From a virus (lineage: Duplodnaviria; Caudoviricetes), in IMG/VR virus record IMGVR_UViG_3300027744_000020, positions 1 through 61,390 of that record: DNA of 61,390 nucleotides, one strand, 5' to 3'. Below are positions 1 to 61,390 of this stretch, piece after piece. A program made the position numbers and the translations under genes. Position 1 is the first letter of the stretch; each line of letters begins with the position of its first letter. The notes under the pieces are model-generated. The model was not told the origin of the DNA. It saw only the letters and a list, made by a program, of their open reading frames with translations, and made no database searches.

Positions 1-5
1 TGCAT

Positions 6-1022
6 TTATTTAAACGCAAGTAATGCTGGTGTTTCTGTGGGGCGATCTGGATCTGTTGCAACACCGCCATCAGCATACCCATACAGTTTTTTAGCTTCTT
101 CAGGTGCAAGCTTTGAGTAAGAAGGCGCAAAGTAGCGTTGCTCCCGACCATAAATATCAGGGGTTGGGAATGGCGTAGTGGTAGGACTTGGCGTGTTAAT
201 CAGCGGGTCTTGCCCCGGCTGAACTTGCTGTGGTTGACCGCCCGTGGGGTTCATGGCAAATTTGTAACGTTGCCCCATGTCTGAGTCGGCTTTTTCTTCT
301 TCCACTTTTTGGGGGGTCATCATTCCGCCAATAGCTGGTGCAGCGGCAGAGCCTACGGTTTTAAGTAAGCTCATAGGTGAGCCACCAAGATTGTTGTAAA
401 GATTGGTTAAGCCACCCTCTTGCCCAAGAGTTCCAATACCTTTACCCATCATGCCAAGCCTATCCATAAAGCCTTTTGGAGCTAAATTATTAACCGCGCC
501 CCTAGCTGCGTCTGCGGCTGTCTGTTGAGCCGTTATATATTGGCTCTGCATTTCCGGCCTTAGTGTTCCGGTTGGATCAAAAAAGTTAGAGTTAGCAACA
601 CTAGCATTCTCAGCAATCTTAGCCTGTGCCGCTTGTGCGGCGGAATCACCAGCTACCGCAGCCTCCATACCACTTGCTGCCAATCCTTGACCCAGTCCAG
701 CGCCACCGTAAGCGCCCAAACCAGCCATCAAGCCTTTTTGCAAACTGCCTGTCATAAGCGTCATGCCGCCGCCAACCATCAAAGCAGCCATAGGAGCGCC
801 GACACCAGTAGCAGTTAAAGCTGCGCCAGCCACCATAGGCAGGATAGACTCAAGAAAGCCAGCTTCGGGTAAGCCTGTTTGTGGATTAATGGTTAATTGC
901 CCGCCATGCGCCATCGCCAAATCATTAAGGCTTTTAACCTCTCGGGGCGACATGTGTACAAGCGTGGAATCGTTACCACGCCCAGTGCTGGAAAGGTGTT
1001 GGGCTGCAAGCTGTAGGCTCAT
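6..1022 (-). CDS. Putative ejection/internal virion protein (Gly/Ala-rich)
   Basis: Start moved to ATG 1022 (GAGG SD). N-terminal GRGNDSTLVHM...LTINPQTGLPEAG, Gly/Ala-rich hydrophobic segment, YADGG motif. Follows the nozzle genes. The stop lies at the window edge, so the 3' end is uncertain. Confidence 0.6.
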   Translation of the reverse strand: MSLQLAAQHLSSTGRGNDSTLVHMSPREVKSLNDLAMAHGGQLTINPQTGLPEAGFLESILPMVAGAALTATGVGAPMAALMVGGGMTLMTGSLQKGLMAGLGAYGGAGLGQGLAASGMEAAVAGDSAAQAAQAKIAENASVANSNFFDPTGTLRPEMQSQYITAQQTAADAARGAVNNLAPKGFMDRLGMMGKGIGTLGQEGGLTNLYNNLGGSPMSLLKTVGSAAAPAIGGMMTPQKVEEEKADSDMGQRYKFAMNPTGGQPQQVQPGQDPLINTPSPTTTPFPTPDIYGREQRYFAPSYSKLAPEEAKKLYGYADGGVATDPDRPTETPALLAFK

Positions 1023-1050
1023 TTTTGCCTCTTTAAATGGGGGGTGGTTG

Positions 1051-1079
1051 ATCGTATCATGTTGGGCATTTTTGGACAA
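1051..1079 (-). promoter_or_regulatory. Putative sigma70 promoter for ejection genes
   Basis: TTGTCC-17 bp-TACGAT with extended -10 TG in the only intergenic gap upstream of ATG 1022. Confidence 0.45.
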
Positions 1080-1394
1080 CTACACTTTGATCTTTAGAAC
1101 ATTGCCAGCAGTAGTGTCGTAGTAAATATCACCCGCTCTGAGATTGGCAAGATCGGCTTGGGTTGGCAGGCTGATTTTGGTCGCGCCGGGAGTTGTTAGG
1201 TCAGGTTGAGCGCAGGTTAATGCGGTTACGACAGCGGTAGTTCCAACGCCTTGAGACGCAAACACAGCGGGGGAAGCGTTGTCCAGTTGGGTAAAGTACA
1301 AGCGCAGCACGTTAAGAAGCTGCTCCATATACTGTCGATCATACTGCTCGGGGGCTGCTGGTAAGCGTGGCTGGACTACGTTTTTTAAACCCAT
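1080..1394 (-). CDS. Small virion/tail-associated protein
   Basis: 104 aa ORF tightly coupled to the nozzle gene, PRLPAAPEQYD...LRLYF motif. Confidence 0.65.
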   Translation of the reverse strand: MGLKNVVQPRLPAAPEQYDRQYMEQLLNVLRLYFTQLDNASPAVFASQGVGTTAVVTALTCAQPDLTTPGATKISLPTQADLANLRAGDIYYDTTAGNVLKIKV

Positions 1395-1396
1395 GC

Positions 1397-3652
1397 CTAT
1401 CTCCTACCGTCAGGTCTGATGTCAATTCGTGGTACACCCAACTGCCACTGAACACCGATTGCGTCTGAACTTACTTGGAACGCCATCTGCCGACCACGAA
1501 TCCTGACATACACCTGCTGTGTAAACTGCTGAATTGCATAGGTTCTTTGGTTCTGGTAGTTCTGCGCACTGACCACAGACGGGTCATTTGATGGGCCGTA
1601 GTTCGCTCCGGGGTTGGCACGGGGGAGTACCGTAAACATAGCAGTCGGCCCGTTTACGCTAGAACCATCAAAGGTTAAGTCGGGAATTAAACGCCACACA
1701 AACCCGAAGTTATGTCCGTCCCCGATGTCAAAATCAGATGAAGTAACTGAGGAAACAATAGGATTTGGTGGATTAACTACGCCGTCGTCAACGCCGTTCT
1801 CATGGTACACAAGCAATGTGTTTGCATTGCCGCCAGCCGCGCCGTATGTAGCTGCCATTGGGTATGCACGTAAGGCGCTATCAAGCCAAGCGGTTCTGCC
1901 TTGGAATGCAGTGCCGGTGTAGTTAACCCAGTCGCCGTAGTACCAGACGTTGTCCAGATGGTTGTATATAACGTAGCGGTCAATCACGTTAGACCCAGCA
2001 GAGCAGTACTGCCACCACACTTCGTTATAACCCTCGTTAGTACCCGCCATAAACTGGAATGACTGCTCAAGGTTGATGTCGTTATACACATACTCGCGCA
2101 GGGTGGATGGAAGCGTTTGAACGCGACCGGAGTACATATAGAACTTGTCCGTACCCATCCAATACGTTATGTTGTTAGCAGTCGCTATTGCATTTGGCCC
2201 AGCAATAGATATGTTGTTGCCCAGAATTTGGAAGCTCCAAACGTAGGGTGGGCCGAGGTATTGCATGGAGTAAATGGCAGAATCAGTCAATACCAAAATT
2301 TCTTGACGGGTCTGTTTGGCTGTAACTATTTGTGAGCCGTCACTTAAAGTGTAGCTACCTGCTTGGTTTGTAATAGCTGGAAACCATGTAACAAAACTTT
2401 CTTGGTCAGACCAACGAATAAGCATGGGGTCTTGGATAGTTGCTCCGGGCGTTCCGGGATAGTCATTAACACCAAATGCAAGGACAAACCTTGAGGCATC
2501 GGACACCATAACAAAGTTGGCAACTATTGGGCATGAGGAATCCGTAGTTACAGTTCCATATTTGGTAACAATTGATGCGCTTGGGCCAAGAAGTTGACCC
2601 CTGTTAAATGTATTTGTTGACGCAGCGTTTGCCCAGTAATACAGTGCGCCACCACGGGGGTTAAAAATTAAGTCCTCGCCAAAGGTTGACTGGCTCCATA
2701 AACGAAGCTGCTCTCCAATACCTTGACCAGCAGGAGCGGGGTCACCCCACCCAGTGAATGTGGTGGACTGAATAACTGCTGCGTTGTCAGCATGAGAGGC
2801 GGCTGCGCCTGAGCCTGTACCACTTAGTCCTCGGGTACAACCCAAGAATTGAGTTGAATTTTTACTTGTATAAGATATGTTTTCAGAGTCAATTAAGATG
2901 TTTCCCGCCGCTGAAAACGAAGTTGTGCTATCTACCGTGATAGTTGTGACGGAATTATTTATAGCCCCATTGAGTTGGTTTGTTGCCGTACCCGGAATAA
3001 AGCCGCCCCAAGTACCCGCGCCCCAACCTACGTTCTGGGTAAAGACATCGTTACCCGAAGTGACCTGATAAGCGCCAATAACAGATGCGCCGCCATTTCC
3101 TGAGTCACCTGCACTTGCTAGAACTGAAGCTGTGATGGTGTAGGTGTCGCTTGTTAAATACGTTATCTGAAACTCAGCATTAAGGATAGCGGCAGTGATG
3201 TTGCCGCCCAAAGAGACTGCTCCACTGAAAGTCACAAAGTCACCAGTTTGAGCGCCGTGTCCTACATCAGTGACTGTAATTACTGCCGAGCCAGTTGATG
3301 CGGCAAAAGTAACTTCACCAGCGGCTGTTGTCGTACGTATTGGTGTTACGTCGTAGTAGTAACCGTTTGTACCGTTCTGGATGTAGTATTTTAAGTTTGT
3401 ACCAAGAGCCAACAGGTTGTAGCCTGCCAAGTTAATCCAATTCCATAGCGCTCGGCAAACGCCCCAAACCTTACCTGTGGTTGGTTTTAGCGCGGAAAGG
3501 TTTATTCCTGTATCGGCTGTCCAACCGCCAATCTTCTCGGGCATACCCGAGCGAAAGCGAATTTTGTTGGATGCGTAATACCCGCCCTCATTGGCGTAAG
3601 AGGTGTTCTCTCTGTTTACACCGGGACGAAGAGCGAGTTTTTGTAAGGGCAT
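1397..3652 (-). CDS. Tail nozzle / P22 gp10-like DNA stabilisation protein
   Basis: 751 aa. IRWSDQE, YWMG..FYMYSG and NEVWW.Y propeller-like motifs, with an FCCH-like HG..TGDFVTFSG insert. Position in the tail module fits. Confidence 0.7.
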   Translation of the reverse strand: MPLQKLALRPGVNRENTSYANEGGYYASNKIRFRSGMPEKIGGWTADTGINLSALKPTTGKVWGVCRALWNWINLAGYNLLALGTNLKYYIQNGTNGYYYDVTPIRTTTAAGEVTFAASTGSAVITVTDVGHGAQTGDFVTFSGAVSLGGNITAAILNAEFQITYLTSDTYTITASVLASAGDSGNGGASVIGAYQVTSGNDVFTQNVGWGAGTWGGFIPGTATNQLNGAINNSVTTITVDSTTSFSAAGNILIDSENISYTSKNSTQFLGCTRGLSGTGSGAAASHADNAAVIQSTTFTGWGDPAPAGQGIGEQLRLWSQSTFGEDLIFNPRGGALYYWANAASTNTFNRGQLLGPSASIVTKYGTVTTDSSCPIVANFVMVSDASRFVLAFGVNDYPGTPGATIQDPMLIRWSDQESFVTWFPAITNQAGSYTLSDGSQIVTAKQTRQEILVLTDSAIYSMQYLGPPYVWSFQILGNNISIAGPNAIATANNITYWMGTDKFYMYSGRVQTLPSTLREYVYNDINLEQSFQFMAGTNEGYNEVWWQYCSAGSNVIDRYVIYNHLDNVWYYGDWVNYTGTAFQGRTAWLDSALRAYPMAATYGAAGGNANTLLVYHENGVDDGVVNPPNPIVSSVTSSDFDIGDGHNFGFVWRLIPDLTFDGSSVNGPTAMFTVLPRANPGANYGPSNDPSVVSAQNYQNQRTYAIQQFTQQVYVRIRGRQMAFQVSSDAIGVQWQLGVPRIDIRPDGRR

Positions 3653-3653
3653 G

Positions 3654-4118
3654 TTAGGCTACAAGACCGGGAACGTATTGGGTTTTACCAGCTACTTTCA
3701 TGGCGGTCAACTCCTGCTTCTTCAGGTTGTTCGGGTCGTAAGACACATGCACCCAACCACTATCAGGTATGCCGGGGGTGTAAAACTCAAGGATGAGTTG
3801 TGTGTATTCTAAGTTATCCATGATCCATTGGGCAAGCTCTGCGTTTGGCACTCCGGGTATCTCAATATCGGCTGCTTGGCCCTTGACATGGTCTGAGGTA
3901 CGAGATCCTCCGACTGCTGCATTACTTTCGGCACTGCGGAACCCAGAATTACACTTGACACCCTTACCGAAATGGTCACGCACGGGCTGAAGAACTTTCT
4001 CAGCCAATAGCTTTAAAGCGGCGATCTCGGCTTCGCCGGGGGTATTGTCAAAACCCATACGCAAAGCTGTCTCTGATTTGGTCAGTTCGTGTAGTGAAAA
4101 GTTTGCTGTCAGGTTCAT
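3654..4118 (-). CDS. Endolysin, peptidase M15A family
   Basis: SGFRS..N.AVGG..TSDH..GQAADI and WVHVS zinc-binding motifs. Confidence 0.9.
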   Translation of the reverse strand: MNLTANFSLHELTKSETALRMGFDNTPGEAEIAALKLLAEKVLQPVRDHFGKGVKCNSGFRSAESNAAVGGSRTSDHVKGQAADIEIPGVPNAELAQWIMDNLEYTQLILEFYTPGIPDSGWVHVSYDPNNLKKQELTAMKVAGKTQYVPGLVA

Positions 4119-4582
4119 TTAATGTTCCTCATTTGGTCGTATTGGTCAATGCAGGCGTTGAGGCTGCGGATGGCTTGGTCTCCCCGGCTGGTGAGATCGA
4201 TAAGAGATTGAGCAGTTCTTGGGTCAAGCTCGGCTCTTGTTTCTGTATTTCCAGAGGCAGCGGGGGGATCTGCGGTGGCTGATACGGCGCACTCGGGGGC
4301 TTTGACAGGAATGAACAGCTTGCGCTCGCCAGAGGCAATATCAGTACGCAGCTTATCTTCTTTAACTTTTGCAACATTGTTGGCCTTCCTTAATGTTTGA
4401 GCATATGTTTGAGCAACTTCACCCATACGCCGTTCTGTTTGCCGCGCCTGTTCGTTTAAACGAGCAATCTCAAGTTGCTGGCGCTCGTATTCATTTTGCT
4501 CACCGCTGTAATACCCAACACCAAAGCTACCCAACACCGCCAGAACAATGCCAAGCAAGACATACGGATTAAACAGACTCAT
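4115..4582 (-). CDS. Rz: Inner-membrane spanin (Rz-like)
   Basis: N-terminal TM helix, coiled coil, C-terminal GD.AIRSLNAC..QY. Adjacent to the endolysin. Confidence 0.8.
   Translation of the reverse strand: MSLFNPYVLLGIVLAVLGSFGVGYYSGEQNEYERQQLEIARLNEQARQTERRMGEVAQTYAQTLRKANNVAKVKEDKLRTDIASGERKLFIPVKAPECAVSATADPPAASGNTETRAELDPRTAQSLIDLTSRGDQAIRSLNACIDQYDQMRNIK
4129..4377 (-). CDS. Rz1: Outer-membrane spanin lipoprotein embedded in Rz
   Basis: Alternate-frame ORF fully inside Rz. Basic N-terminus, hydrophobic stretch, lipobox-like ASASC, Pro-rich mature part. Confidence 0.7.
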   Translation of the reverse strand: MLQKLKKISCVLILPLASASCSFLSKPPSAPYQPPQIPPLPLEIQKQEPSLTQELLNLLSISPAGETKPSAASTPALTNTTK

Positions 4583-4902
4583 GGCTTTGGTGGCTCATCG
4601 TTATCGTTGGCCTCGGCTTTGGCAACTGCATTGGCTACGGCTTTAATACCAGACCTGCCAGCCACGCCGCCAAGAACGCCAGTGATAAACACCATGATGG
4701 TAGAAATCTGCTGGGTGTATATCTTGTCAATAGGAGCCATACCCGCCATAGGCTGAGTGACGTAGGTCACAGAGTACAGGAACGCCACCATTGCGCCAAG
4801 CAGGATGGTCACCAAAACGACAATTACAAAAGCCCATACACGGACTTCAATCTCTTCTGCGGTCAAGCGGTTGTTTGGTTTGTATCCAACAGTAGGCATC
4901 AT
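4579..4902 (-). CDS. Two-TM membrane protein, holin candidate
   Basis: Two long hydrophobic helices, located in the lysis cassette. Confidence 0.55.
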   Translation of the reverse strand: MMPTVGYKPNNRLTAEEIEVRVWAFVIVVLVTILLGAMVAFLYSVTYVTQPMAGMAPIDKIYTQQISTIMVFITGVLGGVAGRSGIKAVANAVAKAEANDNDEPPKP

Positions 4903-5102
4903 TTCTTCTCCTGCTCAGGTTTAATAAGCTGCTCTGGGCATGTACCCGTAGCAGTACAGATTGGGGGCTTGCATTCAACGTTATTCCAATTTGTTGGATT
5001 TTGGCAGGGGTAACGAAAACGGTCGTCGCACCCAGTCAGCAAGCCGCAGAGGATGCCAACGCAAACAGTCAGCGCCAACAGTGAAAGTTCATGTCTTGTC
5101 AC
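4899..5102 (-). CDS. Small Cys-rich lipoprotein
   Basis: Probable GTG start at 5102. Lipobox LLTGC followed by DRFRYPCQNP...CKPPIC...C. Confidence 0.65.
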   Translation of the reverse strand: MTRHELSLLALTVCVGILCGLLTGCDDRFRYPCQNPTNWNNVECKPPICTATGTCPEQLIKPEQEKK

Positions 5103-5373
5103 GTTTTTCCCTTTCAAGTTCTTTACGTATTTTTTCCATCTTTTCAATCTGCGTCTGGGCTTCTTTTTTGGTTTGCAGCACGTCTATGTACAACATACCC
5201 AATAAGGGTAGGAGCATACCCACAAGCACACAAGCAGCAATCCAACCCATTATATTTTCCCAATCCTGCTTAAGAGGCCGAGGAGGAGCCACAGGTACAG
5301 AAGGAAAAGAAAAGTCGCTAGTAGGTACGCTTGCTTTTCGCTTGTAAGGCGCTCCTTTTCCTTGCGTTGCCAT
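5089..5373 (-). CDS. Single-TM protein with C-terminal coiled coil
   Basis: One TM helix then a charged helix. Overlaps the upstream gene by 124 nt. Confidence 0.55.
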   Translation of the reverse strand: MATQGKGAPYKRKASVPTSDFSFPSVPVAPPRPLKQDWENIMGWIAACVLVGMLLPLLGMLYIDVLQTKKEAQTQIEKMEKIRKELEREKRDKT

Positions 5374-5921
5374 GAGTCGTCATCCCGTTTCTTCCTTGCT
5401 TTATCCTGCTCTGCCTTGATTACATCCCGCATTTCAAAGACTTTGCTATACAAAGCCCCCATCTCTTTAGGAGCGCCGTACACCATCGCCTCTCTTATCT
5501 CCACCTCCAACGCTGCCATCTGGTCTTGAGCCATTACCCGCTTCAGGGCGGCTTCCATCAAGTTGGCATCGGGGTCAAAAACCGTTTTGCTCTTCTCTTC
5601 CTCTTCCCTTATGTGTTCAGCAAGCTGTTCTTGCAACTTAAAGAAAGTCGAAAGCTGAGTAACGATGTCTGCCATGACTTGGGTTTCGTCAACGGCAACG
5701 TAGGCTTCCTTCTTTTTCGCCACAGGCTTGGCTTGGGCGGCTGGCGCTGACCCGAAGAGCTTTGCCCAGAATCCTCTGACTGCTTTAACATCTGTAACAA
5801 CTTCATCAACAGTCTTCTTGATCTCCATAAAAGACGTTTTAGCGTCTTTGTAAAGCTTACACCCCTGCTTGATTGCAGCGACACAGGCATTTGCAGCGAA
5901 GAGGATGGAGATCGGGTCAAT
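5250..5921 (-). CDS. Coiled-coil protein with C-terminal TM, probable ATT start
   Basis: Frame is open from ATT-GAC-CCG at 5921, 2 nt after the upstream stop. First ATG is at 5828. Confidence 0.6.
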   Translation of the reverse strand: MDPISILFAANACVAAIKQGCKLYKDAKTSFMEIKKTVDEVVTDVKAVRGFWAKLFGSAPAAQAKPVAKKKEAYVAVDETQVMADIVTQLSTFFKLQEQLAEHIREEEEKSKTVFDPDANLMEAALKRVMAQDQMAALEVEIREAMVYGAPKEMGALYSKVFEMRDVIKAEQDKARKKRDDDSWQRKEKERLTSEKQAYLLATFLFLLYLWLLLGLLSRIGKI

Positions 5922-5923
5922 TT

Positions 5924-6157
5924 TTAACTCTGCGGCATCGCTGCCTTGATTTCGTCTACTGTTGAAGCTGCGTCAATAGCAGTTTGCATCGCTGCATATT
6001 TGGCTCTAATTACAGCCCTTGCCGCTTCAGCGCCGTCGATTTGACCGGGAATTTGCTTAGCAATAGCTTCGTCATAGGGCTTGAACTCTTCAGTTCGGGC
6101 AGCACGGCGCACGTTGTGGGCTATGGTTTTGGCTTTGGTTACGTTGATGGTAATCAT
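5924..6157 (-). CDS. Tail fibre assembly chaperone-like protein
   Basis: ATG 6157 with GGAG SD, ATGA overlap with the upstream gene. C-terminal AIDAASTVDEIKA typical of fibre chaperones. Confidence 0.7.
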   Translation of the reverse strand: MITINVTKAKTIAHNVRRAARTEEFKPYDEAIAKQIPGQIDGAEAARAVIRAKYAAMQTAIDAASTVDEIKAAMPQS

Positions 6158-6423
6158 GCTTGCTCCTTTTCTTTCTTGGCGGCTTGCTCTGCAAACCATG
6201 CGTCTGCGCCAATCCCTCGGCCTACTGCGTTGGTGAAGTCCGCCTCCCATGCGTTAAAGAACATACTGTCTTGTGGAAGCTGATCTACGTTGATGATGTG
6301 ATACGGTTTACCTGCGGGTACGTCCTTACGGGCAATCTCCTCAATAGATAAACCGCACTCAGGGGCAGGGCTAACGACGGTTAACCAACCTTCGTTGTTT
6401 GGATAAATAATTACTTGTGTCAT
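6154..6423 (-). CDS. Tail fibre assembly chaperone-like protein
   Basis: IARKDVPAG.PY.I....LP.D..F.NAWE motif directly after a fibre gene. Confidence 0.7.
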   Translation of the reverse strand: MTQVIIYPNNEGWLTVVSPAPECGLSIEEIARKDVPAGKPYHIINVDQLPQDSMFFNAWEADFTNAVGRGIGADAWFAEQAAKKEKEQA

Positions 6424-6432
6424 AGTTTTTCC

Positions 6433-8136
6433 TTAACGAAAGATTGAAGCATTTATAATGTTGGAATCAAGTGCTGCACCATTTACTGAATTAGCCACAG
6501 CAACTTGAACCGCTGATGTTGTGTATGTACCACCAGTGCTATTGCCGGAAAAAAGTGCTTGTACTGCGCCGGGATACCAAGCTGAACCAACAACAGCATA
6601 CAATGTATCTTGCATAGCTGTTGCAAAGTTTATTGTGTAATCTCCTACTCCATTGTAGGAAACAGAACTTACATTCCCGCTTGCACGAATAACCGTAAAG
6701 CTTTGGCCTTGAAAGTTTACCCAAGCTCTAGCTGAATATGATGGCGCTGAACCTGATGCTGTTGAAAGGTTTGTGGCAGTTGTTGCGTTTGTAGCGTTGG
6801 TTGCATTAGTTGCGTTAACGGCAGAAGCTACTGACTGACTAGCAATATTGCTAGATGTAATAAATGAGCCACCCGACTGTGGGTTTGTGGCTGTTGCTGC
6901 ATTGCCTGAACATGATGCTGCGGTTGTTGCATTGGTAGCATTTGTTGCGTTTGTAGCGTTGGTAGCATTGGTAGCATTTGTTGAGGTTGTTGCAAAACTT
7001 ACTGACTGACTAGCAATATTGCTAGAGGTAATAAATGAACCGCCGCTTTGAGGGTTGGTCGCAGTGGCAGCATTTCCTGTACATGCTGCTACTGTCTGAC
7101 TGGCAATGTTGCTAGACGTAATGAACGATCCGCCCGATTGTGGGCTTGTAGCGGTTGCCGCGTTACCTGAGCATGATGCCGCTGTTGTAGCGTTGGTTGC
7201 GTTCGTGGCGTTTGTAACCGCAGTGGCTCCAATTTGACCAACAATGTCTGCTGCGCTTGCAGTTGTAATTGCTGAAGTTCCCGCGCCTTTGAGCAGTGCT
7301 CCAGAAGAAAAAGTGGTAGCGCCTGTACCACCTGAACCTACTACCAATGTAGAGGATAAACCCGCAGCAGTTCCAGTTGTGTTTTGATTGAGTGTTGGAA
7401 AGGTGCAGTTTGCAAGGTTCCCAGATGTTGGTGTGCCAAGGAGAGGGGTAACAAGTGTGGGGCTTGTAGACAAAACAACGCTGCCCGAGCCGGTAGAAGA
7501 AGTCACCCCAGTGCCGCCATTTGCAACAGGCAGGGTTCCCGTAACGTCTGTAGTCAATACAGCTTGAGCAAATGATGTGTTTGTGCCGTTTGATCTAAGT
7601 AGTCGGTTGTTTGTTTGTGCTGGGGCCAAGGCATTGAACGCAGCGTTGGCTGAGGTTTGTCCTGTACCGCCGTTCGCGATAGCAAGTGTGCCGGTTAAGT
7701 TTTGAGCTTGGATATCAAAGAAATTTGTCCCGTCCGACCAGACCATGACTTTATTGCCAGCCGCAATAGCAACCCCCGCACCGGCAGCAGTTGTGTTACC
7801 GATGACCGTAGAGTTGTATATCGTGATTGTGAAGCTACTGTTGTTCCAAATGATGTACTGCTTAGATACAGGTGGAGCATAAATGGCAGATGCCGCAGCC
7901 GCACTGTTGAGTTTCAAAATGGCGTAGATTGACTGGTTCAGGGACGAAGAAGATGTCGGCCCGTTTACATAGGTCAGAGCTTGAGCAGCAGATGAGATGG
8001 TTACTGTGTTGATTCCCGCAATAGCAGTATCAAAAATGTAAGCAAAGTTGTTGTCGGTGGTCTGACCCCATGTACCGGCTTGGTCGCCCGAGCCAATAAG
8101 CTCAATCCGCAAACTGTTGGAATATGTGCTGCTCAT
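6433..8136 (-). CDS. Tail fibre protein (short)
   Basis: MSSTYS..LRIELI..G...GTWG.TT N-terminus, GTL.vANGGTG repeats, ATN repeats, ARAWVNF tip domain. Confidence 0.85.
   Translation of the reverse strand: MSSTYSNSLRIELIGSGDQAGTWGQTTDNNFAYIFDTAIAGINTVTISSAAQALTYVNGPTSSSSLNQSIYAILKLNSAAAASAIYAPPVSKQYIIWNNSSFTITIYNSTVIGNTTAAGAGVAIAAGNKVMVWSDGTNFFDIQAQNLTGTLAIANGGTGQTSANAAFNALAPAQTNNRLLRSNGTNTSFAQAVLTTDVTGTLPVANGGTGVTSSTGSGSVVLSTSPTLVTPLLGTPTSGNLANCTFPTLNQNTTGTAAGLSSTLVVGSGGTGATTFSSGALLKGAGTSAITTASAADIVGQIGATAVTNATNATNATTAASCSGNAATATSPQSGGSFITSSNIASQTVAACTGNAATATNPQSGGSFITSSNIASQSVSFATTSTNATNATNATNATNATNATTAASCSGNAATATNPQSGGSFITSSNIASQSVASAVNATNATNATNATTATNLSTASGSAPSYSARAWVNFQGQSFTVIRASGNVSSVSYNGVGDYTINFATAMQDTLYAVVGSAWYPGAVQALFSGNSTGGTYTTSAVQVAVANSVNGAALDSNIINASIFR
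6780..7215 (-). repeat. Intragenic repeats: (ATN)n tracts and three GNAATATxPQSGGSFITSSNIASQ units
   Basis: Read directly from the translation and DNA. Boundaries are approximate. Confidence 0.85.
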
Positions 8137-8145
8137 GGCTGCTCC

Positions 8146-8328
8146 TTATACTGCTGGGGGTGGTACTGCTCTAGTCCCTGATTGCTGTGCTGCTTGAAAT
8201 TCTTGACCCAACTTGCTCAATTTCATAAACAGGTCAATGCACTCGCCAAGCTGACCAACAGACAACTGCTTCATGATTACGTTGAATTCGGTAATGGTTA
8301 CTTCGCCGATGTTGATTTTGTCGTTCAT
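8146..8328 (-). CDS. Small hypothetical protein (fibre-associated)
   Basis: 60 aa with AAGGA SD, in operon orientation. Confidence 0.6.
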   Translation of the reverse strand: MNDKINIGEVTITEFNVIMKQLSVGQLGECIDLFMKLSKLGQEFQAAQQSGTRAVPPPAV

Positions 8329-8337
8329 TTGTTTTCC

Positions 8338-8697
8338 TTATGGAGTTGGGGTTGGGGTTGGTGGGGTTGGGGGAGCCCAAGGTAAAGCGGGTTCTGTTAC
8401 GGGGTCAATTTTATCCGCTATCTGCTTGGCAATCTGTGCATTGACATGCTCTTCGTAACTGCCGGTTACAACAGGCTGAATCCAGCCCAGCACAATTTCT
8501 TGCGTTAGTTCGTCGTAAGGTATGAAGTCGGTTTGATCTGGATTGGCGGTAAAAGGTGTTGCGCCACTGAACACGCCAGTGTTGCCGTTCTCATCCGTGC
8601 CGGTTTTTGTCCAGTACGTTTGAACAACGTAGTTGGTTTCTGTTCCCACATTGGTAACTTTCATGCCTGTTACGGCCCATGTGTATGTGATTGCCAT
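8338..8697 (-). CDS. Tail fibre-associated chaperone-like protein
   Basis: MAITYTW.V...FIPYDELT...VLGW...LPW pattern seen next to phage fibres. Confidence 0.7.
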   Translation of the reverse strand: MAITYTWAVTGMKVTNVGTETNYVVQTYWTKTGTDENGNTGVFSGATPFTANPDQTDFIPYDELTQEIVLGWIQPVVTGSYEEHVNAQIAKQIADKIDPVTEPALPWAPPTPPTPTPTP

Positions 8698-8699
8698 GT

Positions 8700-8774
8700 T
8701 TACACTCCTTTAGGGTATTTGATTTTAACTGTCAAGCAGTCCGCGATGTTTGGATAAATAATTACTTGTGTCAT
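8700..8774 (-). pseudogene. 24-codon remnant of the 6154-6423 chaperone gene
   Basis: Begins MTQVIIYPN, as does 6423. A 35 bp block is identical (6396-6430 vs 8747-8781), then the sequence diverges and stops. Confidence 0.7.
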
Positions 8775-8783
8775 AGTTTTTCT

Positions 8784-11700
8784 TTAACGGAAGATTGCGG
8801 CATTTACAATGGGGGAATCGAGTAATGCGCCATTTGCTGAATTAACCACAAAGACTTGAACTGCTGTTGTTGCATATGTACCCCCGCTATTGCCGTTGAA
8901 AACCGCTTGTTGTGCGCCGGGATACCAAGCCGAACCGATAGTAGCGTAATTTGCATCAACCATTGCAGTTGAGAAGTTTATTGTGTAATTTCCTGTCCCG
9001 TTGTATGAAACTGAGCTTACATTCGAACTTGCCCGAATAGATGTATAGCCCTGACCAAAAAAGTTTACCCAAGCACGGGCTGGATATGAAGTTGACCCAG
9101 ATATTGACCCTGTTACTGTCAGATTACCGCCGTTGTCACAAACCATTACGTTAGTGCCACCACCATTGCGGAAAATTACGTTGCTAGTAAACTGAAGATA
9201 CCAATTATTAGAGTGGTACTGTATCTTCCCTGCGAACTCACCAGTCCAACCCGCACTATCAGCACGCCAATCGCCTACGGTACGCAAAGAGTAAATGCTG
9301 GTCGGGTCTAAATAATACCCAGTGTTGTCGTAATCATAAAAGATTGTGCCGCGAATATCACCGGGGTTTCTTAAACTTGCGCCGCCCCACGCCCCTCTAA
9401 AGCTTCCGTTCTCAAGAATAAGAAATCCATGAGAAGCAAGATTCCCCGCTATGCCGCCAGCGTTGGGGTGTGACCAAGCCATTCCGTACAGGTTGCCTGT
9501 GCTAGTTCCGTTAGCTGGAAGAATGTAAGACTCCCCCATCGAAAAAAGGGCTTGATAACGGTATGAGTCGTAAAGGCCCACCTGCCCAACCCCATAGTTT
9601 TGGGAAACCATGTTGTTGTTGTAATAGAGCTTATTTATATTTGAAGTGTCAGTAATGTTTAAATAATAACTGTTGTTATCATTCATGAACAGGTTGCCGT
9701 TTGGAACTTTTCTTAAATCCCAAGTAGACCAATTAGACCTTAAAAATCCATACTCATTTCCTGCGTTAGCGTACAACTGCATACACCACACATCTTGGGC
9801 GTTGTAAAAAGAAATACCAACATCAGTAGTACCCTCTAGCGCTCTCCACTTTGTGTTTCTTGGGACGTTGTTGCTACGCAACTGCACATTACCATCATTG
9901 ATTCTTATGTCACTGAACACAGAAACACTGCTGGGGTCTACGTAATACGAAGAGTTGTTGGCATCGTAAAAAATAGTTGCGTCTACACGACCGTCAAAAT
10001 AACCACCTTTTGTGACGTATATGCCATAATTAGCATTGGTTGATGATGTGCCAAAACCTGTGCAGTTATTACCGTAGTTGTAGTAGTTTGCCCAACGCCC
10101 ACCACCCTCATAGTAAATACCGCCGTTTGAACTACCGTCAAACATAAGGTGCGGCTGGCTTCCGCCGCCGTTGAAGTGGATTCCTCTCCAAGTATTTCTT
10201 ACCCCAATAATTGATATAGCACCGTAAGTACTTGTTGTGTTGGCGGTAAGTTCCGCCGCGTTTGTACTGGGCCAGTACAGGCCATTAGAAGTATTGAACT
10301 GAAGCCAGTTGTCCGCTTGGTAGTAGCCGCTAACGTTGCCGAACTTGCCAATGTATGTATTAGCGGCGTAGCCACCAAGATTGGTGGAGTTGGATGCAGT
10401 AGTAGCGCTGTCAGCTATCCGAGCGGAGTCAACACGAACGCCGTAGGTATTTGCACCGTTCCACCCCATTAATGTGGGGTATGTTGCCGTCCAAGCTATT
10501 TGCGAGTTGGTATTGTTTACCGCACCGCCGTCAGGTGACGTGCCAGCCGAAGCATCAAATATGGTGTGGCTGTTGTTGTAGTTTTTCCAAGCCAGTTGAC
10601 CAACAACTGCGGTAATTGTTCCGTTTGTAGCCCAGTTTGTGCGATTGGTTGATAGGTTTATTGCCGTAGTCGCAGTAGCCGAATTGCCTGTGACGTTAAT
10701 ACCCCAAGTGCCGGAAGCATTTGTGCCGTCAGTCCAAGCTACATCTTTAAATGTAGAAAACGCTGTAGCAGACCCAAAACTTTGTTGCCATACCCGCATT
10801 CCAAGAACGTCTTTGCGAAACGACACCATATTGTCGTTGCCGCCAGTCACATCACTGTAAGACCTCATCAAGAAAAAATCAGAATATGGAGCTAAGTTGT
10901 TGTTCGTCCACGAACCAAAGCCAAATGTTGCATACCCGGCTGAGCCATCAGCAGGAGCAGCGGTGCGATCATCAATTGATGCAATACGCGGTATCGTTAT
11001 GTTTGCAGAGCCATTAAAACTTGTTAAGTTAATTGTTCTGGCGGTCTGTAAGGTAGTAGCAGTAGCCGCGTTGCCAGTCGTGTTCTGGTTTAGTGTTGGG
11101 AACGTGCAGTTTGCAAGGTTTCCGGATTGGGGTGTACCCAGAATTGGGGTTGTCAATGACGGTGAAGTAGCCAACGCAACAACAGTGCCAGTGCCTGTTG
11201 TAGAGTAAGACGTAGCCCACGATGTGCCTGTGGAGTTGGGTATGCCTGCGCCGGGATACACCATAGTGCTTGGGGCTGAAGCAGACACCCAAGTTGTGCC
11301 GTTAGACTGAAGTACGTTACCGTTTGTGCCGGGGGCTACGACTTGAAATGCTGAAGTACCGTTACCCAGCAAGACGTTGTTGGCTGTGAATGTTGCCGCA
11401 CCTGTGCCACCGTTACCAACAGGCAGAGTACCTGTGACGTTTGCAGCAAGATCCACGAACTGAGTCGATGTTGAGCCTGTACCACCATTAGCTATTGGAA
11501 GAGTTCCGCTTACGTGCGTTGCCAAACCAATCTTGCCGTAGCTGGGAGCAGAGCCAACACCCCCTGAGATCAGCGCATTACCGACCGCGACATCTGCGAG
11601 TTTCGCCAGCGACGTTGTTGTATCCGCGTATACCAAATCTCCCACAGCGTAAGAGGACTGACCAGTACCACCATAAACAGCACCAATAGGTGTAGCGTTC

Positions 11701-12902
11701 CAAGTACCAGCAGTAACAGTGCCGACTCCAGTAACACCCGTGTAGCTGCCAGACAACCTTGAAGTACCCAGAGTACCTGATGTAATATTACTTGCATTGG
11801 TTGTATCCGTTGTTGCTGATGGAGCCAAACCTGAAACTGCGGCTGCGGCTATGGCAATACCTGTAGGAGTGACGCTGGTTACTTGACCTTGTGCGTTGGT
11901 TGTAAAGACAGGAACAGAAGCCGCCCCGCCGTATGTACCCGCAGTGCCTGTGTTGGCAATATTAAATGTGTAGCTTGGGGACTCACTCAGCCCTGTACCC
12001 GCCGTGTATGTAATTGGCGCAGAGAACTGCTGAAAAACAATCGCCGTTGTGCCAATCGTTATAGGCGGCGCGGTCTGTTGCACCCAAGCGGTATTGACGT
12101 TAGCAGTGCCGCTGGTAACCAAGAAGAAGTCGCCCTCGTCAATCTGATCAACCCCAGTGCCAACAGTATCAAAATCTGTAGCGCGGGTCAGTATGTATGG
12201 TGTTCCAGCAGAGCCAACCTGAGTAACCGTATAAACACCGTTGTTTGCACCTGCCGCTTCGTTTTTTACAAGTATGCGTTCTGTAACGACAGTAAGCGTT
12301 GAGTCCACAGACAAAGCGCCGTTAGCGTTTCCTGTAAGCGTTGCCCCCACCCCGGATGTGCCGTTGTTGTATGTGTTTGCTGGTAGAGTTGTTGTAGTTG
12401 CTAAAGCTACAGCTTCATGAAAGTGAATACCCGATGCAATCGCATCCGCATACGCCTTGTTGACAATGTCGGTGTTGTTGACTGGCGTTGTAGCAACTGT
12501 CCCAGATGTAATGTTTGCAGTTGAAATGTTTGCAGTGCTAACACCCAGTGTGCCGATGTCTAAAAGAGTTACAGCAGAGCCTGCTGTATCCAAATACACT
12601 GCTCTTTCCGCTGGGTACGTACAAAATACATTCTTTGAACCAGCAGCAAAGTTAACCAAGCTATTGGAATTGCTGGACTCTAAAACAGTGGTGCGGCTTA
12701 AAGTTGTGCCTGAAGCGGTGTATGTGCCAATACCTACTTCGTAGTCGCCTGTTGTTGGGTCTGCAATCGCGTAATAGGTCTGATTGGCGTTACCAATAAC
12801 TGCAAAAGTCTGAAAGCCTAAAACAGCACCGCCAAGCGTCAGTGTCCCCGTACCCGTTGTAGTGGTAGTTTCCTGAACCCGATCTTTAACTACAAGTGCC
12901 AT
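8784..12902 (-). CDS. Long tail fibre / receptor-binding protein
   Basis: 1372 aa. MALVVKDRVQETTTTTGTG N-terminus, GGTG repeats, IFYD.NN..YY.DP repeats, ARAWVNF tip domain. Confidence 0.9.
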   Translation of the reverse strand: MALVVKDRVQETTTTTGTGTLTLGGAVLGFQTFAVIGNANQTYYAIADPTTGDYEVGIGTYTASGTTLSRTTVLESSNSNSLVNFAAGSKNVFCTYPAERAVYLDTAGSAVTLLDIGTLGVSTANISTANITSGTVATTPVNNTDIVNKAYADAIASGIHFHEAVALATTTTLPANTYNNGTSGVGATLTGNANGALSVDSTLTVVTERILVKNEAAGANNGVYTVTQVGSAGTPYILTRATDFDTVGTGVDQIDEGDFFLVTSGTANVNTAWVQQTAPPITIGTTAIVFQQFSAPITYTAGTGLSESPSYTFNIANTGTAGTYGGAASVPVFTTNAQGQVTSVTPTGIAIAAAAVSGLAPSATTDTTNASNITSGTLGTSRLSGSYTGVTGVGTVTAGTWNATPIGAVYGGTGQSSYAVGDLVYADTTTSLAKLADVAVGNALISGGVGSAPSYGKIGLATHVSGTLPIANGGTGSTSTQFVDLAANVTGTLPVGNGGTGAATFTANNVLLGNGTSAFQVVAPGTNGNVLQSNGTTWVSASAPSTMVYPGAGIPNSTGTSWATSYSTTGTGTVVALATSPSLTTPILGTPQSGNLANCTFPTLNQNTTGNAATATTLQTARTINLTSFNGSANITIPRIASIDDRTAAPADGSAGYATFGFGSWTNNNLAPYSDFFLMRSYSDVTGGNDNMVSFRKDVLGMRVWQQSFGSATAFSTFKDVAWTDGTNASGTWGINVTGNSATATTAINLSTNRTNWATNGTITAVVGQLAWKNYNNSHTIFDASAGTSPDGGAVNNTNSQIAWTATYPTLMGWNGANTYGVRVDSARIADSATTASNSTNLGGYAANTYIGKFGNVSGYYQADNWLQFNTSNGLYWPSTNAAELTANTTSTYGAISIIGVRNTWRGIHFNGGGSQPHLMFDGSSNGGIYYEGGGRWANYYNYGNNCTGFGTSSTNANYGIYVTKGGYFDGRVDATIFYDANNSSYYVDPSSVSVFSDIRINDGNVQLRSNNVPRNTKWRALEGTTDVGISFYNAQDVWCMQLYANAGNEYGFLRSNWSTWDLRKVPNGNLFMNDNNSYYLNITDTSNINKLYYNNNMVSQNYGVGQVGLYDSYRYQALFSMGESYILPANGTSTGNLYGMAWSHPNAGGIAGNLASHGFLILENGSFRGAWGGASLRNPGDIRGTIFYDYDNTGYYLDPTSIYSLRTVGDWRADSAGWTGEFAGKIQYHSNNWYLQFTSNVIFRNGGGTNVMVCDNGGNLTVTGSISGSTSYPARAWVNFFGQGYTSIRASSNVSSVSYNGTGNYTINFSTAMVDANYATIGSAWYPGAQQAVFNGNSGGTYATTAVQVFVVNSANGALLDSPIVNAAIFR

Positions 12903-12906
12903 TTGC

Positions 12907-13827
12907 TCAACCCTGCGTTTTTACTACTTGCCACGTATCTGTCTGACCGTCGTAGATCACTGTCCATCCGGCGTTTTGAGCATCGTTAATTGTCTGCCAA
13001 CTAACTGTTTGCGCTGTTCCAACCGTGGCCCAAGTCGTTGTCTGCGAGGCGTTGATGTTGCCCCAGTTTGCCGTTTGAGCATCGTTGATGATCTCCCAAA
13101 GCAGCCGCGCAATGATCTGGTCGGCAGCTACCGCGCCTTCCGTAATGGTAGCAAAAAAGACCGCACTTGCCAAGACGGAATCAAGGGCTTGGGCAGTTTC
13201 ATCGATTGCTGCATTAAAGGTGGACGGAGCCACCAGAACACTGTCAGAGCCGGTAACAGTTTCTTCAACAGACACCGAAAATTCCGCTTGTGCGCTAACT
13301 GCATCTGAAGCCGTGACGCTCTCATCTACGTTGGCAGGGAAAGTTGTTGTGGCGCTGGAGGAGTCCAAGGCCGTGGCAGTTTCAAGCACTGCCGCCAAAA
13401 AGTCAGCAAAAGCTGCGGCTGAGTCGGATGCGGTAGCAGATTCTGAGATTGAACTGACAAAGTCAGCCAGTGAAGAGGCGCTATCTACCCCTGTCGCAGA
13501 CTCACTTATTGAGCTACTGAAATCAACCAGACTGCTGGCGGAATCTTGTGCTGCGGCAAACTCCTCTACCGAAGAGATAAAGTCAACCAAGGCGCTTGGA
13601 GCGTCCCCAATAACAACAGTTTCTGCAATGTCAGCAATAAAGTTAGAAGCCGCAACAGCTACGCTGTCTGATACCGCTGAAGCCTCTGTAACCGCCGCCA
13701 AGAATATTGCAAGGGCAGCTACTGCATCCGAAGCTGTTGCAGACTCTACAACCGCGCTATCAATAACCTGCCCACCCGCACCTCGTGCAGCAAATGGGAC
13801 TGTGGCAAATGGTGCATCAGCAAACAC
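12907..13827 (-). CDS. Repetitive structural (fibre/collar-like) protein
   Basis: About 11 repeats of ~20 aa (E.a.a.D.......F) and six C-terminal Trp repeats at 11-aa spacing. Confidence 0.75.
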   Translation of the reverse strand: MFADAPFATVPFAARGAGGQVIDSAVVESATASDAVAALAIFLAAVTEASAVSDSVAVAASNFIADIAETVVIGDAPSALVDFISSVEEFAAAQDSASSLVDFSSSISESATGVDSASSLADFVSSISESATASDSAAAFADFLAAVLETATALDSSSATTTFPANVDESVTASDAVSAQAEFSVSVEETVTGSDSVLVAPSTFNAAIDETAQALDSVLASAVFFATITEGAVAADQIIARLLWEIINDAQTANWGNINASQTTTWATVGTAQTVSWQTINDAQNAGWTVIYDGQTDTWQVVKTQG

Positions 13828-13830
13828 ACG

Positions 13831-14406
13831 TTACGCAGCGTCAAGGCTGAATGTGTATGTTACGTTTAAAGTGTCGCCAGACACAACGGTGCGATCGCCG
13901 GGAGATGTGAAGTCTGACTCAGAGAACAAAACACCTGCCGTGCCACTGGACACGGTACACAAGAATGCGCCAGCTACTACACCACCAGCACCCGAAATGG
14001 AGAACGAAGATGGTGCTGCTGAGTTACTGATGACCGATGGGTCTGCGGTTGTTGCTGTGCCAAAAGTCACTGCCTTGCGTGAACCAGAGTAGTTTGTGAA
14101 CTCAGTCCATGCTTTAGAAGCCAAAGTGTCAGCGGCGGCAAAGGTTGTACCTGAACCGGGGCCAGTAACCAAGCCAAGGAAAAACGCAGCAGTGTATGTT
14201 GAACCCTTAAAGTAGTTGGTGTTCATGTCCTGTAAGCCTTGGTTTACAACCAAGTTGTGTTCGGAGGTACTCCACTTTAAGTTGCCGTCTTTATCGAAGC
14301 ACTCAACATGAAACACGCCGCCTGCACGCGCTCCAAAGTCGGCTCCAGTACGAGCAACTAAACCCGCGCTTACATTGTCTGATGAGGTTGCTTTTTCGTT
14401 AAACAT
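13831..14406 (-). CDS. Virion structural protein
   Basis: G.FHVEC.DKDG.LKW....HNLVVN.G...DTLNVTYTF beta-rich family in the tail module. Confidence 0.75.
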   Translation of the reverse strand: MFNEKATSSDNVSAGLVARTGADFGARAGGVFHVECFDKDGNLKWSTSEHNLVVNQGLQDMNTNYFKGSTYTAAFFLGLVTGPGSGTTFAAADTLASKAWTEFTNYSGSRKAVTFGTATTADPSVISNSAAPSSFSISGAGGVVAGAFLCTVSSGTAGVLFSESDFTSPGDRTVVSGDTLNVTYTFSLDAA

Positions 14407-14415
14407 GGTAGTTCC

Positions 14416-14838
14416 TTATACGAGTCGAATGAGTGCAGATGTGCTGGTGTTAGCAGGCATCGCCACGGTGAAAGTGTTGTTGGATGTTTTGTCGTTGCCA
14501 AAGTCCAAGACGCAAATAGCGCCGTTTGCTCCAGCTTTATAAATCAAAGCGCCACGGGCAGTGATTGCCCCAGTCCACGATGGAGACGTAAAGGACACAT
14601 ATACGACACTGCCAGAAGCCGTGACTTCAGAAGAAACTGTGGCGGTAACAATCTCTCCACCAGCAACATAGTTTCCACCCGTTGCCTCACCTACAGAGGT
14701 GTAGGCTGTTGTTGTCTCGTCAAGCGTAGCTGCGTTTGTGTACAAGGCCAACCTGAATGTGTCGGTCGTCAAGTTGATTGACGCATTAGCCAAGCCACTA
14801 CGCAGAGTGTTGCAAGAGAAGTTGCCGGTGAATGCCAT
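14416..14838 (-). CDS. Virion structural protein
   Basis: DTF.LALYT..ATL...TTAY...ITARGALIY...VLDFG.DKT motif, TGATG coupling to the upstream gene. Confidence 0.75.
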   Translation of the reverse strand: MAFTGNFSCNTLRSGLANASINLTTDTFRLALYTNAATLDETTTAYTSVGEATGGNYVAGGEIVTATVSSEVTASGSVVYVSFTSPSWTGAITARGALIYKAGANGAICVLDFGNDKTSNNTFTVAMPANTSTSALIRLV

Positions 14839-15566
14839 CAACGCACCCCGTTATTCTGCGGCAAAGGCGCTTGACGATACTGACCACTGCGATATGCGTC
14901 GCCTCTTTCGAGTCCGTCACCAAGACGTTGAGCCAGTGCAAGAGCTTCTTTGTACTTCATGTCATAACCAGCAATGACGTCAGTCTCACCCTTCATAAAG
15001 GTGTAGGCTTCTACCAAAGAACCATAAAGCAACACAGTGTCAAAGTTATCCCCAAGCCATGTCTGTCCAGAAGCAACAGTAGTAATGGATTCGGGGTAAT
15101 AGTAGTAGTGGAGTTCTACGTTGTATACAGCATCTGGGGTTGGGCCAAGAATAAAACTCAACTCATTCGTAACAACGGGTGTCGGATCGTTGGTAGTTGT
15201 TGGCCCAAACAAAGCGTAGTATTTTGGGGTCGCGGTATCAGTCGCCTTGGGGTAAGCCTGACGGATAAAGTTCACATCTTTATTCAGCAAGAACTCTTGC
15301 CCATCCGCAGTTTCAACAGCCAAAGAAAATGAAGACAAGAAGTCACTAGGGCAAGACAGATATTTATTACCCGTGCTTGTCACGCCTGTTACGTTCTTGC
15401 GAAGCGATGGGAACTGCACTGAGTTGTATATACGTTGTTCAGCCTGCGTAATGAAGGTATTGATCTGCGTAGTCGCAGATACGGTACTCCCACTCGCAAG
15501 GTATACATCGGGGAACTGATTCTCCGTATACGACTGAATCGTGTTATACAACGTCGTGTAATTCAT
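14838..15566 (-). CDS. Head-tail adaptor-like protein
   Basis: MNY..L...IQ.Y.EN...FI.QAEQRI...PTPD..Y.VELHY...LLYGSLVEA pattern. Confidence 0.7.
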   Translation of the reverse strand: MNYTTLYNTIQSYTENQFPDVYLASGSTVSATTQINTFITQAEQRIYNSVQFPSLRKNVTGVTSTGNKYLSCPSDFLSSFSLAVETADGQEFLLNKDVNFIRQAYPKATDTATPKYYALFGPTTTNDPTPVVTNELSFILGPTPDAVYNVELHYYYYPESITTVASGQTWLGDNFDTVLLYGSLVEAYTFMKGETDVIAGYDMKYKEALALAQRLGDGLERGDAYRSGQYRQAPLPQNNGVR

Positions 15567-15829
15567 GCCATCGGGCCTCGTGCCATCAGACCTTTAGTAG
15601 CTGCGCCAGTACCACGGATTTTGATGCCGTCGGTTTTGATAGGCTGATTACCAGCAGCTTTGCTGATGTTGCCAACGCTCATGTTGACTGTTTTAGCTTC
15701 GCTGTGGTTGGGTTCTTTACCGGGCGAAGAAGAAATTTTCATAGCCTTACCGTCCATAGTGTGTGGCTCTGCGTAGACGCTGGCATTACCAACTTCTTTG
15801 CCGCCTTGTTTCATGCTGAATTTAGCCAT
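15563..15829 (-). CDS. Small basic late protein
   Basis: MKQGG motif, C-terminal RGTGAATKG. Confidence 0.7.
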   Translation of the reverse strand: MAKFSMKQGGKEVGNASVYAEPHTMDGKAMKISSSPGKEPNHSEAKTVNMSVGNISKAAGNQPIKTDGIKIRGTGAATKGLMARGPMA

Positions 15830-15831
15830 GA

Positions 15832-16044
15832 TTAAGCCTTCATGCCGGTTTTTTGGTTATTGACCTTAGCCATACCACGTCCCATTTTCATCATGTCGTC
15901 ATTGGTTTTTCCACCTTTGTGCATTTTGGAAACGCCGCCTTTGGCTAGCTTTGTCATAGGCTTGCCGGGGTGCAGCTTTTTCTCATGCTTATGCACTGCG
16001 CCAGCAATCATCTTTTTGTCTTGTTTCAAGTCTTTTTTGTCCAT
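15832..16044 (-). CDS. Small Lys/Met-rich late protein
   Basis: AAGGAG SD, LAKGG and MHKGG motifs. Confidence 0.7.
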   Translation of the reverse strand: MDKKDLKQDKKMIAGAVHKHEKKLHPGKPMTKLAKGGVSKMHKGGKTNDDMMKMGRGMAKVNNQKTGMKA

Positions 16045-16054
16045 GATTAACTCC

Positions 16055-16480
16055 TTAAGTCGTTGTTACCGTAACTGTACCAAGTTCTACAGCTAAAACC
16101 AAGTTATTTGGTGTTAGCCCCGTGTCAAAACCAGAAGCTCCACCAACAGGATACCAACCCCACTGGAAGATTCGGCTACCCCCTTCTACCGTACCCGCTC
16201 CATCAGTCCCGGTTCCGGTTGGGTCAAGCTGCAATCCGTTTGTGCCTGAAAGCACATAACTGCGATCAGGGCGAGGATTCCTCAAAGCCTGCGGGTCATC
16301 CACAGGATACATCCCCAACTGCAACTGAGGGTGATCTGGATCCCAACACTCAGGACAAACCAACAAGTTATATTGCTTTGTCTTTTTAATCTCGGTCTTC
16401 AGAACCTTCAGTTTAAATCGTTGCCCGCACCGATCACATTCCGAAATTGCGTTCTTGCCAGAGGCAAAACGATTACTCAC
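16055..16480 (-). CDS. Zinc-ribbon late protein
   Basis: CDRCG...CPECWD.DHPQL. Confidence 0.75.
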   Translation of the reverse strand: MSNRFASGKNAISECDRCGQRFKLKVLKTEIKKTKQYNLLVCPECWDPDHPQLQLGMYPVDDPQALRNPRPDRSYVLSGTNGLQLDPTGTGTDGAGTVEGGSRIFQWGWYPVGGASGFDTGLTPNNLVLAVELGTVTVTTT

Positions 16481-16482
16481 AT

Positions 16483-17409
16483 CTACCTCCCAATGTAAGT
16501 TTGACGGGGTACAAGCCTCAAAGCTGCCTTTTCATGATCTTCGTATGCTGCCAGTTCCCATGCCTCGTCATACTGCGTCTTGAGGAACGGAATGCGTTCC
16601 GCGCCATTTGGAATCTTTCCAGCGATGTAGTACGACAGGCCAGCCGCCATGCAGGGTAAAAACCTAAAAGGCACGTCCATGATGTTGACACCGCCGCCTG
16701 CGTCTTGGGTACGTCGCAGCCGCCAATACACAAATTGGTATTGCTGTGCATTGTCTGGGGTAGGCCAAACGGTGATCGCGGGGACTTGTTGCCAATAGAC
16801 AGCGGTCGTACTTGTGTGACTTGCGGCAGTTGTATCCTGCTGACCACGGAAACAGTTGTATAAGACGTTCCCGTCTATGTAGCCATAATTAATGATCTCA
16901 TTGTCAATCTTTACAAACCCGGCAGCAGGTAAGCCAACCGCAGTGTTCAGTGTAATCTGAGTAGAAGTGGCTGTAATTGCGCCATTTAGGGTTATCCCTG
17001 TCGGCGAAGTTTGTCCGTTGTACCGTTGAATCCAAACCTGAATAGGTCTGGCTTGGGTAATCTTGTTGGGGATCGTAGCGTAGGTAGAAACGCTAATTCT
17101 CGTGATACTCAAGTCAGCCTGAGTTGCAGCTACGTTCGCACCTGTACGGATCACGTGCTCAAGTAAATCAATGGTGTCGTCGGGCAGGGCATAGGTGTTC
17201 TGGCCTTGCACAAAGTCAATCGTGCCGGTCTCAATAGTCCACAGGTTGATGCCACGGTTTGCCCAGTCAGCAAACATAATATTCAAACTGCGTCTGGCTG
17301 TACGTAAGTCATACCCCGTGCGCATTTCACCACCGGCGCGTTCAAACGCCTCCTCTACCAACTCGGTGAGGTCTAGGTTGAAACCTGTTGCGCCAGAAGT
17401 TGTTGCCAT
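16483..17409 (-). CDS. Head-tail adaptor/connector-like protein
   Basis: EEAFER.G...GYDL.TARRSLN...WANRG.NLW...WP.PD...P.RF.P....GL.YY pattern. Confidence 0.7.
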   Translation of the reverse strand: MATTSGATGFNLDLTELVEEAFERAGGEMRTGYDLRTARRSLNIMFADWANRGINLWTIETGTIDFVQGQNTYALPDDTIDLLEHVIRTGANVAATQADLSITRISVSTYATIPNKITQARPIQVWIQRYNGQTSPTGITLNGAITATSTQITLNTAVGLPAAGFVKIDNEIINYGYIDGNVLYNCFRGQQDTTAASHTSTTAVYWQQVPAITVWPTPDNAQQYQFVYWRLRRTQDAGGGVNIMDVPFRFLPCMAAGLSYYIAGKIPNGAERIPFLKTQYDEAWELAAYEDHEKAALRLVPRQTYIGR

Positions 17410-17612
17410 TAAATTTTCTCCGCCGTCTCATACGCCATCAAAAGACCTTGCAGGCGTTGAATTTCTTTATCGCGCTCCTCCAACTTACGCATAAGGCTGT
17501 CGTTCATATCCGCCCACATGGCAATCTGTTCCATACGTTCTTTGTGATCTCTGTGCATCAGTTCAAACATGCGTTCAGAAGCGTCTAGCTGTTTTTGAAT
17601 AAAAGAAATCAT
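17409..17612 (-). CDS. Small coiled-coil protein
   Basis: 67 aa, TAATG overlaps on both sides. Confidence 0.65.
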   Translation of the reverse strand: MISFIQKQLDASERMFELMHRDHKERMEQIAMWADMNDSLMRKLEERDKEIQRLQGLLMAYETAEKI

Positions 17613-17845
17613 TATCTAAATCCTGCCGTTTTCTTTGCCACTTTGGGTGGTTGTTTTACGAATTGCTTTCCGGCTTTTTTCCCCGCACGTTTTGCACGCG
17701 TTGTTGCAGCGTACTCAGCAGGGCTGAGGCTTTTAATTGCAGCTTCAGGAAGGTATCTTTCGCCTGTGTCAGAAGATTTTTTACCACTTTTGGTTCTCCA
17801 TTTTTGATCGCCCCAGTTTTTAAGGGACTGTTGTGGCGCTTTCAT
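17612..17845 (-). CDS. Small basic late protein (DUF5872-like)
   Basis: QSLK.W..QKWRTKSGK...ERYLP..A..SLS..EY..T..AKR...GKQFV. Confidence 0.7.
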   Translation of the reverse strand: MKAPQQSLKNWGDQKWRTKSGKKSSDTGERYLPEAAIKSLSPAEYAATTRAKRAGKKAGKQFVKQPPKVAKKTAGFR

Positions 17846-17846
17846 G

Positions 17847-18137
17847 TTAGTCCCTATACCCGCCGCCTGCGGCTTTGTACCGTTTAGCCATTACCTGCGC
17901 TTTCCTTGCTGACCACTGACCAGCACCCGTACCTACGATTGCCGCAGCTTTGACGCTGTTGAAAATCCGTTTACGTAACTCAGGCTTGGTGTAATTACCC
18001 GCCTCGTTTACTTTGGATTTTGTTTTGCCGCCTTCAGCATACATGTCCACATCTTGCGGCTTATCCTTGCGGTGGATGACCTTTTTCTTCGGCATCTTTG
18101 CCGGATTCATTGCACCCATACCGCGAGAAGACATCAT
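17847..18137 (-). CDS. Small basic late protein (DUF5872-like)
   Basis: YAEGG followed by NYTKP.LR...GQWSARKAQ...YKAAGGGY. Confidence 0.7.
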   Translation of the reverse strand: MMSSRGMGAMNPAKMPKKKVIHRKDKPQDVDMYAEGGKTKSKVNEAGNYTKPELRKRIFNSVKAAAIVGTGAGQWSARKAQVMAKRYKAAGGGYRD

Positions 18138-18607
18138 ACAAACCGTCCTTTGGTTTTGCCTTTAGTTGCACATCCATCAGCGCGACGTGAAGCAGTCATG
18201 CCACCTTTTTTCATACCTTTGCCAGCAGCGCCAGTGGGGTTTGAAGGGTCTAGGGAAACATCTCCGCTCATATCTTCGTAGTCCTCGGACTTAGCTGCGG
18301 CTTTTTTGGGTTTGTCTTCACTGGTCAAAGCTTTGGCCGCTGCACCTGCACCCGCTGCACCTGCGGCTCTCACAGCCATTCTATTCATAGCGCGATCTTC
18401 GGCCAGTTCAACTGAACGCCTTGCTGCGCCCTTTGCCTTTGTGGGGGGAGCGGTCAGCTTCCTAAAATCATCCACCACGTTAGCATTCCCCCTAAGAGAA
18501 GGTAGATTGCTGTACTTAGTACCTCTGACGCTTGCGCCGCCAGCACCGCCACCGCCACCTTCAAGGGGGGTTAAATCATCTCCGCGCCTTGGTCTGTTTG
18601 TAGCCAT
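18134..18607 (-). CDS. Low-complexity basic protein with C-terminal ADG..KGKTKG motif
   Basis: Ends MKKGGMTASRRADGCATKGKTKGRFV. Confidence 0.75.
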   Translation of the reverse strand: MATNRPRRGDDLTPLEGGGGGAGGASVRGTKYSNLPSLRGNANVVDDFRKLTAPPTKAKGAARRSVELAEDRAMNRMAVRAAGAAGAGAAAKALTSEDKPKKAAAKSEDYEDMSGDVSLDPSNPTGAAGKGMKKGGMTASRRADGCATKGKTKGRFV

Positions 18608-18608
18608 G

Positions 18609-18863
18609 TCAGCACATCCCGCCGCTTTTCATTCCAACCATAGTGCCTTTGGTTTTGCCCTTAACACAACAGCCGTCAGCACGGCTAGAGGCTGAACCGC
18701 CCTTAGCCATTTTTTTCTCGGGTTTTACAGGTTTACCATCAACACGAATGCGGCTACCGGGTTGCTCCGGCACATTAGGTTCATTCTTGCCAAACTTACG
18801 CCCAGCAGATGCGCCATCAATGTCTTGGGGGGCTTGTTTGTTCTTTTCCAGATCGTCGTTCAT
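18609..18863 (-). CDS. Low-complexity basic protein with C-terminal ADG..KGKTKG motif
   Basis: ATG 18863. Ends MAKGGSASSRADGCCVKGKTKGTMVGMKSGGMC. Confidence 0.75.
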   Translation of the reverse strand: MNDDLEKNKQAPQDIDGASAGRKFGKNEPNVPEQPGSRIRVDGKPVKPEKKMAKGGSASSRADGCCVKGKTKGTMVGMKSGGMC

Positions 18864-18865
18864 GA

Positions 18866-19444
18866 TTAACAAATCTTTCCGCGTGTTTTGCCTTTAGTGG
18901 CGATGCCATCTGCGCGACTGGAAGCAGACGACCCTTTGGACACCATACCGCCAGACTTATATGAACTTTGTTTAGCCATACGTCTACGAGCATCAGCCGC
19001 TCTAGCGGCGCGAGACGATACCGCAAGCGCATCAGTTTTTTGTGCACTCAACTCTTCGGGGGTATCTTGAGCAAATTGTTTTGTTTTTGCTTCGCGCTTT
19101 ACTGCGCTGGATAGTCCACGAAGCTGATCGGATCTGACGCTAGGATTTGCTGGAGTACTAGGAGTGCGAGTAGTTGTGGCCGTTTTAGATTTAGCCACAG
19201 AACGAATGCCATCGTCTGTTGCGTCGCCTACACCTTGCATCGGGGTCTGGTTGTTACGACCAGTATATGAGCTTCCGTGCGTTACTACGTCGTTTGTTGC
19301 ATCTCCCACACCTTGCATCGGAGTCATGTTGCTAGAGGGTGCGTAAGAACTTGTCTTTTGCTCGCCCGCGTCGTCTTTATTCCGCATGGCATAAGCAAGA
19401 CCCGCGAGTCCTGCCAATGCTGCTAAGTTTCTTGCTTTTGCCAT
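18866..19444 (-). CDS. Low-complexity basic protein with C-terminal ADG..KGKTRG motif
   Basis: Internal duplication TPMQGVGDAT x2. Ends YKSGG...SASSRADGIATKGKTRGKIC. Confidence 0.75.
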   Translation of the reverse strand: MAKARNLAALAGLAGLAYAMRNKDDAGEQKTSSYAPSSNMTPMQGVGDATNDVVTHGSSYTGRNNQTPMQGVGDATDDGIRSVAKSKTATTTRTPSTPANPSVRSDQLRGLSSAVKREAKTKQFAQDTPEELSAQKTDALAVSSRAARAADARRRMAKQSSYKSGGMVSKGSSASSRADGIATKGKTRGKIC

Positions 19445-19456
19445 GACTAACCCCTT

Positions 19457-19822
19457 TTAGCAGCTTTTGCCGCCCTTGTTCATTTTGACCATCTTACCTT
19501 TGGTTTTACCCTTGGCTTCAATGCCGCCACCTTTAGCCATCTTCATGCCGTCTTTGGCGGTGTCCATGCCTTTTTTCATCACAGGCTTGCCCATCTTAGA
19601 AGGCGTCTCTGATTTGGCTCCAGCTTTTTTCTTAGCTATCATTGCCATAAAACCGGGGTTCATTTTCGTTGCCATATCACCACCTCTTTTAAAAGTTTTG
19701 CCTTTATCGGCGTTTGAAAAATCTTTGCCCACGGACTGTGGGACTCCTACCTTCTTAGCAAACGCTGGATTGTTGGCCACCGCTGCCATGAAATTGTGTT
19801 GCTTCTTACTCTTGCTCGGCAT
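19457..19822 (-). CDS. Small Lys-rich late protein
   Basis: Start moved to ATG 19822 (MPSKSKKQHNFMAAVA). Contains FKRGG, MAKGG, KGKTKG and MNKGG. Confidence 0.75.
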   Translation of the reverse strand: MPSKSKKQHNFMAAVANNPAFAKKVGVPQSVGKDFSNADKGKTFKRGGDMATKMNPGFMAMIAKKKAGAKSETPSKMGKPVMKKGMDTAKDGMKMAKGGGIEAKGKTKGKMVKMNKGGKSC

Positions 19823-20006
19823 CGCTGCCTTCCTTGCGACCCATGAGTCGTTTAACTGTATCTGTTTCGTAGATACGGATTGCCACCCAAACAATACTGA
19901 GAAGCGCGGAGACGGCTGGTAAGAATTCCACGAGTGTTCCAATAACAGTAAGTATTGAAGCACCATCCAACATTTGCTTCAGAGTTTCTTGGTTTTGTGC
20001 GTCCAT
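19806..20006 (-). CDS. Small membrane protein (holin-like)
   Basis: 66 aa with a long hydrophobic segment followed by IRIYET. Confidence 0.6.
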   Translation of the reverse strand: MDAQNQETLKQMLDGASILTVIGTLVEFLPAVSALLSIVWVAIRIYETDTVKRLMGRKEGSDAEQE

Positions 20007-20013
20007 GATTACC

Positions 20014-20271
20014 TCAACATTTCCATCTTGCTAGAGAAGCCGCCTTGCGGGTGGGCTTGCCTTTTTCATCTTTCATTGGGCCGGGCATACCAGACATACG
20101 AGCGCAAAATGACTTCTTACGTGCGCCGCCTTGTGGCTGCGGAGCCTTCAGATTGCTTCCTGTTGCTGCGTTGTACTTGGCACGACCTTTGGCAGTCAAA
20201 CCCGCTCCCTTGGAAGCAGGTAGCTTTTCACCACGACCGACCGAGAGAACGGGGCCTTTTTTCTTAGCCAT
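20014..20271 (-). CDS. Small basic protein (DUF6321-like)
   Basis: GLTAKGRAKYN...RKKSFCARMSG...SLARWKC. Confidence 0.7.
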   Translation of the reverse strand: MAKKKGPVLSVGRGEKLPASKGAGLTAKGRAKYNAATGSNLKAPQPQGGARKKSFCARMSGMPGPMKDEKGKPTRKAASLARWKC

Positions 20272-20554
20272 AAAATGTCGTCACTTTAGCTGCATTGGGG
20301 GCCGTGCCGGGTAGCGTTACATGAATGTCTGTCGCGAACAAAATGCCTTCGCCGGGAATGAGCAATGAAATGGGTTGTGTACCTGTACCAATATTAAATT
20401 GCAAGCGAATCGTGCCAGAAGCACCCCCGTCTCGAAAAATAATATCCCCCGCTGTTCCACCAGAAATGCAATGATATGCCTTGAGGCGGTTGCGCCCAGA
20501 TACCACTGTACCTGTCGCTTCTACGTGCGCGGCTTTTACGTCTGTCTGCATCAT
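20264..20554 (-). CDS. Small beta-rich virion protein
   Basis: MQTDVK...IPGEGILF.TDIH...TTFYG. Confidence 0.7.
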   Translation of the reverse strand: MMQTDVKAAHVEATGTVVSGRNRLKAYHCISGGTAGDIIFRDGGASGTIRLQFNIGTGTQPISLLIPGEGILFATDIHVTLPGTAPNAAKVTTFYG

Positions 20555-20721
20555 GATGCTTGCTCCGTTTCTTTATCAGGTTCAGGTGCGTCTAGCCTGT
20601 TTATGAGCATCTTGTACGCTTGGATTGTGGCTTGAGCCTGAGTCAAAAAGGTTTGCGCCTTATGTGCTTCAGTCTCAAGTTCACGAATCTCAGTCTCCAA
20701 GAATTCCTTGGTGATCTGCAT
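20551..20721 (-). CDS. Small coiled-coil protein (56 aa, below ORF-track cutoff)
   Basis: MQITKEFLETEIRELE... fills the gap exactly with TAATG and ATGA overlaps. Confidence 0.7.
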   Translation of the reverse strand: MQITKEFLETEIRELETEAHKAQTFLTQAQATIQAYKMLINRLDAPEPDKETEQAS

Positions 20722-21320
20722 TATGCGAATGTAGCGTAAGCAGGAACGTAATACACAGTGCCGCCAATCATCACTTTGATTGCTTTAGACACAGTAGTTA
20801 CGCTGCTTGCAGTGGGCGCAATCGTAGCGGCAGGGGCTGTTTCAATGTTCATCAACAAAGGAACTTCCCCTGTGTTTGCGCCGCTGTCAGTTACACGAAT
20901 AAACGAAGCTGTGCCGGGCAAAGTAGCGTTAACAGAATAATCTGTATCCAACTGCAAAACAGCCAAAGTGCCGCCCGGAGTAGCTACAGAACCCCCCAAG
21001 GTTGCACGAATAGCGTTAGCCGCACCAGAGATTGTGCCGCCTGTGTTGATTGAGGTGGAGATGTGTGCGCCGTTGATTGTGCCGCCTGTAGCAGCATTTG
21101 CACCCGTAACTCGGGTTAAAGCACGAAAAGTTTCGCCTGAACCCGTAGAGGTAAAGGTCAATCGGTTGTACGACAGGCGTGTATCGCCCGTGGTAGCTGA
21201 AGTCGTAGCGTAAGACTCGGATACGTTGCCAGCAGTTGTTTCGACAATGGGGTTAGTGGATGTGCCGCCGATAAAACCGTTGAGAGAAGAGACTGGGCCG
21301 GAGAATGTGGTCAATGCCAT
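20721..21320 (-). CDS. Capsid-associated fibre/decoration-like protein
   Basis: MALTTFSGPVSS.NGF N-terminus, Thr/Gly-rich, TAAGGA SD. Confidence 0.65.
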   Translation of the reverse strand: MALTTFSGPVSSLNGFIGGTSTNPIVETTAGNVSESYATTSATTGDTRLSYNRLTFTSTGSGETFRALTRVTGANAATGGTINGAHISTSINTGGTISGAANAIRATLGGSVATPGGTLAVLQLDTDYSVNATLPGTASFIRVTDSGANTGEVPLLMNIETAPAATIAPTASSVTTVSKAIKVMIGGTVYYVPAYATFA

Positions 21321-21332
21321 GATTTTTTCCTT

Positions 21333-21400
21333 ACATGCAAGTTAGGCGTATCTGTCTGCATGTCGTCAGCCGGGACTGTCAGATACACCGGAAAGCCCGG
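21333..21400 (-). ncRNA. Structured kissing-loop RNA, probably the Mu-gpT-DE motif
   Basis: Two hairpins whose loops share 10 bp of complementarity (GGUGUAUCUG/CAGAUACGCC), downstream of a gpT-like capsid gene. Family assignment is from position and recall only. Confidence 0.65.
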
Positions 21401-21409
21401 AATGGTTGC

Positions 21410-21437
21410 AATATACACGATCTATGTAGAATGTCAA
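21410..21437 (-). promoter_or_regulatory. sigma70 promoter driving the structured RNA and downstream late genes
   Basis: TTGACA-16 bp-TATATT just upstream of the RNA 5' stem. Confidence 0.6.
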
Positions 21438-21438
21438 T

Positions 21439-21831
21439 ATGCCGTACAAAGACCCGATCAAAAGAAAAGAAAAGCAACAGGAGTATGCCAAGAAGCATTA
21501 CGCCAACAATACGCAAAAGGTCAAAGACGCTACCAAAAAATCAAACGGTACATTTAAGTTGAAATGGAAAGAATTTAAAGCTACTTTGTCGTGCCTTGAA
21601 TGTGGGGCTAACCATCCGGCAGTTTTGGATTTTCACCACATAGATCCGGAAATGAAGAACGCCAGCGTACACGCACTTGTAAAAGCTAAAAGTTACAAAA
21701 AGGCACTGGAAGAAATACAACAATGCATAGTGTTGTGTTCAAACTGCCATAGGGTTTATCACTATAACGAACGCCACGCAGAAAAAAAGGGGGCCGAGGC
21801 CCCCACTGAAATCACTCTTCCACGCGAGTAA
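21439..21831 (+). CDS. HNH endonuclease
   Basis: CLECG...LDFHHID...C..LCSNCHRVYH. Confidence 0.85.
   Translation: MPYKDPIKRKEKQQEYAKKHYANNTQKVKDATKKSNGTFKLKWKEFKATLSCLECGANHPAVLDFHHIDPEMKNASVHALVKAKSYKKALEEIQQCIVLCSNCHRVYHYNERHAEKKGAEAPTEITLPRE
21782..21804 (-). terminator. Rho-independent terminator
   Basis: GGGGGC-CUCG-GCCCCC followed by U7, right after the acidic gene. Confidence 0.8.
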
Positions 21832-22198
21832 TAACGTAGTGCGTTACTGTGCTGGGTTCCTCAGCCTCGTCTTCTGACTCGTCTTCGTCTTCGTCTTCGT
21901 ACTCAAGGTACTCAAACCAGTCATCAGACTCTTCGTCGTACACATACCATGTGTCGAGGTCTTCGTCGTACCAATACCAAGCGTCGGTCTCTTCATCGTA
22001 AACGTACTCTTCGTCTTCGTCATCTTGATTGGCAAGAAACTCGTCGGTAACGTCATAGTCAACAGCCCAGCCGTAGGCTTGTTGGAACTCAATAAACTCT
22101 TGGATGATCTGTGCTTTTTCAAAGTCGCTAGTTTCAATGGTCACAACTTCGTCTTCCAAAAAATCCCAATCGCCAATTTTAATTTCTACCTTGTACAT
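21812..22198 (-). CDS. Highly acidic aromatic-repeat protein (moron-like)
   Basis: AAGGAG SD, D/E-dominated composition, Y.YDE..D.W 10-aa repeats. Confidence 0.75.
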   Translation of the reverse strand: MYKVEIKIGDWDFLEDEVVTIETSDFEKAQIIQEFIEFQQAYGWAVDYDVTDEFLANQDDEDEEYVYDEETDAWYWYDEDLDTWYVYDEESDDWFEYLEYEDEDEDESEDEAEEPSTVTHYVITRVEE

Positions 22199-22240
22199 AA
22201 AAGACTCCTTTAATTTGGTGCAGCCCCATGCCGCAAAACA

Positions 22241-22269
22241 ATCCTACGGAGTCTCTATGACTATTGCAA
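22241..22269 (-). promoter_or_regulatory. sigma70 promoter of the acidic gene
   Basis: TTGCAA-17 bp-TAGGAT immediately after the capsid terminator. Confidence 0.55.
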
Positions 22270-22276
22270 GGCTAAT

Positions 22277-22302
22277 AAAAAAGGCCCCCAAAAGGGGGCC
22301 TT
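22277..22302 (-). terminator. Rho-independent terminator after the major capsid gene
   Basis: GGCCCCC-UUUU-GGGGGCC followed by U6. Confidence 0.85.
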
Positions 22303-22327
22303 CATCTGGTTATTTAAAACCAAATTA

Positions 22328-23239
22328 TCATGCTGAACCGGGGGAACCAAACATTCCCAATGGATCAGACCAGCCAAAGCTGTAACGCTCGCGGGCTTTG
22401 TAACGGACGTTGCCGGTATCAAAGTCACCGTCCATGCTGTTAGCAAGGGGTGAACGAACAAAATGCTTCAGACCGTTAGGCACATCAGTAGTCAAATACC
22501 AGCCGTTTGTGTCGGTCAGGTAATGGTTAATGGTGTAGCCTTCGGGGATAGAACCGTTGTTCTTCAACGCATTGATGTCGTTGTCGGCAGTGCCAACACG
22601 GAGGTTGGTTTCCAACAGGCGGGTAGCGACGAACTGCAATGCAGGGGGAACAATCAGCTTCTTGGGCTTGGCGGCGATCAACAAACCACGCTCGTCTGTC
22701 CATGCGGCGATCTGAATAACAGCGTTTTCCAACGAAGTTTCATTCAAGTCAGCAGCAGTGGCGGGACGATTGGAGTTGGTTCCACCAGAAACCAAGGGGT
22801 GAGCAGTGCTAAACAAAGCAACGCCGTCGCCACCGGGATACGCGGCAGAGAAACCGTTGTTCAGAGTAGCAGCAGCTTTAACCTGCTTGGTGTAAGCCAT
22901 AGCACGAGCCAGACCTTTGGTGTAACGAGCAGACAAGCTGTCGTACAAGTTATCTTCAATCGCTTCTTCAGTGATTGAGAAACCCAAAGCAATGGTTTCG
23001 TGGTTATAGCGGGTAGTCCATGCCTCTTGAGCATTGTCATAAGCGATGGCAGAACCTTCGTTTTTGACAGGTGCGGCTGAGAAGCCAGACAGTTTGGTCT
23101 CTTCTTCAAAAGAACGCTCTGAGGTTTCGGTTTCATAAATTTCTTTATGTTCTTCACCATAACGAGCGTACTCCATGCCAAACAAGGCATTCAAGCCGGG
23201 CAAGAGTTCTTTAAGTAGTTGTGCACGTGAAATAGCCAT
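22328..23239 (-). CDS. Major capsid protein (Mu gpT-like, HK97 fold)
   Basis: MAISRAQLLKELLPGLNALFG...GGDGVALFSTAHP...KLIVPPAL...DGDFDTGNVRYKARERYSFGWSD. Strong SD, followed by a terminator. Confidence 0.9.
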   Translation of the reverse strand: MAISRAQLLKELLPGLNALFGMEYARYGEEHKEIYETETSERSFEEETKLSGFSAAPVKNEGSAIAYDNAQEAWTTRYNHETIALGFSITEEAIEDNLYDSLSARYTKGLARAMAYTKQVKAAATLNNGFSAAYPGGDGVALFSTAHPLVSGGTNSNRPATAADLNETSLENAVIQIAAWTDERGLLIAAKPKKLIVPPALQFVATRLLETNLRVGTADNDINALKNNGSIPEGYTINHYLTDTNGWYLTTDVPNGLKHFVRSPLANSMDGDFDTGNVRYKARERYSFGWSDPLGMFGSPGSA

Positions 23240-23251
23240 TTAAATAACTCC

Positions 23252-24085
23252 TTATGCGCCGGTGGCGGAATAGTAACCATGCAAACCTTGGTTCAACTTA
23301 ACCAAGACTTCAGGATACTGAGTGAAAACCACAGTCGATGTGTAAACACCAGAATTCAATGTGAATGTGGCGGCTTGGTTCAGCACAACAGAAGTTGCGC
23401 CTGCTGCGGCTGCTGTATCAACAAAAGAACCTGTCTGTGCAAGCTGACCATTTGTGGTCAACACAGAAACGTCTGTACCAACTGGCAGTGCAAAAGGCAA
23501 AGCACTGACGGTCAAGGTAGTTGTACCTGAACTGTAAGTAACTGTACCCAAATCAACTGCTGTGTCATGCACAACATCAATCACGCGCAAAGGCAGAGTG
23601 GTTGTGACAGGAGTATCGCTAGGAGCCAAAACTGCGTTAGCAGAGTTTCCGGTATTGACATTACCGGTGTTGTTGATAGCTGACACGTTAGTGCCAATCA
23701 TCGCCAAAGCACCAGATGCAACAGCGGTTGTAGCAGAACAAACAACTGCCTTGAACACAGCATCAGGATCATCCGATATGTAGGCTTGGCAATCACCTGC
23801 TGCGGTGCTTGCGGGCCAGTATTGGCTGAACTGCTTTTGCTTAGTTACAGGGTTAGTGAATGTACAGCCCAAGAAAATACCAACGGTCTGGTTCAAACCA
23901 GTGCCGGTAGTAACTGAGGCGCGTGTGGCAAAGCCACGGGACAGAACAACGAAATCACCATAGAAGATGTCGGTTGAGTAACCGTATTGGATGGGGTACA
24001 TACGGGTTGAACCCGCAAATACTTGACCACCAATCAAATTCAATGGTTTTAGCCCGTAAGGGGCGTCAACTACTGGATAAGCCAT
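23252..24085 (-). CDS. Minor capsid/decoration protein
   Basis: APYGLKP...IF.GD.V...GIF.GC.FT.P...DDPD..F, immediately upstream of the capsid gene. Confidence 0.7.
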   Translation of the reverse strand: MAYPVVDAPYGLKPLNLIGGQVFAGSTRMYPIQYGYSTDIFYGDFVVLSRGFATRASVTTGTGLNQTVGIFLGCTFTNPVTKQKQFSQYWPASTAAGDCQAYISDDPDAVFKAVVCSATTAVASGALAMIGTNVSAINNTGNVNTGNSANAVLAPSDTPVTTTLPLRVIDVVHDTAVDLGTVTYSSGTTTLTVSALPFALPVGTDVSVLTTNGQLAQTGSFVDTAAAAGATSVVLNQAATFTLNSGVYTSTVVFTQYPEVLVKLNQGLHGYYSATGA

Positions 24086-24108
24086 TTAAGACTCCTTTTA
24101 AAAAAAAT

Positions 24109-24594
24109 TTATGTACCTGTGCCAAATGTTACTTTGGACGATCTTTCCGCGAATTTTGACATCCGTGGGTCATTGTCTTTCATGTAGGTGTTGTCTACCG
24201 AATCCATTTGTGCTTTGTTTATCTTGGCAAAGTGAGCGTCACGTTGTTGCATAAACTCGGCTGGGATACGGCAAAGTACTAACCCACCAATTTCGATATT
24301 GCCTTTAAAGCGTCCGTCAACGGAAGCGTGCATCATGAGTTCTGGATAGTCTTCTGCTTTGCAGGGTTCATATCCCTCACGGAACTTAGACGAAATGTTT
24401 GATGGATCATTTGTCCCCAGCGTGCTGGTTCTAATCCAACGATGTGACCAACCGGGTCTGTCGTCGGGTGAAGGTAAAGCCTCTGGCGCTTGCCATGATG
24501 TTGGTCGTTGCATAACCTGACGAGTATCCAACGCACGATCTAAGCGAATTTGCGGTTTTCCAGCTTTAGTGACTTCAGTATTTTCCATTTTCAT
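24109..24594 (-). CDS. Conserved head-module protein
   Basis: W..P..LP.P...PG...RWIR.S..G..D..N.....REG.EP...GGL.LC.IP. Confidence 0.7.
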   Translation of the reverse strand: MKMENTEVTKAGKPQIRLDRALDTRQVMQRPTSWQAPEALPSPDDRPGWSHRWIRTSTLGTNDPSNISSKFREGYEPCKAEDYPELMMHASVDGRFKGNIEIGGLVLCRIPAEFMQQRDAHFAKINKAQMDSVDNTYMKDNDPRMSKFAERSSKVTFGTGT

Positions 24595-25583
24595 ATTCCT
24601 TTTCTAAGTAGAGCAACCTGTTTTGCGTATTCTTCGATGGGCACCCCAAGGCGACGCGCAGTGGCGGCTTCTGATGCTTTTAAACGAATACGATTAGGTG
24701 GAGTACTTCGTGAGGCTGGTGCCACAGGCGAAGTATTTCTTGTTGCACGGCGTGGGGTATCTTCATACTCCTCTTCCGGTTCTGACGCCCTTTTCTTAGG
24801 AGGCGGATCGTCTTCCTCGTAGCTCTGTTCACTTTCAAAGTGTTCAGGAAATCTTTTGCGCATCGTTTTGTCGATGGTTTTGAAGTACTCTTCAGTACCT
24901 ACATAGTCCGCACCATACTCTTTTTGTAACTTCCTGTCAATACCCATCGCAGTCATAGTCATTTCTTCATCAACTCCCCACCAATCAGTGTTGGCATCTA
25001 CCCACTTTTTAGTGCGGGGGGTTAACTTAGGTTGTTCTGGCTGTACGGCTTGGAACTCACGTTCTTCAACTTCAATGGGCCTTAATCCAGAAGCTTTGTC
25101 TATCCTAAGAGTAGCTTTAGCAATTTCTGTTTGGGCTTCGGTGATAGCGTCTACATCGCCAGACTCGTAGGCTTCTTTATAGCGTTTCTTTGCGGAATCA
25201 AGCTCTAATTGGGCGGTAGATTGAGACTGCTCAATGTATACTTTGCTTCCATTAGAAAGCTGTTGTTGAAGTTTTTTGTTTTCTTCATAGACTTGTTTGG
25301 CAAAGTTTTCAGCCGCTTCGCGTTCGCGTAGGGCTTCTTCTTTGGCGCGGCGTTCGTCGTGGTAGCCACGGGTGAACTTCTTGATACGCGCTTGAACCTT
25401 CTCGTCATATGTGGATAGTTCGTCTTCGGTTGGATCTTCCACCGGCTCTTTCATGGGCTTGCGGCCACGATCTTGCGCGGGGGTATCGTCTTCAATTTCT
25501 ATCTCAAACTTCTCTTCAGCAGAAGCTTTCTCTGTTTTTTCATCGGGAAACTCATAAGAGTCTTCAAACTTTTGCGTTGCCAT
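24591..25583 (-). CDS. Scaffolding protein
   Basis: Acidic coiled coil, C-terminal A.RLGVP.EEYAK helix, located between portal and capsid genes. Confidence 0.7.
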   Translation of the reverse strand: MATQKFEDSYEFPDEKTEKASAEEKFEIEIEDDTPAQDRGRKPMKEPVEDPTEDELSTYDEKVQARIKKFTRGYHDERRAKEEALREREAAENFAKQVYEENKKLQQQLSNGSKVYIEQSQSTAQLELDSAKKRYKEAYESGDVDAITEAQTEIAKATLRIDKASGLRPIEVEEREFQAVQPEQPKLTPRTKKWVDANTDWWGVDEEMTMTAMGIDRKLQKEYGADYVGTEEYFKTIDKTMRKRFPEHFESEQSYEEDDPPPKKRASEPEEEYEDTPRRATRNTSPVAPASRSTPPNRIRLKASEAATARRLGVPIEEYAKQVALLRKGI

Positions 25584-25593
25584 GTATTACTCC

Positions 25594-26004
25594 TTATGCA
25601 GCACGGGTAATTCCGCGCGGATCTTCCACAACAGCCTCAACCGAATCATCATTAATGATGCGGAATTCGCGGCCATGAATCTTCAGACGGGTGCCTGAAT
25701 TGGGTCGGACAATGACAAAGTCACCTTCCTTGCACGACGGCCCACTAGGGAACCGGGCGGTATCTGTATAGGCATCGGGGCCAAGCTTGACCACAAACAG
25801 TACTGGGGTCAGTACTTCTTCATAGTGCATAGATTGGTTTGATTTGACAATACCAATTTCGCTGTCGGCAAACTCTTCCATCGCCTCTGGTACAACGCAC
25901 AGAAGGTGAAAAGTTTTTGGGTCGGGCAACTGCTTAGCTTTTTCTTCTGCACTCGTATTAAGAATGCCAGACAAATCTACCGCAGCGACATCAAATTCAG
26001 TCAT
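25594..26004 (-). CDS. groES: GroES-like co-chaperonin
   Basis: ATG 26004. VVKLGPDAY...KEGDFV.....SGT...I.G.EFRIINDDSVEAVV Cpn10 pattern. Confidence 0.8.
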   Translation of the reverse strand: MTEFDVAAVDLSGILNTSAEEKAKQLPDPKTFHLLCVVPEAMEEFADSEIGIVKSNQSMHYEEVLTPVLFVVKLGPDAYTDTARFPSGPSCKEGDFVIVRPNSGTRLKIHGREFRIINDDSVEAVVEDPRGITRAA

Positions 26005-26191
26005 CGGAATACTCCATTTTTTTCGCAAGGTCTCTGACAATTTGATCTGCATGAGTTAGACCCCGAATAACTCCGCAGACGTGCCGATACTCGGCGAAAT
26101 CCTTTGCGCCACCGCCATTTAAAAAAATGGCTTGATCCTCGCGTAACTTGTCAATTTCTTTGAGTAGGTATGCAAGCGCTTGTGAATCCAT
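25997..26191 (-). CDS. Small conserved protein after portal
   Basis: G.AKDFAEY...CG.IRGL. Confidence 0.7.
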   Translation of the reverse strand: MDSQALAYLLKEIDKLREDQAIFLNGGGAKDFAEYRHVCGVIRGLTHADQIVRDLAKKMEYSDD

Positions 26192-28690
26192 TTACTGCCC
26201 CTTTTTGTTGCTGGGCTGATTTCGTTGCGCCGCCCGTTGCGCTTGTTGCATAGCCATCTGCGCTTTGTGCTTAGCCGCATCAATGCCCATACGAACTCCT
26301 TCAGATTCCATTTGTCTGTTTAACTGATCTTTCTTTGCGGCTGTCTGTGCACCAACCTGCATAGCAGCGATCTCTTTTTGAGCCGCGATACGTGCTTCTT
26401 CGATACGAATCTGATCTGCTTTTGCCGCAGCGTCGATTTGTTGCTTCTGTTGTTTCAACTGCAACTCGCCTTGTTTGATCTGCAACTCTTGCATCTGCAT
26501 CTGAACAATCGGGTCTTGCATTTGCTGCTGGTTTTGTTGTTGTTGCGCTTGCTGTTGTGCTTTTTGGGTCAACTGCTGAGACGCTTGTGCCGTCATCATT
26601 GCAATACGATCCGCCAACTCTGGAGACACTTGTTTGTTTTGCTCTTCTGTTGGCAGTGGCATACCCATTGCCATCTCAATCTGCTTGCGGTATTCAAATG
26701 CGATGTGCTCGTTAATGTGCGCCATAGCTGCTGCCATGATTGCTTGAGCTTGCGGATTCATCTGCATCAACTGTTGAATCTTCGGATTCTGAATAGCCGC
26801 CATGTGCGCTTGGATATGAGCTTCGTGGTTCTGCTCAATAAACGCTTTGACCGGCTTCATGATGAGGATATTTTGGTTTTCCTGCACTGGGTCGGTTGGC
26901 ACTTGGTCGTCTTCTACGGGCACAAGCTTGTTAGCATTCTTGATACCCAACACCTCAATCATCTGACGATGCAACAGAGGTAAGTTATAGAGTTGTGGTG
27001 CAGACTGAGCCAACTGAAGAACTGCTTGGTACTGCACGATTTTCTGTGCCATTGTTGCTGCATTTGGATCGCTAACAGGGATAACTTCCGTGCTGTCGTA
27101 ATCTGATTTCTTGGCTTTACGGCCTGCATCTTCTGGCTCATAGTCGTACTCCTCGGGCGTATAGTCAGCGATGATGATCTTGAGGAGTTTGAACTCCTGC
27201 TTCATGGTGTAGTGCAGTCGAGCTTGCACCGCTGTCATCACTTTGAGTGTGCGCTCCAACAGAGCCAATGTTGTACCCACTGGGGCATTAGTACTCATAT
27301 CCGACACGTTCATGTCACCGCTGGATGCAAACGCACGGCCTTCTTGAACTATGTTCTGGAACAGAGCAAACAAAACCTGACTTGGTTCTTTGTACGGTAA
27401 GGGTAAGATGTTGTCACGGATACTTCCGGAAGGCACATCTACGTCTCTAAATTCTCCGGGCTGGATTGGCGTGTCATCACCCTTGATGCGGAGACCACGA
27501 GATTTGAGACCCCCGGGTAAGTTCGAGAGTGTTCCCGCATCCACGAGTTGACGGATGAGCATCGTCGCCGATTTCGCGTAGCCGCCGATAAGGTGGATAA
27601 GACCATAGCCATAGAAGCCAAAACCGGGGATGTATTGGTAGTGGACAAAATGCTGGCGCTTGGTGTGGAGTTCGTCGTCTTCATACCAATTTCTCCTTAC
27701 GGCTAAAACTTTATTTGTGCCCTTCTCAATAGTCACCACGTACGGCAACGCAATCCCAGTCTTCTTACCCTTCTTGTCCTCGTGTTCAAACCCGGCCAAG
27801 TCCAAGTCAACGTGCATCTCCAAGATACGGAAACGATCATCATTGATAGCTGACATGCCCTGCTCTTCAGCTTTCTGCTTCTCAATATCATCCAACTCGT
27901 GTGATGGCTCACCTAATTCCACATCAATGTAGAACCCAGCTTCTTGTAGTTTTAAGATCTCGTTTTCAGTCTTACGCATCACATGCGTGACCCGCTCGGC
28001 GGACTCAAGATTACTCGCGCCATAAGGAACGACGATGTCTTCAGCAGGGATGAACACCGCAACTTGACGACCTTTGGCTGGGTCGTAGTACACCTTCTTA
28101 AATGCTGAACCCGCAAGTGGTAGTGACCACAACATCTTCTCGTGCTCTGGGCGGTACTCAACCATCACCTCGGTCAACTGATAGTTCATGTCCTCGCGCA
28201 CGCGAGCGGCAGCTTCTTCTTTAAGTAAGTCAATCGCGCCAACAATCTGGGTCTTGACTGGCCCCATTGCTGGGAATGTCTCCATCATTGCTTCTGACTG
28301 AAACCTAACAACGGACTCTGTCAACATGGGGTGGAACACGCCACACGCGCCCTGCCAAGGTTCTGTTCGATCTTCGTAATTCAAACCTAACAACTTCAAA
28401 CCATCAACATAAGTTTTGATCCAATCTTTGCGATCCATTATGTCTTTGCCAAAGTCTTCTACCAATTCTGATCCAAGCGCATCTAAGTCGCCCTCGTCCA
28501 TGTACTCAGCTAAGTTAGCGTCAAAGTCTTCCGCTGTTTCTTTGCGAGGTTTTAAGTCAATCTCGATGTCGCCCATTTCTAAGCTAACTGACTCGGGGTT
28601 TTCAATCTCGATCTCCAAATCAGGCTCCATCAAATCTGAAATGCCTTGAGGGGCTTGATACAAACTTTTGTCCATTGAACTCGTTGCCAT
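26192..28690 (-). CDS. Portal protein (P22 gp1-like, long C-terminal barrel helix)
   Basis: ATG 28690 with GGAG SD. FKKVYYD, GFYG.GL.HL, Q-rich C-terminal coiled coil. Follows the terminase. Confidence 0.9.
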   Translation of the reverse strand: MATSSMDKSLYQAPQGISDLMEPDLEIEIENPESVSLEMGDIEIDLKPRKETAEDFDANLAEYMDEGDLDALGSELVEDFGKDIMDRKDWIKTYVDGLKLLGLNYEDRTEPWQGACGVFHPMLTESVVRFQSEAMMETFPAMGPVKTQIVGAIDLLKEEAAARVREDMNYQLTEVMVEYRPEHEKMLWSLPLAGSAFKKVYYDPAKGRQVAVFIPAEDIVVPYGASNLESAERVTHVMRKTENEILKLQEAGFYIDVELGEPSHELDDIEKQKAEEQGMSAINDDRFRILEMHVDLDLAGFEHEDKKGKKTGIALPYVVTIEKGTNKVLAVRRNWYEDDELHTKRQHFVHYQYIPGFGFYGYGLIHLIGGYAKSATMLIRQLVDAGTLSNLPGGLKSRGLRIKGDDTPIQPGEFRDVDVPSGSIRDNILPLPYKEPSQVLFALFQNIVQEGRAFASSGDMNVSDMSTNAPVGTTLALLERTLKVMTAVQARLHYTMKQEFKLLKIIIADYTPEEYDYEPEDAGRKAKKSDYDSTEVIPVSDPNAATMAQKIVQYQAVLQLAQSAPQLYNLPLLHRQMIEVLGIKNANKLVPVEDDQVPTDPVQENQNILIMKPVKAFIEQNHEAHIQAHMAAIQNPKIQQLMQMNPQAQAIMAAAMAHINEHIAFEYRKQIEMAMGMPLPTEEQNKQVSPELADRIAMMTAQASQQLTQKAQQQAQQQQNQQQMQDPIVQMQMQELQIKQGELQLKQQKQQIDAAAKADQIRIEEARIAAQKEIAAMQVGAQTAAKKDQLNRQMESEGVRMGIDAAKHKAQMAMQQAQRAAQRNQPSNKKGQ

Positions 28691-28692
28691 GT

Positions 28693-28833
28693 TTATCTCC
28701 AAGTTTTTTTAGCCACCCAGTGCTGGATGGATTGGACTGCAAACGCCAAAGTAGCGGGCAGCTTAAATAATTTTTTGCCGTTCGGTGTAAACATAGTTCC
28801 ATCAGAACTAACACCCATCAATCCAAATTTCAT
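28693..28833 (-). CDS. Small hypothetical protein (46 aa)
   Basis: MKFGLMGVSSDG... with TAAGGA SD, fills the terL-portal gap. Confidence 0.5.
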   Translation of the reverse strand: MKFGLMGVSSDGTMFTPNGKKLFKLPATLAFAVQSIQHWVAKKTWR

Positions 28834-28842
28834 ATTCAATCC

Positions 28843-30363
28843 TTATACTGTGTAGTACCGCTCGGCGCGGTGGCCTTTGAAATACCGAATGTCTTCAGGC
28901 TCATCGCTTGGTAAGCGCAAGAACCCCCCTTGACGAAAGCGCATGAGCGCCAGTGTCGTTGCATCCACCAAGTCATCGTGCTCACCTGATGGAAATTCTG
29001 CAATCTCATCTACTAATTCTTCAGCCCACCTAGTCTGTGGAACCCATACTTTCCCGGATGCAATTATGTCTGAGACTGCGTTAAGACGGGCAATTTTGTC
29101 TTGTCCTTTGCCGGGAGTAAAGTCCTGCACAGGTATGCCCATCGCTCTTAGGTCATAGATCAACGGCGCTCCAGATGCCTTCTTCTCTATAAGCACTCCG
29201 TCTGGTTCATACATGTTGTACTCAGCCAGCACATCTCGTTTTAACTCTGGGTACTCAACACGCTTTCTATATGTGTTTAGAAGAATGATATTTTTCGTCA
29301 TATCTTCTTCGTTGGTAAATATGCCCCAAGTCGTACCTGCGGAATAGTCAGCCCTGTTGTTTTTTTCAAACGCCGTGTCCCATGTTTGAAGTATGTACTC
29401 GCACTCGGGCGGATGGTTAGGCTCCCATATTTTCCACCAATCCCGTTTAATAATAGCTGACTCGTTACCTACGGGGTTCTGTTGATACTGTGCTTGCCAC
29501 TTACTGTTAGGCAATTCATTCCTTAACGCTTCCAACTCTTCCATTGACCAGAACTGAGGCCATAGGGGATTACCCGAAGGCAGGATAGCAGGAAACTCAA
29601 TAACTTCCCACTCTTCCCCACCCCTTGCAGCGGCAGCTTTTAACACCTGACCAGTCAAATCTCGCTGAGACCACCGAGTCATAACTATAACAATAGCCCC
29701 ACCCGGCTGGAGACGCTGACGCGGGCCAGATGTGTACCATTCATACACCTTGTCATACACATCAGGGTTGGTAGCCGCCATTGCAGCCTCTTGTTCTGAG
29801 TGTGGGTCATCTATTATTAGTACGTCAGCACCTTTACCGGTCACCGCACCGCCCACACCAATCGCAAAGTAGTCACCACCCTTGCTGGTATTCCATCGAC
29901 CGGCAGCTTTTGAGTCACTTTGTAGGTGTAAATCGGGAAAAATGTCGTGGTAAACCTCAGAATCTACCAAATTTCGCACTTTTCGACCAAAACCCACCGC
30001 CAATTCAGCAGTATGGGACGCTTGAATCACTTTTTTGCTTGGAAACTGCCCCAAAAACCATGCTGGAAGCAGGTAAGACGCAAATTCTGACTTAGTGTGG
30101 CGGGGTGGCATGTTAATTATGAGCCGTTTGCACTCTCCACGAGCCACTCGCTCGAACGCATTGGCCATTCTTTTGTGATGCGCCCCAGAAATAAAGGTCG
30201 GCCAGACCCTTTCCACGAACTTAATAAACTTCTCTTGCGCAAGCTCACGCTCTTTGAGCTTCTCTAATTTGGTTAACTGTGTCTCTAGTACCCGTAAGTC
30301 CGATTCTGACAACTTACCGCTGTTGATAAGTGTCTCAATGTCTTTGAGGGAGATGTCACTCAT
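28843..30363 (-). CDS. terL: Terminase large subunit
   Basis: ATG 30363. MPPRHTKS Walker A variant, LIIDDPH Walker B, WDTA and HDDLVDA nuclease motifs. Confidence 0.95.
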   Translation of the reverse strand: MSDISLKDIETLINSGKLSESDLRVLETQLTKLEKLKERELAQEKFIKFVERVWPTFISGAHHKRMANAFERVARGECKRLIINMPPRHTKSEFASYLLPAWFLGQFPSKKVIQASHTAELAVGFGRKVRNLVDSEVYHDIFPDLHLQSDSKAAGRWNTSKGGDYFAIGVGGAVTGKGADVLIIDDPHSEQEAAMAATNPDVYDKVYEWYTSGPRQRLQPGGAIVIVMTRWSQRDLTGQVLKAAAARGGEEWEVIEFPAILPSGNPLWPQFWSMEELEALRNELPNSKWQAQYQQNPVGNESAIIKRDWWKIWEPNHPPECEYILQTWDTAFEKNNRADYSAGTTWGIFTNEEDMTKNIILLNTYRKRVEYPELKRDVLAEYNMYEPDGVLIEKKASGAPLIYDLRAMGIPVQDFTPGKGQDKIARLNAVSDIIASGKVWVPQTRWAEELVDEIAEFPSGEHDDLVDATTLALMRFRQGGFLRLPSDEPEDIRYFKGHRAERYYTV

Positions 30364-30988
30364 CTTTTTGTACCTCCGATTCCGGGGTTTCGTCTTCCAT
30401 TTCAGAACCGGCAATAAGTACTTCTTCTGGGGTTTGTTCTTTTGGCGCACCTAGCTGGGCATCCAGATCATCAAGGGGAGTTACATCAGAGATGTCAGTG
30501 TTTAATAGACGCTTAACTCTTTCCTTGATTGAGTTCTCAAGAGAAGCAGATGTTGTGTGATGGATAGTGATCTCGCTGCGCTCTGTGAAAAGACCAATAT
30601 CTGAATGCTTGCCGAGCAGTTCAAGTGCCTTGAGTTCAATCTTTGGGTCGCCGTTGTCAGCTAACTTAATAAGCTTGTTCGTGATGAAGTTTCTGGCTTG
30701 CAGTGCATCCGCAAACGCTTGGAAGTCAAACTTCTTTACCAGATGATGAGCAGCCGCTGCCTCATGTGACTTTGATACCGTTTTGGGAGCATTGGGTTTT
30801 ACTGCACCTGTGAGCAGGTTGGCAGCTTTGTGCAGATCATCGTCATTGAAATCTATGCTAGGCCCAAGCTCGTTTATTAAATCAACTGTGTTTACAGCGA
30901 CAGCTATGCTATCCGCATGAGTCTTAGGTTGCTCATCGGACAGATCAAAAGGAACAGGGTGTTCCGTAGTAGTCACAAGTTGAATCAT
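30356..30988 (-). CDS. terS: Putative terminase small subunit
   Basis: ATG 30988. LKALELLGK...GLF motif, overlaps the terL start. Confidence 0.65.
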   Translation of the reverse strand: MIQLVTTTEHPVPFDLSDEQPKTHADSIAVAVNTVDLINELGPSIDFNDDDLHKAANLLTGAVKPNAPKTVSKSHEAAAAHHLVKKFDFQAFADALQARNFITNKLIKLADNGDPKIELKALELLGKHSDIGLFTERSEITIHHTTSASLENSIKERVKRLLNTDISDVTPLDDLDAQLGAPKEQTPEEVLIAGSEMEDETPESEVQKDE

Positions 30989-31035
30989 AGGCACCAAAAT
31001 AATTGGGATTGCTGAAATGTAACAGAAAAAATAAT

Positions 31036-31280
31036 GGGGGTGGGGGCTTGGGCAAAATAAAAAGTGACGGGGGGTGTTTTGTGGTGGAGTGCTGCTGGTA
31101 GAACGCCAAAATAAATGAAGGGGGAGGGGGGTACGTTTCAAGCCCACCCATAAAATGAAGTACAGAATCAAGGAAAAGTACCACGGTGTTATATAAAGCC
31201 CGGGACTCCTAATCGTTCGTGCAACACAGTGTGTAAGGGTGTACCTCCCCTAATTTTATTTTTGGGGTGGGTGGGGTCTC
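31036..31280. repeat. Clustered G-tracts in the late/early divergence region
   Basis: GGGGGTGGGGG, GGGGGG, GGGGGAGGGGGG and GGGGTGGGTGGGG on the + strand. Confidence 0.6.
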
Positions 31281-31341
31281 GCTCGGCGTCGGCTAACAAA
31301 ATGTTATGCCATACCCCATTTAAATTTTGTTTCCCGTAAAC

Positions 31342-31371
31342 TTGAATTGTGGTACATTTTAATGGTATAAT
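31342..31371 (+). promoter_or_regulatory. Early sigma70 promoter
   Basis: TTGAAT-18 bp-TATAAT with extended -10 TG. Confidence 0.7.
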
Positions 31372-31449
31372 CCATTCATACAAAGCAAAGACGCTATGTA
31401 TCTTGACTAGGCAAGTTCCCCTAGTGTTAGATGTAAAGAGGTTATCAGA

Positions 31450-32037
31450 ATGAATGCAACACAAACACAAAATGTCACAGATATTCAAGTTATCGCGCCA
31501 ACATCCCGCGTAGACTTGTTAGCCGAAGCGCGCAAGGGCGCGGCAAGTGGTTCGATGATTGGAGAATCAAGTGAACGCCATTATGCTGAAATGGCTAACA
31601 AATTGTTAGGGGTTGAAAAGTGGTATGTATTCAACCATGACGATATCACCGATGAGGGTAAGATTGTCAATGTAGAATGGAAATTGCTAAAGGCAGAGTA
31701 TGACGCGGCATACATGGCAAAGCGCGGTACAAAGTACCCTAATTTCTCGGTAGTTAAAGGGCGCATACGCAAGTATGCGGAAACCGATGCAAAAGAGCGC
31801 GGTTTATTTGGTGAGGTTCCCGATGTGGTTGAAAAGAACGAAGATGGCACACCCAAGGGCAAAGCAAAGCATAACAAATCAGTAGATGAGCGCATCATGG
31901 AATCTACTGCCCTTTATATGTTCTTGAAACGCCAAGAGGGTTTGAACACCAAGCAAAGCAAGTTCTTAACATATCTTGCTAATGGTTTGACAGAATTCGG
32001 TGTCAACCTTGCGATGATTGAATCAAGCAAGAAGTAA
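31450..32037 (+). CDS. First early gene, hypothetical protein (monocistronic)
   Basis: GAGG SD, own promoter and terminator, contains an operator copy. Confidence 0.75.
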   Translation: MNATQTQNVTDIQVIAPTSRVDLLAEARKGAASGSMIGESSERHYAEMANKLLGVEKWYVFNHDDITDEGKIVNVEWKLLKAEYDAAYMAKRGTKYPNFSVVKGRIRKYAETDAKERGLFGEVPDVVEKNEDGTPKGKAKHNKSVDERIMESTALYMFLKRQEGLNTKQSKFLTYLANGLTEFGVNLAMIESSKK

Positions 32038-32071
32038 ACCGAGGGGCGAAAGCCCCTTCTAACCTAACCCT

Positions 32072-32096
32072 AAGCCCGCCATGTGCGGGCTTTTTT
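32072..32096 (+). terminator. Rho-independent terminator
   Basis: GCCCGC-CAUGU-GCGGGC followed by U6, preceded by a GGGGC-GAAA-GCCCC hairpin at 32041-32058. Confidence 0.85.
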
Positions 32097-32157
32097 GCGT
32101 CTGTTACATTTTCCCCAAGGGCTAACAATTTGTTAGCCCTTTGTCGTTTTCGGCTTT

Positions 32158-32262
32158 GTTACATTTTTTGGCGTGTACCAGTTCTTCGGGTGGGCGTAGC
32201 GACCAAACCTATCGTTACATTTTTTGGCGTGTACCAGTTCTTCGGGCGGGCGTAGCGACCAA
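32158..32262 (+). repeat. Two 49-bp direct repeats, period 56
   Basis: GTTACATTTTTTGGCGTGTACCAGTTCTTCGGG(T/C)GGGCGTAGCGACCAA at 32158 and 32214, one mismatch. Confidence 0.9.
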
Positions 32263-32320
32263 CTAACATATTGTTATGCTTTGGGCAGCTTTGTTACGCA
32301 ATGTTACATAGTGCCTCTCG

Positions 32321-32333
32321 TAAGTCCTTGATT
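32321..32333 (-). promoter_or_regulatory. IHF consensus site
   Basis: Reverse strand AATCAA-GGAC-TTA matches WATCAA-N4-TTR, flanked by GTTAC repeats. Confidence 0.5.
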
Positions 32334-32680
32334 TTAAAGCTTTGTTATATGTTACAAAGTTACACGAGGGGTATGGAAGTCCACCAAGTTGGCGAAGCCC
32401 AGCAAGTGCATAACTTTGCGCATCTCCCCTAAATATTTTCCAGCGCCATATACATATATATACTCATAACTTTATAACAATATAACATTACAATACTCTT
32501 CTCCTCCGCAAGCCCCGCCGTTATTGATTTGTTATGTTTTTTATACTGTTACATTTACCCTCCAAAATCGTCACTTTTATCCCCTTTTTATAACTTCACC
32601 AACACCAAATTCCATAACAAACCATTTTTGCTTTGTTACATTTCACCCTCTCTTTTTGCGCAGACCCATCCGTAGAAAAC

Positions 32681-32709
32681 TTGATTTGTATGTAACATTG
32701 TGTTATAAT
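32681..32709 (+). promoter_or_regulatory. Early sigma70 promoter with overlapping operator
   Basis: TTGATT-17 bp-TATAAT, extended -10, TAACA-TTG-TGTTA in the spacer and -10. Confidence 0.85.
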
Positions 32710-32796
32710 ATAAACTGGAATGGGAAAAAACAAAACCAAGCCCAAGCCAAGACCCCTAACAAATTGTTAGGTTCCAAAACGTAACGAAAGGTAACC

Positions 32797-32976
32797 ATGC
32801 AAACACCAATCTACTACATGTTCAACACCATCATTGCCAGTGCATCCTTTTATATGGGCACGACAGGCGATGGCTACATCCACACCTTTTTTATGTGCCT
32901 CGGCGCATTCATCCTTGGGCATCTCGTAACCGAAGCCTTGAACTATGTAGAAAACGACAACCACAACGAGGGGTAA
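32797..32976 (+). CDS. Small hydrophobic early protein (59 aa)
   Basis: AAAGG SD. Stop TAA is the first half of an operator copy. Confidence 0.6.
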   Translation: MQTPIYYMFNTIIASASFYMGTTGDGYIHTFFMCLGAFILGHLVTEALNYVENDNHNEG

Positions 32977-32980
32977 CAAA

Positions 32981-33211
32981 ATGTTAGATAGCAACTGGAA
33001 AGAATGCGTTGACTGTGGTGATGAAGTACACATCGAACGCTGGTCACTTGGCTACCGAGTGTGTATGTTCTGCGGTGAAGACCGCGCCACCACCGAGCGT
33101 ATGTCATGGTGCATCGTTCAGGAATACACCAAAGGTAACTATCAGTTTGTTACCGCTACCCAAGCACCCATAACATTGAAGCAGACTAACCAAAAGGAGT
33201 TGAGAACATGA
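32981..33211 (+). CDS. DksA/TraR-like C4 zinc-finger protein
   Basis: CVDCGDEV..ER...G...CMFC. ATG lies inside an operator. Confidence 0.6.
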   Translation: MLDSNWKECVDCGDEVHIERWSLGYRVCMFCGEDRATTERMSWCIVQEYTKGNYQFVTATQAPITLKQTNQKELRT

Positions 33212-33405
33212 CTGAGTACGACTACGAAAAAGCCTTGAAATTACTGGTAGCAGTGGAGTTAGACCTACGCCGCTATCTGCTGAACCCTGCCGAGTACCAA
33301 GCATCGTACTTGGAAGACACCCATTGCTGTATCACGGAAGCCTTGGGATTGCTTGAGGTGGAGACAGGTCAGCCCGACTACGACTACTTTGAGATGGAGG
33401 AATAA
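33208..33405 (+). CDS. Hypothetical acidic protein
   Basis: AAGGAG SD, ATGA overlap, stop inside an operator. Confidence 0.7.
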   Translation: MTEYDYEKALKLLVAVELDLRRYLLNPAEYQASYLEDTHCCITEALGLLEVETGQPDYDYFEMEE

Positions 33406-33409
33406 CAAA

Positions 33410-33604
33410 ATGTTAGAGCAAGACAACGAGATACTTATACACATCAGGAATGTGTATGGTGAGGACAAAGCATACCCAGTATGCGAAAGAGCCAAACTGT
33501 TTGCAGACATCGCGGGAACCAAAACCCTGCGCCCTGCCGACCTCAACTGTATCCAAAAGCTGGGGTACAAAATAGTATTAAAGCAACAGGAGTGGAGAGG
33601 ATGA
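33410..33604 (+). CDS. Hypothetical phage protein
   Basis: GGAGG SD, ATG inside an operator. NVYG....YPVC..AKLFA.IAG.KTL motif. Confidence 0.75.
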   Translation: MLEQDNEILIHIRNVYGEDKAYPVCERAKLFADIAGTKTLRPADLNCIQKLGYKIVLKQQEWRG

Positions 33605-33840
33605 AAACAAAATCAATACCGGAGTACGAGAGTCAAGAGGAAGCCTTTGCCGCTGAGTTTGAGGGGCTTGAGTATGTAGACAACCAACGAATCGCAATAG
33701 TTGGCGACGATGGAGAGATGGCTAAATATGTAGAGCAGATGCGCAAAGGATGTTGTGGTTCATTCGACACAGTGGTGAGCATCAAGTATGGCGAAACCTA
33801 TTACCTACCGCACTTAATTGGTTGTAACTACGGACATTGA
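33601..33840 (+). CDS. Hypothetical protein
   Basis: ATGA overlap. VDN.R...GCCGSFD...IGCNYGH. Confidence 0.7.
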   Translation: MKTKSIPEYESQEEAFAAEFEGLEYVDNQRIAIVGDDGEMAKYVEQMRKGCCGSFDTVVSIKYGETYYLPHLIGCNYGH

Positions 33841-33854
33841 AAGGGACTAACAAA

Positions 33855-34016
33855 ATGTTATGCAGATATTTTGTAACAGGATGGTGCGATAGGTTTGGTT
33901 ACTGGGTTGCCGACTCGCTCGTAACCACAAGCATGAAGGTGGCGAAGGAGAGGTTCAAGCTGACCAATCCCTCGCTGAAGAAAATCAAAGCATACAAAAC
34001 ATTGGGAGGTGTGTGA
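33855..34016 (+). CDS. Small hypothetical protein (53 aa)
   Basis: ATG inside an operator, TGATG coupling to the next gene. Confidence 0.6.
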   Translation: MLCRYFVTGWCDRFGYWVADSLVTTSMKVAKERFKLTNPSLKKIKAYKTLGGV

Positions 34017-34984
34017 TGGGATACGCAACAGTAATGAAAGTGCCGAGGGTACACGACTACGCTCAAGCACTACAAATACACGACAACAGCAAGCCAATCC
34101 GTGGACGCTCGCCCGAAATCAGACCGCTTGGCAACAGGCGCGATGCTGACACCTACTGGATACGCAAGAATGGCGAAGCTATTGAGCTTGTCTTATATAA
34201 GACTCCGGTAGTCACATTTATGCCTGACGGCGTAGTTCAGATATTTTTGGACAGTTACAACACCGTGTCTACGCACCAATTCATAAGTCATGTGCTAGGT
34301 ATACCCGCGTGGGGAGTCAGGCGCACGACTGTGCTGAATGTTGGCGATGCTAAGTACGCGCTTGGCGACAAAGAAGTACTACGCCTACGAAAGAGTGAGG
34401 ATGGGAAGTGGTGTGTTCTTAATGCGTCTGTGCAGTATGGGTGGAAACTCAACCGCAAGGCGGTAGCCGATTTGCGAGCCAAGTACGGCGAGTTCTACAA
34501 GTACTTGAAAGGGTTCGTGAGCCTACGCACCGAAAGCATATACATACACACTTGGGCAAACGATGCGAGAGACTGCGTGGTTGTTCAACAAAGCGAGTTC
34601 AGGAATGTGTTCGGCGGCATTGCCCCCTTGAGCGAGTACCGTTACATGGACAAGCGCGGCAAGCAACAAATCAATTGGGTTGCAGTCAAGCCACATCAGT
34701 TTGAGGCATCCTCAAATGCGTTCGAGTTCTTGATTCGTCCCGACCAACCCGAAGAGGGCAAGCACGAAAACTTCTACAAGGCGGCGTTGGCTTTGGTTAT
34801 GAAGCAAGACGACGACAGGATGGACATGCAAACCGCCGAGATAAAAGTGTTGGCGAAGAAAATCGTACCACTACTTGACGAGGTATTGTTCATGCGTCAT
34901 GCCGACGAGGTGTTGGTTCGTGAACAGTTGCCGATGGGTAAGGTATCCACAGGCACATACGACAAGTGGATGTTGGAGTGGTGA
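34016..34984 (+). CDS. Hypothetical early protein
   Basis: Long ORF with GGAGG SD. Confidence 0.8.
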   Translation: MGYATVMKVPRVHDYAQALQIHDNSKPIRGRSPEIRPLGNRRDADTYWIRKNGEAIELVLYKTPVVTFMPDGVVQIFLDSYNTVSTHQFISHVLGIPAWGVRRTTVLNVGDAKYALGDKEVLRLRKSEDGKWCVLNASVQYGWKLNRKAVADLRAKYGEFYKYLKGFVSLRTESIYIHTWANDARDCVVVQQSEFRNVFGGIAPLSEYRYMDKRGKQQINWVAVKPHQFEASSNAFEFLIRPDQPEEGKHENFYKAALALVMKQDDDRMDMQTAEIKVLAKKIVPLLDEVLFMRHADEVLVREQLPMGKVSTGTYDKWMLEW

Positions 34985-35013
34985 TAACAAATTGTTATAC
35001 AAAGGAGAGAAAG

Positions 35014-35202
35014 ATGATTGAGTTTTCAGTAACAGAGATTGCGTTGTTCTGCTGGGCCGTACTCGCTACTGCCTACGCACTTAAGTGGAAGTCAAAAGCC
35101 GATGGTTCGGAGTTCCTTGTTCGAGTAATGCTTGAGCGCAAGGAAGTGCGGGACAGAATAGTTGAAGCGTATGAGAAAGAATTTGGTCAGAACGCTGGCT
35201 AG
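35014..35202 (+). CDS. Small membrane protein
   Basis: AAGGAG SD, N-terminal hydrophobic helix. Confidence 0.65.
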   Translation: MIEFSVTEIALFCWAVLATAYALKWKSKADGSEFLVRVMLERKEVRDRIVEAYEKEFGQNAG

Positions 35203-35207
35203 AAAGC

Positions 35208-35236
35208 TTGATTTGTTTGTAACACAGTGTTATAAT
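35208..35236 (+). promoter_or_regulatory. Early sigma70 promoter with overlapping operator
   Basis: TTGATT-17 bp-TATAAT, a near copy of the 32681 promoter, containing TAACA-CAG-TGTTA. Confidence 0.85.
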
Positions 35237-35307
35237 ATAAGTTGAAAAGAAATTTGTGTGTCAGTAAACCCCCTAACAAAATGTTAGGTCAATCAGAGGA
35301 GTTAGAT

Positions 35308-36381
35308 ATGTCAGAAGTTAGATTTGGTAAGTCACTTACCCTTGCCCAAGCATCCACATTGATTCGCACGAATCCCGAAACTCGGTTCCTGTTACAAGGC
35401 GAGCCGGGCATTGGTAAGAGTTCAATGTTGGAATCCATTGCCAACGAGCTTGGTTATGACTATGCGTATATTGATGTACCCAATATGGACTTGGGCGACA
35501 TTGCAATGCCGGTAATCGACCACGACAGCAAGACCACTAGGTATTACCCCAATGCTCGGTTCAAACTACATGAGCGTAAACCCCTAGTCATCATGCTCGA
35601 CGAGTACACCAAGGGCGCAGACCCAGTGAAGAACATGCTTCACCCAATGCTTGAGAAGGTCAACCCTCGACTCGGTGACATACCCCTGCCAAGCAACGGC
35701 GACCAACAGACCATCGTGTTTCTGACCGGCAACATGAGTACCGATGGCGTGGGCGACAGCTTGAAAGCGCATAGTGCTAATCGTCTCGTACCCCTAACGA
35801 TTGCCAAGCCGGACGCAGAGCAGTGGTTGAGTTGGGCTATCCCCAAGGGTATCGAACCCGAAGTGTGTGCGTGGGTCAATCGTTTCCCCCATGTGTTGGC
35901 GAGTTACTTGGATGGGCATGGCGACAACCCCTACATCTTCAACCCGAAGAAACCACAGAAGGCATTCGTGTCTCCTCGTTCTTTGGAAACTGCAAGCAAC
36001 ATTGTCCGGACACGCAAACAGAACGACCCCGATGCTGTGATTGCGGCGTTGACTGGTGCTATCGGTGAGAGTGGTGCGCGGGACATGCAAGCCTACATCG
36101 AGTTCGCCGACCAACTCCCAACATGGGAAGCAACAATCAAAGACCCTAAGCATACGAAGATACCGACAAGTCCGGGCGCGTGTGCGATTGTGGTGTTTGG
36201 TGCTATCAGTCGTGTGGACAAGGACACTATCGCCCCATTCATGGAGTACCTGACTCGCTTTGATGCAGAGTGGCAAGCAGTGTTCGCTATCAACATCGCC
36301 AAGTCCAAGGAGAAACAAAGCATTGCGTTCAGTGCTAAGTCATTCGCCGACTGGGTTGCAAAGAACCAAGACCTGCTGTGA
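35308..36381 (+). CDS. MoxR-like AAA+ ATPase
   Basis: ATG 35308 with AGGAG SD. Walker A GEPGIGKS, Walker B IMLDE, SPRS sensor II. Confidence 0.9.
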   Translation: MSEVRFGKSLTLAQASTLIRTNPETRFLLQGEPGIGKSSMLESIANELGYDYAYIDVPNMDLGDIAMPVIDHDSKTTRYYPNARFKLHERKPLVIMLDEYTKGADPVKNMLHPMLEKVNPRLGDIPLPSNGDQQTIVFLTGNMSTDGVGDSLKAHSANRLVPLTIAKPDAEQWLSWAIPKGIEPEVCAWVNRFPHVLASYLDGHGDNPYIFNPKKPQKAFVSPRSLETASNIVRTRKQNDPDAVIAALTGAIGESGARDMQAYIEFADQLPTWEATIKDPKHTKIPTSPGACAIVVFGAISRVDKDTIAPFMEYLTRFDAEWQAVFAINIAKSKEKQSIAFSAKSFADWVAKNQDLL

Positions 36382-36602
36382 AAGACAGAGAGCTTGACTT
36401 GGACAACGGATGGGTTTCACAAAACCCAACTAACCGCAAACTCCATTCACTTGGGTACAGCATAGGCGGGTACATCGACAAGGGTGTGTATCGCTATGTG
36501 TTGTACCGCGCAGATGGGGTGAAGTTTGAGCGAGTGCATGAGTTCAACACCGAGGACGAGTTGCAACGCACAGTGAAGTTACTGATACCACCGGAGGGGT
36601 AA
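36378..36602 (+). CDS. Hypothetical protein
   Basis: GTGA overlap, fills the operon. Confidence 0.6.
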   Translation: MKDRELDLDNGWVSQNPTNRKLHSLGYSIGGYIDKGVYRYVLYRADGVKFERVHEFNTEDELQRTVKLLIPPEG

Positions 36603-36829
36603 TGAACATCACGGACATAACGAAAATCGATTACGACAAATTGGTTGCGCATTCGGGCAGACCCTACTTTGTGCAGTGGATAACCGCGACCAATCAGCAT
36701 CACGAAATAGTTGTGTTGGGTTGGTGCGTGAAGGAGGCTAAGACATGGCAAACCATGTTCAAGCACGAGGACAGGACTGTGTGTATGAAGGTATGTGAAA
36801 TGTTAAACGAAGGGGTAACAAAATGTTAG
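36602..36829 (+). CDS. Hypothetical protein
   Basis: GGAGG SD, TAATG overlap. Confidence 0.65.
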   Translation: MNITDITKIDYDKLVAHSGRPYFVQWITATNQHHEIVVLGWCVKEAKTWQTMFKHEDRTVCMKVCEMLNEGVTKC

Positions 36830-38037
36830 AGGAACGTAAAGTACAAAAGGCAAAGATTACGTTGATGCGTAACCCGAAGTTCGCATTGTTGTCTGGCGTG
36901 TTAATGGTTGGGCGTACTAGCGTAGTGGAGAATGTTTCTACTGCGTGCACCAACGGACGCGACGAGCGATACGGACGCAAGTTCGTGAAAGACTTGCGAG
37001 AGCAGGAGTTGAATTTCTTGGTAGCCCATGAGAACGGACACAAGATGTATCGACACCTGACCACATGGAAGAAGTTACATGACGAGGATGCGAGGTTGGC
37101 AAACTCGGCTTGTGACTACGTGATTAACCTCATGCTCAAAGACCTCGACCCGACTGAATCAGTTATTGCGATGCCTCGTTTCCCACAGGGGCACAAGATG
37201 GCGGGTAAGGTGATGGGCTTGGTTGATGAGCGATTCCGTGGCATGAACTCCAAGCAAGTGTTCGACATACTCAAGCAGGAGAAAGAGGATGGCGGCGACG
37301 GGAGTGGCGAGGGTGAAGGCGAAGGGTTCGATGACCACGATTGGCAAGATGCCAAGGACATGACCGAGGAGGAGAAGAAGGAACTTGAACGCGAGATTGA
37401 CCAAGCGATTCGTCAAGGCGTCATGGCACAACAAAAGATTGCGGGTAGTGGAGCAGGTGGACTCGACCGCGAGCTTGCCGACTTGCTCGAACCCAAGGTT
37501 AATTGGCGTGAGGTACTGCGTGACTTTGTGAAATCAATCTGCAATTCCAAGGACGCATCCTCATGGCGTAGGGTTAACCGTAGGTTCTTATCCACAGGCG
37601 TGTACATGCCAACGCTAATCGGTGAGAAGGTTGGTCACTTGGTTATTGCTATCGACACATCGGGTTCGGTGGGTGACGACGAGCTTGCCGAGTTCTTATC
37701 CGAGGTTAAGGGTATCGCGGAAGAAGTAAACCCCGCGTGTGTGGACTTGCTGTATTGGGGTAGTTCGGTGGTTGGGCATGAGACCTATGGTGATGGCGAA
37801 GCCGCCAACATTATTAACTCGACTCGACCCAAGGATGGCGGGGGCACAAGCCCAAGCTGTGTATCCGAGTACCTCAAAGAGAAGAACATCAAGCCCGAGT
37901 GCGTCATCATCCTGACCGATGGTTGCGTGGGTAGTGACTGGGGTAGCGAGTGGACTGCACCTACGTTGTGGTGCATTGTGGGTGACTACTTTAATGGCGA
38001 AGCTGGCAACGGCAAGACCATTCACATCAAGGGCTAA
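36823..38037 (+). CDS. Metallopeptidase-vWA protein (DUF2201-like)
   Basis: TACTNG, HENGH (HExxH), N.A.D.VIN, MIDAS DTSGS, GGGT, ILTDG. Confidence 0.88.
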   Translation: MLEERKVQKAKITLMRNPKFALLSGVLMVGRTSVVENVSTACTNGRDERYGRKFVKDLREQELNFLVAHENGHKMYRHLTTWKKLHDEDARLANSACDYVINLMLKDLDPTESVIAMPRFPQGHKMAGKVMGLVDERFRGMNSKQVFDILKQEKEDGGDGSGEGEGEGFDDHDWQDAKDMTEEEKKELEREIDQAIRQGVMAQQKIAGSGAGGLDRELADLLEPKVNWREVLRDFVKSICNSKDASSWRRVNRRFLSTGVYMPTLIGEKVGHLVIAIDTSGSVGDDELAEFLSEVKGIAEEVNPACVDLLYWGSSVVGHETYGDGEAANIINSTRPKDGGGTSPSCVSEYLKEKNIKPECVIILTDGCVGSDWGSEWTAPTLWCIVGDYFNGEAGNGKTIHIKG

Positions 38038-38041
38038 CAAA

Positions 38042-38284
38042 ATGTTAGGGGTAGCAATGAAGATACAACGAGGGACTGTGTATATGTCTCCACTTGGAGC
38101 CGAGTGCATGGGCGCAATACCAAACCGCATGTGGTGGAAGCCGTGGATGTGGCAAGTGGAGTTGTTGCCTTGGGATATTAGGGAAACGAATGAGTACATT
38201 GTTCGCAACCTGACGATGTATGGGGCAATCGGTGTGATGAAACTGTATGGCATCAAACACCAAGATTTTGAGGAGAGAACATGA
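38042..38284 (+). CDS. Hypothetical protein
   Basis: ATG inside the operator directly after the vWA stop. Confidence 0.55.
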   Translation: MLGVAMKIQRGTVYMSPLGAECMGAIPNRMWWKPWMWQVELLPWDIRETNEYIVRNLTMYGAIGVMKLYGIKHQDFEERT

Positions 38285-38445
38285 AACGATACAGAGGAGT
38301 GGTGGTATTCAGATACTACAAAGCGGTTGAAGTAGAAGCCGAGGACGAAGACCAAGCGAACGAGCTTATGTACGCCGCCTTTGAACGTGGCAATGCAGAT
38401 GGTGAGAGTGAAATTTTAGACTTTGAAGAAATCAAGGAGAAATGA
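38281..38445 (+). CDS. Small acidic protein (54 aa)
   Basis: GAGGAG SD, VEVEAEDEDQA motif. Confidence 0.65.
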   Translation: MKRYRGVVVFRYYKAVEVEAEDEDQANELMYAAFERGNADGESEILDFEEIKEK

Positions 38446-38446
38446 A

Positions 38447-39298
38447 ATGAGTATCAGTGCATCAGCAGTATTAGTGGAGTTGAACATCAGTGTGTGGCCT
38501 GCATCCAAGCTGGACAGGGAAATCACCGACAAGGTGAACACGGACGCATCAGCAGTGCGTGGGGCATCGCAGACAAAGAAGAACTTGTTTGCGGGTACTA
38601 GCCTACGCAAAGACATATCAGACTTTGCCGCAAGGGTTCGTCTGTATCACAACAAGCACACGTTGCCGTGGGCTGACAAGGGCGAGCGCATGTTGCCGAC
38701 TAAGTTGTTCATGGAGTACAAGCAGACCATGAATGGGTTCGAGCAGACATTCAACATGATGTGCAACAACTTCTACATTGAGTACCCGCGTCTTGTTACG
38801 GAAGCACCTACCAACTTAGGCACTATGTACAAAGCCGAGGACTACCCTGAGTTGGAAGCCGTGAAGCTGAAGTTTGGGTTTCGTCGCACAGTTAAACCTG
38901 TACCCGAGGCGGGTGACTTTCGCTTGGATATACCAGCGCATGACTTAGATGAAATGCGCGATGAGTTCTTAAAGCAACAAGACAACAAGCTAGCCGAGGC
39001 TATGCGTGAGCCGTGGGACAGACTGCACGAAATGCTAGTAGGCATATCCGAGAAGTTGACTGATGTGGAGGGGGATTCCAAGAAGCGGTATCACGACACG
39101 CTTATCTCTAACCCAATAGAGCTATGCGGATTGCTGACCAAGCTGAACGTGACCAACGACCCCAAGTTGGAAGAAGCACGTAGACAGTTGGAGTTGGCTA
39201 TGTTAGGTGCAAACATAGAGACCATCAAAGACTTCGCGCCTGCGCGTAACGAGTTGAAGTCCAAGGTGGACGACATCCTCAAGCGTTTCGAGTGGTAA
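38447..39298 (+). CDS. Helical early protein (DUF3150-like)
   Basis: AAGGAG SD. TLPW.D.G.R.LP...DYP....V..KF pattern, often near AAA/vWA genes. Confidence 0.7.
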   Translation: MSISASAVLVELNISVWPASKLDREITDKVNTDASAVRGASQTKKNLFAGTSLRKDISDFAARVRLYHNKHTLPWADKGERMLPTKLFMEYKQTMNGFEQTFNMMCNNFYIEYPRLVTEAPTNLGTMYKAEDYPELEAVKLKFGFRRTVKPVPEAGDFRLDIPAHDLDEMRDEFLKQQDNKLAEAMREPWDRLHEMLVGISEKLTDVEGDSKKRYHDTLISNPIELCGLLTKLNVTNDPKLEEARRQLELAMLGANIETIKDFAPARNELKSKVDDILKRFEW

Positions 39299-39307
39299 GG
39301 GGAGACC

Positions 39308-39475
39308 ATGACATTTCAAGAATGGGTTAAATCCTTTCCCGAAGCGGAGAGGGCTAAGTTCTTCCGACAAATCATGAAGGTGGTTGACGCAGGTCGCAAG
39401 GCAGGTGTGCCGCCCGAAGAATTGGCAAAGATGTACGCAGACACATACAAACAAGTAATAGAGGAGAACACATGA
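39308..39475 (+). CDS. Small hypothetical protein (55 aa)
   Basis: GGGGAG SD, ATGA overlap with the next gene. Confidence 0.65.
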   Translation: MTFQEWVKSFPEAERAKFFRQIMKVVDAGRKAGVPPEELAKMYADTYKQVIEENT

Positions 39476-40341
39476 ATACATTAGAACTGAACAACGTAGA
39501 ACCGAGCGACAAAGTGGCAAAGGAAATCAAGGAACTTAACCGGAAGTTGACGAGTGTGGATAGGCTGATAGACCCAGTGGTGCAACGGCTGGCCGTGCTT
39601 AATCCTTTGTGGCGATTTGTAGTATCCAGTACAGGGTTCGACAACCATTCTGAACCACCAAGTCTCAAGGCAGTGGAGTTCAAAGTAATCGAAGCTGGCG
39701 AAGAGCTAGGCACTATCGGTAGGTGCTACCACGGGCGGGAGCATGTAATTGAAATCTCCAATCCACGTATTGGTAACGAAAGAACGCGCGGTGGTGGGTA
39801 CAGAACTAAGGATGCGGATAAGGCTATCTTGAAAGCCAAGAAGATGTTCTTCAAGCTCAAGCCCAACGAGCGTATTGAGAAGGCTATGAAGGATGCGGGA
39901 AATACCATATACCAACAGGCACGTAGAAAGGAAAGGGAAATACACGAGCACTCAGGTGTTATAAATCTCGCCGCTAGTAAGTTCATCATGGAAACTGGCT
40001 TTTCTTTGTTCCTCGACCACATCAAAGGGTGGCATGAAATTGATAGCAATAGAATCCACAAAGCTATTGCAGAACGTGACCGCATAGGTGAGGAGATGCT
40101 AACTATTGAGAATGTCAAGAGCCGGTTCGAAGCGGGTAAAGCCGCGCTTGTCATCAAAGATGATGGTAAATACCTAGTGAAAATGGGTGACGTTATCCAA
40201 CTTTTTAATGATAATACGCTCCCCGAAGATATGAAGGGTAAGCTAGGTATGCTAAAACTTGTGGAAGCCGAGACGTTCATAAGCGACATGGGTTGCCGTA
40301 TCAGCGACGAGGTATTTGTGGTAGTGATGGGGGAGGGCTAA
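39472..40341 (+). CDS. Hypothetical early protein
   Basis: 289 aa, GAGGAG SD, stop inside an operator. Confidence 0.8.
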   Translation: MNTLELNNVEPSDKVAKEIKELNRKLTSVDRLIDPVVQRLAVLNPLWRFVVSSTGFDNHSEPPSLKAVEFKVIEAGEELGTIGRCYHGREHVIEISNPRIGNERTRGGGYRTKDADKAILKAKKMFFKLKPNERIEKAMKDAGNTIYQQARRKEREIHEHSGVINLAASKFIMETGFSLFLDHIKGWHEIDSNRIHKAIAERDRIGEEMLTIENVKSRFEAGKAALVIKDDGKYLVKMGDVIQLFNDNTLPEDMKGKLGMLKLVEAETFISDMGCRISDEVFVVVMGEG

Positions 40342-40345
40342 CAAA

Positions 40346-40468
40346 ATGTTATGGGAGGTATTTTTACTATTTTTGCTAATGATGTTTGGTTCGTTTGTAA
40401 TACTTGCGACTGTTGGATTCCTTATGTGGGTGTTGTACTTTATACAGAATGGAGTTGATGATGACTGA
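40346..40468 (+). CDS. Small membrane peptide (40 aa)
   Basis: ATG inside an operator, MLWEVFLLFLLMMFGSFVILATVGFLMWVLYFI. Confidence 0.55.
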   Translation: MLWEVFLLFLLMMFGSFVILATVGFLMWVLYFIQNGVDDD

Positions 40469-40697
40469 AGAAGACGAAGCGTTCAACGAGATTGAGCGCA
40501 GAAGTATTGCAAAGAAAGAAGCTGTGAGAGCAACAATAGCAATCAATCCGTATCGTGACCAAGTGATTGACGAAGTGTTGCAACGCATCAAAGAACTGCG
40601 CCCTGCTGTCATGCCGTTGGAGAGTATGGGCAGAGGCAAAGCCACACAAGAATGGTTTGATATTTTGGTAAAAGATATTGAGGAGATGAAGAAATGA
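40458..40697 (+). CDS. Hypothetical protein
   Basis: GGAG SD, MTEEDEAFNEIERR start. Confidence 0.7.
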   Translation: MMTEEDEAFNEIERRSIAKKEAVRATIAINPYRDQVIDEVLQRIKELRPAVMPLESMGRGKATQEWFDILVKDIEEMKK

Positions 40698-40870
40698 TTG
40701 ATGAGGACGATGACATTCAAGAATACAAGAAGCCGTGGGTAGGGCTGACGGATAAGGATTGCGAAGAAGTTGAGCGTTGGGTTGAATTTAAAGAAGAGGG
40801 TAGCGGTCGCATTCCAATTGGCAAACTTGCCCGATACATTGAAGCCAAACTCAAGGAGAAGAACACATGA
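40694..40870 (+). CDS. Small hypothetical protein (58 aa)
   Basis: ATGA overlaps at both ends, PWVGLTD...IEAKLKEKNT phage motif. Confidence 0.7.
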   Translation: MIDEDDDIQEYKKPWVGLTDKDCEEVERWVEFKEEGSGRIPIGKLARYIEAKLKEKNT

Positions 40871-41082
40871 CACCAACACCAAAACTGCGTTTTGTTGAGC
40901 GTGCGGATGGCTTTGAGCAACACGATGTGAAGGTAACTGATCGACACGGAGTAGAGGTTTGCTACCGCCCAAAAAAGATACGCATACTTCAGCAATGGTG
41001 GGAAGACAACAGCACTGACATACATTGGGTCAACGGCAATCCCGGCGAATGGCGTGATGTACCACTGGAGGTGGAAGCATGA
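40867..41082 (+). CDS. Hypothetical protein
   Basis: LRFVER...RILQQWW...GEWRDVP. Confidence 0.7.
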   Translation: MTPTPKLRFVERADGFEQHDVKVTDRHGVEVCYRPKKIRILQQWWEDNSTDIHWVNGNPGEWRDVPLEVEA

Positions 41083-41591
41083 CTTGCCCACCATGCACAC
41101 ATGACTGCGACCAAGGTAAGAACTGCCCAAACAAGGAAGAAAAACATATGAGTACACCACAAGAATACTGGGACGCTTGTCTTATCAAGACATGGCGTAA
41201 CGATGGCAAGTTGTTAGATGCCATACAAATGTTTAGAAGCATTGTTGGTAAAGACCACTGGGAGTTAGACGAACCTTTGTTGCGTGTACCAGCGAAGGGT
41301 GTGCCGTGGGGTTTGTACGTAAAACCTTTTGTAGCGGCGCACTTGGAAAAGATAAGCAATCGCCTATGGGAGCAACCGCCTGAGAAAGATGTGCTACTAC
41401 TGAAGAAACTGAAAACATCCAAGTACGACACAACTACAGTAAACACAAACAGAGACAGCGAAATGAATAAAGAAAGAGAAAGATACAGAACAAACAGGGT
41501 CAAGGTAGGTATGAACACCCTTGCAACCAGCATTCGTAATTCCAGCACGGATTGGAATACGGTTAAAGGCTCAAGAAGTAGGACACGATAG
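41079..41591 (+). CDS. Hypothetical protein
   Basis: GGAGG SD, N-terminal CPPC..DC.QG.NCP. Alternative start at 41148. Confidence 0.65.
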   Translation: MTCPPCTHDCDQGKNCPNKEEKHMSTPQEYWDACLIKTWRNDGKLLDAIQMFRSIVGKDHWELDEPLLRVPAKGVPWGLYVKPFVAAHLEKISNRLWEQPPEKDVLLLKKLKTSKYDTTTVNTNRDSEMNKERERYRTNRVKVGMNTLATSIRNSSTDWNTVKGSRSRTR

Positions 41592-41599
41592 GGAAACAC

Positions 41600-41797
41600 A
41601 TGATCGACAAACTCATACTCAGTGCTGTGCTAGGCACAGTGGGGTTCAATGGATTATTCCCCGACCCACCACAACCCCTTACACCTAGACAGCTACAAGT
41701 AAAAGCAAAAGAGGCGTCGAAGAGCGAGGTGTGTAATAAGAAGAAGCAGAGTAAGACGTTGAAACAATTGTGTAAACGATGGGGGAAGAATGATTGA
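41600..41797 (+). CDS. Small signal-peptide-bearing protein
   Basis: Hydrophobic N-terminus, two Cys. Confidence 0.6.
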   Translation: MIDKLILSAVLGTVGFNGLFPDPPQPLTPRQLQVKAKEASKSEVCNKKKQSKTLKQLCKRWGKND

Positions 41798-41951
41798 ACA
41801 GGTCAAAACATTTTTTGGGAGAATGCGTGGCTTGCATGGGCAACGCAAAGTGGTAGTAGAGGAAGGCTTGATGTGGCGTTGTACCAAATGCCATTTCATT
41901 TTTTTAACCAAGGAAGAAGGAGAAAAGCATGATAGTGAAAGAAATTGTTGA
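41790..41951 (+). CDS. Small zinc-finger-like protein (53 aa)
   Basis: WRCTKC..IF.......KH. Confidence 0.55.
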   Translation: MIEQVKTFFGRMRGLHGQRKVVVEEGLMWRCTKCHFIFLTKEEGEKHDSERNC

Positions 41952-42108
41952 GAACGAGAACGGCACGATGACCATCATCTGTGACTTTGAACCCGCAGAA
42001 GTACGTGCTTGTGTTGAGGTAGGCTTTATAAAACTGCTGAGAGACTACTTAGATGAACACGCACCATTCCATCAAAGGAATATAGATGCTGAAGCCAAAG
42101 AAGCGTGA
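41929..42108 (+). CDS. Small hypothetical protein (59 aa)
   Basis: AAGGAG SD, I.ENE.GT motif. Confidence 0.6.
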   Translation: MIVKEIVENENGTMTIICDFEPAEVRACVEVGFIKLLRDYLDEHAPFHQRNIDAEAKEA

Positions 42109-42250
42109 ACTGACCAAGAACGGCAGAAGCGTGAGCGCTAAACTGACTCAAAGTGAATACGAAGAGTGGGTAAAACTTGGTAAGGGTAAATGGCTAAGAG
42201 CGTTCTTGAAAGATAGCCGATTTGAAAGGAAAGCAAATGGAGGAAATTAA
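42086..42250 (+). CDS. Small ribbon-helix-helix-like DNA-binding protein (54 aa)
   Basis: SVSAKLTQSEYEEWVKLG..KWLRAFL. Confidence 0.5.
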   Translation: MLKPKKRELTKNGRSVSAKLTQSEYEEWVKLGKGKWLRAFLKDSRFERKANGGN

Positions 42251-42434
42251 AAAACGAAAGGGACGAGGCCCGAGTAAGAAGCCGACCCTCTTCAATACGA
42301 GCTTGCGATTACCAAAGCATGTGATGGATTACTTCAACACCCACTATCCGTATTCAAAGCAAGCCAAGATTCGTGAAGTTTTAACCGAGTATGTAAACAG
42401 CCAACAGCAAGGAGCTAACAATGGCAACAGCTAA
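42237..42434 (+). CDS. BrnA-like ribbon-helix-helix DNA-binding protein
   Basis: RGP.KKP....TSLRL...V.DYF.......QAKIREVL. Confidence 0.6.
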   Translation: MEEIKKRKGRGPSKKPTLFNTSLRLPKHVMDYFNTHYPYSKQAKIREVLTEYVNSQQQGANNGNS

Positions 42435-42879
42435 AAAACGCAACACAAGCCGCGCCGCAAAGATGCGAGCGTATTTCGCCACCAACCCAACAGCTACAAC
42501 TGCTGAAGTAGCCAAGAAATTCAAGACCACGTACCAAATTGCGTACATGGCTAAGAAGAGTATGGACAAGGAAGTATCAGGAATGATATACGAACTCACC
42601 AAAGGGCGTAGAGCGGCGGCGCAAAAATGGGAAGCAATTACATTCACTTCAAGCGACACGCCAATCACAATGGAGGAGCCAACCGAAGACCCAGTGAATC
42701 ACCCTGCCCATTACAAGGTAGGTGGTATGGAGACTATCGACTTTATCGAAGCGAAAGATTTATCCTATCACTTAGGTAATGCTGTGAAGTACATTAGCCG
42801 AGCCGACCACAAGGGCGACCGCAAGCAAGATTTGGAGAAAGCCAAGTGGTATCTTGAACGAGCAATCGCGCAAGCCTAA
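42421..42879 (+). CDS. DUF3310 (T7 gp1.7-like) protein with N-terminal HTH-like region
   Basis: DPVNHPAHY..GG.E.IDFI...GNAVKY..R...KG...DL.KA.WYL. Confidence 0.85.
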   Translation: MATAKKRNTSRAAKMRAYFATNPTATTAEVAKKFKTTYQIAYMAKKSMDKEVSGMIYELTKGRRAAAQKWEAITFTSSDTPITMEEPTEDPVNHPAHYKVGGMETIDFIEAKDLSYHLGNAVKYISRADHKGDRKQDLEKAKWYLERAIAQA

Positions 42880-42900
42880 CAAATTGTTAGGGTAAGCCCC

Positions 42901-42923
42901 AGCCACCTTCGGGTGGCTTTTTT
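42901..42923 (+). terminator. Rho-independent terminator ending the early operon
   Basis: AGCCACC-UUCG-GGUGGCU followed by a U-tract. Confidence 0.9.
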
Positions 42924-42932
42924 ACGTCTGTG

Positions 42933-42961
42933 CTTGACATTGTCTAGCAATGTGTTATTAT
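42933..42961 (+). promoter_or_regulatory. Replication-module promoter 1 with palindrome on the -35
   Basis: TTGACA-16 bp-TATTAT, extended -10 TG, CTTGACA-T-TGTCTAG. Confidence 0.7.
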
Positions 42962-42990
42962 CGCCGCTTGAAAATAATTTGGAGTAGTTA

Positions 42991-43287
42991 GTGGCGGCAA
43001 CCCCCGAGGCCAAGGTCAAGGCCAAGATTAAAAAAATCCTGAAAGACAACGGTGTCTACTACGCCATGCCCATCGGCACTGGTTACGGCAACTCAGGAGT
43101 CCCCGATTTTCTATGCTGTGTCAACGGAAACTTCCTTGCTGTTGAAGCCAAGGCAGGCAAAGGCACGACCACGGCACTGCAAGAAAAAAACCTTCGAGAG
43201 ATAAAACAATGCGGTGGCACAGCCGCCGTAATTGCCGAAGAGCAACTCGAATACTTAGAGCAACTTATCCAACTGATGAAACAATGA
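42991..43287 (+). CDS. VRR-NUC / Holliday-junction resolvase-like nuclease
   Basis: PE.KVK...GVPD...G.F.AVE.K...T.LQ...GG. Confidence 0.85.
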   Translation: MAATPEAKVKAKIKKILKDNGVYYAMPIGTGYGNSGVPDFLCCVNGNFLAVEAKAGKGTTTALQEKNLREIKQCGGTAAVIAEEQLEYLEQLIQLMKQ

Positions 43288-43298
43288 AGGAGCTAACA

Positions 43299-43745
43299 AT
43301 GACTGAATTATCCGCAGGTGTACGTGCGCTGGTAGGGCGAATGGAGTCCAATCCCAGTGAGTTTTATGGTAGTGCTGACAAATGGCACTTCATGTTCGCC
43401 GCTAATTTCCGTGAGGTGTTGACTGAGCCTGAGAAGGGTGCACTGCACGAAGCGCTGAAAGAAGTACGGCGCAAAGAATTCGACGAGAAGGTCATGCGTG
43501 AGTTGTTGAAGGACAACATGGAAGAACAACTAAAAGGCGCTCCTTACTTTACCGGTGCGCAAATAGGTAGCAATAGTGGGTTTGGTCAAGCGCAAATAAA
43601 GGCAGAGGGCTCTCGTCTTGGGTACACCCTTGCACAGCTACAAGATACGTATAGCCCAAACATACGACTTGGCGAACAAACCCTTAGCGAAGAAGATGTA
43701 AAGCAAATGAAGGCGGCAACCACATCCTCGAATCTTTTCAGATGA
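43299..43745 (+). CDS. Hypothetical protein coupled to DNA polymerase
   Basis: GAAGGAGCTAACA RBS before ATG 43299, ATGA overlap with the polymerase gene. Confidence 0.7.
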   Translation: MTELSAGVRALVGRMESNPSEFYGSADKWHFMFAANFREVLTEPEKGALHEALKEVRRKEFDEKVMRELLKDNMEEQLKGAPYFTGAQIGSNSGFGQAQIKAEGSRLGYTLAQLQDTYSPNIRLGEQTLSEEDVKQMKAATTSSNLFR

Positions 43746-45559
43746 ACATAATCACAATCGACTTTGAGACAGCCTACGGCGGTGACCTTGGGTTTGCCAA
43801 GCAGACCACTGAGGAATACATCCGCGACCCACGCTTTGAAGTTATCGGTGTTGCGGTACAGGTAAACGATGGCGAGCCGGAATGGTTCAGCGGTAGCCAC
43901 ACAGCCATGTACCAGTTCCTCAATGACTTTGATTGGGAGAATTCCCTTGCGCTGGCGCACAACGCAGTGTTTGACGGAGCCATCCTGAATTGGATATACG
44001 GCATTAAGCCCAAAGGCTGGTTGGATACGCTGAGCATGGCGCGAGCATTGCATGGCACTCAGGTAGGCGGCAGTCTAGCGGTCTTAGCGACCTACTACGG
44101 AATCGGGGTCAAGGGTAACGAAGTTGTCAACGCCATCAATAAGTTTCGCAAAGACTTTAACAAGGAAGATTTGGCACGATACGGCGACTACTGTAAGAAC
44201 GATGTGAAGCTGACATGGGACTTGTTCGGTTTAATGAGCCAAGGCTTTCCAAAGATTGAGCTACGCCTGATTGACCTGACCATACGCATGTTTACCGAGC
44301 CAGTGTTGCAGTTGGACAAGTTGATGTTAGACCTGCATCTTAAGTTAGAGAAGATGCGCAAGACAGAGATATTGAACAACTTCGACAAAGACACTTTGAT
44401 GAGCAACCCGCAATTCGCCGACTTGCTTAGATCACTTGGTGTTGAGCCGCCCATGAAGAAGAGTCCTACTACTGGTAAGCAGACTTACGCATTCTCTAAG
44501 ATGGATGAAGAGTTCAAGGCCCTACTGGAGCATGAGAATGCGAATGTGCAAGTATTGGTTGCGGCGCGGTTAGGTACAAAGTCAACCATTGAAGAGACCC
44601 GCACCGAGCGGTTCATTGGGATTGCTAAACGAGGCCCAATGCCTGTACCCCTACGCTACTATGCCGCACACACTGGACGCTGGGGTGGTGACGACAAGAT
44701 CAACTTACAGAACTTACAGCGCACATCCCCACTGAAAAAGGCTGTCCTTGCGCCGTTTGGTATGGTAATGATTGATTCAGATTCCTCACAGATTGAAGCA
44801 CGGACGCTGGCATGGCTGGCTGGGCAAGACGATTTGGTAGAAGCATTTGAAAGGGGCGAAGATGTATACAAAATCATGGCATCGGCTATCTATGGCAAAA
44901 AGATTGAAGAGATCACAAAGGATGAGCGTTTCGTCGGTAAGACAACGATTCTTGGGGCTGGCTATGGTATGGGTGCGGTTAAGTTTAGAACGCAACTCAA
45001 AGCTTTTGGAGTGGAGGTATCGGAGGATGAAGCGAAACGCATCATTGATACATATCGTCGAACCTACCCAAACATATCAGCGTTGTGGAAAGAGGCGGCA
45101 AAAATATTCTCCGCAATCATCGGTGAACAAACCACATCCTTTGGTCGGGGCGGCATTCTCAAGGTAGATGGTTCCGAGGGCATCCTGCTACCCAACGGAC
45201 TGCGCTTAAAGTATCCCAACCTACGTAAAAAGACAGACGACGATGGCGATGTTGAGTATGTGTACGACACCAAGAAGGGCAAAGCTGTCATACCCAACCG
45301 AATCTACGGCGGTAAAGTAATCGAGAACGTATGCCAAGCACTTGCACGTATTGTGATAGGTGAGCAGATGTTAATGATTGCAAAAAAGTACCGCGTAGTT
45401 ATGACGGTGCATGACGCCGTGGCTTGTATTGCACCGGAAGACGAGGCTGAAACAGCTAAGGAGTACGTTGAGTTGTGTATGCGTATCCGTCCGTCGTGGG
45501 CACCCGAGCTACCCCTGAACTGCGAAGCAGGGTATGGAAAGAGCTATGGAGATTGCTGA
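43742..45559 (+). CDS. polA: Family A DNA polymerase with 3'-5' exonuclease
   Basis: DFET exo I, HTGRW, NLQNL, motif A DSSQIEAR, motif B RFVGKTTILGAGYG, motif C VHDA. Confidence 0.95.
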   Translation: MNIITIDFETAYGGDLGFAKQTTEEYIRDPRFEVIGVAVQVNDGEPEWFSGSHTAMYQFLNDFDWENSLALAHNAVFDGAILNWIYGIKPKGWLDTLSMARALHGTQVGGSLAVLATYYGIGVKGNEVVNAINKFRKDFNKEDLARYGDYCKNDVKLTWDLFGLMSQGFPKIELRLIDLTIRMFTEPVLQLDKLMLDLHLKLEKMRKTEILNNFDKDTLMSNPQFADLLRSLGVEPPMKKSPTTGKQTYAFSKMDEEFKALLEHENANVQVLVAARLGTKSTIEETRTERFIGIAKRGPMPVPLRYYAAHTGRWGGDDKINLQNLQRTSPLKKAVLAPFGMVMIDSDSSQIEARTLAWLAGQDDLVEAFERGEDVYKIMASAIYGKKIEEITKDERFVGKTTILGAGYGMGAVKFRTQLKAFGVEVSEDEAKRIIDTYRRTYPNISALWKEAAKIFSAIIGEQTTSFGRGGILKVDGSEGILLPNGLRLKYPNLRKKTDDDGDVEYVYDTKKGKAVIPNRIYGGKVIENVCQALARIVIGEQMLMIAKKYRVVMTVHDAVACIAPEDEAETAKEYVELCMRIRPSWAPELPLNCEAGYGKSYGDC

Positions 45560-45681
45560 TGAGAGTCTTGTGGAAGTACATCAACAAGAAAACACGCGAT
45601 GTACATTTTTCATGGGACAGATGGAGTCGTGGCGATGCGTATGGGTTTTGGGAATTTAGAATACCAAAGGAAGATTTATGA
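45559..45681 (+). CDS. Small hypothetical protein (40 aa)
   Basis: TGATG and ATGA overlaps fill the gap. Confidence 0.5.
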   Translation: MRVLWKYINKKTRDVHFSWDRWSRGDAYGFWEFRIPKEDL

Positions 45682-46340
45682 GTATCGTATGGTCGTTCAG
45701 TAGCTTAAAAACATTTGAGCAATGCCCAAAGAAGTACTATCACACCAAGATAGCCAAGGATGTTGTTGAGCCTGACACAACGGCAACGCTGTACGGCAAG
45801 ACTGCTCATACTGTGGCAGAGGAATACATCCGTGACGGTAAGCCAATCCCGCCAGCGTTTGAGTACATGAAGGACACGCTGGATGCCCTCAAGAATTTAG
45901 AGGGGGAGAAGCTGTGCGAGGTAAAGCTAGGCTTGACCAAAGACCTAGAGGCTTGTGAGTTCCATGCCCCGAACGTATGGTGGCACGGTATTGCCGACTT
46001 GGTTGTATTGAACGAAGAAAAGGGTTTGGCGCATTCCGCCGACTACAAAACCAGCAAGAGTGCACGGTACGCAGACACCAAACAACTCGACCTTGTGGCG
46101 GCTGGTCTTTTTGCCAAGTTCCCCAAAATCAATCGAGTGAAGTCAGCCTTGATCTTTACGGTAAGCAAGGAGTTTGTGAAAGCCGAGCACCACAGAGAAA
46201 TGATGCAAAAGTACCTAGAAAAGCCAGCGATGGGTGTTGCACGGATTGAGGCGGCGTTAGAAAATGGAGTGTGGAATCCTATCAGTGGGCCGCTGTGCAA
46301 GTTCTGCGCGGTCAAACAATGTGAATACAACCGGAGCTAA
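45678..46340 (+). CDS. PD-(D/E)XK exonuclease (Cas4/AddB-like)
   Basis: WSFS.L..F..CP, GIAD, DYKT, C-terminal CKFC...C. Confidence 0.88.
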   Translation: MSIVWSFSSLKTFEQCPKKYYHTKIAKDVVEPDTTATLYGKTAHTVAEEYIRDGKPIPPAFEYMKDTLDALKNLEGEKLCEVKLGLTKDLEACEFHAPNVWWHGIADLVVLNEEKGLAHSADYKTSKSARYADTKQLDLVAAGLFAKFPKINRVKSALIFTVSKEFVKAEHHREMMQKYLEKPAMGVARIEAALENGVWNPISGPLCKFCAVKQCEYNRS

Positions 46341-46342
46341 AA

Positions 46343-46657
46343 ATGAAATTTGATTCAACTAATTACGTAACCAATGAATGGCAAAGCTACTACGGCGCTG
46401 TACGTGCTGTGGTGGATGAAGAAGGAAACGGTAACAGCGAAATCACAGTGTTGGAATTTGAAACACCTTCAGGTTTTTCGCAGTTGATGGAGGTTACGCT
46501 ATTGACAGGTGACAGCCCACAAGACGAAACCGTTGTTACGTTAGAAGATGTACACACAGTGCGCATAAAAATAACAGGCGAATGGGAAGGCAGTGAAATT
46601 ATGTATGGTTTAGCCGACTTAATACACGCTTTGAAACTCAAAGCAACACTTGAATGA
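46343..46657 (+). CDS. Hypothetical acidic protein
   Basis: GGAGCTAA RBS, 104 aa. Confidence 0.65.
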   Translation: MKFDSTNYVTNEWQSYYGAVRAVVDEEGNGNSEITVLEFETPSGFSQLMEVTLLTGDSPQDETVVTLEDVHTVRIKITGEWEGSEIMYGLADLIHALKLKATLE

Positions 46658-46674
46658 ACCACTAAGGAAACATC

Positions 46675-46953
46675 ATGCCCTACGTAAACAAACCTAGACC
46701 ATACAAAAAAGAATATGAACAGCAAAAAGCAAGAGGCGAATCTGATACACGACTTGAACGTCAACGAGCAAGAAGCGAGATGGACAAGAAGGGCGTTGAC
46801 CGTACTGGAAAAGACATCGACCATGTGGTTCCCTTGTCCAAAGGGGGGAGCAATGCTTCAGGAAATCTTAAGCTCAAGACCCCGAGTGCCAACCGTTCGT
46901 TCAGCCGCAATTCAGACCATACTGTCAAAACCAACAAGCCAAAGAAAAAATGA
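46675..46953 (+). CDS. HNH-family protein
   Basis: DIDH..PLSKGG.N...NL......NRS. Confidence 0.8.
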   Translation: MPYVNKPRPYKKEYEQQKARGESDTRLERQRARSEMDKKGVDRTGKDIDHVVPLSKGGSNASGNLKLKTPSANRSFSRNSDHTVKTNKPKKK

Positions 46954-48338
46954 ACTTATCAGAGTATGAGTGGCCTCGTCCCCACGGGTTCACACCGTTC
47001 GATCATCAGAAGACTACAGCCGAGTTCCTAACGACCAACAACAAAGCGTTCTGCTTTAACGAGCAGGGGACAGGCAAGACAGCATCAGTGATTTGGGCAG
47101 TTGATTATTTGATGCAACGAGGATTAGTGAAGCGAGTGTTAGTGATTTGCCCCTTGTCAATCATGAAGTCGGCATGGCAACAGGACTTGTTTAAGTTCGC
47201 AATCCATCGCACGGTGTCAGTTGCACACGGCGCGGCTAAGAAGCGCAAAGAGATCATCAATGCGGGGTCAGAGTTTGTCATCATTAATTTTGATGGGGTT
47301 GGAATTGTTAAGAGTGAACTGCTCAAGGGCGGGTTCGATTTGATTGTGGTAGATGAAGCGTCAGCGTATAAGAATGCGCAGACAGAGCGGTGGAAAGACT
47401 TGCGAGACCTAACCAAAGTCATACGTGGGTTGTGGATGTTGACTGGAACTCCCGCCGCGCAGTCTCCTGTGGATGCTTACGGATTAGCAAAGTTAGTGAA
47501 CCCCACTGGCATCCCCCTGTTCTTTGGGCAATTTAGAGATCAAGTAATGCTCAAGGTCAGTGACTACCGCTGGATACCACGCCCCGAGTCCAAACACATT
47601 GTTCACAAGATACTCCAACCAGCTATACGGTTTGAGAAGAAGCAGTGCCTTGACCTACCCCCTGTAACCTTTGTTGACCGTGATGCACCGCTGTCACCCC
47701 AACAGATCAAGTATTACAACGTACTCAAGAAGCAGATGTTGATTGAGGCCGACGGAGAAGAAATATCGGCAGTCAATGCCGCCGTGAAACTCAACAAGCT
47801 ACTTCAAATATCCGGGGGCGCTGTGTATACGGATACTGGAGAAGTCCTAGAGTTTGATGTATCTGGCAGATTAAATGTGGTGCAGGAAGTCATTGAGGAA
47901 TCAAGCCAAAAAGTGCTGGTGTTTGTACCCTTTACCCACACCATTGAGCTTCTAGAAAAGCACTTAAAAAAGCACAATATAAAGTGCGAAATTATCAATG
48001 GAGAGGTGAGTGTCAATAGACGTTCTGAATTGGTGCGGCGGTTTCAAGAGAACGAGCACCCCAAGGTTCTTATCATCCAACCACAAGCAGCATCCCACGG
48101 GCTTACCCTAACTGCCGCCGACACAATTATTTGGTACGCTCCGTGCTCAAGTGTAGAAACATACCTACAAGCCAATGCCCGAATTGACCGACCCGGTCAA
48201 GTTAACCCGATGACAGTCGTGCATATAACAGGCAGTCCGATAGAGACAAAGATGTACGCCCACTTGCGGGGCAACATTGCACACCACACAAAAATAATTG
48301 ATTTATACAGGCAAGAAATTATTTTAGAAAGTACTTGA
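46950..48338 (+). CDS. SNF2-family helicase
   Basis: QGTGKT, VVDEA, LTGTP, HGLTL, QA.ARI.R.GQ. Confidence 0.92.
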   Translation: MNLSEYEWPRPHGFTPFDHQKTTAEFLTTNNKAFCFNEQGTGKTASVIWAVDYLMQRGLVKRVLVICPLSIMKSAWQQDLFKFAIHRTVSVAHGAAKKRKEIINAGSEFVIINFDGVGIVKSELLKGGFDLIVVDEASAYKNAQTERWKDLRDLTKVIRGLWMLTGTPAAQSPVDAYGLAKLVNPTGIPLFFGQFRDQVMLKVSDYRWIPRPESKHIVHKILQPAIRFEKKQCLDLPPVTFVDRDAPLSPQQIKYYNVLKKQMLIEADGEEISAVNAAVKLNKLLQISGGAVYTDTGEVLEFDVSGRLNVVQEVIEESSQKVLVFVPFTHTIELLEKHLKKHNIKCEIINGEVSVNRRSELVRRFQENEHPKVLIIQPQAASHGLTLTAADTIIWYAPCSSVETYLQANARIDRPGQVNPMTVVHITGSPIETKMYAHLRGNIAHHTKIIDLYRQEIILEST

Positions 48339-48362
48339 CATTGTCAAGGTCTGTGATAAACT
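48334..48362 (+). promoter_or_regulatory. Replication-module promoter 2 with palindrome on the -35
   Basis: Perfect CTTGACA-T-TGTCAAG, TTGACA-16 bp-TAAACT with extended -10 TG. Confidence 0.7.
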
Positions 48363-48390
48363 GACCCCCCCGAAACAACTGGAGCTAACT

Positions 48391-48825
48391 ATGGACGCAT
48401 TAGAAGTTCAGGACGAAGTCACCACTCCTTCTGTCCCCCTAGACAAACTGACCGCTATCTACATCAAGATGCGCGACGCCAAAGATACCCTCACTTCCAA
48501 GTATAAAGCCGAGTACGCCGACATCGAAGAGCAGATGGCGTTGCTTGAATCGGAGATGCTTGCGATCTGTAAAAACATGAATGCCGACAGCATTCGCACA
48601 AAAGCTGGCACGATTGTTCGTTCCGTAAAGTCACGGTACTGGACGAATGATTGGGATTCTATGTACGACTTCATTGAGGAGACCGGTGCATATGGCCTGC
48701 TGGAGAAGAGACTTCATCAAACAAACATGAAAGATTTTCTTCTTGAGAATCCTGACCTTCTGCCGAAAGGCTTGAATGTCGAAAATCAATATACCGTGGT
48801 AGTTAGACGTTCTAAGGAAAACTGA
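48391..48825 (+). CDS. Conserved replication-module protein
   Basis: GGAGCTAACT RBS, coiled coil followed by S.RT..GT......Y...DW. Confidence 0.75.
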   Translation: MDALEVQDEVTTPSVPLDKLTAIYIKMRDAKDTLTSKYKAEYADIEEQMALLESEMLAICKNMNADSIRTKAGTIVRSVKSRYWTNDWDSMYDFIEETGAYGLLEKRLHQTNMKDFLLENPDLLPKGLNVENQYTVVVRRSKEN

Positions 48826-48827
48826 AA

Positions 48828-49751
48828 ATGAGCAACATTACTTTGTTGAACCAAGACCTCCCCGACTTTCTGCAAACCGCTGGAGTCAGTGAGCTTACAA
48901 AACAACTCGCCGGTCGCACTGGCGTTAAACGAATCGTCCCCAAAAACGGAATCTTCCGAAAAGTTGTGGGCGGTGAAGAGATGGGTAAGGTCAAAGGCGA
49001 CTTAAATGTTGTCGTTATCAATGCCTCTCCCAAAGTTGGGCGTATCTTTTACGCAAAGCAATGGAGTGCCGACGCTGAGCCAACAGCCCCCGACTGTTTC
49101 TCTAATGATGGCAGTGTTCCCGATGTTGGTTCCGTTAATAAGCAATCTGACCGTTGCGACTCATGCGAACAAAACATCAAGGGTTCGGGCATGGGCAACT
49201 CTAAAGCTTGCCGCTACTCACGCCGCATTGCGGTTATGTTGGAAGAGGACTTCGGTACTTCCCTCGAAGGTTCTGTGTATCAAATGAACTTGTCTTCCAA
49301 GTCTTTGTTTGGTGACAGCGTTGGCGACAACACTCATCCCTTTGAGAGCTACACCAAGTACTTGTCCAACAACGGTAAAAGCTTGGACTACGTTGTTACC
49401 CAATTGAGCTTCAATGAAGACAATGACAACCAGTCTATTTTGTTTACGCCGACTCGCTTCATCAACAAAGGTGAATACGCCGCAACCAGTAAAGCCGCTG
49501 TTTTACCCGAGACACAGAAGCTGGTTGTTATGACTCCGTATCAAGCCGATACAGGTCGTGCGCCAAAGTTGGAAGCACCAAAACCATTGGGCGAAGCTTT
49601 TGAAAAGGAAGACGCCAAAGCCCTTGTCAAAGCACGAGCCGACGCAGTAGATGAGCCTAAGAAACGTGAATCCAAGAAAGCTGTTGAAGCTGCCCCCGCA
49701 TCCAAGAAAAGTTTGGACTCAGTGGTTGCGGCTTGGACGGAAGAGGAGTAA
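48828..49751 (+). CDS. Putative single-stranded DNA-binding protein
   Basis: PDC.S.DG..P...C..C.QN..GS...KAC...R motif, acidic tail, position before the primase. Confidence 0.6.
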   Translation: MSNITLLNQDLPDFLQTAGVSELTKQLAGRTGVKRIVPKNGIFRKVVGGEEMGKVKGDLNVVVINASPKVGRIFYAKQWSADAEPTAPDCFSNDGSVPDVGSVNKQSDRCDSCEQNIKGSGMGNSKACRYSRRIAVMLEEDFGTSLEGSVYQMNLSSKSLFGDSVGDNTHPFESYTKYLSNNGKSLDYVVTQLSFNEDNDNQSILFTPTRFINKGEYAATSKAAVLPETQKLVVMTPYQADTGRAPKLEAPKPLGEAFEKEDAKALVKARADAVDEPKKRESKKAVEAAPASKKSLDSVVAAWTEEE

Positions 49752-49754
49752 CGC

Positions 49755-49994
49755 ATGACCTATGGTTACAGCCAAAAATTAGTTGAAGCCAATAAAAAGG
49801 CCGACGCTGAATCTTTGGGCGTAGCCTTGGGTCGCTTCTGTATAGCGAGGGAGATTACTGCTACGCGAGTGGCAGTAGAGCTAGGGGTCAGCCGCATGAC
49901 GGTTTACAACTGGTTTTGGGGTGCGTTTACCCCATCTCCTACCCACGCTGAACAGATTGAGCGTTTCATGGCACGACATAAAAAACATAAATAA
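49755..49994 (+). CDS. Cro/XRE-like HTH protein
   Basis: VAVELGVSRMTVYNWF.G...P. Confidence 0.8.
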   Translation: MTYGYSQKLVEANKKADAESLGVALGRFCIAREITATRVAVELGVSRMTVYNWFWGAFTPSPTHAEQIERFMARHKKHK

Positions 49995-49997
49995 ACA

Positions 49998-52850
49998 ATG
50001 TCCACATTTGATTTGCTAGATGCCGTGTTACCCACGGAGGGGCGGTACTGCATAGTTGGCATAGGTAAATATGTTGACCAGCGTTTTGCAAACACAAGGG
50101 AAGAAGCCGAGACACTCATCCAAGAGTTCAACACCAAGCAAGTCAACGTGTATTTTGGCTGTGCCAAATTTGGTACAGCAGACGACAGGACGCACGACAA
50201 CGTAGCCTTTGTTCAAGCCTTATGGCTGGATATTGATTGCGGCCCGACCAAGGGTGTACCGAATTCCAAAGGGAAGATCGAGGGCTATCTCGACCAGCAG
50301 ACAGGGCTGGAAGAGCTTAAGAAGTTTTGTAAGACAGTCGGCTTACCTAGACCAATTTTGGTGAATTCCGGCAACGGTGTTCATGCTTACTGGTTGCTTG
50401 AAGAGATGTTATCCCGCACGGTGTGGGAGCCATTAGCCAAGCGGCTAAAACAACTTTGCAAAGAACATGACTTGATCGTTGACGACAAGGTGTTTGAAGC
50501 ATCGCGGGTTCTTCGTGTGCCCGGTTCAATGAATGTAAAAAAAGGGTTAGAGGCCAAAGACGTAGTCGTGTGGAACGGGGTTTCGCCGAGGCTGTCTATT
50601 GAGAAGCTGCGTGAATTGTTGGGCGCACCCGAGCCGAAACAAGAAGAAGTGCCGGACTTTATACCCTCTGCCATGAGTCCCATGATGGAAGCATTGTTGG
50701 GTAATAAGGTCAAGCGGTTTAAGACCATCATGCTCAAGGCCGAGAACGGCTGTGCGCAACTGAATTACGTGTTTCAAAACCAAGCTGAGATTGATGAGCC
50801 ACTGTGGATGTCGGCGTTGTCTATCCCTGCTTTCTGTGTAGACGGAGACAAGGCGGCGCACAAGATGTCCGACCAGCATCCCGAGTACGACCCTGCCGAG
50901 GTAGAGAACAAGCTTAGGAATATACGCAAGCGCGGTGGCCCACACCACTGCACGACATTTGAAGAACGCAACCCCGGTGGTTGTGATGGTTGTGTACACA
51001 AAGGCAAGATCACTTCACCTATTGTGTTGGGTATAGAGATAGCAGAGGCAACCGAGGCCGACAACGAAGTGGAGGTTGAAACCGAAGCAGGTGTTGAGAC
51101 GCACCAAATACCTGAGTATCCGTTTCCGTTTTTCAGAGGTAAAAAGGGTGGTATATATGTTCGTCCCCCCAAAGATTCCGAAGAAGACCCCGTAATGGTG
51201 TACGAGCATGACTTGTATGTACTCAAGCGTATGCGGGACAAAGAGTTAGGTGAGATAGCGTTGTTCAGACTTCACTTACCCCATGACGGGGTGAAAGAGT
51301 TTGCGATAACCACTGCGGCTATTTCATCAAAGGACGAGCTACGTAAACAGCTTGCCCAACAGGGAGTAATGGCGCACCACAAGCAATATGAAAATCTTGC
51401 AACGTACGTTGTTACAGCAGTTAAAAATTTGCAATACATGAAGAAAGCAGAGCTTATGAGAACACAATTTGGATGGGTTGAAGGCGACAGTAAATTTATT
51501 ATGGGTAACAAAGAGATTACCAAGGACGGTACGTTCTACAGCCCATCATCGTCAACAACAGAGTTTTTTGCCGAGAAGGTTCACGAAAAAGGTGACATAG
51601 ATAAGTGGAAGGAAGTCTTCAACCTGTACGCACTCAAGGGTATGGAGCCTCACGCTTTTGGAGCCTTAACTGCGTTTGGCGCTCCACTAATGAAGTTCAC
51701 TGGGTTAAAGGGTTCAATCATTAACGTGATTTACGAATACGCCGGATCAGGGAAATCAACCATTCTGCGCATGTGTAACAGTGTGTATGGTATGCCTTAC
51801 GAACTTATGTCAATTGAGAAGGACACGCTCAACGCCAAGATGCAACAGCTTGGGGTAATGAACAACATCCCCAACACGATTGACGAAATCACTAACATGT
51901 CCCCCAAGGAGTTTTCTGATTTGGCATACGGCATCAGTCATGGCCGAGGCAAGAACCGTCAAAAGGGTTCAGAGAACGCACTGCGCATCAACAACACTTC
52001 ATGGCAGAACATGACTTTGTGCTCGTCTAACGCCAGCTTTTACGAGAAGTTGACCGCATTGAAGAATAGCCCAGATGGTGAATCCGTACGGTTACTTGAG
52101 TACAAGATAGAACCCAATGACTTGATTGGTGTAGCTAGGGGCAAAGAAATGTTTGACCACCAACTCAACGAGAACTATGGTCATGCGGGGGAGATATACC
52201 TTACATGGCTGGTAAACAATTTAGAGTACACCAAGGATTTGATAAAGAAAGTGCAAGCCCGACTGGATAAAGAAGTTCAGTTCACCTCACGGGAACGCTA
52301 TTGGTCTGCCACCGCCGCTTGTAACATTGCCGGTGGTTTAATTTCTCGTCACCTTGGCTTACATGATTTTGATATGACCGCTGTGTACGACTGGCTAAAG
52401 GGCATGTTGGGTGAAATGCGCCACGATATAAAGCCCCCACAGTCAACTCCCGTTGCCACCCTCGGTGAATTTCTTGATAGCCACCACATCAATGCTTTGG
52501 TGGTTAACGGTGAAGTAGATGCCCGGAGTAGTATGTCGGCGTTACCTTTGCAAGAACCTCGTGGGGAGTTGCTGGTACGTTACGAGCCGGATACTAAACA
52601 CATCTACGTAGCAGCCAAACAGTTCAAAGAATTCTGTATCAAGCAGCAGGTCAATTACAAAACCCTGCTCAAAGAGTTAACCGACTTGAAAATCTTTGTT
52701 GAGACGGTCAATAAGCGTATGTCCAAGGGTATGAAGGTTGCTTCCCCTGCTGTGCGTACGTTGAAGTTTGACGCATCGAATTCCGAGTTCCTGCGCATGG
52801 ATGATATGTTGGGGCTAAATGAAAATCGAGACCGTGTCGTATCAGATTGA
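49998..52850 (+). CDS. Primase-helicase (RepB/AEP-like primase + DUF927 ATPase)
   Basis: WLDID, SGNGVHAYW, RVLRVPG, Cys cluster, Walker A GSGKST, IDEIT. Confidence 0.88.
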   Translation: MSTFDLLDAVLPTEGRYCIVGIGKYVDQRFANTREEAETLIQEFNTKQVNVYFGCAKFGTADDRTHDNVAFVQALWLDIDCGPTKGVPNSKGKIEGYLDQQTGLEELKKFCKTVGLPRPILVNSGNGVHAYWLLEEMLSRTVWEPLAKRLKQLCKEHDLIVDDKVFEASRVLRVPGSMNVKKGLEAKDVVVWNGVSPRLSIEKLRELLGAPEPKQEEVPDFIPSAMSPMMEALLGNKVKRFKTIMLKAENGCAQLNYVFQNQAEIDEPLWMSALSIPAFCVDGDKAAHKMSDQHPEYDPAEVENKLRNIRKRGGPHHCTTFEERNPGGCDGCVHKGKITSPIVLGIEIAEATEADNEVEVETEAGVETHQIPEYPFPFFRGKKGGIYVRPPKDSEEDPVMVYEHDLYVLKRMRDKELGEIALFRLHLPHDGVKEFAITTAAISSKDELRKQLAQQGVMAHHKQYENLATYVVTAVKNLQYMKKAELMRTQFGWVEGDSKFIMGNKEITKDGTFYSPSSSTTEFFAEKVHEKGDIDKWKEVFNLYALKGMEPHAFGALTAFGAPLMKFTGLKGSIINVIYEYAGSGKSTILRMCNSVYGMPYELMSIEKDTLNAKMQQLGVMNNIPNTIDEITNMSPKEFSDLAYGISHGRGKNRQKGSENALRINNTSWQNMTLCSSNASFYEKLTALKNSPDGESVRLLEYKIEPNDLIGVARGKEMFDHQLNENYGHAGEIYLTWLVNNLEYTKDLIKKVQARLDKEVQFTSRERYWSATAACNIAGGLISRHLGLHDFDMTAVYDWLKGMLGEMRHDIKPPQSTPVATLGEFLDSHHINALVVNGEVDARSSMSALPLQEPRGELLVRYEPDTKHIYVAAKQFKEFCIKQQVNYKTLLKELTDLKIFVETVNKRMSKGMKVASPAVRTLKFDASNSEFLRMDDMLGLNENRDRVVSD

Positions 52851-53013
52851 TTGGTCAAAGTTTAGAGCCGGTCATTCATTTTTTGTACCCTGCATAGACC
52901 ACAATGCGGCACGGGAAACTGTAGCCGCTGTTACAAAAAGGTTGAAGATACCTATTGTTACAAAGGTTGTAATCGTGGAGGGTATAAAAGGTTTGCGAGT
53001 TTGGCGCGTTTAA
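52819..53013 (+). CDS. Small conserved protein ending the replication operon
   Basis: W..F..G.SFF.PC...G..GLRVWR. Confidence 0.7.
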   Translation: MKIETVSYQIDWSKFRAGHSFFVPCIDHNAARETVAAVTKRLKIPIVTKVVIVEGIKGLRVWRV

Positions 53014-53027
53014 TGTAGACTAATATC

Positions 53028-53105
53028 AATGGTAAGCAGTTGCCATTTGGAAGAGTTAGCTCCTTCCAGCCTCCCCTTCCCCCCGCCTATGTGCGGGGGT
53101 TTTTT
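53028..53105 (+). ncRNA. Candidate trans-acting small RNA
   Basis: Possible promoter TTGCGA(52993)-17 bp-TAGACT(53016). Two hairpins plus a terminator. Seed is complementary to the RBS of genes at 42421, 43299, 46343 and 48391. Confidence 0.6.
53080..53105 (+). terminator. Rho-independent terminator at the convergence of the two arms
   Basis: CCCCCGC-CUAUGU-GCGGGGG followed by U6. Confidence 0.9.
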
Positions 53106-56100
53106 ATTGGGCCATCAAACGCTCACGCTCTAGTTTCTTTTCCGACGGTTCCAGCAATTCAATTAATTGCGGATAGTACTTTTTGTCAATAGGCATACCA
53201 CGGTCGGATTTAATCTTGCGTTCCATTTGCTTTTTAATTGATTGCTTAATGTTGTCACCACCAATCATGTCGTAGGGGTTTCTGCTATTAAACTTAAATA
53301 TTTTGTCAAAGGCTTTTTCAATGTCTTCATCCGAACCTTTGTCCAACTCCCGCTCCAACCGGTCAAGTAAGCTGGTGCGTTCGCGTTTTACTTTTAAGAT
53401 TTCACCTTGCAATTGGAAGATTGCTTCCCGCCGAGCCACAAGTCCTTCAGTAGCGAAACCCATAGACTGAGCCAACAACTGCCCCTGAGTAAATTCCTCG
53501 GCTTCCTTGATAACCGCGCCTGATGTAGTAGTTGCTCCTTCTTGTGAATACCGATAAGCAGTAAGTGAACCGCGCACAAAAGCCGGGGATAACTGCTCGA
53601 TACCCTTCAAAATTTCCCCTCGGTTCAGCGTGTCAATGGCGTTAGGGATTTGTTTAAACATGATAGATGCGCTAGGGCCGAGCAAAGACATAAAGTATTC
53701 CTGCATAGCCGCAGCAGAAGTGGCCTGCTCTTTTACATCCGGCACCCACATGTTGTTCATGGACAAGCTACCGGAAATGTCGTAGCCAGTCATAGTGGCA
53801 ATCAAGCCTCTGTCTAAGACTTCATCCAATGTGTGATCTCCAATCTTAATGTTGCCAAAAGTTTGCGGTAGCCATATGTTGCGGAACCAAAACTCTAAGT
53901 CGCGGCCTTCTAATGGGTCGTCCTCGTCGTCCCCACGCATTGCATTCATCATGCCCTGAATTGCGCCCATAGCCATTGTTGCGCCGGGAATACCAACGTA
54001 ACCAGCAAGCGCGGTAGACATAGTCAACGTGCCAACCAACTGGGTCATAGCTTTAGCGCGATCTTGTGCATCAAGCCCCGCCAGCGCACGGTAAGCGTTA
54101 CGTATAAAGAACGTAGTTACAAACGTGGGGAACATCTTGAACTGAAGAATTGTGCGGCCTATAGGTTTTTGAGCGTCAAGTACAACTTCGCGTTCAGCGT
54201 TAGCCAGCAACCCGCGAGGGCGGTTAGATGCGTGATAGTTGCCCAAAGCTTCGTGGGTCTCGGCTTCGGCTGCACGTAAGGCTTCTTCGTGAGTGTACTT
54301 CTTGCCGGTTTCTTTGTTGATCTCTTTAGAATACATATCGTAGGAAGTCATAAAAGTCACTTCACGAATCATGCGCTCAGAGTGATGGAATAAGCTAGTC
54401 ATTACATTGCTGGCACTGCGAATAGTACGCAACGTAGTACCTTCAAGTTTGCTAGTCGGCGTATCTCGGCGGTTACCAAGATCGTAGGCCAACGTGTTGT
54501 CGCTGATGCCTCTGTCTGCCATGTACTGCGCAGCCAACTTTTGATCCTCAGTCAACTTAATCAAGCCGTTGTTTAGGTAGGAGGGGAACTCAAACGTGGT
54601 TGAGCCGTCTTTAGCTTGCCGACGAATACCGCTTGTGCCAAAAATAGCCATTGACTTAGCAAGAGCCTTACCAACTTTGATGGGATTAAACCCGTGATTG
54701 GATGTAAGCACTGGGCCAACAAATATTGGAAGCGCCGTTAACTGAGTAGCGGCGGTCTTGATCGAAGTCATCAACCACAAGTAGGCCGAGGAGTTCAACA
54801 GCGCAGAAGTTTTATAGCCTAAGCTGTCTTCCGAATCAGGGCGAACTTGCTGTTCGGCACGCATACGCATCTCAGAAACAAATTCACCGAGGCGTTCTTT
54901 GTCGGGGTTTCCTTCAAGCGTGTCGTTTGCACGTTCAAGCTCGTTCATGATGCGGGGGCCATATTTAATACGCGCCAATTGATTAGCCATGTTTGTGCCG
55001 GTCACCGCAAAGTTACGAGCAATGTCACCGCTAAAACCGGTAGTGCCTTGACGATGCATGTACTGTCTGCGGAAATTGCGGTCAGGCAAAGTCTGCAAAT
55101 ACATTTGATAGATTTCGTCTTTGAGCTTCTCGGCATCAATGCTGGTCATAGCAGAAACCGTATTACCAAAATCATCAATGACTTCTTTGCCAGCTTTTAC
55201 ACCCGCATCAATAGAGTTAAAGATTTCTTTTAACATACCGCTGGCATCTAAGTCCCGCTTACGCGCATCAGACAAATCGTTGCCTATGTCGATAACTTTA
55301 GATTCCTGCATCTCACGCAAGGATTCAGTGAAACCAGCCTCTTGCATTTGACGGACGCGTTTACGTAAAAACATGTTGCGATCAAAAGCGTTCTCAAACA
55401 TGTAGAATTCGCGGTTCACGCCCTTACCAATGCGCAACCAGTATTGGCCGTAACGCATCAATGGGAAGTACGGGTACAGCTTTTTGCCATCTTCGTATAT
55501 TTGTTTAATCTGAGCAATCAGTTTACCTTTGGGGGACTTGCCGTCTCCAGCGGTGCCAGCCAACTTTGAATTAGCAATCTGCTCTTCCAGCAACACATGA
55601 TATTGCTCGTGGTTGGCTTTATAAAAATCTCGGACTTGCTCATACAACTTTTTATTTGCGTCGGTCAAGCCATCCCACAACTTTTTCAAGTCGGCATCTT
55701 TAGTTAAATTGCCAGCTACAGTTGGGTCACGGTACAGCAACGTGGAGTAGTGCATCACATTAGCAAGACGCCGTAGTTGCTCGGGTGCGTTACGTGCCAA
55801 CTTTGCTAAGGATTCGGAGACGGGCACCATGTCCGCCGTAGCTTTATTACGCATAGCCGCCATATCACCGAGGTTTTGCCAAGACTCTTTAATACCTTTA
55901 ACGCCGAGGCGGTCGGCCCATTGAACTACGGCCTCTGTTTGCAACATAGGCAGTACTTGGCGCAGCTTAAAATTATCAAACCCAGCGTACATAGAAGACA
56001 GCGCGTCGGTTAAATCCTGCATACTGCGCAAGTTAACAAGCAGAGGCAAGTCTCGGATTATGTCGGCAAAGCTAGACGTTTCTATACGCTGAAGAATCTT

Positions 56101-59100
56101 GTTGGTCTTTGCTTTCTTCTCTTTAATAGCCGACGATATTTCTGCAAGGTTACCGCTACGCTTTTCTAAAGCTTCCTGTGCACGCATTAAAGGTGTCTTG
56201 CGTGCGGTCAACATGCTGTCGGTAATATTTACAATATCTGACAGTGCGCTGGTATGAGTTGCGTCCATGTTAAAAAACTGACGCACGTTGTTGATAAACC
56301 GAGTGAACAACGATTGTTTGAGATGCCCAGCAGTTTTCATCAAGAACTTTTGGAAGTCAGGGTCAGACATTGCGTAGGCAATAAACTCTCGTGGGTCTCC
56401 AAAGATATTGGCGGAAATTAAGTCTTCCATGAACTCAGGCAATGTGCCTGCTTCACGCATCTCGTTGACCCGGTCGGCGGTCAAGTTTATTGTTTTAATT
56501 AGGGCGTTGTACGCCACCGCCAAATCAGACTTGCGGTCAAATCCAGTTTGAAGCGCGTCAAGCGCCAAGTCCATTTTCTTGTTAAGCGCGGCGTGCAACA
56601 TCTCGTGCAGCACAGTGACGTTGTTAATACCTTGGCTTGGGCCTCCAGTCCTACCGCGCACAAACACAAATTTTTCGCCGGTAGCCACGATACGTAAGAA
56701 CAAACCACGAGACGCATCCCAATCGGCTTCTGCCCCACCTTCAGTGATTTGACTCGGCAGAACATCATCTTCTTCAATTACTTTGAAGTTGACATCTTTT
56801 ACAAAGGGTAACAAGCGTTGAGCCAAAAATCTTTGAAACGCATTACCGGTCTTGATAACATGACGCAAGGCTTGCTGACCATTTGTCATGTTGTTAAATC
56901 TAGTATCGGCTCGGCCAACTTTTACCTGCGTGTTAGCTTTAGATACTTGAGCAGCAATACCTTTTTGTACGTTCTCCAACTCCATTTTAGTAATGGCGGG
57001 ATTCTTTAATAGCTCGGCTGCTCGGTCACCCGGCTTAGTGCCTTTAAGGGAACGTGACAACAGTATCAAAGATTTGATAGCTTGGATTTTGCCAACACGT
57101 TTTGTTGTTTCGGCGGCGACTAAGTTTTCGTCCGAAGTAATTTTATCTTCGTCAATAGGAGCAAGGGCTTCATTAAGAGCGGCTTCAGCAGCAGCTACAG
57201 CTTTTTCATTTTCTTTGTAGTTTGCTGTTTGTTGTTTGCGGCGTTCATCGCTGGCGGCTTTTTTCTCGGGGGTTAAAGGTTTGCGGCCAACTTTACCCTT
57301 AGTTGTTTCTACTGTCTCTTCTTCAGCAGGCAGAGTTGTTATATCGCCGACGGCGTCTGCAATTTCGTTAGGTATCTCAGCTTCTTCAGCAATTACATCG
57401 TCTGACTTAGCAGCAGACTCAGTGGGGGCGGTTTCTTGAGTGGGGATTTCTTGGATTCTTTGCTTGCTTATTTCCTCGTCGTATGCCGCAACTGCTTTAT
57501 CAATTGTTGGCTGGTCGTTTATCCCCTGCTCACGCATAGAGTCTGGAAGGTTATCTCTGTACGCACCAATTGATTCTTCTAAAGATCCAAAGCTACCTTG
57601 GTCGGCTATTGCGCTATCTACGGAGCGTTTAGCAAATACAACGGGGTCTACTGCAATGGGCTGAGCAGAAAGCGTTTCTGTCTGAGCGGCTTGTTTAAAC
57701 GGGTCAACTATTGCAACGGGCTGTACCGTTTCTCCCGCCACAGTTCCTGTAACATCCGGTCTAGTAGAAACCACTCCACTTGGCTCAGCGATTCCAGTTC
57801 CTCCGGCGGTGGTATCTGTACTGGGCTGTCCAACCATTGGAACGCTTGCTCCACTTGTGCCGGGGATAGTCTGTCCAACATCTGGTTCTCCTTGAGTTGC
57901 CGCACGTTGTTGTATCTCCGTTTGTACCGCTTCGATGAGGGGTTGGTTTTGTTTGGCTTCAGGCTTAGCCAGTTGAAGTTCCAACGTAGCGGTCAGGTTT
58001 GTATCTGTCCAAGTATTGACGGGCGGGATGTATGGGATAGGGGCTTCGGTTGCCGCAGGGGTTTCAACGGCTGCTTCAGCGGGAGTGGGGGCTGGTGTTT
58101 GCTCGCCAACTTGATCTTTAGCTTGGTCTTCAACTTCTTTGGTAGCCGCTTCAATTGCACGATATTGCGCACTACCGGGATCAAGCCCCATGTCTTGGAA
58201 AGTTTGTTGAAATTGCGCTACGCGCTCAGGGTCAATATTAGTAATGCCTTGCTGGGTCAAATCAGCGGCAACTTTTTCAATTTCCAGTGGAGGCCGCTTA
58301 GGAGTTGCTGGTTCTTGGGTAGGCGCAGCTTCTGCTGCTCGACGGGCTTCCAAACCTTCACTCGCACCAGCAGCAGCGCCAAGTCCAGCACCTGCCAGAC
58401 CTTCCATAGTGCCCTGCCCCACAACACCGCGCATAGTGGGTACGTCGTAGCCTTCACGTTGAAGAGCTATATTTTGAGCTAATTGTTCTTGACCGCCTTG
58501 CGCAGCTTCACCTACAAATTCTTTAGCCCCTGTAACAGCCGCTTGTTTTTTGACACTATTTGTAATGATTTGCTTAGCTACTTGACGAGCTATTGCTGGC
58601 TCAAAACCCGTACTTGCGCCGATTGCGCCGAGAGCCGACCCCATCAAAATCTGATCTAAGTTTTCACCGTTGTAGTCTTGCGCAGCTTGCGCACGCGCTT
58701 CAATTTGTTCCTTGGGCATATTAGTCTTGCCAAGCTCTTCTTTGACCGCATCGTAGATAGTACCTTTAATCGTACCGGCACCCATAATAGAACCAACCCC
58801 AGCGCCAACAGCAGTAGCCGCAAGAGCACCTGCACCAAAAACAGAAGCACCTAAACCAGCCACGATAGCGGGGGCAGATGTGCCCAATGCGTTTACTAAT
58901 GTATCAATAGGGGCAATAGTGAAAGCTTTGATACCAGCTTTAACTTGATCTAAAACACCTTTGTCCTCGGCGTCTTTCATAATCCGAGAAATCTCAGCGG
59001 AATCCTTTTTAGACTGCGCACTATATAACTCACCAATATAATCTTCTACACCCTTAATAGATTTGGATACGTCGCTACCCGCACCAAAAGCGTCAGCAAC

Positions 59101-59295
59101 TAAACGCACACCAGTAGCCAAACCAGAAACCGCCTTTAAAGGTACGTCGGCAACGCTACGTAGGATTGATTGATCTTCAGGTTTTGGTTGTGGGGCAAAC
59201 GGGTCAACGATTTGCGGAGCAGGCTGCGCCTCAAAGGGGTCAACGATACCCCTCCGTTGCGGTTGTTGTGCCTCAAACGGATCAATAATGGCCAT
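53104..59295 (-). CDS. Large ejection / polyvalent protein with zincin-like motif
   Basis: 2063 aa. Gly/Ala-rich N-terminus, LHEMLH...EFIA, YFPL.R.G.Y, helical C-terminal region. Last gene of the virion module. Confidence 0.75.
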   Translation of the reverse strand: MAIIDPFEAQQPQRRGIVDPFEAQPAPQIVDPFAPQPKPEDQSILRSVADVPLKAVSGLATGVRLVADAFGAGSDVSKSIKGVEDYIGELYSAQSKKDSAEISRIMKDAEDKGVLDQVKAGIKAFTIAPIDTLVNALGTSAPAIVAGLGASVFGAGALAATAVGAGVGSIMGAGTIKGTIYDAVKEELGKTNMPKEQIEARAQAAQDYNGENLDQILMGSALGAIGASTGFEPAIARQVAKQIITNSVKKQAAVTGAKEFVGEAAQGGQEQLAQNIALQREGYDVPTMRGVVGQGTMEGLAGAGLGAAAGASEGLEARRAAEAAPTQEPATPKRPPLEIEKVAADLTQQGITNIDPERVAQFQQTFQDMGLDPGSAQYRAIEAATKEVEDQAKDQVGEQTPAPTPAEAAVETPAATEAPIPYIPPVNTWTDTNLTATLELQLAKPEAKQNQPLIEAVQTEIQQRAATQGEPDVGQTIPGTSGASVPMVGQPSTDTTAGGTGIAEPSGVVSTRPDVTGTVAGETVQPVAIVDPFKQAAQTETLSAQPIAVDPVVFAKRSVDSAIADQGSFGSLEESIGAYRDNLPDSMREQGINDQPTIDKAVAAYDEEISKQRIQEIPTQETAPTESAAKSDDVIAEEAEIPNEIADAVGDITTLPAEEETVETTKGKVGRKPLTPEKKAASDERRKQQTANYKENEKAVAAAEAALNEALAPIDEDKITSDENLVAAETTKRVGKIQAIKSLILLSRSLKGTKPGDRAAELLKNPAITKMELENVQKGIAAQVSKANTQVKVGRADTRFNNMTNGQQALRHVIKTGNAFQRFLAQRLLPFVKDVNFKVIEEDDVLPSQITEGGAEADWDASRGLFLRIVATGEKFVFVRGRTGGPSQGINNVTVLHEMLHAALNKKMDLALDALQTGFDRKSDLAVAYNALIKTINLTADRVNEMREAGTLPEFMEDLISANIFGDPREFIAYAMSDPDFQKFLMKTAGHLKQSLFTRFINNVRQFFNMDATHTSALSDIVNITDSMLTARKTPLMRAQEALEKRSGNLAEISSAIKEKKAKTNKILQRIETSSFADIIRDLPLLVNLRSMQDLTDALSSMYAGFDNFKLRQVLPMLQTEAVVQWADRLGVKGIKESWQNLGDMAAMRNKATADMVPVSESLAKLARNAPEQLRRLANVMHYSTLLYRDPTVAGNLTKDADLKKLWDGLTDANKKLYEQVRDFYKANHEQYHVLLEEQIANSKLAGTAGDGKSPKGKLIAQIKQIYEDGKKLYPYFPLMRYGQYWLRIGKGVNREFYMFENAFDRNMFLRKRVRQMQEAGFTESLREMQESKVIDIGNDLSDARKRDLDASGMLKEIFNSIDAGVKAGKEVIDDFGNTVSAMTSIDAEKLKDEIYQMYLQTLPDRNFRRQYMHRQGTTGFSGDIARNFAVTGTNMANQLARIKYGPRIMNELERANDTLEGNPDKERLGEFVSEMRMRAEQQVRPDSEDSLGYKTSALLNSSAYLWLMTSIKTAATQLTALPIFVGPVLTSNHGFNPIKVGKALAKSMAIFGTSGIRRQAKDGSTTFEFPSYLNNGLIKLTEDQKLAAQYMADRGISDNTLAYDLGNRRDTPTSKLEGTTLRTIRSASNVMTSLFHHSERMIREVTFMTSYDMYSKEINKETGKKYTHEEALRAAEAETHEALGNYHASNRPRGLLANAEREVVLDAQKPIGRTILQFKMFPTFVTTFFIRNAYRALAGLDAQDRAKAMTQLVGTLTMSTALAGYVGIPGATMAMGAIQGMMNAMRGDDEDDPLEGRDLEFWFRNIWLPQTFGNIKIGDHTLDEVLDRGLIATMTGYDISGSLSMNNMWVPDVKEQATSAAAMQEYFMSLLGPSASIMFKQIPNAIDTLNRGEILKGIEQLSPAFVRGSLTAYRYSQEGATTTSGAVIKEAEEFTQGQLLAQSMGFATEGLVARREAIFQLQGEILKVKRERTSLLDRLERELDKGSDEDIEKAFDKIFKFNSRNPYDMIGGDNIKQSIKKQMERKIKSDRGMPIDKKYYPQLIELLEPSEKKLERERLMAQ
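57708..57881 (-). CDS. Putative overprinted 57-aa gene nested in the large ejection gene
   Basis: AAGGAG SD 6 nt before ATG 57881, amphipathic helical product, overlaps a low-complexity linker of the host ORF. Confidence 0.5.
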   Translation of the reverse strand: MLDRLSPAQVEQAFQWLDSPVQIPPPEELESLSQVEWFLLDRMLQELWREKRYSPLQ

Positions 59296-59306
59296 GCCGA
59301 ACCCCT

Positions 59307-61390
59307 TTAATTGGCGTATTTTCGATTGTAGTAGGCAGCTAAGTCTGCGTCAGAAACACCGGGGTTTGCTTTTCTAGCCGCAGCCATGAACTCTTGCATA
59401 GAGGGTTTAACAACAGGAGCCGCAGCTTGTGGCGCGGCGGCAGGAGCAGCTTGAGAAGAAGTTGCCCTTAGTTCTGCAACTACGCCTTGGCGGATACGAG
59501 CAGCTTCTTCAGTGTTACCCTTTTGCACTGCTTTCATGTAAGGCATGTTGCTTTCCAATGCCTTATCCACCCTAAGCTCAAACTTGTCGTCTCTTACACC
59601 CGCAGCAGCTTCTCTACGAACATCAGATTGTTTCAAGTCGTTTGCAGCCATTCTTGCAGCTTCGGCCATTGTCTGTTTATTAGCTGGTTTGCCTTCTTCA
59701 AGCAGTGCAGCGTAGTTAATATTGGTCTGACGGGCCAAGTCGGTTTCTTTGGCAGCAGCCATTTTTGCTGTTTGAAGACTGGTTGCAGCGTTAACACCCG
59801 CAACCTTCAATGCGTTCTCACCTTGCAATTCAGTTCCAGCCAAACCACCTTCGAGTTGAGCAATCTTTTCTTGTACGCCAAGTTTCATCTTGAAAGCGTC
59901 TTGTTTTTGAGCTTCGGCTTTGTCTTCCAAAGACATAGCCTTGTTGACCATACCTTCTTTACGAGATTGCTGCGCGGTAGCCAGTGTAATTTCAGACTGG
60001 CGTAATTTGTCGTCGGCTTCTCTGTTTTCTTTCTTAAGCTTTCCAACTTCACCAATAAACATTTGTCCAGCTTCACCCAAGCCAGAAAGAAGTTGTTGCT
60101 TTTGATTTTCACCGGGTTTCTTGCTACGTGACAACAAACCTAAGCTTGCCATAGCAAAAGCAAGCCCTTTATCTTTTTCCATTTGATCCGCTAACCCAGC
60201 CCGTTTGGACTTAGTTTCTTCTAAGTACGGTTTTGTAACGTCCGCACCATACATTTTTTCAAGCATAGGTTGACGTGCAGCTACACCTTGTTCGTACTGT
60301 TCTGGGGTTTGTACCGCAGGTTGCTGATTCGCCATATCTTTTAATGAAGTCAGGCTACCTTCAAATCGTTTACCAAACGTACCACCACCAGCAAACGCAA
60401 CAACGCCCCCGCCAGCCATCATTTCTTCTTGCTGTTCTTCAGGTATCTGGTTAAACGCACCACCTAAACCGCCACGGATAGAAGCCCGCTCAGCCATCTC
60501 TGCATCAATCATGTTGGCCTGTTCAACATCACGCCGACTCAGTGCTGTTTCTTTAGCTTTTTGTAGTTGTTGATCGCTTAGTTTAGGCAAAATACCTTCG
60601 ACGTTTTGATCGCTCGTTACATCGCCACCACCAGCATACGACTTCATCAAGCCGCCTTCTTTACCAAACAATCCCGACTTACCAAAACCGTAAGCCGCGC
60701 CACCCAAGCCCGCTAATGTTTGAACCGCCCCGGGGCCTTGAGAATACATACTGCTTGTTGATTGCTGGCCCAGTGGCAAACCACGAATCATGTCGGACAT
60801 AAAGCCCAACTGTTTATACGGATAGTTCTGTTGGTTCAAGAAGTCTTGGTAAGCCTGATCCAAAGGACGCTGGGCTTGTTGCTGCATCTGACCGCCGTAT
60901 GCGCTTTGCAACTTGTTGATGTCCATGCCTTGCTGGAACTGCTGACCACCTAACTGACCAAGTTGACCCGCTGCCTGTAAGCCGGTCTGTAAGCCCTGCA
61001 TACCCAAACCAGCACCGTATTGACGTGACTGCTCACCCAGTTGTTGTGCAGATTGACCATATTGAGCGCCAAGATTAGCGGCCTGAAGACCCTGACCAGC
61101 ACCAAACTGACGGGATTGTTCAGCGGCATTCTGCGCTTGTTGAAACGCTTGTTGATTCGCCAGTTGAGCCTGTAAGTTTTGACCCGCGCCAAGTTGTTGT
61201 ACACCAAGGTTTGCCGCAAGGTTTTGACTGCCTACGTTGTAACCCATCTGTTGATTTGCCAAAGCTGCTTGCATTGCCTGTTGCGCGTTCAGGCCTTGTG
61301 TCTGTAACTGGGCCGCTTGGTTTTGTACCGCTGCCTGCTGTTGGTTGTTTAAATTAGCAAGAGCAGTCTGAAGACCTGTTTGTGTGCCAA
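59307..61390 (-). CDS. Gln/Gly-rich ejection (pilot-like) protein, 5'-partial
   Basis: Frame is open to the window edge (GTQTGLQTALAN...). Q-rich repeats, YQDFLNQQNYPYKQL, and YAGGG/MAGGG/FAGGG motifs. Confidence 0.75.
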   Translation of the reverse strand, partial: GTQTGLQTALANLNNQQQAAVQNQAAQLQTQGLNAQQAMQAALANQQMGYNVGSQNLAANLGVQQLGAGQNLQAQLANQQAFQQAQNAAEQSRQFGAGQGLQAANLGAQYGQSAQQLGEQSRQYGAGLGMQGLQTGLQAAGQLGQLGGQQFQQGMDINKLQSAYGGQMQQQAQRPLDQAYQDFLNQQNYPYKQLGFMSDMIRGLPLGQQSTSSMYSQGPGAVQTLAGLGGAAYGFGKSGLFGKEGGLMKSYAGGGDVTSDQNVEGILPKLSDQQLQKAKETALSRRDVEQANMIDAEMAERASIRGGLGGAFNQIPEEQQEEMMAGGGVVAFAGGGTFGKRFEGSLTSLKDMANQQPAVQTPEQYEQGVAARQPMLEKMYGADVTKPYLEETKSKRAGLADQMEKDKGLAFAMASLGLLSRSKKPGENQKQQLLSGLGEAGQMFIGEVGKLKKENREADDKLRQSEITLATAQQSRKEGMVNKAMSLEDKAEAQKQDAFKMKLGVQEKIAQLEGGLAGTELQGENALKVAGVNAATSLQTAKMAAAKETDLARQTNINYAALLEEGKPANKQTMAEAARMAANDLKQSDVRREAAAGVRDDKFELRVDKALESNMPYMKAVQKGNTEEAARIRQGVVAELRATSSQAAPAAAPQAAAPVVKPSMQEFMAAARKANPGVSDADLAAYYNRKYAN

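What the first reader, a model, noticed from the sequence alone, without database searches (positions are those of the whole stretch)
53028..53105. Candidate phage trans-acting sRNA with a matching private RBS code in four middle/replication genes
Seen: the gap after the replication operon folds into hairpin 1 (AAUGGUAA-GCAG-UUGCCAUU), hairpin 2 (UGGAAG-AGUUAGCUC-CUUCCA), a C-rich linker and a terminator, with a possible TTGCGA-17-TAGACT promoter. The segment AGUUAGCUCCUUC (53054-53066) is complementary to an unusual RBS used repeatedly: GAAGGAGCTAAC at 43286 (12 nt, gene coupled to polA), AAGGAGCTAAC at 42409 (11 nt), GGAGCTAACT at 48381 (10 nt, first gene of the SSB/primase operon) and GGAGCTAA at 46333 (8 nt). 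For gene 42421 pairing is bipartite: AGCAGUUGCCAUU also covers AAUGGCAACAGCU across the start codon with one mismatch. The same GUUGCCAU could pair with ATGGCAAC starts of the portal, scaffold, adaptor 17409 and 5373 genes (weaker evidence). Known: P1 C4 and P4 CI RNAs act in trans through two short seeds. Inference: an RNA made at the end of the replication operon feeds back to shut down translation of a defined regulon. I do not recognise it as a described family.
Basis: partly seen in the sequence, partly recalled or inferred. Interest (0 to 1): 0.9.

Follow-up and report, generated by a model that had tools for sequence, protein, structure and literature searches.

The report
Phage small RNA mirroring ribosome sites
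At the end of its DNA-replication genes this uncultured lake phage, like all its relatives examined, encodes a short folded RNA whose exposed loop is the mirror image of an unusual ribosome-binding tag on several replication genes, and loop and tag have changed together in related phages, so the RNA very probably pairs with those messages to control their translation, though nobody has yet seen it act.

Summary
The two hairpins, C-rich linker, terminator and the 8-12 nt complementarities lie exactly where stated.

The element is conserved after a 64-aa ORF in 84 of 92 related loci. Five misses are contig ends and three are regex failures on elements that are present. A -10-like box TAnAnT is kept in 62 of 63 distinct sequences. 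The hairpin stems covary.

Decisive evidence: the loop and the RBS tag change together.
- GUUAGCUCC with GGAGCUAAC (window clade).
- GUUAGUUCC with GGAACUAA, at four start regions of one genome.
- GUUUGCUCC with GGAGCAAAC.
- GUUCGCUCC with GGAGCGAA.

Own pairs beat permuted pairs (p 0.0009-0.02).

Not supported: the ATGGCAAC/hairpin-1 idea and target 46343. About 5 of 13 clades show only Shine-Dalgarno-core pairing with the 48391 homologue. No transcript ends, strand or repression are shown; RNA libraries hold only contigs.

There is no Rfam match. The closest published analogue is P1/P7 c4 RNA.

Earlier AI notes of this scan describe similar anti-RBS hairpin RNAs in other uncultured phages; I did not test them.

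The parts
52819..53013 (+). 64-aa ORF (overlaps the end of the primase/helicase gene 49998-52850); its last codons carry the -35-like hexamer of the RNA gene
   Evidence: ORF list. Protein conserved at 64-80% identity in 10 of 10 fetched genomes. No Pfam or PHROG family.
52993..52998 (+). -35-like hexamer TTGCGA, inside the Leu-Arg codons of the 64-aa ORF
   Evidence: Read. In relatives it is (T/C)TGCGN, always 17 nt from the -10 box. It is weak (3-4 of 6) and constrained by coding.
53016..53021 (+). -10-like box TAGACT (family consensus TAnAcT), 2 nt after the stop codon
   Evidence: T, A, A, T at offsets +5, +6, +8, +10 after the stop in 62 of 63 distinct sequences. Neighbouring positions vary, with 0.32-0.51 maximum frequency. 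The same type of -10 (TAAACT/TAGACT/TATAAT) serves the consensus promoter of the 48391 operon.
53028..53047 (+). Hairpin 1 with loop GCAG and 3' arm UUGCCAUU; the motif GCAGUUG(C/U)C recurs in several clades; role unexplained
   Evidence: Folds. Motif seen in L028, L031, L076, L078, L081, L101, L118, L122 and L126. Absent in L013, L020, L036 and other clades.
53048..53068 (+). Hairpin 2, which presents the anti-RBS seed AGUUAGCUCCUUC (53054-53066) in its loop and 3' arm
   Evidence: Folds. Stem variants are GGAAG/CUUCC, GAAAG/CUUUC, GGAUG/CAUCC and GCAAG/CUUGC. 4 of 5 stem pairs have changes on both sides.
53069..53079 (+). Single-stranded C/U-rich linker (GCCUCCCCUUC), a second generic anti-Shine-Dalgarno stretch; counterpart of the CUCUCCUUG core of distant clades
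   Evidence: Unpaired in the MFE. CUCC(U/C)CUU-type stretch before the terminator in nearly all clades. L055 lacks it.
53080..53105 (+). Rho-independent terminator (7 G-C pairs, loop of 6, U6). It also ends the transcripts of the replication operons. The stop codon of the convergent 2063-aa gene (53104-53106, - strand) overlaps the T-run.
   Evidence: Terminator scans. Stem covaries, CG to GC at column pair 130/146 in 22 of 54 rows. ORF list.
42409..42432 (+). Start region of gene 42421 (152 aa, DUF3310 / nucleotide-kinase-like): tag AAGGAGCUAAC, then AAUGGCAACAGCU
   Evidence: 11-nt plus 9-nt exact complements. Rank 1 of 82 by cofold ddG, -13.1. Tag conserved in L082-L093 and L119. Homologue in G006 has CAAGGAGCAAACA, 13 nt matched to that phage's changed seed. 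Homologue in G001 has AAGGAACUAAC.
43286..43301 (+). Start region of gene 43299 (148 aa, no family), just before the DNA polymerase gene: tag GAAGGAGCUAAC overlapping the stop of the gene before
   Evidence: 12-nt complement. Rank 3 of 82. Tag conserved even where the gene behind it is only 28% identical (L093/L094). G001 homologue has AAAGGAACUAA.
48381..48393 (+). Start region of gene 48391 (144 aa, weak Mu Gam/Gp157-like), first gene after the consensus promoter at 48335: tag GGAGCUAACU
   Evidence: 10-nt complement. Rank 21 of 82 in the window, but rank 4 or better in 7 of 11 genomes. Tag state follows seed state in 44 of 48 loci that carry one of seed states 1-3; the other 4 are G.U or bulge variants.
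46333..46345 (+). Start region of gene 46343 (104 aa): GGAGCUAA, 8 nt; weak candidate
   Evidence: Homologues have GGAGTTAAAG, GGAGTTGAT or GGAGTTAGCC. Not supported as a conserved target.
36805..36825 (+). Start region of the 404-aa DUF2201 gene (36823). In the window it matches only the linker (GAAGGGG). In G002 and G003 it carries GGGAGCUAAC.
   Evidence: Pfam. Ortholog table: mean z -1.62 over 9 genomes, the best of all groups..

Best explanation
This is a small regulatory RNA gene of about 78 nt (53028-53105, + strand) at the 3' end of the replication arm.

How the RNA is made (inferred):
- From its own weak sigma-70-type promoter, TTGCGA-17-TAGACT.
- And/or as the shared 3' end of the two replication operons, which stop at the same terminator.

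How it acts:
- Hairpin 2 displays AGUUAGCUCCUUC.
- That stretch base-pairs with the Shine-Dalgarno-plus-spacer tag (A)AGGAGCUAAC of a small set of early/replication messages: 42421, 43299 and 48391, and in relatives also the DUF2201 gene.
- Pairing covers the ribosome-binding site and so lowers translation initiation. This would work as a negative feedback or a timed shut-off of the replication module.
- A second, unpaired CCUCCCCUU stretch is a generic anti-Shine-Dalgarno site.

Shown:
- The anatomy.
- Conservation of the -10 box, hairpins and terminator.
- Compensatory change in the stems.
- Concerted change of seed and tags across lineages.

Inferred:
- That the RNA accumulates as a discrete species.
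- That pairing represses rather than activates.
- The timing.
For: 1. Conservation.
- The element follows the 64-aa ORF in 84 of 92 loci with that ORF. Five misses are contig ends. Three are elements that are present but missed by my regex: interrupted T-run in L065 and L071, box shifted by 1 nt in L141.
- A covariance model finds one copy per locus at that place, in 749,776 nt searched. Only 2 weak extra hits appear among 55.

2. Promoter-like box. TAnAnT is kept in 62 of 63 distinct sequences in non-coding DNA, while flanks vary. It sits 17 nt from (T/C)TGCGN.

3. RNA structure (alignment fitted to the model).
- 98% of cells are paired, against 85.6% in shuffles.
- 7 of 12 pairs have changes on both sides.
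- 0 of 500 shuffles reach any of the five measures.
- Slid controls give 42-70% paired.

4. Seed and tag states.
- 39 loci have GUUAGCUCC with GGAGCUAAC; 3 have GUUAGUUCC with GGAACUAA; 2 have GUUUGCUCC with GGAGCAAAC.
- 4 loci have GUUUGCUCC with G.U or bulge variants; 24 have neither.
- No locus has a seed of one state with the tag of another (72 loci).
- In the second sampling, all 10 distinct RNAs with GUUAGUUCC have GGAACU.. at the 48391 homologue, 9-16 nt.
- A fourth state appears there: GUUCGCUCC with CAAGGAGCGAA, 11 nt, in L223.

5. Several genes change at once.
- In G001, GGAACUAA stands at 4 start regions of the early arm, of 5 copies in the genome. Three of them are homologues of 42421, 43299 and 48391.
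- The window has GGAGCUAA at 4 start regions and no GGAACUAA anywhere.
- In G006 the 42421 homologue has a 13-nt match to the changed seed.

6. Statistics.
- Own RNA against own 48391 start region versus permuted pairs: p 0.0016 with 17 hand-picked representatives.
- With 13 automatically clustered representatives: p 0.023 for duplex energy and p 0.00085 for cofold ddG.
- Shuffles with fixed cores, start regions with a complement of 10 nt or more: window 3 against 0.19 (4 of 2000); G001 5 against 0.17 (0 of 2000); G003 3 against 0.28 (0.004).

7. Specificity. G001 tags are bound well only by the G001 RNA: -11.4 against -2.1 to -5.9 kcal/mol.

8. Ortholog-level ranking in 11 genomes puts 36823, 48391 and 42421 on top, with mean z -1.62, -1.59 and -1.53.

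9. All tags lie on the early/replication arm and at Shine-Dalgarno distance from ATG.
Against: - No transcript evidence. The four RNA libraries hold the region only as assembled contigs: 52856-53076 in X1 and 53069-53220 in X5. These show neither ends, strand nor level, and may be DNA carry-over.
- The promoter is weak (8 of 12) and was not called by the scan.
- The - strand folds as well as the + strand.
- My accessibility-weighted scoring put none of the four named targets in the top 14 of the 65 of 82 start regions that received a score. In the window, hairpin 2 closes to a 4-nt loop.
- By cofold, 48391 is rank 21 of 82.
- In 5 of 13 automatically chosen clades the own 48391 start region ranks 8th or worse.
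- Clades L044-L061 share only the 5-nt Shine-Dalgarno core.
- In the distant clade L229-L233 the seed is kept, but the 48391 tag matches 11, 8, about 5 and about 5 nt.
- L221 has no match. L055 has lost the anti-SD stretch.
- Phylogenetically independent contrasts are few. There are 2 of 2, 1 of 1 and partly 2 concordant pairs, too few for a sign test.
- Gene starts come from a crude gene caller of my own.
Confidence: 0.6

Rival explanations
1. There is no separate small RNA. The anti-tag works only in cis, as the 3' UTR of the long replication-operon messages. It pairs with the tags of 48391 (about 25 nt from the 5' end of the same transcript) and 43299. This closes the message end to end, either to tune translation of the first gene or to protect the ends from nucleases.
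For: - Between 35000 and 54500, the only convincing + strand terminators are 42901-42918 and 53080-53099.
- Transcripts from the consensus promoters at 42934 and 48335 should therefore carry both tag and anti-tag.
- The most widely matched target (48391) is the first gene of that operon.
- The RNA's own promoter is weak.
- An RNA-library contig runs from the 64-aa ORF into the RNA without a break (52856-53076).
Against: - The -10 box is conserved in 62 of 63 sequences directly after the stop codon and has no use in this model.
- Gene 42421 and the DUF2201 gene lie in the operon before the terminator at 42901, so they can only be reached in trans.
- The short RNA has the classic build of a trans-acting sRNA: seed, then terminator hairpin and U-tail.
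Confidence: 0.18
2. The RNA is real but is aimed at host messages. It would be a general or host-specific anti-Shine-Dalgarno sRNA, and the matches to phage start regions are secondary.
For: - The family-wide invariant is only CUCC(U)-type sequence, next to a terminator with a U-tail. That is the usual build of host-type Hfq sRNAs.
- In 5 of 13 clades no extended match to the 48391 start region exists.
- Published phage sRNAs such as lambda PreS act on host genes (abstract read).
Against: - The concerted change of seed and of up to four phage tags is not explained by a host target.
- The host is unknown, so nothing could be tested. The closest cultured phage has only 29% primase identity.
Confidence: 0.08
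3. The shared 9-12 bp word is a double-stranded DNA site for a phage DNA-binding protein. It is used in one orientation at gene starts and in the other in the convergence gap. No RNA pairing is involved.
For: - A DNA site is read on both strands, so an inverted copy and concerted change of all copies with the protein's specificity would be expected.
Against: - The word always sits at Shine-Dalgarno distance from ATG, including at a start inside an operon that overlaps the preceding stop codon.
- The copy in the gap sits in a hairpin whose stem shows compensatory changes.
- The matched words differ completely between clades: GGAGCUAAC, GGAGCAAACA, GGAGAAGCA, GAGAAACA, ACCAAGGA.
- G.U-compatible intermediates occur (L132, L064, L068, L032). 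These make sense only for RNA.
Confidence: 0.05
4. It is only a terminator with stabilising hairpins. The complementarity is a leftover of an inverted duplication of a start region and has no present function.
For: - The - strand of the element reads like the 42421 start region with a 7-nt insert: tag, then ATGGCAACNGCT.
- The window's 1-mismatch count of the word is at chance.
Against: - A functionless relic would not keep the seed invariant over lineages whose primase is only 50-75% identical.
- Nor would it change in step with the tags.
- Nor would it keep a -10 box.
Confidence: 0.05

Closest known systems
c4 antisense RNA of phages P1 and P7 (Rfam RF01695)
   Same: - A short phage RNA that presents, in hairpin loops, sequences complementary to the ribosome-binding region of phage messages and blocks their translation.
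- Loop and target differ together between related phages (P1 against P7 heteroimmunity).
- Basis: passages of review PMC12197685 read; the P1/P7 compensatory detail is recalled.
   Different: - No sequence or structure match: RF01695 is absent even at E up to 10.
- c4 is cut out of the leader of the operon it controls and governs an antirepressor in lysogeny (recalled).
- Here the RNA lies at the 3' end of the replication arm of a phage with no lysogeny genes noticed. It has its own -10 box.
- It matches three to five replication/early genes in two or three operons.
Trans-acting bacterial sRNAs with C/U-rich anti-Shine-Dalgarno seeds (RsaE/RoxS, LhrC, CcsR 'cuckoo' RNAs)
   Same: Exposed C/U-rich stretches in loops or linkers pair with Shine-Dalgarno sequences of several messages. 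Build is a terminator hairpin plus U-tail. These names came from earlier notes of this scan and from recall; I did not read those papers.
   Different: - Those are chromosomal, and their seeds match the generic SD.
- Here the seed reaches 5-8 nt into the spacer, giving a private address that only a few phage genes carry.
- No Rfam family of this kind scored near its threshold: best 18.6 bits against a gathering score of 56.4.
T4 RegB endoribonuclease and RegA translational repressor
   Same: - Post-transcriptional shut-off of early/replication genes through their start regions.
- RegB cuts GGAG in early Shine-Dalgarno sites.
- RegA, encoded in the replication gene cluster, represses many early and middle messages.
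- Basis: passages of review PMC3014915.
   Different: Those are proteins. Here the proposed effector is an RNA, and recognition is by base pairing.
Published trans-acting phage sRNAs (lambda PreS/LPR1; VP882 VpdS)
   Same: Phage-encoded base-pairing sRNAs active in the lytic cycle. Basis: PreS abstract and outline read; VpdS seen only as a reference title.
   Different: PreS acts on host genes (dnaN) and activates. The present RNA's best matches are the phage's own replication-module start regions.
3'-UTR-derived sRNAs of enterobacteria (CpxQ, SroC type; recalled, no call)
   Same: The sRNA shares the terminator of an upstream operon. It can arise by processing or from an internal promoter inside the last gene.
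   Different: Here the targets include genes of the same operon, and the element is phage-borne.

Membership tests
C4 antisense RNA (Rfam RF01695) | Match to the family covariance model | tested here: not met
   No hit at gathering score in the whole window. Not among the 18 hits at E up to 10 in 52950-53150.
C4 antisense RNA (Rfam RF01695) | Loops complementary to the ribosome-binding region of phage target messages | tested here: met
   The hairpin 2 loop and 3' arm are complementary to 10-12 nt at three start regions. This is likeness of mechanism, not membership.
C4 antisense RNA (Rfam RF01695) | Encoded in, and processed from, the leader of the operon it controls (recalled feature) | tested here: not met
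   The element lies at the 3' end of the arm, after the last ORF and before the terminator. Processing itself is not testable here.
Rho-independent, Hfq-type trans-acting sRNA (general class) | Own transcription start | tested here: inconclusive
   The -10 box is conserved in 62 of 63 sequences with 17-nt spacing to a weak -35. It scores only 8 of 12 and was not called by the scan. No reads show a 5' end.
Rho-independent, Hfq-type trans-acting sRNA (general class) | G+C-rich terminator hairpin followed by a U-run of 5 or more | tested here: met
   53080-53105. Present in all 63 distinct elements listed (sequences).
Rho-independent, Hfq-type trans-acting sRNA (general class) | Conserved seed with compensatory change in targets | tested here: met
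   Four seed/tag states. Permutation p 0.00085-0.023.
Rho-independent, Hfq-type trans-acting sRNA (general class) | Discrete stable transcript; chaperone binding | not testable with these tools
   Only assembled contigs of RNA libraries were on hand. The host is unknown.
Any Rfam family (release 15) | Score at or above the gathering threshold | tested here: not met
   0 hits in 61,390 nt. The best sub-threshold hit is 18.6 bits against a threshold of 56.4, and it rests on the terminator.

The most novel reading that the evidence does not exclude
The seed/tag pairs are lineage-specific addresses. Each phage lineage keeps a private RNA code that lets one small RNA throttle its whole replication module.

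Related phages that co-infect one cell would then cross-silence each other's replication genes, or escape silencing, according to their code. This would be RNA-based heteroimmunity or competition among lytic phages.

The swap matrix hints at such asymmetry. Window-type RNAs do not bind G001 tags, while the G001 RNA still binds window-type tags through G.U pairs.
Probability: 0.12. Interest if true: 0.85.

Novelty: new variant of a known kind. Interest (0 to 1): 0.68.

Why it matters
If the RNA works as inferred, a large lineage of uncultured freshwater phages controls its replication genes with one evolvable small RNA and a private extension of the Shine-Dalgarno sequence. The lineage has 287 primase relatives in IMG/VR.

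That would add an RNA counterpart to the protein shut-off systems of T4 (RegA, RegB). It would also show that c4-like loop-to-RBS control is not confined to lysogeny switches.

The system comes with a natural set of compensatory variants, four seed/tag states. These make the pairing directly testable in reporters without designing any mutant.

Together with similar, unchecked notes from other phage lineages in this scan, it suggests that anti-RBS RNAs may be a common and overlooked layer of phage gene timing.

In two full-text searches and one review I found no description of this family, or of a phage sRNA with a private RBS tag on replication genes. Supplementary tables of those papers were not seen. 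One example is the review's list of 38 phage sRNAs without known function.

Tried and rejected
- A minus-strand mini-ORF. The - strand reads RBS-like GGAAGGAGCTAAC, then 13 nt, then ATG GCA ACT GCT TAC CAT TGA. In other clades no start codon follows AAGGAG on that strand (sequences), so no conserved ORF. Rejected.
- Sliding-window RNAduplex over the whole genome. It timed out and was replaced by exact-complement scanning.
- RNAduplex ranking of full-length RNA against start regions. It gave long unrealistic duplexes and false gene starts on top. Not used.
- My own accessibility-weighted score. Only 65 of 82 start regions got a score, and none of the four named targets was in the top 14. It favoured the single-stranded linker. 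I keep this as a result against easy access to the window's seed. The method was crude: it listed suboptimal duplexes only within 14 kcal of an unrealistic optimum.
- RNA libraries. Four freshwater metatranscriptome runs hold parts of 52300-53700 at 99% or more, but only as contigs. They say nothing on ends, strand or level.
- Phage database. There is no DNA match. The best protein relative is Pseudomonas phage Rollin, at 29% over the primase. It has no intergenic gap at the corresponding place, so no cultured model was found.
- Independent-contrast sign test. Too few contrasts to reach significance.
The tag contains TAAC, but the covarying positions (GGAGC to GGAAC, CUAAC to CAAAC or CGAA) lie partly outside it, and no second half-site follows. 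Not pursued further.
- The weak covariance-model hit at window 32015-32097 is a two-hairpin terminator without a CUCC seed. It is not a second copy.
Full report
WHERE IT LIES. The window is a whole IMG/VR virus record of 61,390 bp, estimated 96% complete.

The ORF map shows three blocks:
- Structural/late genes on the - strand, 6-31171.
- An early/replication arm on the + strand, 31450-53013.
- More - strand genes, 53104-61390.

The finding sits in the 90-nt gap where the two arms converge. On one side is a 64-aa ORF (52819-53013) that overlaps the end of a 950-aa primase/helicase. On the other is a convergent 2063-aa gene whose stop codon overlaps the terminator's T-run.

No DNA relative exists among 50,697 phage records. 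The nearest cultured phage, Pseudomonas phage Rollin, shares 29% over the primase and has no gap at this place.

THE OBSERVATION.
- Hairpin 1 (53028-47), hairpin 2 (53048-68), C-rich linker and terminator (53080-53105).
- TTGCGA-17-TAGACT upstream.
- Exact complements of the loop region at 43286 (12 nt), 42409 (11 nt, with a further 9 nt across the start codon), 48381 (10 nt) and 46333 (8 nt), each just before an ATG.

Three cautions apply:
- The - strand folds as well as the + strand.
- The promoter scores 8 of 12 and was not called by the scan.
- The 9-mer's count with one mismatch allowed is at chance.

The exact 9-mer, however, occurs only four times: three start regions and the inverted copy in the loop. 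Shuffling the RNA around fixed CTCC/TTCC cores reached three start regions with 10 nt or more in only 4 of 2000 trials.

CONSERVATION. Three anchored searches of IMG/VR gave 207 loci:
- The window's primase: 287 relatives, 80 kept.
- The window's polymerase: 595 relatives, 80 kept.
- The primase of L122: 48 relatives, 47 loci.

In the first two sets, 92 sequences (the window included) hold the 64-aa ORF. In 84 of these my pattern found the element. Five misses are contig ends and three are elements that the pattern missed.

The common plan has four parts:
- Stop codon, two bases, TAnAnT.
- About 6-8 bases, then 25-65 variable bases that nearly always hold an unpaired or loop-exposed CUCC(U) stretch.
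- Often a small hairpin.
- A strong terminator with a U-run.

Aligned by the stop codon without any pattern, T, A, A, T stand at +5, +6, +8 and +10 in 62 of 63 distinct sequences. Neighbours vary. The box lies 17 nt from (T/C)TGCGN in the Leu-Arg codons.

The same kind of -10 (TAAACT, TAGACT, TATAAT) belongs to a consensus TTGACA-16-TGn promoter in front of gene 48391, conserved in all clades.

A covariance model of hairpin 2 plus terminator finds one copy per locus at this place. On its alignment, 98% of cells pair and 7 of 12 pairs have double changes. None of 500 shuffles reaches the observed values, and slid controls fall to 42-70%. That alignment is fitted to the model.

Hairpin 2 has the stems GGAAG/CUUCC, GAAAG/CUUUC, GGAUG/CAUCC and GCAAG/CUUGC around an almost invariant loop.

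SEED AND TAG CHANGE TOGETHER. For 72 loci with both the RNA and the homologue of gene 48391:

| Seed in the RNA | Tag at the 48391 homologue | Loci |
|---|---|---|
| GUUAGCUCC | GGAGCUAAC | 39 |
| GUUAGUUCC | GGAACUAA | 3 |
| GUUUGCUCC | GGAGCAAAC | 2 |
| GUUUGCUCC | variants that still pair through G.U or a one-base bulge | 4 |
| neither | neither | 24 |

No locus combines the seed of one state with the tag of another.

The third search enlarged the second state. All 10 distinct RNAs with GUUAGUUCC have GGAACU.. with 9-16 nt of exact complement. It also added a fourth state: L223, loop UUCGCUC, tag CAAGGAGCGAA, 11 nt.

Other clades show their own matches:
- UGCUUCUCC with GGAGAAGCA.
- UGUUUCUC with GAGAAACA.
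- AUUCUCCU with AGGAGAAU.
- UCCUUGGU with ACCAAGGA.

Several genes move at once:
- In the complete genome G001, GGAACUAA marks four start regions of the early arm, of five copies in the genome. Three are homologues of 42421, 43299 and 48391.
- The window has GGAGCUAA at four start regions and GGAACUAA nowhere.
- In G006 the 42421 homologue reads CAAGGAGCAAACA, a 13-nt complement of that phage's UGUUUGCUCCUUG.
- Intermediates that pair through G.U occur: L132, L064, L068, L032. This is the pattern expected of RNA helices.

STATISTICS AND THEIR LIMITS.
- Own RNA against own 48391 start region beats permuted pairs. With 17 representatives that I chose after seeing the data, p is 0.0016.
- With 13 representatives chosen by automatic clustering, p is 0.023 (duplex energy) and 0.00085 (cofold ddG).
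- The result is bimodal. The own start region ranks in the top 3 in 8 of 13 clades and 8th or worse in 5 of 13.
- On a primase tree the seed state changes at least 5 times and the tag state 6 times. Independent contrasts are few: 2 of 2 and 1 of 1 concordant, and the third state only partly. A sign test cannot be significant.
- The distant clade L229-L233 keeps GUUAGCUCCUU in a larger loop. Its 48391 tag matches 11, 8 and twice only about 5 nt.
- L221 has no match, and L055 has lost the anti-SD stretch.
- So the 48391 tag is a frequent target, not a universal one.

WHICH GENES.
- By cofold ddG, which charges for opening the RNA's own hairpins, the window's 42421 is rank 1 of 82 start regions, 43299 is rank 3 and 48391 is rank 21.
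- In G001, G003, G004, G006, G007 and G010 the 48391 homologue is rank 1 or 2.
- Across 11 genomes the most consistent ortholog groups are the 404-aa DUF2201 gene (36823), 48391 and 42421. Gene starts there come from a crude caller.
- 46343 is not supported: its RBS is not conserved.
- The ATGGCAAC idea is not supported. Such starts number 10, 4, 4 and 4 in genomes whose RNA lacks hairpin 1, against 6, 5 and 7 in genomes that have it.
- What the conserved GCAGUUG(C/U)C of hairpin 1 does is unexplained.

HOW IT MOST LIKELY WORKS. The + strand between 35000 and 54500 has only two convincing terminators, at 42901 and 53080. Strong promoters stand at 35208, 42934 and 48335.

Messages from 42934 and 48335 therefore end with the anti-tag. 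In addition, the conserved -10 box can give a short RNA of about 78 nt.

Either way, the loop and 3' arm of hairpin 2 can cover the Shine-Dalgarno site and spacer of the tagged genes and keep 30S subunits off. Gene 42421 and the DUF2201 gene lie in the operon before the terminator at 42901, so they can only be reached in trans.

I favour a trans-acting repressor (0.6). A purely cis 3'-UTR role is the main rival (0.18).

A DNA-site reading is unlikely. The word sits at SD distance. The gap copy lies in a covarying hairpin. The words differ wholly between clades. G.U intermediates exist.

The stop codon of the late 2063-aa gene abuts the hairpin, with no U-run on that strand. Late transcripts may therefore run antisense through the RNA gene. 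This is inference only.

EXPRESSION. Four freshwater metatranscriptome runs hold parts of the region at 99% or more, but only as contigs. One spans 52856-53076 and one spans 53069-53220. They prove neither transcription, strand nor ends.

COMPARISON.
- No Rfam family matches.
- The closest published system is the c4 RNA of P1/P7, with loops complementary to the ribosome-binding region (review passages). It differs in place, in processing and in what it controls.
- T4 RegB and RegA do a comparable job with proteins.
- Published lytic-cycle phage sRNAs such as lambda PreS act on host genes.
- Two full-text searches found no description of this family. Supplements were not seen.
- Earlier AI notes of this scan report similar anti-RBS hairpin RNAs in other uncultured phages. 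I did not test them, and they are not independent support.

VERDICT.
- The feature is real, conserved and structured.
- Seed/tag covariation makes functional RNA pairing probable.
- It is a new variant of a known kind.
- Transcript and effect remain to be shown.

Noticed in passing
window 48333-48362 and 42932-42961: The two consensus promoters of the replication operons (TTGACA-16-TGn-TAAACT/TATTAT) carry a palindrome over the -35, CTTGACAnTGTCAAG at 48334-48348. It is conserved in G001-G004. It looks like an operator for a repressor of the replication operons.
   Followed up: partly
window 53100-53106: The stop codon (TAA, - strand) of the 2063-aa late gene overlaps the T-run of the terminator. 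On the - strand the hairpin is followed by GAAGGGG, not by a U-run. Late transcripts may therefore read through, antisense to the small RNA and to the replication genes.
   Followed up: no
window 32035-32097: After the first early gene (31450-32037) come two hairpins: GAGGGGC-GAAA-GCCCCTTC and a terminator GCCCGCCATGTGCGGGC-T6. The terminator loop resembles that of the small RNA's terminator. It gave a weak covariance-model hit (28 bits) but has no CUCC seed.
   Followed up: partly
window 53036-53045 and relatives (L028, L076, L078, L081, L101, L118, L122, L126): The motif GCAGUUG(C/U)C in the loop and 3' arm of hairpin 1 is kept across distant clades while the stem covaries. No conserved partner was found. 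In G006 one start region (CAAGGAGCAACTGCAATG) matches both this loop and the seed.
   Followed up: partly
window gene starts at 5373, 17409, 19675, 25583, 28690 (- strand) and 42421 (+): Six genes begin ATGGCAAC (Met-Ala-Thr/Asn). The same excess is seen in relatives (3-10 per complete genome) whatever the RNA looks like. It is probably a translation or N-terminal preference, not an RNA target.
   Followed up: yes
L093/L094 compared with window 43286-43745: At the position of gene 43299 these relatives carry a gene only 28% identical, but with the same GAAGGAGCTAACG tag. The tag seems to stay with the slot while the gene behind it is exchanged.
   Followed up: no
L055:7008-7068: One relative has a shortened element (25-nt body) that keeps the hairpin-1 motif and the terminator but lacks any CUCC stretch. 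It is a natural loss-of-seed variant.
   Followed up: no
window 53028-53066, - strand: Read on the - strand, the element looks like the 42421 start region (tag, ATGGCAACNGCT) with a 7-nt insert. This suggests the RNA arose by inverted duplication of a target start region.
   Followed up: no
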